A stretch of 60,429 bases of DNA, the filler included, from Dimargaris cristalligena (taxonomy: Eukaryota), in the NCBI GenBank assembly GCA_003614675.1. It is 2 parts of 2 records of this genome, joined end to end, with 100 filler letters (N's around TTAATTAATTAA, not from the genome) between each part and the next. Parts side by side here need not be neighbours in the genome. Positions count along the whole stretch, not along the records: positions 1 to 30,188 come from ML002464.1; 1 more part is not named here. One strand, given 5' to 3'. Numbering within the stretch: position 1 is the first letter of the stretch; every line of letters begins with the position of its first letter. A model generated the notes under the pieces. It was given only the letters and a program-made list of their open reading frames with translations, was not told where the DNA came from and made no database searches. This document shows, piece after piece, positions 1 to 60,429 of this stretch. The position numbers and the translations under genes were made by a program.

Positions 1-2215
1 GGGCCCCCTGGTCCCGCTTGGAGGCTCACCAGTGTTGGCCATTTTTGGCAATCGAGCAAAATACCAACTGGCGAATCGTCTACCCAAACTTGGTCGATTA
101 CGATGAATGTATTTCAACTAGATGAAATAGGAGCACTTAATACAAGTGAGGTATTGCATTAAAAAAAAAGTGGCAGTGTGGTTGCATGAATCGTGCATAC
201 GCCACGGCAGCAGCACAGTTCGATGAATCAGTCTACTACCATTTTCAGAACAAGGACCAAACGGCAGGAACAAGCATCCCTTCAAAAAAAAACCCACCAC
301 TGATATAGGAACTCAACGGGAGTAAATTCTTCGGTCCACAAATTGGTCCGCTTGAGTGGGCCAACCGTTTGAGGAATTGCGAAGGGTTGAACTAACGAGG
401 TTGGTAGGCATCCCCCCCAAAACGTAGCAATGCATGTACAGCACGTAACTTTACTAAAGCATGGATGAAAATTGACATTTTATATATGAAATACAGTTGT
501 ATGGACAAGAAGATATATCCCATCTACAGGTGTACGATACTTATGAAACTGGCCGAACTGTAGCCCACAGAATGTAAGCCCGTTAACAGAAAGCAGTTGA
601 AATAATCCCTGATTCAGTGAGGGATTGCCTACGGTTTTCTGTTGGGAAGGGTTCGAAACCACAACATACCCATGGTGAAGGTGACTCTCCGTTGAATGTC
701 AATGGTTGGGAATAACGCATGCCGTTAATTTTTTGTCTGGCGGTCTTTCAATAACCATGTACCCAATAACGGAACCTATTGAAAGTGGTAACTTGGGCAT
801 TGGTATATACCCCTATTGTTACTCTATCCATCTGATTACTGAGGAACCGTTTATGAAAACCTGACTCACTCTACACATAAGCCATGCATACCACTATTTA
901 AGGAGAGGTAGGTTGATCCGCGGTTGTCCTACGTTAGCACTATTGGTTATAATATGGACTTGAGAATGCTACATTTACATGTATGGTTTCATGGCCGCCT
1001 GCTTTTGTTGGATTTCAAAACCAGCACCCGCCCAAGGGTTACTGCTAGTATCTACTATACTTTTATTTCACAGAATACTCAGCGAGAGGGCCTTCCCATG
1101 ACGCGTCTATACAATGTGCTTCTATAGCACTCCCGGGTAAGAAATTTCTAGAGAGAGAGTATATGTAGAATATATGTATTGTTTGACTTACTTAACCTTT
1201 GCCCTTTCTCTTGTTAATTCCTTACCAATATACAACCACCTCGACTCTACCGCTTTATACTGACCTATGTTGCACCTAAAAGTATAGACCAGGGCCTGCG
1301 AACCCACCAAGCGTAGTGATGGCAATTAATCTATGGTGGGTTTGGGTCTGACTAACTATACTGGCATTGGGACTTGCAGGGAAGCAGTGGGAATAGGGTG
1401 TATATTAGGGAAACTGCGGTAATAACAATCTGTTGTTCCAGAAACAGTCCAATGAAATTGTATGTATGAGTATCCAGTGGGCTAGTGTATTCCGACTGTT
1501 GGGCGACTATGCTTAGTTTCAACTGATGCGGGCTAATTCTTTATCTGGGTACTGATATTCTGGGCGTGGTATTACTGACTCGGGGGGTCAAGTTGTGGAC
1601 TAATGATTCAGTAGGCCGTTTTCACATTAAACTACTATATGGGATGCGAGTGTTTCGTGCCACGGGGAGTTTTCTTCAAGGAAGCCCACGCCCGTAGCAA
1701 AGAACAAGAGTAGGTGTAGTAATAGTAGAAAAACCTTAACGATTTGGATATCGACTTTGTTACCTGTGTCTGGATGATACGTATGGGGAATGAATAATCT
1801 AGCTGTGTGACAAATGGTGTATTATTGACAAGACAGTGGGTAGTATTGGGCGAAAATATACATGCCGCCTGTTTCCGATATACAGCTGAGTTGCGTGTCG
1901 CGCAAATGCATATTGTGGCTTAGGAGGGCTGATCCCCATTGGGCCCCAACCACCTAATGGCTGATGCAATACACACTCTGTAGGGTCTTTTAGTATATAA
2001 CTTATCAGCTATCCCTGCAACGCAGGCTTCCATCACTTTGGATTCATTGGGTGAATATACCTATTCTCTGTTGGCCATATGACATGTGCCCCCTGTAAGT
2101 TGTGGACTTTACCCAATACAATAAACCGGCTTACATAGCCTATAACAATGCACTTCTTAGAAAGTACTTGAGCCAGTATCTAATATCTTCGAGTATAATA
2201 AGAGGGCTAGTATTA

Positions 2216-2319
2216 TTGGAATACTAAGAATGTAAAGAAAATAAAACTAAAAGTAAGGGAAGAAAACAGCTAGAGGACAGTAGATGCCTCTAGGTGGTTA
2301 GTTTTATTGAACTGTAATT
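2216..2319. repeat. Dispersed ~100-bp palindromic repeat, copy 1 (MITE/TE-end-like)
   Basis: Closely matches 30088-30188 (shared core GCTAGAGGAC.GTAG.TGCCTCTAGGTGGTTAGTTTTATTGAACTGTAATT). Contains nested inverted repeats AATAAAACT/AGTTTTATT and CTAGAGG/CCTCTAG. Confidence 0.8.
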
Positions 2320-3708
2320 TTCTGTAGGGTGAAATATAAGTGGCTAATATGAATGATCTCATGATATCAGAAAAAATTAACATAATTGGATGAAAATAGG
2401 ATAGGATAAAGAACATGTAGGAACATATTCTTCAATATTTTCTGACTGGGGCCCTATCACTTATTTTTATTATTATTTTCTTTCCACTTTTTCTAGTACT
2501 ATGCCGGTGTACATGGGTAGTACTGCTTACCCCAATACCTACTCTGACAATGGATATATAGTCTAGCCAAATGTACCTCATACCTTTACTGGTGCAGGTA
2601 ACACTGTTGGGTAGGTAATTGGACGGACTTGTCCCGATACTACCGATGACTGGATACTAATTGAAGTGAAACGTGGTGATGGAAAGGTCACTCTATGTCC
2701 TACACTAGTTTGGATGGCTTTGGGCACTTCTCATTAAAAAGGGTAATCACACACTTGGGATGCACCTGCGTCTCAAATAGCCCTAAGTAACTTAATGAAT
2801 ACGCGTAGTTTATGCATCTCTGTTGGATTCTATTGCAGCACCTTTTTGTTGCAAAGCATAGTGGGAATAAAGGCAACCCTACATGGGGGAAAATCAACAC
2901 GGCAGGCTAAGGTTTTAAAATGCTATGTGAGTGGTCAAATTGGCGGACCCTCTATGTTTAACCAGTAGTAGTAGTACGAACCTGGCGAAACGGGTTATTC
3001 GGTAGATTGCTAGGCTGGACTTATCCCGAATAGATTGAACGAGAAAACGGGGAGACTAAGGCAGGTATACCCCCGAGCAATACTGGTGGAACTTATAATC
3101 CTCCCCCTTCACATCAGCTAATCAATGCAGACGACTCGGAATAAAGGGTAGTACAGGGTTGGGTACACCCATCCCTTCCCTCCGTTCCTATCCAAATTAA
3201 GCACTATGGTATATATTCACGTTGGACACCGACAAATCGTGAGCTAATTGGTTTAATCTCCACTTTGAATAATAAATGCGTTGAGTGGTCAAATTCACTT
3301 TCCTCATTTGAACACTTGTACAACGGCTTGTCGTGAAGCAATATACGCAGTTGAAACGCCATAGACAATCGGCTCCCGCTAAATATATATACGTATACAT
3401 ATATATGAATTATGAAATTGCAAAGGCAGGTGGTTCAAATGGTCATTTCCCTCGTTGTCACCATCACCCCCGTAACACGACCGAGGCGGGATAATTCCCA
3501 GACACTCGTTTATAAATACCTGCCTTCACCCACCTCATTATAATTGACTATACTCAATTCCCTTTCTTTCAACTGGGCTTCACTGGGAATACTAACGTCC
3601 CCCCACTTCCGAATCTATCCGCATCCTCATTGATTACATCGTCGTATCCGCCGCCTCCCGTCCGAATAAGCCCTCCCCCACCAAGCCACTACGTTCGAGA
3701 TTCCCGCG

Positions 3709-5422
3709 ATGAAGTCCGTAGGTTATTCATTCACCCTGGTGGGCATGATGGTCGCCCACTGTGCCGTCGCTTACCCCTATCCCGCCATCGAGTCCCCCGT
3801 ACTCGAGTCGACCGGACTGGTAGTGGGCACAAACCCGCTGTCTAATAGCATAGGGTACTCGACTGGTTCTGGTGACCCAAAGGCACTTCCGAGTACCATG
3901 TCTAGTGGGTCCAACGGTGAGCACGATGACGGGTCATCGGTTAGCCACACTCGGAAACCCACACATCCCGGCCGAGCTCAGTTGACAAAGCCCTCGAACC
4001 TGTTTCCCAATGCCTTACCAAATGAATTGATCTGGCTGGTTGGTAAGCAACTTAACCCCCTGGATTTAGCCCAGGTAGCCCAAGCATCTACAACGACTCA
4101 AAAAATACCCCTCAGCAACAAGGATTATCTCAAAGCTGTCCATGTAAGTACACCCTTATTGTGGTTCCCAAAATGTAACCAAGCAGTGGCGCCTTACACA
4201 TGCCCTATCAACCGTCGAGGATGGATCGATTATACATTGATTTTCCATAGCGTTTCCTCCCCGCGAGATGGCTACATTACTGTAAATTCGACATGCGCAT
4301 TCCCCAGCCAGTTCTATATCTAATATTCGTATACCATCGCCCATATGCATTCATATTCATTTGACTCGGGCTGTCTAGGCCAAGAAATATATCCATCCCC
4401 AGATTACTGAATTGCTTTCTAATGAGAGTGAAGAAAGAGAAAATGAAAGTGAAAGTGAGGGCCACGAAGAAGCCCTAATCCAAAACCTCCTACCTGTTGA
4501 GTTTGCCAATGCCATGTTCCAGGGGCTCTACACTAAGCTCGCCGGCTATAGAATCACGCCGGATGGCCGACCGTTGCCGCTTGACGACCCGTCCAAAATT
4601 GACGACCAGAATGCTATTCGGGCTCTACCCGGCCTGGTACCGGGGCTACAAACGGTCTACGCCGACTGGTGTTATGTGCGCTTTGACCAATTGTCCCGCC
4701 AGCAGCTCTCTCATCTACTTCCCCTGGTTGAATTTTCCCTCTATAACGATGCTGAGCAACTCTGCAAGGTCACCGAAAAGTTGATTGGTTTGGAGACGCA
4801 AAAAGCCGGCCTCCTAAACCTAGTCGTGCCGTCATTCAGCGATAGCATTCCTTCCAATGGAGAACTCGATACCGAATTCGGTTCATACATGCCGAGTACC
4901 GGCGAGTCTAGATTATACAGTACCCTAATACCAGTCATGACCGGCGCCCTAGCGGCCGCCAAGCAATTCGAGAAACTCGGCGCGTATATATCCTGTGGTC
5001 TGGATTTTAGCGACCAGTACTTTGGCTTGGAGAATTTCTTGTACCTGATGGTCCTCGAATTCAACCTAAACGGTCTGGTGCGAGAGGCTTTGGCGGAATT
5101 TGGACGCGGTAGCCGCCGTTTATATAGGTGTGCCCAGTATTTGGGTTTCCACCGAGCTTACCAAATGATAATTGATGAATATGGCTCGCCGGAACCGGTC
5201 ACTGCTGACTTTGACTACGGTTTTTGCACCGCCCAGTATGGTACATATGGCATGATCCACCTGAGAAGTCCCAGTCCAACTGGCTCAAATGGTAGTGGTG
5301 GTGGTGTTGATACGTATCCCTCGATATCGTTTCGGGCCCTCCGGTCCGCTCTGCCCCAATACCCCGCATTACCCGAATCGGCCTTCGAGGACCAAACGGT
5401 GGTCGAGAAGCTGATCAAATAA
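3709..5422 (+). CDS. Secreted protein with N-terminal signal peptide and F-box-like motif, ~492 aa (exons 3709-4143, 4379-5422)
   Basis: Two ORFs join in frame through a GTAAGT (4144) ... CTAG (4378) intron. The hydrophobic leader is MKSVGYSFTLVGMMVAHCAVA, and residues ~103-140 LPNELIWLVGKQLNPLDLAQVAQAS resemble the F-box consensus. A TATA-like TATAAATA lies near 3511. Confidence 0.75.
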
Positions 5423-6570
5423 AGGACCATTAGATATTGTTTTTTTGCCGGGTCGAATCTCGAGACCAGTTTAGTTTGGTCCTAGTTCGATGGTCTATGC
5501 AATTGGCCACCCTTTTTACCCCAGCGCTTTCCCAATACTGATGCATTTCCAACTGTGCCTCGGGTAGCCATGATGGTTAATATTCCAGGTTTGTCCAGTT
5601 TCTACGGTGTAGTTACCTTTGTTTTTGTTTTTTTCATTCTGAACATTAGTTTAGCTCATCGCTTAATTTATCGAAATAAATAGTCTATAGCAGTAAGGCC
5701 GTAAACAAATAAAAAATACTCTGACCAGCTTGGTCTATATACTGTACAGCTTACGAATGGGCTGTATGTTAGGCGGAACTCTCTAAAGGTTCAATGGCTT
5801 TGAGGCCGTCATGGTATGGGACTCCATTTAACTTGTTACTTCTAACTCTACGGCTGGACGTAATTCCGCTAATACTGAAGCGTCATTACCCTTGCCCGAC
5901 GATAGTATGGCCGTGGACCAAAATAACAAGTTAAATGGAGACCCTGAACCCCCGGTCGTAGACGATGGGTAGAGCCTCTTCGTTATCAACAACGACTGTG
6001 GTCCCTGAGCACCTTGCCATGGCTCCCCAAACCACCTCGGATATGATACTACCGCGCATAACATAATTAGATCCGATAGATATAACGGGTGCTTCGCCTA
6101 CCATGTTAATATTTCTTGGTTTACTAGTGTCCCTATCGCTCACCTTACTTCGCTCCTATATACTCTACTTCATCTCTAGTTAATAAAAACCCGTCCATTA
6201 CATTCGCTAAACCAACAAGAGCATCCCAGTAATACCACGGTTAGACTAACTTCCCTTAAACGCTGCCAAAGGAACATCCAAAGGCCACACCAATACAAAA
6301 TAAAAGACGGGACAGCCCCTCCCATCCACACTATACAACCAAAATTGAGCAAACTACAGGCGATTTTTAGGAGATTCGTATATTTATATCACGGAATAGA
6401 AAGTGAATAGGAATTACGGTGGGGGTACTAATGAATAATGTAATAATAGATAGTGGAAGGAGAAAATATAGAAAAAGAGCCAGTCATTTATATATATATA
6501 TACATATATATATATAAATTGGTATATGAGAGGAAACAAGCAAGCAAAAATTCAATGAAAAATCAATTTC

Positions 6571-9500
6571 TCATTGGCGTTTACTACCCTTGCGGGTCGT
6601 AGTTTTAATGGTGGTAATGAACGACTCGGGAGCAGGAATGGAGGCTGCCCGCAACCGAGCGCGTTGTTCGGGGGACATGTAGGCGACTGGGGCGGTACTG
6701 GGGGGGGAAACAAGGTCGTCTTCCGTAAGGGGCAACGGTTGCTGCTGCTGGCGGGGTGACAGACCAGCGGTAGAGATGGTCGCGGGCGCCTTGCGGGCCG
6801 AGCCAGATCGGCGCCGGTGGAGGTGGTCGTGGTCACTGTTATCCTCTTCTTCCTCACTCTTGGCATCTTTGTCATCGAGCAGCGACTTAGGGGAGGCCCC
6901 CAATAGCTGGTTCTGGTGCAGAGCATTCAGAGACTCAATGGGAATAGTGATGGGGGAAGTCGCGGATTGGGCCGCCACGGAAGGGGAGGTCGCTTGCACA
7001 ATGTGGTAGTTCTCCATGGGGTGGCGCTGCTGGGGCGTATGGTCGGGATTGATGACGATGGAGGGGTTCCGGCTGGGGTGCAGGTAATCAGCTTCATCAG
7101 AATCCGATGCAGCGGCAACTGCTACCACCACAGTGGAAGCATCACTGCCAACAGCAGTGGCGCCCTGGCCAGAGGTACGGCGAAGGCTTTGGTTTCCGTC
7201 GCTCGAAGCAACGAACTTGGCTGGCTCACCCCGGGAAATGGGGGGCGATGGTACCCGCTCGAAGAACTGCTGGGGACTGGTGAGGGTGCCCAAGGCCCGC
7301 CGCATGTGAGAGTTGATGTACTGCAGACCCACCTGGTAACTGGCGTTCATCCAGCCGAAACCCTCGCGAGGCACGTACTTGAAGTCGGTTCCCACATTAC
7401 CGTACTCGACCTTGACCTGATGGGTCAGGTTGACCACGTCGAATTTTTCGGGCACGACACCATTAAAATCGACAAAGGATTTGGTGATAGTGTACAGCCA
7501 GCGGTAGGCCAGACGGCTGGCCAGGTCGGTGTAGTTGTAGCGGCGCAGACCTTCCCAGGCGATAATCTGGTGAGGGGCCCAGCCGAATGGGTAATCCCAC
7601 TGCCGGTTGGGACGATCGAGGGAAATGAGCCCGCGGGACTCTTCGGTACCGCAAACCAATCCACCAATCACCTCGAACTTGGGCAGACTACTCTGGAGCA
7701 TGCGGGCGGCCTTGCGCTCGGACACGCAGCCGGCCCACAGGGCGTAAAGGGTGGTGACAGATTCGTATTCGGACTGCACCTGCTGCTTAACGTCATAGTC
7801 GAAGTACATGCCCTTCTCTTCGTTCCAGCAATAACGGTCAATGGACCGGCGGCGAGAGGCGGCCCGGTCTAACCACGCCTGGCTGGTCTCGACAGTGCCG
7901 TTGGCCAGAGGGAATTGGTCATTGAAGACCTGCTTGATGGCATCGGCAATATCGGTTTCGTACTTGTAGAGCAGGGCGTTGAGGTCGATGGTGGCCAAAT
8001 CAGCGCAACGCTTTTCCAGGCGGTAGGTGGTGTCGTGGCCCGACTCGCGCACGGCCCGATCGTGGACGAAGTAGCGGTCCAGCTTAGGGTTCTGGACCTT
8101 TCCGGTATTGTAAAGCACCTTGTACTCGTCGATGGTGACGCCCATCTTGATGGCGAAGGGTTCCAGAATGTGGTCAAAGTGGGTAGATTCGGTTTCGGGG
8201 GGCATACCGATACCGGTGGGGTGGAAGCAGGAAAGGCCGGTGAGAGGGTCGAGGCGAGGGGCGATCATCCAGACGGTGTAGTACTCCTTGATGGCGGAGG
8301 TCAGAGCCTTGCGGAGCCACTCGCGGTTCGCATCGGCTTGGTCACTGGGCAGGCGCTCAAATACCTTGAGGGCCATGTCGGTGAGGAAGGGGGGCTGGGA
8401 CCGGGTGAGATAGTAACTACGGTTAGCGTTGAGGATCTTGCCGTAGTGCTCAATGGAATACACGAAGTTATCCACCATGTTCTTGGCCAAGTCAAGGCGA
8501 CCGTCGACAATCAAGCCGAGGGCTTCAAAGTAGGAGTCCCAGCCGTACATTTCATTGAAGCGACCACCGGGAACCACAAAGGAGACGGGTTCAAGCAAGG
8601 TCTGGCCATTCTCGTCCACACTGGTGCGGATGTCCAGGGCGAGAATGCCGGGGCGGTCGTTGATGCCCTTGACGTACTGGGGGGTGATATCCTCAGGTAG
8701 CCGAATCAACTGCAGGTTCAAATGGGGGCGGGCGGCGGCGATGGAGGCGTAGTAATTGTAGGCCACGTCGTCGTTATAGGGGATGTAGATACGGGGGGTG
8801 TGGTCGGCACCCAGGTTCTTGGGGTCGGCACAGATGATTTCGAGGCCGTCGGCGTCGATGCGCCGGGTGAGACCATCCCAGAAATGGAACTTGATCATAC
8901 GGGAAAGGCGGTCGACGGGATTCTCGTTGAGACGGGTCTCGTCAATGATGATGTGTTTACGGCCGTTGTCCTTGGCCAGGGCCAGCTCCTGCAGTAAATT
9001 GGACAGCATGTAGGTGCCCCGCACATCGAATTTCTGGAAACCACCAGAGTCGGCGGTACCCACCTTGAGGACCTTGGGGCCCATGTCGTTGACGGTGATT
9101 TGGCAATCACCATCGGTATCCTCCTGGGCGAGGATGAGTTTTTCGGTCTCTTCGACATCAATGAGGAAACGACGGGGCTTGATGGACTTCTCGTCGTGGG
9201 AACCACGCCGCCGGCGCCGGTATTTGGACTCCGGGGCGGATTCCAGGGAAACCTGGCGCATCTCGGGGCGGTCAGTCTACATGACGGGAGGGGGAATTTG
9301 GTTGGAAATGGTCAAAAGGCAGGTGGGTTAATAACATATTGGCCCAATGAACAAACAGGCGGACTATGAACTAGGTCTCGGGACATACGTGGGTGACACA
9401 ACAATCATTTCAGGTGATCGAGTGAAACCTAGGACAGGACGGCTTGAAGCTAGGCCCCAGGTTAATGCACACCCCCGGCCGAAGCTACCACTGGGCAACA

Positions 9501-10294
9501 ACGGGATGACCAGGGGAGGGAGGGGGGAAAATAAAAAGAAGGGGGGTAGAGCACCCTAGTTATTCCACTCTATACACTAGAAGTGGAGCACATGGGTCAG
9601 AAGACCCACACACACGTCAGTCAGGGCTAATGCATCACAATAAGCCCATTGCCCCACAGTAGAGCAAGAGTGAATACCACCAGTGTGGCTAATAGCAAAA
9701 TAAAATAATAGGCAGGCCGCATATCAACTGAATCGACGAATCAGAAGACGTCCATCAACCAATTGATATGTCGGTGATTGTGTACATCACCGGGACGATG
9801 ATGAACACGCACAATGGAATGGGACCAGCGCGGAGAGCCAGCTGAGAAAATGACTAAAGAAAAAGAGGAGCACAAAAATTGATGTGTCATGAACATCCAC
9901 CCACCCCACACACAAACGCACGCCCACTTAATTGCATGAGTCAGAAGGTGTGAGTGGGGTTTTGCTGCATGAATCAGAAGAAATGCCCCCGCCCCCATTT
10001 CCCGTGACCACCAAAAATAGCGCCGCTTCCGGACTGCTATACGGTGGGCAGCGGTCGACTTGAATGAGGTCCTGGGCGGCAAAGAAAAAAAAACAGACAT
10101 GGCGTAAACCCCCAAACACACTGTCCCCCACTGGGATGAGGAGGGAAAAGAAAGCTGATGGCGGCTAATATGAAATGCGACTAAAAAGTACTTACGGTGC
10201 TCAGGGTACGGTTACGGTGCAGCGCATTGGTGGCATGGGAGGAGTAGTACTCGAATGCGGGAGCATTCGCAGAGGGCCGTTCAGTATCAGTCAT
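6571..10294 (-). CDS. NTH1: Neutral trehalase (GH37); exons 10294-10196 and 9276-6571
   Basis: Motifs PGGRFNEMYGWDSYF, NANRSYYLTRSQPP, RESGHDTTYR, QWDYPFGWAPHQ, EGFGWMN, the Ca-binding QEDTDGDCQIT and the PKA site RRGS. An upstream exon MTDTERPSANAPAFEYYSSHATNALHRNRTLST ends at GTAAGT in phase 0, matching the TAG acceptor at 9277. Confidence 0.95.
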
Positions 10295-10523
10295 GGCGAT
10301 ACTATACTAATGAAACAATTAAAAATAAACTGGGAAACAAGAGCAGGCGTATGGGTGAGATGGCGAAGGCCAAGAATAAGAGAAAAAGAACGGAAGAAAG
10401 GAAGAGTCGAGGTCTATCAAAAGAGCAACAGAAGGAAGGACGGGTGGTGGAGCAGAAGAGCGCCAAAGGGTCCAACAAGGAAGAAAAGGCAAGAGGCGCA
10501 AAATGGAGACAAGGAGGGGAGAG

Positions 10524-10560
10524 TCACTACTACTGCGACTACTACTACTACTACTACTAA
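10524..10560. repeat. (CTA)n microsatellite in the NTH1 5' region
   Basis: Directly visible ACT/CTA repeat. Confidence 0.8.
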
Positions 10561-11399
10561 TACAGTACGGAATAGGAGAAAGATAAGAGGGATCAAAGAG
10601 AATAAGGGATATTTTACTCTCGATATATATATATATATAGACGGGGGGGATATAGCCTCCGGCACCAGGAAAGGCACTACTAACAGGCCAAACAAAAGAA
10701 AATGGGTGAGGAGGGGGAGAAGTGAAGGGGGGAAATGGGGAGGGGAACAACGAAAGGTGATGGACGGGAAATGAACGGAGAGAGAGAGGCGGGTACTCAG
10801 ATATATATAGGGGGGGCGAGATGGCGAAGCCGTCCCAGCATATAGTCTCTTTCCCTCTGCCTGGCCATATGGGGAGAGAGAGAGAGTAGTGCATATAGTC
10901 AAAGGCAAAAACCTGGCGAATCACAATCAGGAAGGCCACACGCACCCATAAAAAAGGGGAAGTGGGAGTGAGAGTGGGTGGTATAGGCACTATTATAGTC
11001 GCCATCTTAAAGTACTGATAATCTGTATATTTCAATTGAAAAGTGTGTGTGTGTGTGGCGGGCAACCTGCCACCCGCACGTACTACCTACCACTCTATAT
11101 GGAGGGGGGGGGATGTGTGTCTTTTTTCCTCCCCACACATCCTCCGCAGGGATGTTTTTCCGGGGGAAGAATACTCAGCTAATAAACCCTCTATCTCTAT
11201 ATATCTCTCTCGCCGCTCAGCCGAGCCACCACTGCCTATAATATTACTGGTTGGGGAAAGCGAAAAACCCCGTCAGTTCGTACGGACGGGCCCTCCGATA
11301 ACCAGTCAACGGACGACAGTGTTCGAGCTCTATGCGACCCCTTCGTCTTATCGCGCCTCTTCCACTCCCCTCTTGTCCATTCCTCTCTCCCCTATTCCT

Positions 11400-12400
11400 C
11401 CTATATCTATTAAGCACACTGATGAAGCCATTCCCGCTGATAGCGCGGTATGTGTGTCACCCGCACACTTATCTCTCCCCCGCTTCGTCCTCGTCCTTGC
11501 CCTCACCCTCCTTCTTCTCCCGACTAATACTGTCCTACCCTTCCGCACAATTGCCGCCGTAGATGAGTAAACTAATTGCTCTATCTATCTATACAATAGA
11601 CCTCTATATTCCTTTAGGACAGATATCTTCATCAATATAAGGTAGGACAGGCCGAAGTGTTAACCAGCTTTGTGATTGGGCTGGGCGGATCCATCGGACC
11701 CCATGGCCTATCACAGATGCGAAGTCCTCCAAGTTGGCGTCACTGGGCTGTTTCGAACAACACTCCGGCACTACCGCATTAACGAGTACCGCCCATATCT
11801 CTCTCCCACCCTTCCTCCCTTTCTCACTCACTTCCCTCCTACACCTCCCGCTTTGGCCCCTCTCCCCTCTCCTGGGCTGGTCGTTAGGACCCTAAGGTAA
11901 AATGGACTGGCCATCAGTAATGGCCTGCTAGTGGATAAGGTCGGGGACGCAAATTGGTCTGTGTGACTCCGACCTGTCCATAACCACCGTTCCTCCCCTA
12001 CCCGCTCGCCGAATTTCGGGTAATCCCCCCCTCCTCTCCTCTTATTTCTTGAATCACGCTAAACTGCATTAGTATGGGTTTCTATATATAGCGACAGAAA
12101 CTATAACTATCCGCAGTCCTTTGGGGGGCCGGGAACGAAGATGCACCCACCCTCCTCCCCGCGTGCCGGTGAATAAGGGAATGTCCGTCCGTATTAACTA
12201 TAGAGACTGAGCCAATGTAAGTGGTAGTCCAATAGGCATAGAGATTCAGGGTGTTGCGTAGTCCACAGTCGTAGCGGACTGTCATCCCCCCCCCCAATTA
12301 TCCGCAACCTACTCGACCGAAATCTTCGTCACTGACCTCGTGATATGTGTGACCCTCCTACCCACCCAGCAGCATCGCTCGATGACTTTTTTATTATATA
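11400..12400 (+). ncRNA. Putative spliced non-coding or short-ORF transcript with micro-exons and structured introns
   Basis: Donors GTATGT 11448, GTAGGA 11642, GTAAAA 11897 and GTAAGT 12217 alternate with acceptors TAG 11599, TAG 11887, CAG 12116 or TAG 12203, and CAG 12369. Introns are ~150-250 nt with branch-like CTAAT/CTCAC/CTGAC. No long ORF is present. Confidence 0.35.
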
Positions 12401-13551
12401 TATATATATTTGATCCTTTCCATCCTATACCTCCCGAACCCGAATGTATAATCCCTCCCCCACCCTTCCACCAACCCCTTCAGGACGATGCCAGATTGTA
12501 AGGATGAGGCAAGGGGTGGTTTAAAATGAAATGAAATGGCACTATAATAATATAAGTACAATAGCACCGAGAATTGAATCCAGATGATCAAGACTTACTT
12601 ACACCTCTCATCACCCGCCCTCTCGCTGGGGGTATTGTTCCCCCCCACTCCACTCTACTCTACTCCACCCCACTCTTTGCTCATACTTACTTCACCATGC
12701 ATGAGACGGACTGATAGAGTGGTTCTTGAGTACTTTTTGGCGACAGGCTTGTACTTTATCAGAACGGACTCACCTCCCATCATTATCTATTTTTTTAATA
12801 ATAATAATAAAATAACCATTGATGGATAGAGTAGCAGCCACCCAATTGCCAAAATGACCACGTTTACCTCTTTCCCCTACTAGGTAGTGGTCCACCCCAC
12901 CCCCACTGGCCGGTCCCATTGCATCGGTCTTACCATCATCAATCGACCCCCAGTGATTTTGTGACAGCCTCGTGACTAATGGCCCCTAGCAGGGGTCCGT
13001 GTATAGGTATGACAGCCCATTTTACACAGCAGCAACAGGGGAGTGGTGAAGAAGGTGGTCACTTATATATATATATATATATATATCCTATAGATAAAAT
13101 GAGGGGAGTCTGGAATAGAGAGCGACCCTCTCCATCAGTCGACCCACACGTCCACCCCATCAGTGCGTGTACATCTCTCATCTCATTATGGAGCTGATAA
13201 AGACTGAGGGGTTCTTAGATCACAATTACAAATCGGAGCCGTACAGGGGAGGAGAGAGAGGTGTCATTGCTTGGTAAGCAACGGAGGCTCTGTATACCTG
13301 ACCAATAACGATGAAGGAATAAAAGATTTCTCCTCAGCGAACCCACCCTCCCTTGTGTATCGCTCCCTCGCCCTCATTGCCATATTTCCGGCTTGTAACA
13401 CACTCACTTTTCCAGGCGGCCACCCTGAACTTCGTTACTTTGATGCCAACGTCAGCCGGTGACGTCTAAAAAAAACGCACCAACGTGTGGGGAGGGACAC
13501 CACACCACACCACGTACTCCACTCCCGACTTGGGATCTTAGTATCTATCCA

Positions 13552-13595
13552 TCCATACATACATACATACATCCATACATATATACATACATATA
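13552..13595. repeat. (TACA)n microsatellite
   Basis: Directly visible. Confidence 0.8.
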
Positions 13596-14670
13596 TAGAC
13601 ACACACGCGCAAAGTAATAATGGAAAGCGAAATCCCAGTCACAATCTATCTCACCTGGAGTGTGCCAATAGTGGACCCCCCTCCACACTGTTCTAATCAC
13701 TAACCCTAATACTAATAATCCATCAGAGTAAGTATGCGTTCCCTATATATTGCCCCTTCCTTGATTCGCCGAGAAAAACAAAGCTGTATCCCGCCACCAC
13801 GCAAGTCGAGAGTGTATGTGTGTGCCCCTCCTTCCCATTCTCCTCATTGGTGTAAATCCCTGAATGTCGGTACGGTAGCATCGCAAGGCGGATTTCGGGG
13901 CTCTGTAATTAACTTTGGCTCTTTTTGGCGATTTATTTGATTATATTTTGACGTATTTAGGTTGTCCAATCAAAATGGTACATCATGGCTCACTTGCGCC
14001 ATTTTGTGAGTCACCTGATCTCCGACGTTCCATTTGGGGTGGCGGCCATCTCTCTGTCTCTCTCCACTCGTTCCTGTTCTTTTCCTTCTTCTCTCACTCT
14101 GTAACAAGAATAAGGAGGCCCTTGCCAATTATTTTATTTACATTTATATTAATATTTTTGGGGGTCAGTGGAAAATCCCCCCACTTCGCTTCCATTTGCC
14201 ACTACACTACATCAAGGAAAACAATCGACTCAGGGTGACATTAACATGGCCGTATTCTAAATGGTGCGATTGACTGTCCCATTCATTAAGCGTATTAAAT
14301 GGAAGGCCCGACTAAACACCCCCCCCCCTATAAAAGTAGTATATTACTACTACTAGTGGAGTGAGTACGGCCCATAATGACTCGCGGGGTATTTGCAGGG
14401 TGGCGGCTTATTGTCAGCAGATTCCCCCTCTCCCTGGATCGCAGTAGTGACTCGTTATCCCCCCACCATGCGTGGCATGCAGCTAAATAGGAAAAGGGGG
14501 CCCGGGGAGAAGGACAAGAAAGAGAATTTAGCAGTCCCAACAACGGACTGATTTATTGCACGGATTTTTAAGGGAGTTTTGGATGAATTTTTGATGGACT
14601 TCAGTCCCGAAGGTTGGGGAGAAGGGCACCACCACCTCCCACCTATGGGCATATCTTCGGTCTTATTTAT

Positions 14671-14718
14671 ATATTATTATTATTATTATTATTGTTATTA
14701 TTATTATTGTTATTATTA
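14671..14718. repeat. (TAT)n microsatellite
   Basis: Directly visible. Confidence 0.85.
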
Positions 14719-15549
14719 AAATGTGATATTATGGGGGGGGGGGCGGGGGGAAAGAGATACATATGACTTCCCAATTGGAGACGAAGCCACGGCTATGATT
14801 AATTCACATCTGCAAATTGGCCATTTGTAAAAACGAACGCCTACCGCTTCGCCCAAGCGAGTACCCAAGAGACACTAACTGACTCACTAGTATAAAGGAA
14901 AGGAGAGGGATGCTTCGCCCCATTTTCCGATCCAATCCCTGGCCTCTAAAGGGGTACATGGCTATGCGAATATTTTTATTTGGCTCACTCGTTGTTGTTG
15001 GGTGCCCCTGGAAACCCAAGTCTTTTCCCGTTCTCTATATCGCTCATCCGAAGGGGAGAGATATAGTGTGTGTGTGTGTTTGTCTTTAGGAGAATTCACT
15101 TGTCCCGTCGCTATTTTAAGAAATCAATCATTGTACTATTTATAGCACCTGATATATCCTTTGTAGGTATTCTTTAGGGGTCGCCTAAGAACTAGAGAGT
15201 TGTGACTGCGAAGCTACACTGTTCACTATCTCCTGCAAGTTTAAAGACAACAGCCGTCTTGGAATACGTGCAATTCGAACCCTTTGATTAAGGAATACCG
15301 GTGTCTACAGTTTAATATTCCTTTTCAAATTCTTTTTACTTGGCTCTCTTTAACCTGCCCCACATCTCATCAGTAGGAGGTGACGTCTAAGGTGATCCCT
15401 TCACCCCTCGTAATACCCATCGCCCAGTATACAAATGGCGTGACTGGCAGAACTAGCCTAGGATGATGATTTTAATTGGTAAGTGATGGATGCTATTGAC
15501 CATGTAACGTACGAAGCTTTTCTTCATTTTTGTCAACATAGGTATATAC

Positions 15550-15584
<35 letters not shown>

Positions 15585-18500
15585 ACCGACCAGTAAAAAT
15601 CCAACCTTTAACCCAGATGTTTGGCTTGATTATCCGCGTTTCAAATCTTGCATGGTTTCCTAGGCCATATGGATTGGTCAAAGCAAGGCATAAGCCCAAA
15701 CTGCCATGTCGATCCCACCTGGGGGAATGGTCCAGCAAGTAAAACTTAATATATACATGACCAAAAGATCGGCGTTTAGGTTTGTGGCTGTTCCAACTTC
15801 AGTATAGTATATAACCTTCATTGGTGGAACAATTTAGAGAAGGGTACTTGTCGGATTATACACCATTACATAATGGGAAGTACCAGTACAGCCAGACATC
15901 GTGTTCTACTATTGACCCATTTTCCCATTGAGTGAATATATGGGGTAAATCGAGACCGAAACGGAGAGAGATGGTGAGTGCGAGAGAAACGGAAAGGGAA
16001 ATGAACCCCTAAAAAGGCAATTAAAGAAGCGCCTGTTTAAAATATGGGAGGACTGTCTCCCCCGGGGTTTGGAATTCAATTCCCTTCTTTCCCGATGACG
16101 AGTCGCCTTATCCGCCGGGTTTAGTATCTCCTCTACCTGGCCCCATCCCCGCTCATCTAAATAAAGACGGGGTTGTTGTGGGGTTCAGGGTTATCTTTGT
16201 TTTAGCGCGGCTATCAGCTCAACGACCATGGTATGTCCGGAGAAACTAAACCGAGGCGGAGTGTGGGATACTGCCGCCCAACTTCCCACCCACGCCAATC
16301 CGGAGGTATGGACAGGCCTCCCAGCTTGATATGGCGTTTCAAAGGGTGGGTTTACTATGGTGTACGTAGGTGGCCACCCTTCTCCCATTCTCCTACTAAA
16401 ATAAGCCATCATAACAATATAGACATAACCAAACGCCAAAGTGGCAACCGTGCGCTTTTTTTTTGGTTGTTGTTGTTGTTGGCTCTATTAGTAGCCAATC
16501 TAGTAGAACGAGTGTTAGTATGTCGGTTTAGAGGTGTGCAAGGGTGGAACTCCAGCCTTTCAATGGATATTGGTTTTTGACCATGTACGTCTATTTATCT
16601 CACTTCCGAGCGTACAGTCCATACACTAGAAGGTAAGGTGCTCAGGCGTTTGTTGCGCTGATGTAAGGGGAACCAAAGTAATGTGGTTCTTTGGGATTGT
16701 TTTAAGTTCAATTAACCGTGTATCCGACTTAAAATAATCTATACACGGAATCAGTCGCCAGAGTCCCCCGGGTTCTTCCCGAATACCACTAAAATCAGAC
16801 CATTTGGCCCTCTAATGATATATGGCTTGTTTTAACAAATGAATATATAACGTCCTCCACTCGACTAGCCCTCTAACCCGCTTATTTTAAACATTTTCTT
16901 TTTCACCTACCCCACCCCCTCTTTATCTTCCTGCGACAGCGGCAACCTACTAAGCCACCTGTCCCAATCCCAATCCAAACCCCCCATTTCATTGATTGGT
17001 GCAGTCCGAGGGTTCAATTTAACACGAATAATTCCTTTCCTTCCATTAGCCGTCATTTCTTGACAATGAAACCTGAAGTCGAACACGTACACCCCTACAT
17101 GTACGTACATATACGCCTAGTAATTCCCATCCCCAGAGACCCCAGTAATAACGAGGAAACCGTTTTACCCGACCCATTGTATAGTGCACTATATTGCAGT
17201 GTACGGATCCATATATAGATATGAGGAGAGAGAAGGGTAAGGCAGAGAAAGTCACACAATAAGTTTTTACAAAGAAGAAACGTTCATTCCAACCCTTTTC
17301 TTATCCCGCCACCCACGCTATACACCCCTATCTGCGGCTTACCCAAAATAGCCAAATAACGTTAGTTTCTCTACTTCTACGGGTAGCATAGTAGTCCACC
17401 CTCATCCCTATTCCCCAATTTTCATGCAGTCCTGAGAGATTATAAGGTTTACCACACTTATGTACAGTGGATTGATTGGAATCAGGTCACTGAGCTGTAA
17501 GGGAAGACGGGTTTCATCTCATGTACTGATTAATCAGAAAACGAAAAATCCGAAAGCAACGACGATTACCCCAGACTGCTGGGCGTGGGGAGCCGATGTG
17601 GATGAGGGATAAGGTATGTGGAGAGAAAGAGAAGGAGGGTCATATGACCAATTTTAGATGATCTGGGAAAGCGATGGCGGCATTGATAACACCTTCCTTG
17701 TTGAGTCAAGAGGGAGATGATAAGGAGAGAAGGCCCTTCATGTCGCGCATGTGTGTAAATGTGTGTGTGTGTGTGTGTTGCAGCTTTTATTTTACTTTAT
17801 ATTTCATATTTTAAAATAGTAAGGATATTAATCATAGCAATCTGGGTTGGTATGGTCTTGCCTGGTAAAACTTATCGCGGTACTTGGTTAGCCGGTTGGT
17901 ATTTTGCCGCTTATTCGAACTGCGACCAAACATGGAATGTAAGGGTGGCGACAGTGCTTCGGGAATCTGGTTTAACCATCCGGTTGGTACACATGGGTGT
18001 GTTTCATGATATTTTTTCCACAATGATGCAGGGTGTCGACGGTGTTCCGGGGAAGTGCTGTGGTATAGAGGGTATATAGGTCCCGGAAGCGTCAAGAGCT
18101 CCCTTGGCGGTGGCAGTAGTCAGGCTGGAGTAATTGGGGACGGGGGGCTGGCCTAATAATAATACCTTGGGTATTCGACTAATCAATCAAGTTTATACCG
18201 CCTGTTCTTGAAGTTACCAGCCTGTAAAAGACCAGTATACCTCTTGGGCTATTTTATCCGCCGTTAATTTAGGCACGTCGAGAGGACTGTGGAAGTGAGA
18301 ACCCCCCAGCCATGAAAGCCGCCTCTTTTTCTAAATCTCGACTGGGTCGCATGGCCTTTCTATATATCCCCCCAGCATGTTTTCCCACTACCAACCAACC
18401 GGCCATTTACAAAGGCATCGGATCCGGTTGTCTATGGGCTGTGGGGTGCTATTGGACGGGTTGCTTGGGTCAAGTTGCGCTTTAGGGTTGGGTAAATAAA

Positions 18501-20220
18501 ATAAAACACTGCCACTATCAATTTGGGATAGGGGGTGGGGAAGGAATGCGAAGGCTGTGGGATTCCGCAACCCGTTAAGTCAACTCCACCGCAGTTTTGT
18601 TATGTATTTATTTGTATAGATATATCAGGTAAGCTAATACACCTATCCCACTGACAGGTATAGTCCATGCGGAAGGGGTAAACACTGGGGATGCATAACT
18701 CCACTATCGTTTAACCACCACGCCATAAGGCATGAAAAAGAGGAGATGGGTGCGTGAGTGGGTGAGTGGGTGGAAATGAGGTGGGTGAAAGGGTGGAGTA
18801 GATACGCTGGAGATGTCCCTCGATATGTGCCTGTTGGCATTTCACGGGGATGGATAAGAGGGGGTGGAGGATTCGGCGGGTATACTATGTAGCAATTGGT
18901 AATGTAAAATGTCAATGTGCCGCGCTGTACTATTTTATTCGCCTTTAATCCCCCCAAATCAGTATATCTATTTATATTTAAGTATTTGTGCGAGCACGAT
19001 GATTACCGATTTGAACTACTACTTTCTAATCATAGATCATCTCTACTAAGGAGAGGGGTTTTGCCAGGGATTCTTTCAAGATTCGTGATTAGTAGAAAGG
19101 GGGTGAGGGAGATGGTCACGGAAAAACCTGCGAAATGGTAACGAGGAGGCTGTAGATTTGGCATTCTATTAAACTCAAGATATGCCAGCGTACTATCCCC
19201 ATCTATGCTGGGAATAACGACCAGAGGTGGTGGTGGGGTACGGGGTATTGTTGGTGGAGACCGCAGTGGTTGCTTTGACGCGCATATCAATCAGCCGTAA
19301 ATACAGGGGAAAAGGGAGATGGTACTGCACGGATAGGGTGAGAAAGGATGTGTCACTGGGGTCGTATGCCTAATAAACCACTCTGCAACTCCGGGCCACT
19401 TTTAGTTCCCCAAGTCGAATGGTCCTTATCCATTCAATGACGGGGTATGAATGAGCCCGCCCAGCCATGGTGATGTTGAGCATTGCATAATCATTTCTTT
19501 CTTTTTCTTTGATATTTCGATGAGGTAGGCAATACCTGAAAGGATTCATCCGCACATTGTCCAACATTTCTTTAGAAACTATGCACAATTGAACTCGCAC
19601 ATGACTCGGCGCATGCTATTTTTATTTTTTACTGAATAGAAAAGTGGGATATAATTACATGAACCAAACAACAAGAACGTAGGTTCTTCGCCTAAAGATA
19701 GTACAGACACACCAACATCAGCCGAGTAGAGGATATCGATGGCCACAACCGAAGGTGGTTGGGGGGTCAGTGATTGAACCGGGTCGGATCTGCCAAAAAA
19801 TAATAATAAGAATAATAGTAATAGTAATAGTAATAGTAATATATATATTCTCTTATTAAAATATGGAGGGGAGGGGGAGGGTAAAATCCGGACAAACAGT
19901 ACGGTGAAATTCTTATACATAACCAGTCAAGGCGTAAACTAATAGTTAGGTAAGGAGAATAATAAACAAGGGAGGGTCCTGGAAAAGACGGAGTAGGTAT
20001 ATATATATATATATATATACGGGTCCTTTCACTCTTCATGGGCGTGAATGTGTATGCTGGGTTAGTGCCACGGTCCGCTACTCCAAATTATCCCACGTTC
20101 ATTAACACTGAGCATTTGAATTCCCGCCTCACTGCACCTCCGGTGTCAAGGACCAACCCCATCAATGGGAGAACGCCTTGGCTAGCTTCGCTGCCTATAA
20201 TTAGGGATGTCCCATTTAGC

Positions 20221-22335
20221 CTAATCGAGACCCCGTAAAAACCCGAAAATGAAATTCAAGAGTATGCCTGTCCATAAACCTAAAGTTCATGCAGTAGGTG
20301 GCGGATATACCATGAACCGAAAGGGGGGCGTGTGTAAAAGCGAATATATATATATATATAATAATAGCAATAGGTTAATATCATTCCAGGGCTCAATCAT
20401 ATATCCATTGAACCGCAATAGTAAATGCCAAATGAGTGACATTTAGGCATGTTATGCGGCCGAATTGATATGTCCATCACCCAAAGTACTAACACCAGCC
20501 CCACTCGCCCCAGTCTCTTCTTCAACGAAGCTCGTCCAGATGGTTTGCCGGGCCAGTTAACCTTACAATGTCTTGTGCAGTTGGAAAACATGCCAGATAA
20601 TTCAACTTACCGGCTTTGTGCTGCGGACTCATATTCTCCCGGTACCACAGTGCCGACAACATGCCCAGGAAGAACCCTACGATAAGTCCATTGAAAAGTT
20701 GGTTATAGCTTTCACCATTTACTAAAGTACACCAGCAAAAGTAAAACACACACACACACACAACGACAACCAACCAGCAGATAATGAACCAGCATCCATT
20801 CAGGACGAAGGAATATACATAATTAATCAGGATTAGTCAAATTAGCGGAGGAGGTGAGTTGGCGTGGTAAAGTAGACCGCCGGGATAGTGAGTAGGGCGG
20901 GAGTTATTGGTACATCAAACTTACCACCGTCAACGGCCGCATTCTGGCCTCCGTCGTCCATCCAGGTCTCTTCAAGATTGCGAATATTTTCATCGTTTTC
21001 TAAAAAGGCCCCCCCCCCGCATCAAATAGTATAGGTAGGTGAAGGTACAGTGGTGCCAGGCCAAGGCAGTTAGTAATAATACCGATAGCTTAGGGGTTGG
21101 GAGGTTCGTCGGCCTCGGCTTCAACCAATATTACATGCAATGTCTAACCAATACACCGATATATGTGTTAGGCATAACCCCCTTGCTTACCGGCATTGGC
21201 ATTAGTGCCTTGGAATAAATGGAATTGCTGCCGAAAATTAGCAATATCCTGCTCCGAAAAGCCGGCCTCCCGCAAACGGTCGAATCCCACGGGCCGATTG
21301 TGATTGGAGGCCTGTATCAATGTATATAGAATGGGTATATAGGTCAGTATTAGCAAGATCGGGTTAGACTATATCACATGTAAGGATGAATATGTCCATA
21401 TGTATATATATAAAGTCCGTGCTGTGTCATAAGGTAGATAACCTAGGACCCACAACAGCCGGCGGGGTGAAAAATAAATACATAATAATCCGTCAGATGA
21501 CCACTTACCGAGTCTTGTTGGGTAGTTGATTCCGCCGGTAGATCAGCGGGCTCTGGGGCGTCCGAGACTGAACAGTGTATAAAAATCGGGAGATCCCCAC
21601 CCTCTTCCGAGCCTGGTGTTGTTCCCGCCCGCTGACTAAGTTCCACTGCGGCCCCTTCGGACTGTTTGCCCCACCGCCGGGCTGACATGCCCGCTGGTGG
21701 GGTGGCCGACTGATAGGCGGAAGACGTACTTGGACCACCCGGTACGGTAGCAGGTGTCGAAGCGGGTGGCGGGGCTGCCGATTGGGCTTTTTGGTTGATT
21801 TGGCTGCGTAGGGAGGGGTAATCGATCAATTGGGTGTCCGGCCGGAGTAGCTGGCCGCTGAAAATCAGGCGGAGTTGTTTGGAGGCGAGTGGAGGACGTA
21901 GGACACTAATCTACCCATAGCGTGAATTGATTATAGTAATATAGTCATTCCAAAACAAAAAGAAAAAAAGAGCCAGTGGGTGGGATGGGTTGAAAGGGGG
22001 GGGGGGCAGGGTAGAATTGCCCAGGGTTTGCTATATAATAGTGGGTTAGCATGTCTCTATTACAGGGATAGCCATAGTAGCTCGTCTATTAGGTATAGTG
22101 GCTCATTCTGGAGGGGTTGAGATGCTGCCTTGCTGGGTTAGTGTATCAGTGTAGGGGGGGGGGGAATTGGCAGGAATGGGGGAGTTACATGTACACTTAC
22201 CTCATTCTTGACTTGGTTTACCGAAGCATCGGCCGTGGTGGCCAAATACAGGTCAGGCTGGGTATCGTTGAACCGAATACGAAGTCGAATCGGCCAGGCG
22301 GCGTCAAGCGCACCTTTTGGTGCATGCAGAGCCAT
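20221..22335 (-). CDS. DSC3: DSC E3 ubiquitin ligase complex subunit 3 (UBL domain + C-terminal TM); exons 22335-22201, 21910-21509, 21311-21191, 20999-20925, 20721-20611, 20279-20221
   Basis: The spliced product contains IRLRIRFND..PDL, LRLIFSGQLL, FIHCSVSD, GFDRLREAGFSEQDIANFRQQF, RNLEETWMD and GLIVGFFLG...GLWTGILLNFIFG. All junctions are GT-AG with consistent phases. Confidence 0.88.
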
Positions 22336-23772
22336 GATGGGGGGAGAGAAAGGTCAGGGAATGTGGTCAATGACCAAAGTTGAGTGTTCGAGCCGAAAGA
22401 GTTGGGAGAGGAGGGTAGCGCGAGCCTGACGTCAGCGTTGGGGTCTAACGAAGAGGGAAATTGTACGCGGAAAGGGCACACAACTCTAGATAGGGTTATT
22501 GAAGGGGCGCGATAAACTAAGGAAGGTTTCGTGGGCAATGTGCGAAGGACAAGGACAGAAAGGGAGGGGCGCTTTTAGGAAATGTATCCAACGTATTGAG
22601 GAAAGAGTATGGGCCAACCACTACTGGTGGTGGTGGGTGAGCCATTGGGATGCGTTTTGGGGGGGAAGGCATGGCAATGGGCAGAGAAGTATACTAGAGC
22701 CACCCCAACAGCACCAGGGGGCGTGGCTTGGCAAGGGAAGTAGGTGGTAACAGTCATTTCTTCTATTCTCTAGCTCCCAGTTAAATGTCCCTCTTACCCA
22801 TTCACACACATTTTGTATTTCATTTCATTTTATTTCCGCTGGAAAGGGATACGGATTTCCCCTACCCGGTTTCCCAAAAAGCGCCCATATAGAACAGTAT
22901 TGCTTGGGTATAAATAAATATAGCATTTGTAGTATATACACATATATTGGGCTAATGGATTTCTGCCATTATCCCAAATCAAAAGTTATTCGAATCATGT
23001 CGAAAGAGGAGGGTAAATTTACAAAATCGCGCCCCTGGATATATCCCCTTCCTATTTCAATTTTCCAACTAATCCAGAGGTGACGAACACATCGCCCCCT
23101 CTCCATTATCTAAATACCCAAAAATTCACAACACCCCACATCTCGGCACCACTGATTAAAAACAGTGAATCACATGGTCTATACGCCATAACAAACCGCC
23201 CGTCCGCAATATATATCCCCCCGGTGCCCTTCAAATCAATAGTATACACATACGCATTCTTAACTAAATGGACATTTATACTAACGGATGTGACATTGAA
23301 CGAAGGGAGGGCGAGGGAGCATGGTAAGGTGAGGAGAGGGTGTATGATATGGGAACGGAATATATATCAAATAAAACGAAAAGAAGGGAAATCATACGAA
23401 CTGGAAGGGCAGAATGGTAAGGGGAGAGGTCAGAACTTACGAATACATCACCCCTCCTCTCGGTGTAGTGGAGGCCATTCCATTGGTTACCGAGAGAGTT
23501 GTGGGGGTGGAGAGTATAATAAATGTTGAACCAAATAAAAAATAACAACCGAGTAATTAAGGGGGGGTGGAGAAAGGTATGTTAGGAGGTAAATAAAGCG
23601 TGAGGGAGAGTTTTGTCAGCAGTAAAGTAATATAACCGAAGCACTACATGGGGGATGCGAATAGGTTGAACGGAGGGCGGGATATGGTGGGTGAAAGGGG
23701 AGAATGGGGCGGAGGAAGACAAGAAGCCCTGATATACAGCCAACCACAATCGCACATTATATAACACTATAC

Positions 23773-23810
<38 letters not shown>

Positions 23811-23966
23811 GTTGGAAAAATAGTAGTTGATGCCATTATCTACCTGGGCCATAGGAAATAAAGGGACGAGCATGTGTGGTATATAGAGAGATCCGAAGCT
23901 AACCCGCGTTCCATCATCCCCCCCTCCTTTAATCGATATCTCCCAAACCAAATCACCGTTCCCGGT

Positions 23967-26149
23967 TTACTTTGACCGCTGCTTCTGTTTCTTAGCGATC
24001 CGCGACGAGCCTTCGAATCCCGGCCGCTGTTTCTTCTTGGGCGCCGTCTTCTTGACCTTTTTACCCATCCGACGGTCCTTGATGGCATCCACCCGGGACT
24101 GCAAATTCGCGTTACGCTTCTCCTGCCGTTTCTGGACCATATCCTCTACTTGCGCTTTCCGCTCGGTCCATTCCTTTTCGCTCTTCCGCTTCTGACGCTG
24201 CTCCCGCTTGACGCTCTTCTTCAGAAGGCCCACGTCGTCTGTTAATTTTTTGCCCTCGGCCAAATCGGTCAGGCGGGACCATTTCAAAGTTTCCTGGAGT
24301 TCGGCGTGTTTGGTGGGGTCACTCTCGGCGAGTTCGGCCAGCTTTTGCTGCTTTTGTTGGACTTGGCGCAGCTTCTGGGCCGTGCTCAGGCCGGCAGATT
24401 TGTGGCCCTTCTTGATGGCGGCTTCTTCTTCGGCCGTCATGCGGAAGGCCGCGGGTGTTTCGTCATCGTCCGGTGCCTTGAAGTCTAACGAACCAAACGA
24501 GACGTCCTCCTTCACAACGGACCGACTGGTATGCGACTTGGCTTTGGATTGGGAATTGGAATGGGTGGCGTTGGAGGAGGATGGGCCCGCGCCGCCCGGT
24601 TGGGTCGAGCCCATGTCCAATACTGACTGGTGGAGATTGGGCACATAGCCGGCCGAAGTCTTGTCCTTCTTGGCCTTCGCCTGCTCCAACTTCCTGCGCT
24701 TCTCCCGGTTGGCCTTGATCTCCTTGGCCGAGCGGCCGCTACCTTCCTCGTTGGTGGAGGTGCGGTTGGACCGGAGCAGGGCGATACGCTCCTGGAGACG
24801 GGCCCGTATATCGGACGCGTCGCTATTTTTAATGACCGGGCTGATATCAATTACTACATGGGAGTGGTACACGATCGAAAGACCCAACGGGTACAGTAGA
24901 TCAAAAAATAAGAAATGTAGTCCGAGAGAATGAGTTTCCGAGGGAGGAGCTGAATAAAGACCCTAAAAGGGGAGGTGATGGAGGGGGGTGGTACATTAGT
25001 TAGATCAGGGGAGATTTGCCCCGTGGTACGGGCGGCATACTTACATTCGGCAGACAGGTCAAACTTGGCTACTTTGTTAGAATGGCCATTGACTTGGCCA
25101 TCGGCGGTCGAGGCATTATTATCATCCTCCTCCTCCGCGGCATCCTCGGCCTTGGCGCGCTGTGCCCGTTCCTGTTGGATTTCGGTCACGCTGTGCTGGC
25201 TTTCCGGATCGAACTGGGGATTAGATAATACCATTTACATGTACGATATTTGGTAGGAGAGGAACACAGAAGATCTCAGGGTTAGACGTGGATCGCTAAG
25301 TAAATGATCACTTGCAGGAAATGATTGCTGAAATATTAACCGAGAGACACGGTGGCGGGAATATGAGGGGGGGTCCCCCAAATCCAAAGACTAAATATAG
25401 AGGGAGTGGTGGGTTGCCTACCTTGGCCTTCTTGGTCACTTTGTTTTGAAACCGGCCATCGGTTTTTTGGGGACGCTTCTTCAGGTGCTTCATATACCGG
25501 GAGTTCTGCGTTTTATACAATTCAGGGAGAACGGCAGGGAATGGTATGCGGTATATATGTATTGGGGCGGGTGTGGTACAAGGACTTGGTTAGTCATGGG
25601 TAGGTGCGTATGGATGCAACTCTTAAGATTTCGGACGTATGGTCCAAATATGGTCGAATGCAAGGGTAATAATGGGAAACGACACTTACCCCTTCGTCAA
25701 CGGAGGTCTCGACAAAGTAGTTTTGGGGCGGGATGAGATTGAGGATGGAGTTGAAGACGGTTTCGTGTTGTTTTAGCCGGTCCTGTATATATATATATAT
25801 ATATATATTTGTATTGGGGATGTCAATGATGATGGGGTCCGGGGGATAGAAGGGATATGGTTAGTAACGTACACCAAGCAAGGCAGTTTAGCTAGTTACT
25901 ATACACACCCATTCCCCCTTTCGTGTGGCCTATTGGGATATATGCAAAAATGCTATAGCGAAAGGAGGACACACACGCCTCACTTGGGTCGCAGGGGGTT
26001 GGGGAGTATTTCTTTTCTGCAGTGCGAATAAGTCAGCTCCACCATAATAGTTTTGGTTAGTTAGGGTTAGTCACGGCCTCGTGGCGAAGGGGTATAAAAC
26101 GGTACCGTATACTTACCACCAGCTCATGGGGGTTCGCAAGGACGGTCAT
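23967..26149 (-). CDS. RRP14: Ribosome biogenesis protein Rrp14/SURF6; exons 26149-26117, 25782-25690, 25505-25422, 25213-25045, 24853-23967
   Basis: N-terminal DRLKQHETVFNSILNLIPPQNYF...KKAKFDPES and C-terminal SURF6 domain EGKKLTDDVGLLKKSVKRE..KRKSEKEWTER..RPGFEG. Confidence 0.9.
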
Positions 26150-27683
26150 GGTGAAGAGAGTTGGGACTGGGGGGTTATTAAGAGGATACCAAGGGGGTAT
26201 TAGATACTACCGGCTGTGGGTCTAGCGCTGAGAGAACTTGAATTCGAGAGGAAAACGGACGGAGAAGTCGACGGGCTGGGAGAATCCAGAGAATGACGTA
26301 GGTCCAAAACGAGGACAAGGGTCGGCAATGGAGAAGCAAAGCCGGGCTTGAGTGGGGGAATCAAGTAAAAGGGATTAGTCGAACACGAAAGACCTCGAAG
26401 GGAAGAGCTAGAGTGTTAGTAATAGTTAGCTGTTCTTTTTTTGGCGTGGTGGTGGGCATACTATAGACAACGATTATTTGGCTGTACTATTATATAATAC
26501 GATTCGGCATTTCTCGCTTATATTTCCCCCTTTCTGAGAAAAAAAAAGAAAAGTAATAGTAGTGGTGGTTATTTTATATATAGGCCAGGCAGAGGGAAAA
26601 AAACACAGAGCCTAGGTTGGATGATGTGTTTACTGTTCACGTGATACATTCAAATCTCCCACTCAGCCTGTTAAATATAATATACCTTATTGTTCCCTTC
26701 CTTCCCACAATTGACCGCTCCGTAGCTATGGTGCTAGTTAAGCCCGCCATATCCCGTCCCTGCTGTGGTTCCCTATCTTACAAAATACGATTCTCCACTT
26801 ACCAGATTGGTGCGCTTCACAATTTCACTGCAGTTCAATCAAAATAGGTGAATCCAGAGTAATCCACTTCCCGTGGTCCTTAATACCGGTTAGGTTGGGG
26901 GGCGCTCTTTCATCCGAAAAAGTGTCCCCAAGCCCTAGTCGGCTTCGCTGGACCACGACATGTCTTCAAATCGTCCTAATTAAGCAAAAAATCGGAAGTA
27001 TAGAGCAACAGTCATATTAATATTCATATTCGTTGACTCCCGCCAGTATCTACGGAAGTCTCCTCCATTTCCTATAGAAACCAGTCGCCCGTTGAGCTCT
27101 ACTAGTATTTATTTGAAGAACAGACCATAGGCCCTCTCTGATCGAAGGTATTAAACCTTTGGGAGGATTAATTAACCTAAGAGATACATTAAGGAAGGAG
27201 TGCTTAGACCCTCTAGAATTCATCAACCGGGCTGCTCCTCAGGCAATACTGCTATAATCCCCGTGATAAATACCAATCCCGTTGATCTAATGGATTAAAC
27301 CGATAATTCAAGCCGAATCTGGTTATTGAAGCTGCCCCGTATTCGGAAATGAACTGCCCCTTCCTTACTAGTGGAGCCGGGGTCATAGGGGGGACTATCG
27401 GGCAGCCGACCGTAACAGATGATGCTCCGATTAGCTAGAACAAGGAACAAAGGGACACGTCAAATACGGGAAGGGGCATCAATGGTTGGCTGGTCAAATT
27501 AATGCCACACCACCACCATGGGTAAAAGAGGACCGGACAGCTCCCCTCAGCGTTAGAGATTCCGCCCCCGCGTTTCCTTCTCCTCCTTATGAAGTCCGCT
27601 CTCATATAAGGCCATCTTGGGCCCGTCCGTCCACTCTCATTCATTCTATTTAACCCTGATCACTGCTGCTCCGCTCCGTCACC

Positions 27684-29777
27684 ATGGCCACTGTCCCGGC
27701 GCGGTCCCCTGCCGCCGTCCCCTCATCCTCCGCTTTCCCCCACCCCCGAGCCCTACTCCTACTAATCACATGTACCCTTGGCCTCAGCCTCATTTATATG
27801 CTCCGCTCAGGACCCGCCCCAGCACCCCACCACTCGAATATTTCCAATCCCTGGCAGGGCCTGGACTCCATCGTCGTAGAGACCGATTGGTCCCGCCACC
27901 GCGATTTCACCGTCGTTATTGACGCCGGTAGTTCCGGCTCCCGGGTTCTTGTCTACTCGTGGATCAGCACCGACCAGGTCCGCCAAACCACCCCCGATGC
28001 CCACATGCTCAGTGGACTGCCCATCATCGAAAAGGGCGACGAAGAAGGCGAGCAATGGCAATTCAAGGAAGCCCCCGGCATCTCCTCCTACGCCGCCCAC
28101 CCCCACCGCCTGGCCGACCACATTCAGCCTTTATTGACCGCCGCCCTCCGCGTGGTTCCGTCGAGCAAGGTCGCCCAGACCCCCATCTACCTGTTCGCCA
28201 CCGCGGGCATGCGCCTGCTGCCGCCTAAACAGCAGGGAATGCTGCTGGACCGGGCGTGCCAGTACACCAAGGCCCACGCTAAATTCTACATCGCCGCATG
28301 TTCCCGCCATTTCCAGGTCATCCCCGGCGCCGCGGAGGGAATCTACGGCTGGATGGCCGTGAATTACCAGCTGAATGGGTTCGCCAAAACCGGTGACCGC
28401 CGCTTATACGACCGTCCGTCCGAGGCCGAACTCGCTCAGCCCCCCACCGCCTCCGGCCATAAGCATACTTTCGGCTTTCTGGATATGGGCGGGGCCAGCA
28501 CCCAAATCGCCTTCGAGCCCACTCCGGCAATGGCCCGGGAACACGCCGACGATTTAACCATGCTCACCCTGCGTAACCTAGATGGCCACGACGTCACCTA
28601 TAAAGTATTCACCACCACCTTCCTGGGATTCGGTTCGAACCAGGCCCGCATTCGGCACGAACAGGAAATGCTGAATGCCTGGCATTACGCCGGTGGTTCA
28701 GGGGCGACGGACCAGCCTCCCCGCGTCGTCACCGAAGAGATACATAATCCGTACCCCGCCGCTAAAAGCGTCCAAACCATCACCCTCGAAGACCCTTGTT
28801 TGCACCCGGGACTTAGTCTGCCGGTGCACCCGGAATTGGTCCACGATTCCGCGCATCGGTCGGTTATCCTAAAGGGCCAGGGGTCGTTCGCCGACTGCGC
28901 CCGGCGGGCGGTCAACCTGCTCAATAAGGCCCTGCCCTGCCCAACGGACCCCTGCTTGTTCAACGGAGTGCACAGCCCGGCCATCGATTTCGATCTCCAG
29001 CAGTTTGTGGGCATCTCCGAATACTGGTACTCTTCCCAGGACATCTTTCAGCTCGGCGGAGTATGGGATTTCACCACGTTTGAACGCCGGGCCTCGCAGT
29101 TTTGCTCCACGCCGTGGGACCAGATCCAGCGGGAATTCGGGGCCAAACACACCGCGGAACGACTCCAAATGCAATGTTTCAAGGCCGCTTGGTTAGCCAC
29201 TGTTCTGCACGACGGCGTCGGATTACCCCGCACTACTCCTAGCCCCACCCCAGCACCGCCGGGCCAGGCCGAATTCAACGTCACGGAGGAATTGGCTCAT
29301 ATCCAGCAGGAAGGTCGGGCCCACGGCATCAACGTACCCTTCCAGTCCGTCAACACCGTTAATGACTTTGAAGTATCCTGGACTCTGGGGGCCGCCCTTA
29401 TTCACGCTGTCTCCCGCATTCCGGCCCGGTCCCCCGGTTCTACGGATCCCACCCTCCACCCCCCGGAGCTTTGGTCCAACCTGACGGTAGGCATCGTCTT
29501 CCCGAACCACGCCCATTGGCACCAACACGAAGCGGCGGCTGATGCCGGATTGGGCCCTTTGGCCTCCACCCCTTGGTTGTCACACGGAGGTCACTCACCC
29601 CTCTCCGGTGGGGGTAGTTCAGCGCATGGGATGCTGCGGGGTATGTTTAGTACCCCTGGTTGGGCGATCATTAGTTTTGTGCTCATCATGGGCTTGGTGG
29701 GCGGCTTGGCCCTACTTGTCAAACATATCTCCCAAAATCCCTACATTCGGCGTCGTTGGTCCAAAAAACGGCTTTGA
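27684..29777 (+). CDS. YND1: GDA1/CD39-family apyrase (Ynd1-like), intronless, 697 aa
   Basis: Apyrase conserved regions VIDAGSSGSR, ATAGMRLL, EGIYGW, DMGGASTQ and VSWTLG, with N- and C-terminal TM helices. Confidence 0.9.
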   Translation: MATVPARSPAAVPSSSAFPHPRALLLLITCTLGLSLIYMLRSGPAPAPHHSNISNPWQGLDSIVVETDWSRHRDFTVVIDAGSSGSRVLVYSWISTDQVRQTTPDAHMLSGLPIIEKGDEEGEQWQFKEAPGISSYAAHPHRLADHIQPLLTAALRVVPSSKVAQTPIYLFATAGMRLLPPKQQGMLLDRACQYTKAHAKFYIAACSRHFQVIPGAAEGIYGWMAVNYQLNGFAKTGDRRLYDRPSEAELAQPPTASGHKHTFGFLDMGGASTQIAFEPTPAMAREHADDLTMLTLRNLDGHDVTYKVFTTTFLGFGSNQARIRHEQEMLNAWHYAGGSGATDQPPRVVTEEIHNPYPAAKSVQTITLEDPCLHPGLSLPVHPELVHDSAHRSVILKGQGSFADCARRAVNLLNKALPCPTDPCLFNGVHSPAIDFDLQQFVGISEYWYSSQDIFQLGGVWDFTTFERRASQFCSTPWDQIQREFGAKHTAERLQMQCFKAAWLATVLHDGVGLPRTTPSPTPAPPGQAEFNVTEELAHIQQEGRAHGINVPFQSVNTVNDFEVSWTLGAALIHAVSRIPARSPGSTDPTLHPPELWSNLTVGIVFPNHAHWHQHEAAADAGLGPLASTPWLSHGGHSPLSGGGSSAHGMLRGMFSTPGWAIISFVLIMGLVGGLALLVKHISQNPYIRRRWSKKRL

Positions 29778-30087
29778 TAAGGAAGAACACTATATATATA
29801 TAACTATCAAAAGACCGCCATCTAATAAATTGTGGTCATTTATTACATCGTTTTATCCGATTTAATTTTTTATATATCTTTTATATTCATTTACTCTCGT
29901 CAAAAATATGAAAAATCAACGTCGGCCTATATATATATATATTTACGCCATCTTATTCTATAGTTTTTTTTAGCACATTCTACCCTGTACATCAATTTTA
30001 TCACCACCTCAAAAATAGTACTGTTCATACGGAGCCAAGACTGAAGTTAAAGAGACAGAGGAATGCTCCTAATATGCCGTGTAGATG

Positions 30088-30188
30088 TTGGAAAACTAAG
30101 GACTTAAAGGAAATAAAACTGGAAAGGGAAGAAAGCAGCTAGAGGACGGTAGGTGCCTCTAGGTGGTTAGTTTTATTGAACTGTAATT
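30088..30188. repeat. Dispersed palindromic repeat, copy 2 (truncated by assembly gap)
   Basis: Closely matches 2216-2319 and ends exactly at the N-run. Confidence 0.8.
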
Positions 30189-30288
30189 NNNNNNNNNNNN
30201 NNNNNNNNNNNNNNNNNNNNNNNNNNNNNNNNTTAATTAATTAANNNNNNNNNNNNNNNNNNNNNNNNNNNNNNNNNNNNNNNNNNNN
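30189..30288. other. Assembly gap or artificial contig spacer (N44-TTAATTAATTAA-N44)
   Basis: Exactly 100 nt, with a central linker that has stop codons in all six frames. Confidence 0.97.
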
Positions 30289-30479
30289 TGGCAATGGAGC
30301 GTATCCGGCGATGCTTCGACCGACTCCGGTCCGTAGGTGTTCGACCTGATCAGGTGGCGATTGGGTGTCAGGATATCGCGGTGGGTGACTCGATGAAAAT
30401 CCTGACCCTCTTGACCCTTATTCGCGACCGGTTCCCCAATTCGGTCCCTGGGACTATTTTTGGGTCAAGCGTAGTTTGA
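30289..30479 (+). CDS. 3' end of a gene truncated by the gap; C-terminal half of a calponin-homology-like domain
   Basis: The frame is open from the gap edge. MERIRRCFDRLRSVGV..VAIGCQDIAVGDSMKILTLLTLIRDRF fits the CH-domain C-terminal pattern (..af..l...Gv......DI..Gd.k.iL.ll..i...f). Confidence 0.5.
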
Positions 30480-31579
30480 CCTGGTCTCTGCAGGCACGGG
30501 ACTCGTTGAGTGAGTGTATGAGGGGGGGGAGGGAAGAGTGGTATTACCCCGCTGGCCTTTTGACTCGAATCGCCGAGGTTGCCTGCTGATTCGACTGTGT
30601 ATTTCTCCGTGGATTAATCAAGAAACCATGTGGGCCACTTGGTAATTTTTTTGGGTGGTCTCATGGCCGATTCCGATTAATCTTTTTAGTATACCTTTTT
30701 AGTAATTTTCTATTTTATTAGTATTTATACATAATTATTCTATTGTTTTGCCTACCAACTCTATAATATACACCCCTTGGACTTGACCATCCTTTTCATA
30801 CTTTGCATTAAATGGCTGGACACTGTATTTTTTGCGGATGCCCATCTTTATTACTATTTCCCCTACAGCCCTTTTATGCGCGTTTCCCCTTGGTGTACTC
30901 GCACCCTATTCATATCCACGCTCAGTCCTGCGTGGCTTATATTGTTCGATTTATTACCCAATTCCAGTCCGTGTCTTTCAGCTGTTTCCTATACAATTAA
31001 ATCCAACTATTAATATACACCTACAGTCTGGTACTGAGAAGCCAATAATTACATGGCCGTCAACCTCAGGAATGGTAACAACAAGTCGGCAATGGCCAGG
31101 GGAAGGCAGGATGAAATCGATAGTTGGATGCACCTGGCCTATTATGGCCATGAATAACCCTAAAAGGGAGGTGAGTATGTTATTAACCCATTGTTGGTGG
31201 TCTACTACTGCTATTTGTTAATCGGCCAGGGTCCCCACTGTTTACTGTGCCACGACTGCCTCCAGTGATGTGTGATAGTGATGAAGAAGGGAATGCTCCA
31301 ATAGCACTGATTTATTGGAGGGTCTAAAATTATACTAAACTACGCGGAGGGGATAGGGGTCGGCCTATTAGAAATACCGCCGGATTGAGGGATTAAACGA
31401 AATAATAGTCACCTGGGTGGAACAAAAGGGGGAATGGAATGGGGCACTAAAGGGGGCGTATGGGGGTGAGAGAGTGAGGGAGGGGATATACAATATACAT
31501 GGACTAGACACAAGGAAGGGGAGTGCTTATTTGCAAAGAGAAGTGGTTGGTGGGTGGTATAGGAATGCATCGACTAAGT

Positions 31580-31984
31580 TTAGACGACAGCGGGAGAAGC
31601 TCCACCTCGGGTAATGGAGGTTCCGAAAGGCCACAGGGCCACCTTGGCCAGTTTCCAACACTGCTTCGCCCAAGGTAGACCCACGATGGTGACGGCAAAC
31701 AGCAGCATCAGGCCCAGATGGATGAGGCAGAGGTGCCAACCCAATAGGACAAGCCAAATGACGTTGAACACGGTGGACAGACAACCGGCCGAGCGAAGGT
31801 TCCAGTCGATACTTTTGCCAAAGGGCCAGAGGGCGACGAGGGAAAGCTTAAAGCATTCCATGCCGAATGGAATACCGATGATGGTGATGCAGAAGAGACA
31901 GCCGCCCAGGGCATAGTACAGGAAGTAGATCCATCCGCCGAGGATGACCCAGATGATGTTACCAAAGAGGCTGCACGCTCCCAT
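31580..31984 (-). CDS. Stand-alone YccF/DUF307 inner-membrane-component protein, 134 aa, intronless
   Basis: Two internal repeats: GNIIWVILGGW...ITIIGIPFGMECFKLSLVALWPFG and FNVIWLVLLGW...VTIVGLPWAKQCWKLAKVALWPFG, the hallmark of the YccF domain. A TATA-like TATAAAA on the minus strand lies near 32139. Confidence 0.88.
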   Translation of the reverse strand: MGACSLFGNIIWVILGGWIYFLYYALGGCLFCITIIGIPFGMECFKLSLVALWPFGKSIDWNLRSAGCLSTVFNVIWLVLLGWHLCLIHLGLMLLFAVTIVGLPWAKQCWKLAKVALWPFGTSITRGGASPAVV

Positions 31985-33341
31985 GTTTGCGGGTGGTGGT
32001 GGTGTTGTAGCTGTGCGAGAGAAGGGATTGGGAGAATAAACAAGCGGGTTCGTTTGTAGTTGTGGAAACGCTAAACCAAAGGTGGGGAAACAAGAGAGAT
32101 CGTTAGGGTCAGTTAGGGTTCCGCCCGGCTGGTTTTATAGGGCCGAAAGGCATCGTGATCGGGTGACGTCGCTGCAGAGTCACTCTCGCAAGATAAATTG
32201 ACCAGGGAAATGCATTCCCCCACGTCATGCAGTAATCAAAGTTGGGTGGTGGGAGTGTGATGTATGGGATGGGAAACCAATTCCCCCGCACTCTCTCCCA
32301 CTTACACTCGGCAGATTCCTGATCCAGCACAACAATAGCATATAGCCATGACGTGGGTGTGTCATCAGTCCCAACTGCCAATGACCCCTTTTAATACCCC
32401 CGTCATTGCAGGGCAAACTTGGCTTGGCATGGCCGATGATTATCCCGACCACTCCCCTAACCCGTGACATCAAGCGTGTTTAATATACAAATGGAAAGTA
32501 AAGGAAGGTTTTAATAGCTGGTCTACCCATTGGTGAGGAGAGGCTCTCCTTCCCTACTTGGACTCGACAACACTTCCCCCTCTGTTAAATAACACAATAA
32601 CCCCTCCTCCGGCTTACAGCAGCACCCTTTTAAAATCCGCAAACTTACCTCCCTATTCTACGACGCGGTGGAGTGGAGTGGACTGGGGACCTATAGATGT
32701 GGATGACAACCCCTTACCTACCTACCCCTTTCCTAACCAAGGCCACCCTACCTGGGGTTGATGCCAACTAGTCCATCTGCATCTGCACCTCTCCGCAACA
32801 TGGCCCAAGGGATTGATAATGGAAGGGATTATTCGCCAAGGCCATAAAAGAGAATTCTGCAACTGTCCTAGTCGGCCTTGGCCTTAACATTGAGGGAATA
32901 TGTAGACGGCTTATACGCACGCGCTCTGGATACCCCACTTCCACATATCCATACACAAACAAAGCTACTTAAACGACATTGACACGGAGTTTTAATGTAA
33001 TATCAATCAACTAACGAGCCAAACGACCCGTGGTGAGAATGGGTGGGTGAATGAATAGCCGGAAGCAGAGGCAAAAAAAGGGGACTACCGCACCAGCGGT
33101 GGGGGAAATTCACCCACTCACGTCAGACTGGCCGCCACAAGGGTGGTGTTGGAAGACGAATGGTAAACGAAGGTGTGTGAAATAATAAAGGTCGAAAAAC
33201 AACAAAAAAAAATAAAGACGAAAGGAACACAAGCGGGGTGGGGTGTGTGTGGGAGGGGGGGGGGAAGTGTAGGGTGAAAATGGGAAGAAATATAAGGGCC
33301 ATTCAGGCCAAGTAAACACAGCCTCATAGAAGGGAGTATAT

Positions 33342-34600
33342 TTAGGCCTTATCAGCGGGGGCGGCTTCGGTCGACTCGGGGGCGGCCTCAGGAGCGGCCG
33401 GGGCATCGTCCTGTTCTTCCGAGGGCTTGTCGGCGGCATCCTGCATATCCGAAGTCCAGAGAGTCAGGTTATCGCGGAGCAGCTGCATGATGAGGGTAGA
33501 GTCTTTGTAGGATTCTTCGCTCAGGGTATCGAGCTCAGCAATAGCATCGTCAAAGGACTGCTTGGCCAGATGGCAGGCGCGGTCTGGGGAGTTCAGGATC
33601 TCGTAGTAGAAGACGGAGAAGTTAAGGGCCAGGCCCAGGCGGATGGGGTGGGTGGGGGCCAGCTCAGTGACGGCGATCTCAGTGGCAGCGGTATAGGCGG
33701 CCAGGGACTTCTCGGAGGCGTCCTTGCGCACATCACCGGACGAGAACTCAGCCAGGTAGCGGTAATAGTCACCCTTCATCTTGTGGTAGAAGACCTTGGA
33801 TTCGCCGGAGGCGGCCTGGGGGATCAGGTATTTGTCGAGCACATCCAGAATATCGCTGCAGATTTCCGACAGCTCGGTTTCAATCTTCTGGCGGTAGACC
33901 TGGATCTTGGCGACCTGGGCTTCGTTGCCCTTGCTCTCCTCCTTCTGCTCAATGGAGGAAACGATGCGCCACGAGGCACGGCGAGCACCAATGACGTTCT
34001 TGTAGGCGACAGACAGCAGGTTACGCTCCTCGACCGAGAGTTCGGCGTTCTCAGCAGCGACCTTCTTCATGTTTTCGACCATTTCTAATAATAGTGGACG
34101 TCGGGGTATGCATCATCACGTGAGAAGCAGAGAAGGTTAGAAGAGGGATATTAAGGGGAGGGTGGTCGGATGATGATGGGAAATGTGATAGCACGGGTTG
34201 GGAAGGCACGACGACTCTCATCTCGACCAGCCAGCAGTAGGAGTAGTAATCTGAGGGACTCGACCAAAGGGATGGGAGCACTGGGGGTCCTCAGGAGGAG
34301 TGGAGGGGGGGCGGTAGTGGTAAACGCGGTCGTCTAAGCCCGCTCTTGCCCGCGGATGAGGAAGATGAGGGCGAGTGGAGAAGCCGTAGAGACGACCCTC
34401 CCCCCAATAAAGAGGCTAGGGAGGGTCACGGTGGCTGGAGTGGGCTGCGGCGTGGAAGTACCTCTCGCCTTTATGCTAAAGCAGGTAGGTAGACAAGAGG
34501 TATGGAGAAAAAGAGGAGCAGATGAGCTAAACTTACCGTCGTAACGCTCGGCCTGCTCGGCGAGCTTGGCCATGTAGACGGCTTCGGCACGGGGTTCCAT
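33342..34600 (-). CDS. BMH1: 14-3-3 protein (Bmh1/Rad24 homolog); exons 34600-34537 and 34084-33342
   Basis: [58 protein letters not shown] and [19 protein letters not shown]. Confidence 0.97.
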
Positions 34601-35621
34601 AGTGTGAGTAGGTATGGGGGAGATGATGGGAAAGAATCAGGTGGGATAAGTGTGAGCCGGAGACGGGAAGGCGGCAGAAACTAAGAAGGACAAATAATAG
34701 AAATAGATAGATGGAGAGAGAGAAAAGACACGAAGGGTGGTCCAGGAACGGAGGAACAAACGAGGTTTAAGAAGGGGGGGAAAGGGGAACCCAATAGCAG
34801 CTTAGGGGGGGTTTAACAGGGCGCGCGGTTGGTGTATGCTGTATGCGCCCTCCTCCCCCTCCCCCTCTCTCACACACACGCACACAGAGAGCAGCAAGCA
34901 ACTCTGTGACCAGGGCAGGGCGGGGCAATGATGGAGAGCGATAGTAAGTGGTATACCACCACCACCTTCCCTTCCACACCACCATATACACAGGGTGATT
35001 AGCACCACCAATGCAAGGCGGGGGGTGTATGGCGTAGCGACTGTGATTAAATGGCCCATCTTCTCACATTGGGGCAAGTCACGGGGACAGGCTTAAAATT
35101 TTTTTTTGGACCAACCCCCTTCATCATGGGGTCGGGTGGGGGAAAGATCTTCCTACTTCTTCTGTCCTGCGCCCAAGCAGAGAAGCGTAGTGCTGCTCGC
35201 TTGATTTGTAGGCATTTGTAGGGCAGGGAGAGGGGAATGGGGGTAGTGTGGCCACATCACCCTCTGTATTATTCGTGGGTGGGCTGGCCGAAGAATAGAT
35301 GCTATTAGGGTAATACAATAAGTAATGTAGATAGATAAATGCGTAATATTGCCCTGTTAATGAAATTAATTCGGCCCGCTAAAACCACCCACCCCTCCCC
35401 CTCCTGACAAACTGCAAATGAAGCTTATACTAACTACCACAGCCAACAGCGACGACTCTCTCTATACCTACCGAAAGTGAGCGGGCAGCATATACCACAA
35501 CACCCCTCGAACCTGAAGCAGCGGACTCGGCGCGCCAACTCAAACTACCGACCGCCCCTCCACTTCCAGCCCTTTGCTTTACTTTACTTTCCCCTCCCCA
35601 TTCTCCCTCATCCTCAGCGCC

Positions 35622-36787
35622 ATGCCGTCGCCCATTGAACAATGGTACCGCGAGGTGCCGCCTATCTCCCGCATTTACCTGACTGCCCTCATCGCCGTGA
35701 CTCTAGCCGCCGTAAGTCCTCGTCACCATCCCGCTAGAGCCGCCCAGTTGCCAATGGCCTCGACTAATCCCCACTTACTTACTTACCTACCCACCCACTC
35801 ACTTTTCTGCTCTACCCAACAGCACATTGGCAGCGTGACAATGTTCCAGCTTTACTACGACTTTGAACTGACGTTTTTCCGGGGCCAGGTAAGTCGGCAC
35901 TACCTTAACTTATTAACCGAGGTAATCGGGCGATATCTTGAGCCGTGCTACACACGGAGCTGGCACCTGCCTTTCTTCCAAGTCTAATCCCAAGGCCCAT
36001 TCAACTTCTTATGCTATATCCCCGACCAGCTTTGGCGCCTATTCACCACGTTTCTCTACTTTGGGCCCTTCTCGTTCAACTGGGCCTTCCATACCTATTT
36101 CATGTAAGCAGCATATCCTTCCAAGCTTCTCCACCGGGACTGGTACACGTATACCGCTCTCCCTCTCTCTCTCTCTCTCTCTCTTCTAAACCCCCGCCAC
36201 AAACTCCGATCATCCTGACACTCCACAGGGTCCAGTACATGCGCGACTTGGAGGAGGGCTCGTTCCGGAACCGCTCGGCCGACTTCCTGTGGTTCCTCGT
36301 ACTATCCGGCGTCCTATTACTGGCCTGCTCTGCCGTATTCACCACCCCCTTCCAAGCTCCCGCCCTCTCGTTTGTCATTATTTACGTATGGGCCCAGCGC
36401 AATCCCCACGTTCTGTTAAACCTACTGGGTCTGTTTACCTTCCGAGCCCCCTACTTTCCCTTTGTCATGATCGGCATTTCGTATCTCTTCAACAACCAAT
36501 TCCCGGTCCAGAGTCTCCTGGGCCTGGCCGTGGGCCACCTGTATTATTTCTTGGAGGACGTATGGCCCCACAACCCCGCCAGTGGCCAGCGCCGGTGGCT
36601 GAGCACCCCCCCGGTGTTTGAGCGGCTCGTATCCGCTCTGCTCCACGGCCCCCGGCCCCTTCCCATCGACGAGGCCCCGCTTCATGAATCAGGCGAAGCG
36701 GTTCCCTCGCCACCAGCTCCCGCGGCAGCAGGTCTGCGCCAGCGCCCAGGGAACCTCGTCGCTGACCTTGTGTCCGACTCCGATTAA
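35622..36787 (+). CDS. DER1: Derlin (ERAD rhomboid-like); exons 35622-35711, 35823-35888, 36030-36103, 36229-36787
   Basis: The spliced protein has VPPISR, GQLWRLFTTFLYFG, LEEGSFRNRSADF and GLAVGHLYYFLEDVWP. Confidence 0.93.
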
Positions 36788-37347
36788 ACCAGCCCACTCG
36801 CTCTGTGACATTCATTTATTCTATTAAAACAAGCAGTGGACTACTAGTCTCCACTGCGCGAGCCCCGCTGTACATTTCGCTCTTCACTATTATCTGTACC
36901 CCACCGATTCCTATCCGAACCAATCTGCTCACGTATATTTTGCTCCCCCAGAACTGCTCATTTTTGAACAACTCTCATCACCATCGGCTAATGGTGACTA
37001 TGAATAAAGCTGCAACTTATTGGCTGCACCCCTTGATATTATTTTCTAGCCCTCTATGGTTTGGGGGCAGGGTTGGGTGCCATCAAAGACGCTTTGATTT
37101 CATATTCGATCCGAAAAAAATAAACTAAACTAAAGGAAACATTTTTATTCTATAACTACACGAAATTAATTTTATGGGTCCAAAGTGGAAGAGAAGAAGT
37201 ATAAAAGGAGACTTCCCCTCACCACCCTGGAACCCTGCTATTCTAACATTTAACACAACTAATCATAAACAATGGTTCCGGAGAGATAATGGGGGCCATG
37301 CTTGGTTGGGATTACTATGTGGACCATTCGGGTCCGACTTGGTATAA

Positions 37348-38615
37348 CTAGGTCTGCGAGTGGGACGGAGATTGGGGTTGGGATTCAGACGGGGACTGGG
37401 ATTGAGATTGAGATTCGGGTAGGGATTGAGACGGGGACTGGGACTGGGGCTGGGGCTGGGGCTGGGGCTGAGTGTCTGGGGCAGACAGGCCATCTTCCTG
37501 GTCGCTATCGTTGGCCGGCGGTGACGGGTTGCTGGGCCGGGGGGCGTGGATATCCTTCTTGCAGTCGCGGGCAATATGGCCATTCTCGCTACAGCGATAG
37601 CAGGTCTTGACGGTATCCGTCTTTTTCGGCTCCCGGCAATTACGGGCCAGGTGGCCTTGGCGACCACAATTGTAGCAAACGGCTATAGCGGCCCGGCAGT
37701 CCTTGGCGAAATGGTTAATACCCCCACAGCTATAGCACACGATGGGGCTATGCACGGGGGGTAGTAGTGGTGGTGGTGGGGGGGGTTGGTGAAGAAGAGG
37801 CGGTAGGACAGCGGAGGCATTAAGGTGACAGTTCCAGTAGGCATGGCCAACTTTGCCGCAAGTGTAGCAGCGAGGGATGGACCGGGGACGGAAGGTGGGG
37901 ACGGGCGGGAAGGGCACCAGCGGACACTCGGAACGGATGTGGCCGATGTGGTAGCAGGCGTAGCATTGCTTAGTTCCGGTGACGTGGGGGTTGGGGCAGG
38001 CGCGGGCCTGGTGGCCGGGCTGCTTACAGTTGTAGCAGAGGCGCTCCACCTGGGGACACTGGTTAGCCAGATGGCTGACTGGATCCGGCGTGTGAAAAAG
38101 AAACAGTTGTTGGACAATCACGGCTCGTTAGTAAAGTTATCGGGTCAGTGCAGATGCAAAACCCGTAGTAGCTGCTTGGGAGGCACGCCACCTCGCGCTT
38201 CCCTTTAAACGGATAGTAGTAGGCGGTATGCCTTATTGAATGTAAATGACTAGACCGGGGTGATGTCAGGGCCAGTCACCGAAACGCCCGAGCGAAGGGT
38301 GGATAATCAAGGTGAGGCTAGCTATAACCTTTACGAAAGGGAGCCCCGATCTCACTGTAGTAGTCGTAGTATCCGGGGGGTTGGACACGGAGGTGGTTTT
38401 GTAGTCCTAGAATTTCCTAATCTACACCCCTTTACTCTCCTCCCCTCCACACACACACACACCCACACCCCTGTCCCACTCGGACCACTTCTATACAAGG
38501 TAATCCAGGGCTGATGGCAGTCCCGCGGGCGGATTCCCAAATGAAATCAAGTAAAAAGGGAGTGAGTTGGCTTACCGCTTCCGCACTTGTAACATATTGG
38601 CTGTTTGCGGGACAT
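37348..38615 (-). CDS. CCHC zinc-knuckle nucleic-acid-binding protein (CNBP/Gis2/Byr3-like); exons 38615-38576 and 38078-37348
   Basis: Seven CX2CX4HX4C knuckles. The first is split by the intron (MSRKQPICYKCGS|VSHLANQC). The C-terminal tail is a Q-P/Q-S repeat. Confidence 0.88.
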
Positions 38616-40227
38616 TCCAATCCACCGGGCAGTGACCGCCAATTGGGGGTTTTTTGAGGCCTCGGGGTAGGGTTGTTAAGTTCGGAGGGCGTGGGTGATA
38701 CGGGCGAGGTCCGAGCCGATTACCCGTTGGTCCACTCTAAATCAACGATACTAGACGGATAATGGCAAGTATAGGGAGGAGGCGTAGAGCGTGACGGCGG
38801 ATGGGGGCAAAGGAGCGAGGAGAGGGGAGTGAGAGCAGCACACGAGCTGCAGCGAAACGACGAAACCAAAGTACCAGCAAGAGCAAAACGGGTTACTGGC
38901 TGGCGAGACCCGAGAATATAAGGCGGACGGCCTTCGCCACCCTCTCCTCTCCTTTCCTCTGCCTCTCAGCTGTCATTCGGTCGCCGCCACTACCGCACCA
39001 TCACCATGCAGCAGGAAAAAAACCCGGACGCTGGGCCTCATACACTCTTCCCCCTTCCACCTTCTCATCCTCCAATTACTACTCGGTCTCCTCACACACT
39101 TGACGGTAGCGGGCGCAACTATTCGCCAGCGGCTCGCGCGTTCGTCTCACTGATGCCCGGGGCGGATTGGTCCAGCGTAGGGATATGCCAGCCCAAAGCA
39201 GTGGAAGAAAGAAGGATGGGGTGTGGGTGGAATCATCATCATACTAGTTTGGGATATAGCAGTGCTAAAATGATGATGATGAAGGATGTGTGGGTAGTTG
39301 GCGTGGTGGTGTTTGGTTAATGGGGCGGCTTCCCCGAATGGAAGTGGCCAGGGGTCGCAATTGGTCTGGCGGGGGTGTAGGGGCTTATCGAGATGGTTGG
39401 TGGAAGCTGCCGGATTCGGGTCGGGCCGTTCGGTTGCCCCTTTTAGCCAGGCAGGTGGATTGTTGGAGTTCTCCTTCCGGCCGCTGTCGAAAAAAACCCC
39501 GGTTTCCAGTAGTCCGGTACCACGTGATTTGAAGTGGTTTGGGGTACCTGATTTATTACCCCTCTAACCCTCGAACTCCCTCCCCAGCTCATAGTGGTGG
39601 CGGTACCACGACAGAAGGGGGGCGAAAGCGAAAGGAGGGGGTTGCTTGATCGGGCCAATACGATCCAGGGGCTGGGGTTAGTACGGTGGTGGTGGAAGGT
39701 ATGTGTATGTGAAAATAGGGTGCGAGGCTGCTGGTCGTTTTTCCCCAGTGGGGTATAGTGGAATGCTAAGGGTCAGTCAGTAGCAGCAGTAGTAGTAGGG
39801 AAAGATTGGATAAGGGAGGAGGGGTCAAAGTATAATAATATAGTGTACGTTCCCCTCTATGGCTGGGGCGGTTTGTAATACAAGGGGTAGGAGACTATGG
39901 TTTGGCGGCCAGCCAGTCTCGTTATGGAACCGTGCTATCGATGACACCGGCAGCCCATAGACACGGAGCGATGGTCTGATGTTATATCTCTTCCTCACCA
40001 CCCAATCGCAACCCCATTGGATGGCCCCCACAGTACCCCGTCGTAGTAGTGGTATTGGGGGGGGGGGGGCTTACGTTGGGAAAGAGAGAGACAGAGGCTG
40101 CACCCTTCGCCTTTCTCTCTTATCAGTTACATGCGCTTTCTTACTTTGGCTCTGGTTATTTTGTCTTCTCCTCTCCCTTCTCTCCCCCATCTCCCGTACT
40201 TTTCCGTTCCTCCGTACAATAATAATA

Positions 40228-41676
40228 ATGGCTAGTCGTTTGGCTCGTTCGCTGCTTGGCCGCACCACTCCTGCCATGGCTCTGCGCCGGGGCCTGGTGG
40301 CCGGTCAGATGCGCCACAACTCCTCTGCTTCTGAGATCCAGGTACGCTTACGTTGAATTCCAGCCCTCCTCACCAACCCTCTAAATAACCCTAACCGTGT
40401 CTGCATGAGTCCACCTAACCTTAACTTTAACCATCCGTGCGGCCTTGGGCACCGCGGGTTGTTTCATTCTCCGACCTTCACTCTCCCTCATTGTGCCATT
40501 CCGTCGCTCGTCCCCCTCCCTTGATTTAGATGACCGTCCGTGAGGCCCTCAATTCCGCAATGGAAGAAGAAATGGAGCGCGACCCCAATGTCTTCCTTTT
40601 GGGTGAGGAGGTGGCTCAGTACAACGGCGCTTACAAGGCAAGTGCACCCTTCCCCTGATGTTGTACCGTATGGAATACCTACACCTACACTCACTCTCGT
40701 TCACCACCTCTCAGTAATCGGATTATATCTAGACGCCTATCTAACCCCACCGCGAACATTCTTGTACTGTATCCTATGGTGTGGTCTCCAGGTCTCCAAG
40801 GGTCTCTTGGACAAATTCGGTGCCCAGCGGGTCATTGATACCCCCATCACCGAAATGGGTATCGCCGGTATCGCGGTGGGGGCTGCCCTGAACGGCCTCA
40901 AGCCCATTTGCGAATTCATGACCTTCAACTTCGCCATGCAGGCCATTGATCAGATCGTCAACTCCGCCGCCAAAACCCACTACATGTCGGGTGGCCTGTT
41001 GACCTGCCCCATTGTATTCCGGGGGCCTAACGGTGCTGCCGCCGGAGTGGGTGCCCAGCACTCCCAGTGCTACGCCGCCTGGTACGGCAGCGTGCCCGGC
41101 CTCAAGGTTGTCAGCCCCTGGAACAGCGAGGATGCCAAGGGGCTCCTCAAGGCCGCCATCCGGGACCCCAACCCCGTGGTGGTGCTCGAAAACGAGCTCA
41201 TGTACGGTGTCAGCTTCCCCGTATCGGCCGAGGTTCAGTCCAGCGACTTTGTGCTGCCCATCGGCAAGGCCAAGATCGAGCGTCCCGGTACCGATATCAC
41301 CCTCGTCGCTCACTCGCGCATCGTGGGCTTTGTCATCGAGGCCGCCGAGAACCTTAAAAAGCAGGGCGTGTGCAACGCCGAGGTCATCAACCTCCGGTCC
41401 ATCCGCCCGCTCGATACCGCCACCATCGTGGAGTCGGTCAAGCGTACCAACCGCCTCATTACGGTGGAAGGCGGCTGGCCCCTGTTCGGCGTGGGCAGTG
41501 AAATTGCCGCCCAGATGATGGAGAGCGAGGCCTTTGATTACCTCGATGCCCCCGTCCAGCGTATCACCGGTGCCGATGTGCCCATGCCCTATGCCCAGAA
41601 CCTGGAAGAGCTCGCCCTACCCACCGTGCAGACCATTGAAAACGCCATCAAGCGCACCCTCAACATCAAGAAATAG
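40228..41676 (+). CDS. PDB1: Pyruvate dehydrogenase E1 beta subunit, mitochondrial; exons 40228-40341, 40530-40637, 40792-41676
   Basis: Arg-rich presequence, [47 protein letters not shown] and [17 protein letters not shown]. The second intron has a GCAAGT donor. Confidence 0.97.
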
Positions 41677-42857
41677 ATACGTCGCCGCCGATCTATATTT
41701 AATGGCCGCCGTAGTTTCCTCCCAGGAATGTGTGTTGGCTGAGTGGTACCAGTGGTGATGGTGGTGGCCACGCTATATATGCGGAGCCCCCTCCCTGCTA
41801 TTATTGACCTCTACGTACGTATATATGCGCGCATACACACATAGACCGACTTTTATAATATATAAATACCCCTTCTGTTCGCATTCGGGAGCATCCCTCG
41901 CTTGTTTATTAGCTGCGGCTCCTGTTCCCCCAACTCAGTCGATATAAAATCCATTTTATTTAAACGTCGGTTCAAGCGAGTGCCATTGTGCATGGTTTGG
42001 TATGGTATGTAGTATCGTCTTCCCGAGATGCCGATATGGTTGTAAAGCAGTCCCACCGAGTGGTGGTGTATATCGTAGGCGACCCCGGTGCGAACCGTGC
42101 GGGCAGGGGGGGGGGGTTTGAAAACCAATCGCGCGTGAGCATGAGAGACGGCGGGCTTTTGGTATACATAGAGGCCAAAGGTGGGCCATAGGACGATGAG
42201 ATGTCTCCCCCACTATCAACTATTCCTTGCTGCCTTTGTATTTGGCGGCCCCAATGGCCTGTTTAGTAGGACACTGGTGGACTTTTGAGTTCCAAGACGG
42301 TGCCGCATTCCCTCCTAATTAACTAAACCCACAGTCACTACTACTATTATAATTGCTCGCTGCCCATTGTCTCCGACTATGTGTATGTGCATACAGGTGT
42401 AATGGCTTTTTTCTCTCTCTTTTAAAGCTGGTGCACCCCCCTTTTTTTGGTTCTCTAATATCCCTCGCCTTTGTTTCTCCTTTCCTCCTCCTATGGTGAG
42501 TGGCTCGCAGTTCTCCCTTTGCACACCTTTTACCCTACCATTCCACCCACATCAGCTGCAACCCTTAAGGCCCAACGTACGATCCACGAAGCTCTTCCTG
42601 GTCTTTCCGTGTCTGTTCGGGCTCCCAAATCAAATCAAATCATCCCTTTCCTCACCTCACTCCAGCACACTTCCATCCACCTGACATTATTCCGCTGGTC
42701 CAGCGCCGAGTGTCACCCGTCCCCACTCCCAGTACCGCCGAGGTCCCTATGCCTTCTCCCCCTCCCAGATGACCATTGTATTTGAGTCACCCATTCCGTA
42801 TTCCCGTAGTTATACCCGCCTTTTCACCGGACCCACTCTCCCTACCCCTTAGCCACC

Positions 42858-44318
42858 ATGTCAAAGTCCCCGTCTCGGACATCCACGACGACCCACTACC
42901 CGCCGCCGGGCGCCATTGCGGAAGCTCCAGCCCCGTCGTCCCACTCATTCCGGACCAATCTGCTCATCAACGCCTCCCTTATATTCATTTGGTATTGCTT
43001 TTCCACCGGCCTGTCCCTCTACAACAAATGGCTTTTCGGCAAGTCCCAAATGGACTTTTCCTTCCCGTTGTTTACCAGCGGTCTCCACATGCTCATCCAA
43101 TTTATTCTGGCTGGGGCTATTATGCTGTGCCTGCCTGGCCAGCGCCCGCGCCAGACGCCGTCCATACGGGACTATTTTACCAAAGTGCTGCCGTGCGCCG
43201 TCGCCACCGGCTTGGATATCGGCCTCTCCAACCTCAGTCTGCGGAATATTACCCTGTCCTTCTACACCATGTGCAAATCGTCGTCGCTGGCCTTTGTTCT
43301 CCTGTTCGCCTTTATGTTTGGCCTCGAAACCCTCCGGCTGAGTCTCATTGGGATCATTGCCATGATTTCCGTGGGGGTGCTTCTCATGGCCGCCTCCGAG
43401 GTCGAGTTTGTCATGGCCGGGTTTGTCCAGGTGATGCTCGCTGCCGCCATGAGTGGGCTCCGCTGGTCCCTCACCCAAATTCTGCTCCAAGATGCCAGCA
43501 TCGGCATCAATACACCCGTGGCCTCCATGTTTTTCCTGTCCCCCCTCATGGCCCTCTGCCTGTTTACGGGCGCCGTGTTCAGCGAGGACCTACACGCGAT
43601 TTCCGATAGCTCTGTCTTTACGTCGGGGGCCCTGGCCACCCAAATGTCGTTTATCATTTTCCTGGGCGGAGTGCTAGCCACCCTCATGGTTACCGCCGAA
43701 TACCAGCTAATTTCCCGCACCTCTGTGGTGACCCTTTCCGTCGCCGGCATCTTCAAAGAAGTGGTCACCATTATTTTGTCCACCGTCACGTTTAAGGACA
43801 AACTGACCCCGCTCAACCTGGTTGGCCTGGCCATCACGCTCCTGGGGATCGGGATCTACAAGTGGATTAAGCTGCGTAAGATGCATCAGGAAAGCCAGGG
43901 ACTGGACCGCGATTACAAGGCCGTGGCAAGCGATCACCCGGACGCCCTGGATGAGTACCCCCCTGGTTCCCTATCGTCTACCCGAGTCTCCTCCACCAGC
44001 ATGTCCATGGGGGACCTTCTGCCCACCACAGGTTCCCGTCGTATCCACCAGGCGGGAATGTTCCCCGTCTCCGACGACCCCACAGACGCTGACGACCTGC
44101 GCTCCACCAGTGCGGAGTTACCTTTGTTTGCGGAACCCCACGCACCATTCAACCGGTCCCTCACTACGGATTCACGCCCCTCCCGCTTCCGCTCCTTTGT
44201 ATCCAGTCAGAGTCGCGGTATCAACGGGTTTGTCCCTTTATCCAATCGAGAATCAGCCCCAGAGTCGTCGCTCAAGGTGTTTGAGTACTTGGATGAGGGG
44301 CCCAGACGCCAGCCTTGA
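42858..44318 (+). CDS. Triose-phosphate/nucleotide-sugar transporter family (SLC35C2/Ymd8-like), 486 aa
   Basis: WYCFSTGLSLYNKWLF, ATGLDIGLSNLSL..ITLSFYTMCKSS, SGLRWSLTQILL and TLSVAGIFKE, with about 10 TM segments. Confidence 0.9.
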   Translation: MSKSPSRTSTTTHYPPPGAIAEAPAPSSHSFRTNLLINASLIFIWYCFSTGLSLYNKWLFGKSQMDFSFPLFTSGLHMLIQFILAGAIMLCLPGQRPRQTPSIRDYFTKVLPCAVATGLDIGLSNLSLRNITLSFYTMCKSSSLAFVLLFAFMFGLETLRLSLIGIIAMISVGVLLMAASEVEFVMAGFVQVMLAAAMSGLRWSLTQILLQDASIGINTPVASMFFLSPLMALCLFTGAVFSEDLHAISDSSVFTSGALATQMSFIIFLGGVLATLMVTAEYQLISRTSVVTLSVAGIFKEVVTIILSTVTFKDKLTPLNLVGLAITLLGIGIYKWIKLRKMHQESQGLDRDYKAVASDHPDALDEYPPGSLSSTRVSSTSMSMGDLLPTTGSRRIHQAGMFPVSDDPTDADDLRSTSAELPLFAEPHAPFNRSLTTDSRPSRFRSFVSSQSRGINGFVPLSNRESAPESSLKVFEYLDEGPRRQP

Positions 44319-46227
44319 ATTTACCCGACTTGGTCGACTCCGCCTTTTATGGCAGGGGTGCATGGGGAAGAGCGACACTTCTTTTTTTTTTCGTTTTCCT
44401 ATACCAAGGGGGGTCTACGGGGCTCACTCGGTTGAATCGACTGGCTCCATTAGTTCGGTTAGCGTGAGGACGATACTTTATTCCAACTATTATAGCACAC
44501 GGTTTCGATTAGAAGGAGTTTGTGCAAATGTATTTTTATAACCACTCTTTTGTATTTTTGATCTTTTTTCCTTTACGTTGATTTTCGTTTCGTCAATCGG
44601 TTTGCATGGCGCAACGCATGTCTGTTCCTATTTGGTTAGAAATCAACCCAATATCTAGCAGCTCACACCCGCTTCTTATATTTTTTTTCTAAGTTAAAAA
44701 AACCCCATTCAGCTTCATATTCTATTATAAAGTTGATTTGGATGATTTGGTTTGGCCTCTCCTCCTGCTCCCTGGGCCGCGGGGTTGGTTTTATGGATAG
44801 CACGGCCCCTGGGTTTGATCTGATTTAGTTGGCTCAATGGACGCACATGCCACTGTCCCAAATCAGCGAGTTAGCTGAGGGGGGAACTTCACGGGCTAGA
44901 AAACCGTGGATCACGAATATCCAAGCGGGCGGGGGCACGCCATCGCGACGACTGCTTATGTTCGACTGGAAGCGGAATTGGTGGACGCCAAAAGGGCAAG
45001 TTAGTAATAAAGTGTTTTTTTAGTCGGGGGTTGAGTTTGAACGCACAGCTGGCCCGTCCAACCGAATCCCCCTGGCCTAACAGACGATATAAGTGGTCCG
45101 TGATTTCGCCATTGCTTATTTAAATAGGGAGTGCCTCCCTTTGGCCCATATATTAGGCATGTCAATATTTCTTGCCGTATCCTTCTCCCTGATTCCTCTG
45201 TTCAGTCCCTTCCCAACTCAGGGCGATGAGCTCATTTTGGACCAATCCCTTTGCTTAACACCGGCATGTCGCCATCGCTCATCGAAGTGGTCGTCGCTCC
45301 CTTTTATATTATTAAGTCGCCTTGGGTTTTCTCCCTCGCTCGCCATGGGGGATCAATCAATTTATAGACCACTTTCTCCAGGTGGCCAATCGTCCAAGGA
45401 GCATGGATCCTATTAATTGGCCAGGGGTTCGTTCAATTGGCCCCGGGAAATGGGTGGGAGGCCCAAAGCAGTCGTCGACAAGGCTAATGCGTAGCGTGTG
45501 TGTCCCTCCCTCCTCCTCCTCCTCCTCCTTTCTTATCACCAGGGTAAACGCAGTCGGTTGGTTGGTGTCATCTTACCCCCCTTCATTTCAGTGGGCCAGC
45601 CAATCTACCGTTCTTTGCCTCGGATGAGAAATCGCAGCGCCATCACCCAGCATGGTGGCGCCTTCCTGCCGCTCGCCGATTTGCTGCCGGTTAACGACAG
45701 AGGACTCCCGGCCCCCGGTGGAGTCGAATAACTGGTGCGGACTTATTTCGATTTGACCAATGGCCTGGAGGCTCGATGTCTTGGCTCCAATGGACGGTAA
45801 GAAGGTCGATGTATATACTGGCCGGTCATTTATTTCCACATGGCTGTGCGGCATCCGTAAGCCAAATAATATCTACCTGCCTTAAATCTGGCTTGGTCCA
45901 AGGGGTATTGGGCCCCGGGGACCCACTGCTCCAACCACTATCAGCCGCAATCTAGGTTTTTTTTTTCGGATTTAGCAACCTGGGGCCGTTGGTGTAGAGG
46001 TGATGGGTCCACAGGTACAGGGAGAAGGGGGCGGGGGCCAGCTTTATAACATCAGGTATAAATACCACACTTTACCTCGGCCGCTTCGAAAAGTACACCT
46101 CATAGCCATTGCCCACTCATCTTTGGGACCATCGTCTACCACATCTTGTGATTACGTTGCCTAGTTATATCATCTAATCTACCCCTGCTAATTCTTCGCG
46201 TACCTAATTTATATTTTTATTTTGGCC

Positions 46228-47733
46228 ATGGCTACTCTCACCACTAAATCCCTCGAGGCGGGTGATGCCTCCGACTACACCCACCACTACGGCGAAAAGC
46301 ACGGGGAAACGGCCACCCCGAGTATCACCTCGGAATTCTCGGACCAGGACACCAAAAGGCTAGTCCGCAAAATCGACCTCCACCTACTCCCCATCCTGTG
46401 TATTCTCTACGTGTGCTGTTCCCTGGATCGGTCCAATATCGGTAACGCCAAATTGTTCGGCCTGGAGGCCGACCTCAACTTATCGCAGAGCGACTACTCA
46501 TGGGCCCTCTCCATCTTCTACATTGGCTACGTGATCTTTGAGATTCCGTCCAACATGATGATTAAGCGTATCCGGCCGTCCACCTGGCTCTCGGTACTGG
46601 TTCTCGGGTGGGGAACCATCTGCATGTGTATGGCGGCCAACTCCGGGGCTCCGTCGCTGCTTGTCCTGCGGTTTTTGCTGGGGGTGGCCGAGGCCGGCTT
46701 CTTCCCTGGGGTGGTGTATTTCTTCTCGTTCTGGTACAGCGGCACGGAGATTGCGACTCGGGTGGCCATCTTCTACGGGTCGTCGTCGATTGCCGGGGCC
46801 TCGGGCGGGCTTATTGCGTACGGAATTGGGCACATGGACGGTCGCGCCGGGCTGGATGCCTGGCGGTGGCTCTTTTTAATTGAGGGGATGCCGACCATAG
46901 TGATGGGTTTAGTGGTCTACTTCTTCCTGGCCGATGGCCCATTGTTCGCCCCGTGGCTCAACGACACTGAACGGACCCATGCCATCCAACGGCTGGAGCG
47001 TAACAAATTCACCGAAACCAATATCCACGCCATCGACTGGCAGGAAGTACGCGACGGTTTCAAGGACTATCGTATCTATTTGCTAGCGCTCAACCACATT
47101 GCGCTGGTGGTGCCCGCCTATTCCATGTCGTTTTTGCTACCTACGGTGATCAAGGGCCTGGGTTATGACACGCTCGAGTCGCAGCTGCTCACGGTCCCCC
47201 TGTACGCCTTCTCCGCCATGGTGACGGTAGGGGCGGCCATTAGCTCGGATCGGCGCCGGGAGCGGTCTACCCACATTGCGCTGGTCTCGGCCATGGGAGT
47301 GTTGGGCTTTTTGCTGGTGACGTTCCTCGAGAATACGGTGGCCAAGTACGTGCTGCTTCTGCTAGCCCTGGCCGGGTCCAATGCCACGGCGGCCATTAAT
47401 CTGGCCTGGGCCAGTAACAATACGCTGGGTAAGACCAAGCAGGGTATCAGCTCGGGTCTGATCCTGATGGTCGGCAACGCAGGAGGTATCATCTCGGGGC
47501 AAATGTATCGCAACTCCGAGGCGCCCCGCTACGTGGGCAGTCACATGGGCAACACCGGGTGCCTGGCCCTGATGGTGGTGCTGAGCCTGTTCATGCGCTG
47601 GATCCTGACCCGGGACAACCGCCGGTTGGACGCCTTTGTGCGGGAAGCGGAGGCAGACCCCACCCTGTGGCACGATACGTCACGGGTGCCCAAGGTGCTA
47701 CAGCTCGACCGCAATTTCCGGTACACTTTGTAA
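46228..47733 (+). CDS. MFS transporter, anion:cation symporter (Dal5/Tna1-like) family, ~501 aa
   Basis: LVRKIDLHLLP, LDRSNIGNAK, FEIPSN, RFLLGVAEAGFFPG, WRWLFLIEG and C-terminal FRYTL. First ATG is at 46228. Confidence 0.92.
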   Translation: MATLTTKSLEAGDASDYTHHYGEKHGETATPSITSEFSDQDTKRLVRKIDLHLLPILCILYVCCSLDRSNIGNAKLFGLEADLNLSQSDYSWALSIFYIGYVIFEIPSNMMIKRIRPSTWLSVLVLGWGTICMCMAANSGAPSLLVLRFLLGVAEAGFFPGVVYFFSFWYSGTEIATRVAIFYGSSSIAGASGGLIAYGIGHMDGRAGLDAWRWLFLIEGMPTIVMGLVVYFFLADGPLFAPWLNDTERTHAIQRLERNKFTETNIHAIDWQEVRDGFKDYRIYLLALNHIALVVPAYSMSFLLPTVIKGLGYDTLESQLLTVPLYAFSAMVTVGAAISSDRRRERSTHIALVSAMGVLGFLLVTFLENTVAKYVLLLLALAGSNATAAINLAWASNNTLGKTKQGISSGLILMVGNAGGIISGQMYRNSEAPRYVGSHMGNTGCLALMVVLSLFMRWILTRDNRRLDAFVREAEADPTLWHDTSRVPKVLQLDRNFRYTL

Positions 47734-48609
47734 ATAGCCCTTCGAACCGCAGATTAGTGATTCTCTCTCTCTCTCTCTTTTCTCTTTAGCTAGCCAGTGC
47801 TTGGGTTTTCGACACCTAATTATCATTCTATAGTTTCTTTTTGACGAATAAAAACACACGGACGTTTTCACTTATTTTATGGAAGCGAGTGGAGAGGGTG
47901 GGTGGGGGGGCATAGTGGCCTAGTGCTTCTGCAAGGCAGAGTAGGGAGGCACTCACTGATCATAATAATATGGAGGGCGGGAGTTTGATTTTTCCGTATA
48001 CCGAGACCGACCGACCACCTAGCCTGATGATGTCCATTGCCAAATAAAGCGCTGTGTGGGTGGGGGAATCAGTTGGAATGTATGGGAGCGGATGGAGGGT
48101 TCTGATCCTAATGATTGTCCCTTTCCAAAGACTGGAAATGGGGGGATCGAACGTTCTGTTATTATGCCCTTACCTTGGCTGCATTGAATGGGGGAAATGA
48201 ATGTGAGTGGTGGTGGTGGTGTTGCGGCGGCAGGGGAACGTGCCGACTTCCAAAGAGAAGGTTCGTGGGGGAGGGTTTGCGTAACGGCTGTGGCTATCTT
48301 GCGGCCCCTGGCGCGGGCGATGGGAACGCGGAGGGAAACAATGGCGTAGGGCGTATAGAGAGAGAGAGAGAGAGAGAGATAGAGTGTGTGAGAGGGGGAT
48401 GGAATAAGGAAGCCGCATGCCCTTTCTATTGGAGAAGATCTCCACCCCCCCTTCTATCCTCACCAGTACAGAGCCAAACGGCGGCGATCCTCGCTAATTG
48501 GCGCAACACTGGTTTTACTTACCGCCAGCCAGAGAATGGCACTAAAGAAGGGGGAAGACTGAGTCCGGCCTATTGTTCTTCCACCCCCACATTGCCCTCT
48601 AACAGACCC

Positions 48610-48663
48610 CCTTAACCCTCTTTCTATATGCGCATACCTTAACCCTCTCTATATATGCGCATA
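48610..48663. repeat. Two-copy 27-bp tandem repeat upstream of PMC1
   Basis: CCTTAACCCTCTTTCTATATGCGCATA followed directly by CCTTAACCCTCTCTATATATGCGCATA. Confidence 0.85.
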
Positions 48664-48930
48664 CCGCTTCCGCTGCCCGGGTCTAGGTTTTCACTGGGGT
48701 TTATGTTTATCCACCCGTTCGGCCTTCTCTGGTTCTCTTGTTCTCTCTTCATTCTTTTATTATTATTGTCTTTATTACTTGTGTAGCGCTAGTATTCGGC
48801 CCCTAGCTACTAGAACCTCTCCCCCCTTCCTTGTTTGGTGGTGTAAGGACCCGTTGTTTCACTCCTTGCTCTTCGTTTCTCCCCTCTAAACCCCTTTCTT
48901 TCCGTTTCTCTTGCCACTCCCCCCCTCGCC

Positions 48931-51900
48931 ATGCCACACCCCAGTGGCTCCTCGGCGTCTTCCCAGCGCACCCGCCTGGTCGAAGACCAGGGTGCCGAGT
49001 CCGCCGATCCAGGTCCGTTTGGCGTGGCTGCCGCCGACCTGACCCATATGCTGGACCCCAAGGACCCCGAACTGCTCCAGAAGCTGGGCGGTATCGCCGG
49101 CCTTTGCGAAAAACTGCGCGTGGACCCCAGCCAGGGCCTGTGCCCCGACGAGATGTTCGAGTCCGACTCCACCCCCGGCCCCGGCCACCAGGAGTCCTCG
49201 GCCCTGCTCGCTTCCTCCCACCTGGCCGATAAGGGCAAGGGCCCCTTCGCCGCCCGCCAGGCCGTCTACGGCGAGAACCGTCTCCCGGCCGTCGACCAGG
49301 TGTCCTTCTGGAGTCTGGTCTGGTGCGCCTACCAGGACAAGACCCTTATCATGCTCAGCATCGCCGCCCTCGTGTCCCTGGCCGTAGGCCTGTACGACGA
49401 CTATCTGGGCGAACACCGCCATAACGACGTGAAGCTGGGGTGGGTCGAAGGCGTGGCCATCTTCCTCGCCGTGGTGGTGGTGGTGTTCACCAACGCCCTC
49501 AACGACTACCAGAAGGAGCGCCAGTTCCAGAAGCTCAACGCCAAGAAGGAGGACCGGTGCGTCAAAGTCTACCGCGAGGGCCGCGAGATTGAGCTCTCCG
49601 TTTTTGACGTGTTGGTGGGCGATATCCTGCTCGTGGAGCCCGGCGAGATCATTCCCGTCGACGGTGTGTACCTCGACGGCCACAACCTGGTGTGCGATGA
49701 GTCCAGCGCCACCGGTGAGTCCGACGCCATCAAGAAGGGCACCGTGGACAGCGGCATGGACTGCTTCGTGCTGAGCGGTGCCAAGGTTATGGAAGGGGTG
49801 GGCCGTGTGGTGGTGATCGCCGTGGGCCCCCGCTCCTTCTACGGTAAAATGATGATGGCTCTCCGTGACGAGGGCGACTCCGTGACCCCCCTCCAGCGTA
49901 AGCTCGATGTCCTGGCCGAACAGATTGCCAAGTTCGGTCTTACCGCCGCCCTCCTTATGTTCATGACCCTGATTCTCAAGTATTTGATCACCGCCGCTAT
50001 TGATAACGACATGCCGACTATCTCCGCCCTGCTTAGCCGGATTATCCAAATCACCATCCAGGCCATCACTATCGTCGTGGTCGCCGTGCCCGAGGGCCTG
50101 CCCATGGCCGTGACCCTGGCCCTGGCCTTCGCCACCACCCAGATGCTCAAGGACAACAACCTGGTGCGTCAGCTCTCAGCCTGCGAAACCATGGGGAATG
50201 CCACCGCCGTGTGCTCCGACAAGACCGGTACCCTGACCCAGAACAAGATGACCGTGACCCGCGCCTACTTTGCCCAGCACACCATGTCCAGCCACGAGCA
50301 GCACTGCGTGCAGGCCTTCCGCGACGAGCTGCCCGGCCCCGTGTTTGACCGCATCTGCGAGGGCATTGCCGTCAACTCCAACGCCTTCCTGGGCAAGGAC
50401 GAACGCGGCCAGCCCACCTTCATTGGCTCCAAGACCGAGTCGGCTCTGCTGGGGTTCACCCAAAAGTGCGGCTCCGATTTCGAACCCATCCGCCGCGAGA
50501 GCGAGATCCTCCGCGTCTACCCCTTTGCGTCCGAGAAGAAGACCATGACCACCGTGATCAAGAATGCCCACAGCCACGGCAATGACGACGCCTGCCGCAT
50601 CTACACCAAGGGTGCCTCCGAAATCGTGCTGGGCTGCTGTGACCGCTACGTCGACCGCGCCGGTGAGGTTCAGCCCCTGGACGCCCGGGCCAAGGCCGAT
50701 TTCGAACGGATTATCCAGGAGTACGCCGCCAACGCCCTGCGTACCATCAGCATGGCCTACCGCGAAGTGAGTGCCGCCGATGCCGCTAGCCTACCCGAAG
50801 ACGACGCCCCCACCCACAACCTTATTTGCCTGGGTATTGTTGGTATTGAAGATCCCCTCCGCCCCGGCGTGCGCGAGTCCGTGGAGACCTGCCGCGCCGC
50901 CGGCGTGGTCGTTCGTATGATCACCGGTGACAATGTCGAAACCGCCAGGGCCATCGCCAAGAACGCCGGTATCTACCAGCGCGGCGGTGCCGTCGTATCC
51001 GGCCCCCAGTTCCGGGCCATGCCCCCCGAGCAGCAGCGTCGCATCATGCCCAAGCTGCAGGTCCTGGCTCGCTCCTCCCCCACCGATAAGCAGATTGTGA
51101 TGCGCATCCTCCAGGAGGCCGGCGAAGTAGTGGCCATGACCGGTGACGGTACCAACGACGCGCCCGCCCTGAAGATGGCCGACGTCGGCTTCAGCATGGG
51201 TATCACCGGTACCGAGGTGGCCAAGGAGGCGTCCGCCATTATTCTCATGGACGACAACTTCAACTCCATCGTCAAGGCCCTGCAGTGGGGCCGTGCCGTC
51301 AACGATAGTGTGCGCAAATTCCTGCAGTTCCAACTGACCGTGAACATCACCGCCGTGGTGCTGGCCTTTGTGAGTGCCGTGGCTAGTGAGGACAGCTCCT
51401 CCATCCTGACCGCTGTGCAGCTGCTCTGGGTTAACCTGATTATGGATACGCTGGCCGCCCTGGCCTTGGCCACCGAGCCCCCCACGGAAGAGCTGCTGAA
51501 GCGCCTGCCGGCTCCCCGCAATGCCTCCTTGATTAACTACCAGATGTGGCGCATGATCTTTGGCCAGGCCATCTTCCAGGTCCTTATCAATCTGCTCCTC
51601 ATTCACTTGGGCCCGGCCGTGTTCCACCTGCCCAACTCGCCCCAGGGTGACCAGATCCTGCGCACCATGGTCTTCAACTCGTTTGTCTTTTTGCAGGTCT
51701 TCAACGAACTCAACTGCCGCCGCATCGATGATACCCTCAATGTCTTTGAGAACCTGCACCGCGACTACGGTTTCCTCCTGGTCCAGGTGGCAGTGGTGGG
51801 GGCCCAGGCGCTTATTGTCACCTTCGGTGGCATGGCCTTTGGTACCGTGCCCCTAACCGCCGGTCAGTGGGCGGCTACCGTTTTTATTGGCTCCCTGTCC

Positions 51901-52149
51901 CTGCCCGTGGGCCTGATGCTGCGCCTGTCGCCCGACTTTAGCAGCTGCTTGGGTCTGGAGTCCGCCCACGACCAGGAACACCGACCCCAGGTTACCCGCG
52001 GGGGACTCCGCTGGGAGACCGCCATTGGGGACATTCAATCAATCCAGCGGGCCCAGCGCCGCATGTCCATTTTCACCAAGGTGCGCCGGGCTCCTCTGCG
52101 CAGCAACTCCAAGCTGGGCAGTATGGCTCCTCGCGACAGCTCGGCCTAA
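48931..52149 (+). CDS. PMC1: P2B-type Ca2+-transporting ATPase (vacuolar, PMCA-like), intronless, 1072 aa
   Basis: DESSATGES, VVAVPEGLP, CSDKTGTLT, KGASE, MITGDN, TGDGTNDAPAL and QLLWVNLIMDT. Confidence 0.96.
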   Translation: MPHPSGSSASSQRTRLVEDQGAESADPGPFGVAAADLTHMLDPKDPELLQKLGGIAGLCEKLRVDPSQGLCPDEMFESDSTPGPGHQESSALLASSHLADKGKGPFAARQAVYGENRLPAVDQVSFWSLVWCAYQDKTLIMLSIAALVSLAVGLYDDYLGEHRHNDVKLGWVEGVAIFLAVVVVVFTNALNDYQKERQFQKLNAKKEDRCVKVYREGREIELSVFDVLVGDILLVEPGEIIPVDGVYLDGHNLVCDESSATGESDAIKKGTVDSGMDCFVLSGAKVMEGVGRVVVIAVGPRSFYGKMMMALRDEGDSVTPLQRKLDVLAEQIAKFGLTAALLMFMTLILKYLITAAIDNDMPTISALLSRIIQITIQAITIVVVAVPEGLPMAVTLALAFATTQMLKDNNLVRQLSACETMGNATAVCSDKTGTLTQNKMTVTRAYFAQHTMSSHEQHCVQAFRDELPGPVFDRICEGIAVNSNAFLGKDERGQPTFIGSKTESALLGFTQKCGSDFEPIRRESEILRVYPFASEKKTMTTVIKNAHSHGNDDACRIYTKGASEIVLGCCDRYVDRAGEVQPLDARAKADFERIIQEYAANALRTISMAYREVSAADAASLPEDDAPTHNLICLGIVGIEDPLRPGVRESVETCRAAGVVVRMITGDNVETARAIAKNAGIYQRGGAVVSGPQFRAMPPEQQRRIMPKLQVLARSSPTDKQIVMRILQEAGEVVAMTGDGTNDAPALKMADVGFSMGITGTEVAKEASAIILMDDNFNSIVKALQWGRAVNDSVRKFLQFQLTVNITAVVLAFVSAVASEDSSSILTAVQLLWVNLIMDTLAALALATEPPTEELLKRLPAPRNASLINYQMWRMIFGQAIFQVLINLLLIHLGPAVFHLPNSPQGDQILRTMVFNSFVFLQVFNELNCRRIDDTLNVFENLHRDYGFLLVQVAVVGAQALIVTFGGMAFGTVPLTAGQWAATVFIGSLSLPVGLMLRLSPDFSSCLGLESAHDQEHRPQVTRGGLRWETAIGDIQSIQRAQRRMSIFTKVRRAPLRSNSKLGSMAPRDSSA

Positions 52150-52668
52150 TGACACAGGCATGGGCATCCCTCCTTTGTTTTCTTTTCTCTAAATCTTTTT
52201 CCTGTTTCGGCATGTCGCGGGGACCTTTGCATTAAAAGGTCCCGTGGATAGGTAGTGGTAAATAGGTGGGTGGTTGTTATTGTCAGTCTACCAAGCCCCC
52301 TTACGCTTAGTTTTAGTTGGTTTTTCCGTCTGTCTTTTCAGTATGCATATGAATAAACTTTGCAGACATTATAATTTCGAACCTATTAACGACTGGGGAT
52401 GTATTGGGCGGTGATGGGAATGCTGCTTTATCCCTCAGCGGTAGTGGTTCCTCCTGTCCATATATAAAATCAGGATATACTACCATTACTCCACGGCGCA
52501 GGGGTCCAGCCAGATTAGGGAGGCAGAGAGAAGGTTTTGGGGGTTAAACTAGTTTAGGTATTTTTATTGCTGATTGAGAATTATATAATCCGGAACATTA
52601 GAGTATCCACACCCCGGGAAGTAGTTGCTTGTGGTTATTAGGGGGGAACATCGTTTTAGCGAGCACCC

Positions 52669-55600
52669 TTAATTGTCGAGGGGGGGAGACGATTCCGCCG
52701 GCTCGTCAAACGGGGCCAGCAGATTCATGGCGTGAAGCGTATAGTCAATCATGTAAGACTGGGTGACCAGGTTATCGAGTCGCTGGTAATGCCGCTCGGC
52801 GAAAGGGATAATGGCATTGTGGGTGGTGTTGATGTGTTTGATTTTCAGGAGGTGCTCGGGTTGGTAGTGGTCTAGAATGACCTGGAGGGCGGCGTGGGCC
52901 ACCTCGCACTGCTTCGCATTAGTGTTCCAATCGCGAATATAAAGCAGGAGCCGGTCCAGCTGGGCCAGGGACAGGGTGGCCAGGACGTGATCGACGGCAG
53001 GATCCCCCATGGGGCTGTGGGTGGGTGACGAGGCAGCATCCGGGCTGTCTTCCCGCTGGGCCATGATATCTTTGAAAATCTGGAAGAGCTGGCGGGGCTT
53101 GTCCAGTTGGAGGGCCAGGGCGATGGCCTGGCGGTACTGCTTGGAGCGGACCAGGTTGGTGAGGGTTTGTTCCTGCACTAGGGTATCGGCCTGCTCCTGG
53201 TTCAGGCGATCGATTTCCTGCTGGGTGAAGTCCTCCCAGACCCGAATGGTGGAGTCCCCCCCACCGGTGACCAGATGGGACTCGTCGCGGGACACGGCGA
53301 GGGCCCATACCTTGTCCTCGTGGTGGTCCGCGGTCATGACGCATTCGTCCGACTTGATGGTCCACAGTTTCAGGAGGGCGTCCGAGCCCACCGAGGCGAG
53401 CTGCAGACCCGCCGTCAGGAAGCGGAGGTTCACCACCCCGCTGGTGTGGCCTTCAAAGGTTTTGAGACAACTGAAATTACTCAGCGACCACAGCTTAATG
53501 GTGTGGTCCCCGGACCCGGTGGCCAAGATTTGGTCCACGGGGGAGAACTGAACTTTCCAGATGCCCCGCTTATGGCCCTTGAAATGGCCCAGGGCTCCGC
53601 CTGTGGCGGTTGACCACAGGGTTGCGGTCCGGTCTTGGGAGCCCGTGGCAAACACCTGGTCGTTGGGGGCCACCGCGATGGTGTTAATGTCCTTCTCGTG
53701 GGCCTTGACGGTATATTCCGATTCCAGGGCCACGGGGGATTCACCGGCGGCCAAGTTGCCCAGATTCCACCGCTTGATGGTGCGATCCTGCCCGCCCGAT
53801 ATGAGAAACTGGGGTGGGTCAGCCCGCGAAAAGGCCACCGCTCCCACCGATTCGGTATGACCGGTACCTACCGCCACGCATCGGGCCTGGCGGTCCACCC
53901 GGGCCGGGGAGGGGTTAAAATGCCATATGCTCAGGGTCTTATCGCGGGATCCGGCCGCGGCCAGGGTTCCGGAGGAATCAGTGTCCAAGCAGAGCACCGT
54001 TTCGGTGTGGTGGTCGAGCAGCCCGCAGGTTTGAGTGTCCAGGTTGTATACGCGGAGGGATTCCGAGTTGGAGGCGACGACCAAATGGGTTTCCTCGGGG
54101 CCCAGGTAGGCCAGGTCGATGATTTCCTCATTGTAGCCAGCGATTTGGCTAACCAAGGACAACACCTCCTCGGGTTCGTCGGACCCAAGGGAGTAGGTGG
54201 TGATGTTTTGGTCGGTGGTCATGGCAACCATTCGGTTGGCTTGGGGCTGGTAGAGAATATCGACAATCTGGTGGGAAACCTCGGTCGACGTGGCCCGGGG
54301 CGCTTGGCTGAAGAGTTTCTCGCTGGTATTGAGTTCCCAGAGTTGGATAATGCCTATGAATGTAGAGGGAGGGCGGCGGAATAGACAGAGTGAATGGCGG
54401 GAAAGAGGGTTAATGGTGGATTAAACAGTACTGCTCAATGACAGGCGACCAGGGTCGAGCGCAAGAGGCCTTTACATGTGGTATTTCCCCAAAGTGCTTA
54501 CCTCGCTCCCCACCGGTGTAAAACACGGGCGATTTCTGAGTGACGTTGCCTTTGCCGTTGGGCAGGGCAAGGTTGGTTCCGGGCTTAATGAACCCGATGG
54601 TTTCCGGATTCTCAAAAGTCGGGATGGTCTTGATTAGCTTGTGGGTATCCATGCGCCACACATTGATGGAGCGGTCGCGGGAGCTCGACAGCAACATCTT
54701 GCAATTGGGTGAAAAGGCCAGGCCGCGGATGACACTGGTGTGGTCGGATAGAGTGGCCACACAGGCGCGGGTGTGCATGTTCCAGCAGCGAATGTTGCCG
54801 TCTTCCCCGCCACTCACCAGCACCCAGTCGGCCGACTCGGTGTCGGGATGGAACTTGACGGAACTAACCAGGCCCTGGTGGCCCTTGAAGTTGTGGGTAC
54901 AGAAACCGCCCTCGATATCCCACACTTTAACGGTGGAATCGGCCGACCCAGTGGCCACTAGCGACGACGTGGAGTCGATATCCATCACCAAGACGGGGGC
55001 ATCGTGGACCTAGAGGGGGAAGCATGGGTGCATGGAATGCGTATATTTAATGAGACGGCTGGGTATTCCGGGTAGGCTCTGCGGGTCCCAAGGGCGACGG
55101 AGGGTGCGATCCAGCATTGGGGAACCTTTACGTTACCTTGAGGGTGCGAATGAGCCGGTAGGTGTCCATGTCCCAGATGGTCATTTGCAGACTACGGCTC
55201 GTGGTGACAAGAAAGCGATTATCAGGGGTTAGCGCAAGGCAGGTGAAGACCTCCGAGTCACCCGGTAGGGTGGCGACCCGCTTGAGCCCCTGGGTCAAGT
55301 CTGATACGAGAATCTCATCCCCAAAGGTGGTGATGATAAGGCGGCCGTCGTTGGTAATGGCCACCTTGCCACCGCTGTAGATGGACTCGATCGATTGGAC
55401 CGGTTTGTATCTGGCAGTGTAGGGCGGGGGTTGGGTATGGCAAGGTGCAAAAATGGGGTCAGGGTTATTAGAACACAGTATATTCGTATCGGTGAGGGTG
55501 ACTAGCTACGGTCCCCGCCGGGTGCAGGAGCCGTCCCGTGAAGTGAGAACGAGAGAGGGAGTCCCGTGTCGCCAAAGAAGAGGGGGGTTCGTTTCCCCCA

Positions 55601-55677
55601 TTTCCCGAATGGTCGAGTTAACGGGGGGAATTCACCTACATGGACTTGAGCTGGAGCGATTTCGTGGACGCGCTCAT
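52669..55677 (-). CDS. UTP13: U3 snoRNP WD40 protein Utp13/TBL3; exons ~55677-55640, 55410-55137, 55009-54502, 54353-52669
   Basis: N-terminal YKPVQSIESIYSGGKV, many WD40 repeats (CTHNFKGH, KAHEKDIN, GHKRGIW) and a Utp13 C-terminal domain (EQTLTN..IRDWNTNAK..ERHYQRL..QSYMIDYTL). Confidence 0.93.
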
Positions 55678-56218
55678 GACTGCAAAGGGGGCAACTCGCC
55701 GGGACCAAAAGGGTGAAGGTAATGAACGACTAGAGGGGATTCCTAAAGGATTAGTGGGTTATCGGACCAACGCTGGGCTGGAGCAGAGTATAATTAAAGA
55801 GGCAAAGGGTTTGGAGGCCGATAATTTGGCCTTGACTATTACTTGAAAAAAAGCTGGGCCAGTATCACCACCACCTATTCTTTTTTTCTTTTTTTGGGCC
55901 CAAGCATTATGTTACCATCTAAGGCAAAGAAGGGGGAAGGTATTACCCACTATAACTTCCCTGCCTCGCTAACCGTCAATTGTAGTCACCTGATAGATAT
56001 AACCAGCCCTCTTGCTTTCCACCTATTGCCCCTATTATCCCACATTCCTTCCTAACAACTCGCTATAGTCCGCGCCAATCTCCCTTCCTCTCGACCACCA
56101 TCTGCGGCTAATGCATTAGACCCAGGTCTCTCATTCTGGGATCTCTTTCTCTACTCTGACCAGCCCTTGTCTTATTTACTTGTATTCCCCTATTGTCCAC
56201 CATACCCGTTCCGCCACC

Positions 56219-57070
56219 ATGAAATTAGTCCGGTAGGTCAGGTGCCCAGCCGCTCCACCGAAGCGCCAGGTGCTGTTCCAACCAGGGCCTGTGGATGAGA
56301 GGCGCGCTTCGGGGACTTGGTCCCTCTTACCCGCCCAAGCATCGTTGAATTAATGTATCCCAATCGGCAGATATATATATAAAGTGACGCGCCCCCTGCG
56401 CTCTCCCACTAGATACGGCCCTACAAGACGTGTGATTTTGCTAACCCTCTAAAACTAACCTATACCCCCCCCCCCCCCGTGTTCCCTGTGCGTAGATTCC
56501 TTATGAAGCTCAGTAACGAAACCGTTACCATTGAGCTGAAAAATGGCACGGTTATTCACGGAACCATCACCGGTGTCGACATGAGCATGAACACCCACCT
56601 GAAAACGGTCAAAATGACCGTCAAGAACAAGGATCCCGTTACTCTCGACACCCTGAGTCTACGTGGCAGCAATATCCGGTATTTTATTCTGCCCGACAGT
56701 CTGCCCTTAGACACCCTGTTGATTGACGACTCGCACAAGGCCAAGGGAAAGAAGAAAGAAGGTAATTGTCCGTTTGATTAGGGGGTTGTTTAATGGATTC
56801 CTCTCCATAATGATGGGCTTTGGCCCCATTGCCGATGCATTACCTAGATCAGTGGCTTATGAACCACCCGATGTATGATTTCATAGAGATCCACGAGATA
56901 CTCGCACCTCTAACGTCTCCCTTCCTTTGTTGTTGATGCCTATCTATACCTATGCATTGCTCCGCACGCCGATATCCAACGATCGGCCTACTATGGTTTC
57001 ATCAGTTGTTGCACCTGGAGGGCGTGGTCGTGGACGCGGACGCGGACGTGGCCGGGGTATTCGCCGCTAG
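56219..57070 (+). CDS. SMD1: Small nuclear ribonucleoprotein Sm D1; exons 56219-56232, 56496-56761, 57006-57070
   Basis: [23 protein letters not shown]...[23 protein letters not shown], with a C-terminal GR repeat. Confidence 0.97.
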
Positions 57071-57831
57071 TCAGATATTGTGGGCTCGACTACTCGTAGC
57101 ATGAGTCGGCTCCGCACAATCTTGTTTAGCTCAATAAATTATATGTTTTTATATCCCAACCGCAGTCCGGTTAGAGTAGTCGATGGGTTGCGGTATTAGT
57201 GCGAGTAAATTTGGGAAGGGGCAGCCGAACGATTCCTCGGGTGCCCTTAATGGGATCTACCATCTTATTTGGACTTGCTACCCACTGACCGAGGCATGGG
57301 CCTCGTACACTTTGAGATCCAAGGCCTGCGGAGCGCACGTTTGAGATACTCAGGGGAGAGGGTTTCAGCTATAGTTAGGTCTCTTACCTTGGGACTCGGT
57401 GAGACTTTATTATCCAGTCGAAGAAGAAGGCGCCACTATAAAAACGAAACGCTACGCGTCACATGACCGCAAACATGGTGATGAGCGGGGCGCGGCGCCC
57501 TTCTAGCCAAAACTGCCACTGCTCGTACTACTTCAGAGCAATGAGAGGCTGTGGAACCTTGTTTGTTTTGACTGACTATGGTCCAGTGGGCCTATCCTAT
57601 TACCTCCCGAACCTGCTCGCCAAAACTAGTCCACGGCGGAGTTTATAGGCGAGCCCTATCCACGGGGGGTTGTCTTTTCCTCCTGGTATAGTACAGGCCT
57701 AGTCCCCGCGCTAGCCCATTTGGACCGCCGTATTTCCCCTTACCCCTCTATTGATTGATTCCGACTTTTTTATATAGCTATTTTAAAAGCCCAAACTACT
57801 GATCCCCTCCTTCACCCGCGAGTCCACTGCC

Positions 57832-59165
57832 ATGAATATAGGCAATATCTCCGTTTACGCCCATATCCTGGACGAACTGAAAGTGGGGGGTGCTCCCCGG
57901 TCCTCGCCGTCGACTGCTTCCACTCCCCACCGGCGAACCAGCGTCTCTGACCCCATCTGCCTTCTCCATTGCGGGGAAACCGCCAAGTACTTTACCGTAT
58001 CCGAAGATAAGAAGGAGCCGCGTCGCCTCTACGTTAACAAATGTGCCGACTCGATCAGCAAGGTTATCCCCGAGGCCACTCTCCGTGAATTCGCCGAGTT
58101 TGCCCTTCGGGGCGGAAACGCCGCCCTATTCTCTCTAGCTTCCGGTCTCCGGCACCTCCCATCGGCGCAGCGCATGCGCACCCTTTTGGACATGCTTAAC
58201 CATCTGGAGGCCCAGATCGGCCAGGGCCAGCGCGAGTTCCGAATCAGTTATCTGTAAGATTAGCCGTGTCAGTTTAAATCAGGGGGTGGTGTCTATTTTT
58301 GGCCCACTTTTCTTCGACCTAAACCGCCCTTGGTGGGGCTACCTAACCAACCCTTCCCTTTACTTGCCCAAGGCCTCCCATCCCGCAAAACTAACTCCCG
58401 ATTCCAATTATTATCACGGGGTTCCTGGTTTGATTTCAATGTTAACTAGGGTCCTAGGCCTGACGGACCGGCGCTGCGTCAATTTACTCAACGAGGAGAT
58501 CATTCCATGTAAGTATTTCCATAACTAACTAACCCCGCCGTTCCGATTTGGTGGGGACAAGGTCCGGCACTTTATTGACACCACTAGTAATTTCTACTCC
58601 CGTCATGATTTCATCCATCTAACCGTCGGCTCTACTGTCCCTTTGTGTATGGCCCTCCCGGATCTAGTACCCCAGGTAATGGAGGTTTTCGCTAGCAGTC
58701 ACCAAGTCGCGGAGAGTATTTCCGATATTAGTAACCAATTGCGACAAGGTAACTGTTCTTTATTATTATTATTATTATTCTCCTCCATTGAATGGATTAA
58801 TGCACAGCATCTATATATAAACTATCCGATTCTCCCTCCAACAGTTCGCGGCCGCTGAATTCTAATTAAATAGTATATCCTATGCCGCCCGTATCCGGCC
58901 CTCACTCTCCTCCGAATCCGACATACACCCCTCTTAGATATCGCAATGCCGTTTCTTCTGTCCATTCGACTCGAGACCATGCAGCCAACCCCCACCGCCG
59001 GTAACCTCACTTTGGTACGTTTGCTAGATAGCAGCCCCCCGCCTCTGAGTTTCTGTACGCTAACTCTGCCTCGGCTGAAGTAAACCACCCTCCATGGGCC
59101 TAGGCGGTGTCTTTTGCCTGGAACCGCTGCTATCGTTCTTAACTATTTTTTGCCTCGGATTTGTT

Positions 59166-59196
<31 letters not shown>

Positions 59197-60429
59197 TTAT
59201 TTATTTATTAACCCAATACTCCCGGTTGGTCTAGATTGACTTGGGATCCCCCGTCATGGAGCCGTCCGGGCTCACCAGCCAATGCCCCCAGTCCGACTTG
59301 ACCCAGTCCGTCCAAAATCTACGTAAAATTGCCATGATCCTGGGCTCCGGTAGCACTATCCGCACCCTCCCAAGCCATAACTCGCCACTGGCTCTGCTCA
59401 CGAGCGAGTTCATTGGTGGCCAGGCTAAAACCGCCTTTTTGTTTCACTTGGCCCATGAGCACCCCAGTCTAGCCGACTGCCGGGCCACCCTCGATTTAAT
59501 CGAACTGCTCCGTCAGATTCGTTGCCGGGAAACCGTCAACCGCGTCGACCACCGGGTCCAATACTTTAATGAAAAAGCCGACCATTACCGCAGCCTATAC
59601 CGTAACCTTGACGCGGAACGGACCGACTTCGGTACCCAGTTGGCTGATCGGGAGGCCGACCTCCGGCGCTTACAAGCGAAACTGGACGACCAATCCACGG
59701 CGAATCGGCGTCAGGAGCAGGACTTCCAAAACCAACTCGCCCAAATTCGTCAACAGCAAACCAAGGTACGCCTTCTAGTTTAGTCTGGGTATTCAATGCT
59801 CCCCCGACTTATGGTTACCGCCTAGCCCTGGTGATTGACGGCGCCTATCCCAATGGATTGCTATAATCTAAAGTGCATCGTCAACTCACCCCACCCTCGT
59901 TGTTTTATATCGGGTTCCCGTATATTGTTAATTTTTGATTATAGACTATGGGCGATCGACGACACGAGTCCCGGCTCAAGTTCGAGGTACTTCGCCATGC
60001 CCGCGAAAAGACGGCGCTGGCCGAAGAAATGCGGCAGCTCAAAATACAGCTTGCCCTAACCAAACACGATTTGGCATCCCACGAGTCCACCCAGGTGGAC
60101 TTGGCCCAACAGTTGAAAGGGGCTGTTGCGGCTAGGGAGCGCGCCGAAATCAAACTAGACCGAGCTGCCCTGGGCCAAGATCAAGTATTCGCCGACTATA
60201 ATCTCGTATTCGATAAGTACCACTTGCTCAAGGATACCCACGCCGAATTGGTTGGCCAGCACCAAGCCCTATTTTCCCAAAACGAAGCCATGCAACAGAA
60301 GCTGGCTCGGATCGAGCGCAGCAACGAAACCCTGCGAGCGACGGACCGGGAGCTGCGCAGTACGCTCGAGGGATTGGAAAGGGAAGGCGAAGCGCTGGAG
60401 CAGGCCAAGGACACTTTAGAGACGCGCTT
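57832..60429 (+). CDS. Multi-exon protein with helical N-terminus and long C-terminal coiled coil; runs off the window end
   Basis: Phase-consistent GT-AG exons at ~57832-58253, 58450-58508, ~58668-58748, ~58938-59013, 59235-59765 and 59945-end. Heptad-rich EKADHYRSLYRNLDAERTDF..., ESRLKFEVLRHAREKTALAEEMRQL.... Family not recognised. Confidence 0.7.

Follow-up and report, generated by a model that had tools for sequence, protein, structure and literature searches.

A Dimargaris cristalligena gene family combining a signal-peptide-like leader, a divergent F-box and a helical domain of its own: candidate secreted adaptors of host SCF ubiquitin ligases

F-box proteins normally act in the cytosol or nucleus, and bacteria, viruses and an insect are known to practise F-box mimicry. 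Agrobacterium VirF and Legionella AnkB are bacterial F-box effectors, while the SSGP-71 proteins of the Hessian fly (Mayetiola destructor) make up a very large family whose members have signal peptides. To our knowledge, almost nothing is known about host manipulation by early-diverging haustorial mycoparasites. In the accessible part of PMC4617103, the SSGP-71 effectors are described as having an F-box at the N-terminus and, behind it, a target-binding domain that varies, their interaction with host Skp proteins is reported and mimicry of host F-box proteins is proposed, and Ralstonia RipG7 is given as a precedent for a pathogen F-box effector. The portion available of PMC4746824 presents NLS_30765 of Rhizophagus clarus as a predicted secreted protein with a Pfam F-box-like domain (2.8e-07) and proposes that it interferes with the host SCF.

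Here we describe a gene of Dimargaris cristalligena that is a reasonable candidate for a secreted effector hijacking the host ubiquitin-ligase machinery. The preliminary description of this DNA had made such a reading conditional on a parasitic organism; the protein is deposited as D. cristalligena, a haustorial mycoparasite. The Dimargaritales are described as mycoparasites in the accessible part of PMC9866270, in which neither F-box proteins nor Dimargaris effectors are mentioned and whose supplementary tables might list predicted secreted proteins of D. cristalligena. Our literature search returned no paper pairing Dimargaris with F-box, no report that Dimargaris moves proteins into its host and no title or abstract opening on Dimargaris effectors. 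Among the searchable papers on secretomes of zygomycetes and Kickxellomycotina, PMC9391592 mentions F-box, Dimargaris and ubiquitin 0 times in its main text, and its supplementary tables might list predicted secreted proteins of D. cristalligena.

In the window, that is the whole stretch of 60,429 nucleotides analysed, the gene occupies positions 3709-5422 of the + strand as two exons (3709-4143 and 4379-5422) and encodes a product of 492 aa with a four-part architecture of leader, linker, F-box and helical domain. The features of the locus are the following:

3511-3518, + strand: TATAAATA, which may be a TATA box, 191 nt 5' of the ATG, picked out by eye from the sequence
3709-4143, + strand: exon 1 (aa 1-145), with leader, linker and F-box, opening at the first ATG of the ORF
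3709-3771, + strand: signal-peptide-like leader (aa 1-21), with an MK n-region, a hydrophobic core and AVA/YP
3772-4011, + strand: disordered S/G/T/P-rich linker (aa 22-101), AF2 pLDDT ~30
4012-4143, + strand: divergent F-box (aa 102-145), beginning LPNELIWLVGKQLNPLDLAQVAQAS, Pfam F-box-like E 0.068, 13.4 bits
4144-4378, + strand: intron of 235 nt, phase 0, GTAAGT...TTGAC...CTAG; the deposited protein omits precisely these nt
4379-5422, + strand: exon 2 (aa 146-492 plus stop, i.e. 347 aa plus stop)
4415-4459, + strand: acidic Ser/Glu stretch (aa 158-172), SNESEERENESESEG, unconserved in paralogs
4451-5419, + strand: family-specific all-helical C-terminal domain (aa 170-492), AF2 pLDDT 80-95

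The ATG at 3709 is the first after the in-frame stop, the stop-to-stop ORF starting at 3670. The two ORFs had been read as one gene in the preliminary description and this was borne out, as the spliced product is letter-identical to a deposited 492-aa D. cristalligena protein (P0003) and the translation of exon 1 equals its residues 1-145 (tblastn 100%). A gene-model artefact or pseudogene, with the ORFs unjoined or the locus silent, seems very improbable. An in-frame TAA within the intron (4321-4323) would give a 204-aa product from an unspliced message, several paralog models are partial or truncated, and the gene model comes from DNA and the deposited protein; however, the splice signals are canonical with a phase 0 exon junction, both exons are open, conserved with the paralogs and colinear over the junction, and the identical protein is recorded on two contigs. 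The locus is a genuine D. cristalligena gene with two exons and a predicted splice junction.

The cleavable-looking leader of the preliminary description was found in its place, with MKSVGYSFTLVGMMVAHCAVA followed by YP. According to the von Heijne rule, signal peptides show a positive n-region, a hydrophobic h-region of about 7-15 residues and small uncharged residues at -3/-1. By simple criteria (hydrophobicity, charge and the residues at -3/-1) the leader displays this Sec-type pattern, having flank charges of +1 (N-flank) and -2 (C-flank), a core of 12-14 residues (...FTLVGMMVAHC...) with a 12-residue Kyte-Doolittle maximum of 2.04 at residue 10, and the small residues of A-V-A at -3/-1. 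A hydrophobicity scan detected no second hydrophobic segment elsewhere in the 492-aa protein. The leader is the best-conserved segment among the paralogs compared, with identities to three of them of 18/21, 20/21 and 12/21 versus 32/79, 34/53 and 20/64 for the linker, and a like leader occurs in 11 distinct family loci, including P0020, P0022 and P0024 at 18-30% overall identity. Comparison of residues 1-40 with proteins of 270-861 aa returned no occurrence in other families (4 candidates, only P0003 and P0007 scored). A mitochondrial presequence was rejected on inspection, the leader having one Lys, no Arg and no amphipathic basic pattern.

The leader bears on the possibility that these proteins are SCF substrate adaptors acting inside Dimargaris and multiplied by an ordinary lineage-specific expansion, which we regard as unlikely. 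The hydrophobic stretch would then tether the protein weakly to a membrane or organelle and leave the F-box in the cytosol, or would be bypassed by downstream initiation, for instance at Met64 (Met13, Met14 and Met64 are in frame). Since the leader is the most conserved segment and is retained in distant paralogs, an untranslated or bypassed leader is not expected. As for a tether, a transmembrane anchor was rejected because the core is too short, the 19-residue hydrophobicity maximum of 1.45 was judged too weak, and the charges are positive before and negative after the core. By the positive-inside rule the charge distribution sets which side the protein body faces, so that the negative charges past the core predict a translocated, lumenal body, not a cytosolic one. 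Mitochondrial outer-membrane signal anchors carry basic residues just past the core, whereas the 15 residues past the core of the P0003 copy include 0 basic residues and have a net charge of -2. What agrees with an endogenous adaptor is the family-level F-box homology, the automatic UniRef name 'F-box domain-containing protein', a fungal F-box cluster as the nearest ESM-Atlas feature cluster (0.89, a lead only) and the position of the gene among housekeeping genes.

An F-box-like motif had been placed at nt 4015-4128 (residues 103-140). Pfam F-box-like (PF12937) does align at this site, over residues 102-128, and the family supports the assignment, but the P0003 copy itself, with E 0.068-0.18 and 12-13.4 bits (cut-off 24.3), failed the Pfam F-box check named in the preliminary description and is among the weakest members matching F-box-like at all. 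The gathering score was reached by none of the 16 members scanned; at E<=1 five matched F-box-like and four PF00646, 11 gave no F-box-like match, and the best member, P0008, scored 23.6 bits (E 4.5e-5). A profile of the F-box stretch, built from seven members selected for showing a visible motif, matched FBXW7 (E 2e-4 to 0.004), FBXW8 (0.01), FBXL3 (0.074) and FBXL5 (0.74) in the PDB; seven of the 13 sequences found at E<=10, the top six included, were F-box proteins aligned on their F-boxes. The whole-length family profile returned FBXW8 alone (E 0.56). On these scores, the motif of the P0003 copy does not by itself exceed chance and gains significance at the family level only. The best matches of the F-box profile, FBXW7, FBXW8 and FBXL3, align with the family along F-box helices 1-2 and into the beginning of helix 3, but they have WD40 or LRR substrate domains and, unlike the Dimargaris family, lie above the Pfam thresholds; we know of no N-terminal export leader in these cellular proteins.

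In the AF2 model the F-box region forms helices at 105-114, 117-126 and 138-145, at a low pLDDT of 52-60. P104, E106, V111 and L115 are invariant across six paralogs, and the LPxE(I/L)...L...L core, which faces Skp1 in solved complexes, does not vary among the closer paralogs and is still present in the distant P0020 and P0022. The Trp usually present in F-box helix 3 is absent from most members, the W of FBXW7/FBXW8 aligning opposite T/L, and the F-box stretch is broken or missing in five leader-bearing members (P0010, P0012, P0015, P0016 and P0024). A PRANC Pfam match on P0012 (E 0.064) was put down to chance or composition.

These irregularities would suit a secreted or secretory-pathway protein derived from an F-box protein, in which the F-box-like helices are a relic no longer binding Skp1 and the helical domain works at the interface, on the cell wall or within the ER. 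The signal-peptide-like leader, the failure of all 16 scanned members to reach the Pfam cut-off, the five degraded copies and the location of the strongest family motifs in the C-terminal domain rather than in the F-box are all in line with such a protein. We nevertheless consider it quite unlikely, as the putative Skp1-facing core persists even in distant paralogs, and in SSGP-71 at least one F-box-less member exists beside Skp-binding ones (PMC4617103, accessible part).

The helical domain of about 350 aa announced in the preliminary description was recovered as an all-helical AF2 model with pLDDT 80-95 over residues ~170-492; the mean pLDDT of the whole model was 40 with a 6-sequence alignment versus 69.4 with a 23-sequence alignment. 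The alignment showed the motifs DWCYVR.DQL..QL, FPLV, GALAA..QFDKL..YI, LEF.L, CA..LGF and SVSF..LRSALP....LPESAFED in this domain. Pfam returned no family for this domain, and none of its repeat families matched exon 2 at E<=10. The domain gave 0 matches at E<=1e-3 with Foldseek against the PDB (best 0.29) and in BFVD, while the wide VIA search gave 0 chains at Z>=8 and 18 at Z>=5, the best being Rpn12 (5.8, 74 residues); these chains range over TPR, ankyrin and designed solenoids and lie inside the noise range for helical models. Comparison of the domain with itself by hhalign for internal repeats yielded a best off-diagonal E of 0.89, and ESM-Atlas ankyrin clusters scored 0.88, a lead only. 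The modelled domain thus appears to be without a recognisable fold or family in Pfam, Foldseek/PDB, VIA and BFVD.

An exhaustive profile search of 1.84 billion protein representatives detected 21 relatives at E<=1e-3, with 18-62% identity to the P0003 copy. They cover 18 H4R33 locus tags on different contigs of one assembly, which provides, by way of protein databases, the genome-wide paralog count proposed in the preliminary description. A word-indexed profile search in which 8000 candidates were scored returned seven members, all already known. The name D. cristalligena was attached to 19 of the 20 proteins looked up and to 6/6 earlier matches, the lone exception being a probable contaminant; in the searchable databases the family is therefore restricted to this species. 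Within the window, tblastn of six members matched 3709-5419 only, with no further paralog. A lineage-restricted, multi-copy family with a variable C-terminal domain in a parasite suits an effector family.

Set against the described systems, the family resembles SSGP-71, as far as the accessible part of PMC4617103 goes, in belonging to a eukaryotic parasite, in its multiple members, in the N-terminal F-box, in having at least one F-box-less member and in the mimicry proposed. The two differ in that SSGP-71 has an LRR C-terminal domain and a plant host, whereas the Dimargaris family has a helical domain and a fungal host, and in that Skp interaction is reported there while the present family is known from sequence. 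No sequence relationship to SSGP-71 was detectable, 21/21 matches of the exhaustive search being of the Dimargaris type. With Ralstonia RipG/GALA, VirF and AnkB the family would share a pathogen-encoded F-box proposed to plug into host SCF ligases (for RipG7, PMC4617103, accessible part); those proteins are delivered by type III/IV systems and not by a eukaryotic signal peptide, have LRR or ankyrin partner domains and gave no detectable homology to the Dimargaris family. NLS_30765 is likewise from a fungus, and in silico prediction makes it a secreted protein with an F-box-like domain (PMC4746824, accessible part). It comes from a plant symbiont and, in the same part, is one conserved candidate with no family described and equally a prediction; it was absent from the 21 relatives found by the exhaustive profile search.

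Our preferred reading, which we put forward tentatively and as somewhat short of an even chance, is that the product of the gene is secreted, is delivered into the host and mimics an SCF substrate adaptor there. The cleavable signal peptide would send the protein into the secretory pathway, with predicted cleavage after AVA21, leaving a mature protein made of a flexible linker, the divergent F-box and the family-specific alpha-helical domain. Released at the parasite-host interface (the haustorium), it would enter the cytoplasm of the host fungus, where the F-box may dock on host Skp1, a protein highly conserved among fungi, and the helical domain may present proteins of the host, so that the SCF ubiquitin ligase of the host itself marks them for degradation; paralogs would provide differing target specificities. 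The putative steps of this scheme are the function of the leader as a signal peptide, secretion, uptake by the host, binding to Skp1 and the recruitment of substrates. Skp1 of parasite and host, both fungi, is presumably near-identical, so that a parasite F-box would need no adaptation to dock on the host SCF, and an endogenous adaptor would have only a short evolutionary path to becoming an effector, by gaining an export signal. As to the undescribed effector family redirecting host ubiquitination that had been suggested, the reading of leader, F-box and helical domain was supported at the family level and the family proved multi-copy, while the genomic compartment invoked for it was not supported by the window.

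The analysis provides a concrete candidate set of 18 locus tags in one assembly with a common leader, F-box and private helical domain. Confirmation would extend F-box mimicry to fungus-fungus parasitism and define a new helical substrate-binding domain, while refutation would call for caution about signal-peptide-like leaders on lineage-specific F-box proteins. The wider proposal that Dimargaris exports the whole adaptor family via haustoria into the cytoplasm of mucoralean hosts, reprogramming their SCF ligases, is rather doubtful at present. If true, this would be the first cytoplasmic and the first ubiquitin-hijacking effector family described for a fungus parasitising a fungus, and the leader (MKS..YS.TLVGM..AHCA.A/.P.P) together with a linker patch (GYPTG..DP..L..TMP) would represent a family-specific export or host-uptake signal, comparable in role to RXLR or PEXEL motifs.

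The low-complexity linker noted earlier does lie between leader and F-box and was modelled as disordered over residues 23-101; in the paralog alignments its patch at aa 50-65 is semi-conserved as GY(P/S)TG..DP..L..TM(P/S). A Vpu Pfam match on the acidic Ser/Glu stretch (E 0.07-0.09) was judged compositional. The mature part contains three N-glycosylation sequons and five cysteines, which for a protein supposed to act in a cytosol are neutral or a little awkward.

Finally, the gene had been placed in a gene-poor region near a dispersed repeat, and this is weakly true. Positions 1-3669 are ORF-poor, with no stop-to-stop ORF of at least 150 aa, and a repeat is present, but the neighbours are housekeeping genes: a neutral trehalase gene begins 1.1 kb downstream and housekeeping genes fill the rest of the window. 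A gene-poor, repeat-rich effector compartment is not supported by the window. The repeat spans 104 nt at 2216-2319, and a copy with 87.5% identity to it lies at 30088-30188; a second ORF-poor stretch occupies positions 11570-21443.

The gene was modelled on the plus strand of the window from the following features:

3709, plus strand: ATG of the exon 1 ORF, the first past an in-frame stop (stop-to-stop frame from 3670)
4144, plus strand: canonical intron donor GTAAGT, read from the sequence, with an acceptor CTAG ending at 4378
4379-5422, plus strand: open frame of exon 2, from ORF reading

The first frame was open up to 4323 on the plus strand by ORF reading, and joining 4143 to 4379 in phase 0 returned a product of 145 + 347 = 492 residues. 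A database search with exon 2 as query retrieved the 492-aa protein P0003, 100% identical to the spliced product, which is the hypothetical protein H4R33_004399 of Dimargaris cristalligena, recorded on 2 contigs and named 'F-box domain-containing protein' in UniRef. Since P0003 is identical to the product and fell exactly on both exons by tblastn, the predicted gene model agrees with the deposited annotations. A gene-model artefact or a pseudogene was considered very improbable.

Residues 1-21 (MKSVGYSFTLVGMMVAHCAVA) are followed by YPYP and carry a single Lys at their start and A-V-A at positions -3 to -1. The top 12-residue Kyte-Doolittle window of the hydrophobic core was 2.04, with a net charge of +1 ahead of the core and -2 over the 15 residues past it. 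The best 19-residue hydrophobicity window was only 1.45, and a hydrophobicity scan of the whole 492-aa protein detected no second hydrophobic segment. The classical n/h/c rules, the (-3,-1) rule and the positive-inside rule are established criteria for signal peptides. By these rules residues 1-21 are predicted to be a cleavable signal peptide, and the signal-peptide-like leader proposed in the preliminary description was indeed present; a membrane anchor or cytosol-facing tether was disfavoured by the same rules.

The same type of leader opens the models of 11 distinct loci, namely P0003 and its paralogs P0005, P0007, P0008, P0010, P0012, P0015, P0016, P0020, P0022 and P0024; the other family models are N-terminally truncated or partial, P0025 among them having kept an apparent leader tail. 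The leader is the most conserved segment of the protein: compared with this copy, P0005, P0007 and P0008 have identical residues at 18/21, 20/21 and 12/21 leader positions, 32/79, 34/53 and 20/64 linker positions and 21/45, 29/44 and 17/45 F-box positions. Both the basic residue and the hydrophobic core persist in members at about 20% overall identity, as does a site of small residues with Pro next to it, and the leader is conserved far beyond the needs of generic signal-peptide function. An endogenous F-box adaptor, in which the leader would act as a tether or be bypassed, is rather unlikely, as the leader conservation, the short core and the charge polarity count against it. A search with residues 1-40 as query found no unrelated proteins with the same leader. 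A His and a Cys are also embedded in the leader (window 3709-3771; AHCAVA), and several members have Pro at +2 and +4 past the predicted cut.

The F-box-like stretch spans residues 102-145 (LPNELIWLVGKQLNPLDLAQVAQAS...). Pfam F-box-like matched at E 0.068 with exon 1 and 0.18 with the whole protein (12-13.4 bits vs a cut-off of 24.3), and the F-box of this copy, taken alone, is not beyond chance. Among the 16 members scanned with Pfam, 5 matched F-box-like at E<=1, including P0008 (23.6 bits, E 4.5e-5), P0007 (E 0.0023) and P0004 and P0006 (E about 0.009), and 4 matched PF00646; none of the 16 passed the gathering score of the Pfam F-box models, and the 10 more distant members scanned showed no F-box match. 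The family-level evidence is better than that of this copy, yet never at formal threshold.

An F-box-only profile was built from the 7 members with a visible motif, and thus from a selected set. Searched against PDB, it returned 13 sequences at E<=10, 7 of which, the top six included, were F-box proteins, with the alignment falling on the F-box: FBXW7 (E 2e-4 with the 63-residue 5ibk chain and about 0.004 with full-length ones), FBXW8 (0.01), FBXL3 (0.074) and FBXL5 (0.74). P104, E106, V111 and L115 are invariant across six paralogs, and AlphaFold2 placed three helices in this stretch at low confidence (pLDDT 52-60). The F-box motif noticed earlier therefore stood as a family-level similarity, sub-threshold in this copy and in all other members scanned, and residues 102-145 are quite probably a divergent F-box homolog, with putative Skp1 binding. 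In P0012, residues 55-108 gave a weak match to PRANC, an F-box-like domain of poxviruses (14 bits vs a cut-off of 25.8, E 0.064), which is probably due to chance.

The low-complexity S/G/T linker described previously was found at residues 22-101, rich in S/G/T/P and modelled as disordered by AlphaFold2 (pLDDT about 30). It is variable except for a patch, GY(P/S)TG..DP..L..TM(P/S), at window 3856-3903 (aa 50-65), semi-conserved in the closer paralogs. This patch may be a short linear motif and, as GYPTG..DP..L..TMP, a possible sorting or uptake motif. A further low-complexity feature lies past the F-box:

4415-4459, plus strand: acidic Ser/Glu run SNESEERENESESEG, residues 158-172, read from the sequence

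This run gave a weak Pfam Vpu match (E 0.07-0.09), rejected as compositional; the run is not kept in paralogs.

From past the acidic run to the C-terminus, AlphaFold2 returned an all-helical domain with pLDDT 80-95, in a model based on a 23-sequence family alignment (whole-model mean pLDDT 69.4, pTM 0.66); a model from a 6-sequence alignment (mean pLDDT 40) was discarded. Strong family motifs are DWCYVR.DQL, FPLV, GALAA..QFDKL..YI, LEF.L, CA..LGF and LPESAFED. As anticipated from the sequence, the domain could not be assigned: it had no Pfam family, no significant internal repeat and no structural match above helical-model noise in Foldseek/PDB (best E 0.29), BFVD (best E 0.029) or VIA (best Z 5.8, 0 at Z>=8), the VIA matches mixing TPR, ankyrin and solenoid proteins. 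ESM-Atlas feature neighbours were fungal F-box and ankyrin clusters at 0.88-0.89, a level at which the tool gives leads only. The model suggests a private all-alpha domain, possibly solenoid-like. It occupies the position of the substrate-binding module in F-box proteins.

The family profile was run by HMMER over all 1.84 billion representative proteins and matched 21 at E<=1e-3, of which 14 reached <=1e-10 and 10 reached <=1e-30. The H4R33 assembly of D. cristalligena holds 18 family locus tags, 5 flagged partial, on different contigs; tblastn found no further member within the window. By exact look-up, 19/20 matches, and all six from the exon 2 search, were from D. cristalligena. The exception, P0013 (SYNPS1DRAFT_30619, 145 aa, on a 3.3-kb contig), is labelled Syncephalis pseudoplumigaleata, yet it shares 135/137 residues with the N-terminal part of P0008 from D. 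cristalligena (H4R33_001308); cross-contamination between assemblies, and not a shared gene or a second species with the family, is the likeliest explanation. The family is species-restricted within searchable databases, where other Dimargaritales may have no proteins. The supposed mycoparasitic habit is in line with PMC9866270, which describes Dimargaritales, including D. cristalligena, as mycoparasites.

A secreted mimic of an SCF adaptor would be expected to show the combination seen here, in which a leader of export type that is conserved, an F-box homolog and a variable private helical domain occur together in a multi-copy, lineage-restricted family of a biotrophic parasite. In D. cristalligena, presumably a haustorial parasite, the conserved leader would direct export and the F-box homolog would allow SCF adaptor mimicry by the secreted protein. 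We put forward this mimic as the favoured but tentative reading. It is weakened because secretion, uptake by the host, binding to Skp1 and expression are all inferred, because the F-box stays below threshold and because it decays in some family members; the rival in which the protein is secreted but its F-box is vestigial seems unlikely. VirF and AnkB are precedents of F-box mimicry. Others are Hessian-fly SSGP-71 and Ralstonia RipG7 (PMC4617103) and a Rhizophagus clarus candidate (PMC4746824).

Literature searches found no paper pairing Dimargaris with F-box and, by title or abstract opening, none on Dimargaris effectors; F-box, Dimargaris and ubiquitin are each absent from the main text of the zygomycete secretome paper PMC9391592. 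The F-box label, as an automatic UniRef name, and F-box mimicry by pathogens were already known. Main texts, titles and abstract openings showed no published account of the family, of its leader or of the effector hypothesis. The novelty would lie in a family led by a predicted signal peptide and bearing a private helical domain in a fungus-parasitising fungus.

The genes surrounding the F-box gene are the following:

6571-9261, minus strand: neutral trehalase (Pfam E 2e-166), 1.1 kb downstream of the F-box gene on the opposite strand
23967-24962, minus strand: SURF6
27660-29777, plus strand: GDA1/CD39
33342-34112, minus strand: 14-3-3
35942-36787, plus strand: Der1
37348-38127, minus strand: CCHC zinc-knuckle protein
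40534-41676, plus strand: transketolase-like E1 beta subunit
42810-44318, plus strand: TPT transporter
46192-47733, plus strand: MFS transporter
48847-52149, plus strand: P-type ATPase
52669-54420, minus strand: Utp13

The gene-poor setting near a dispersed repeat was borne out only in part: window 1-3669 has lower GC (0.34-0.45) and no long ORF, and one 104-nt repeat is present, but the trehalase lies close by, the neighbours in window 6571-60429 are ordinary housekeeping genes and the surroundings are not a repeat-rich effector compartment. Window 11570-21443 contains no stop-to-stop ORF of at least 150 aa. The two copies of the repeat (2216-2319 and 30088-30188), 28 kb apart and both in non-coding stretches, share 87.5% identity overall and 95% over a core of 65 nt. 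Intergenic (TA)n-type microsatellites occur at 6489-6518 and also near 13058-13086, 15551-15583, 23788-23815, 25775-25817 and 59159-59200.
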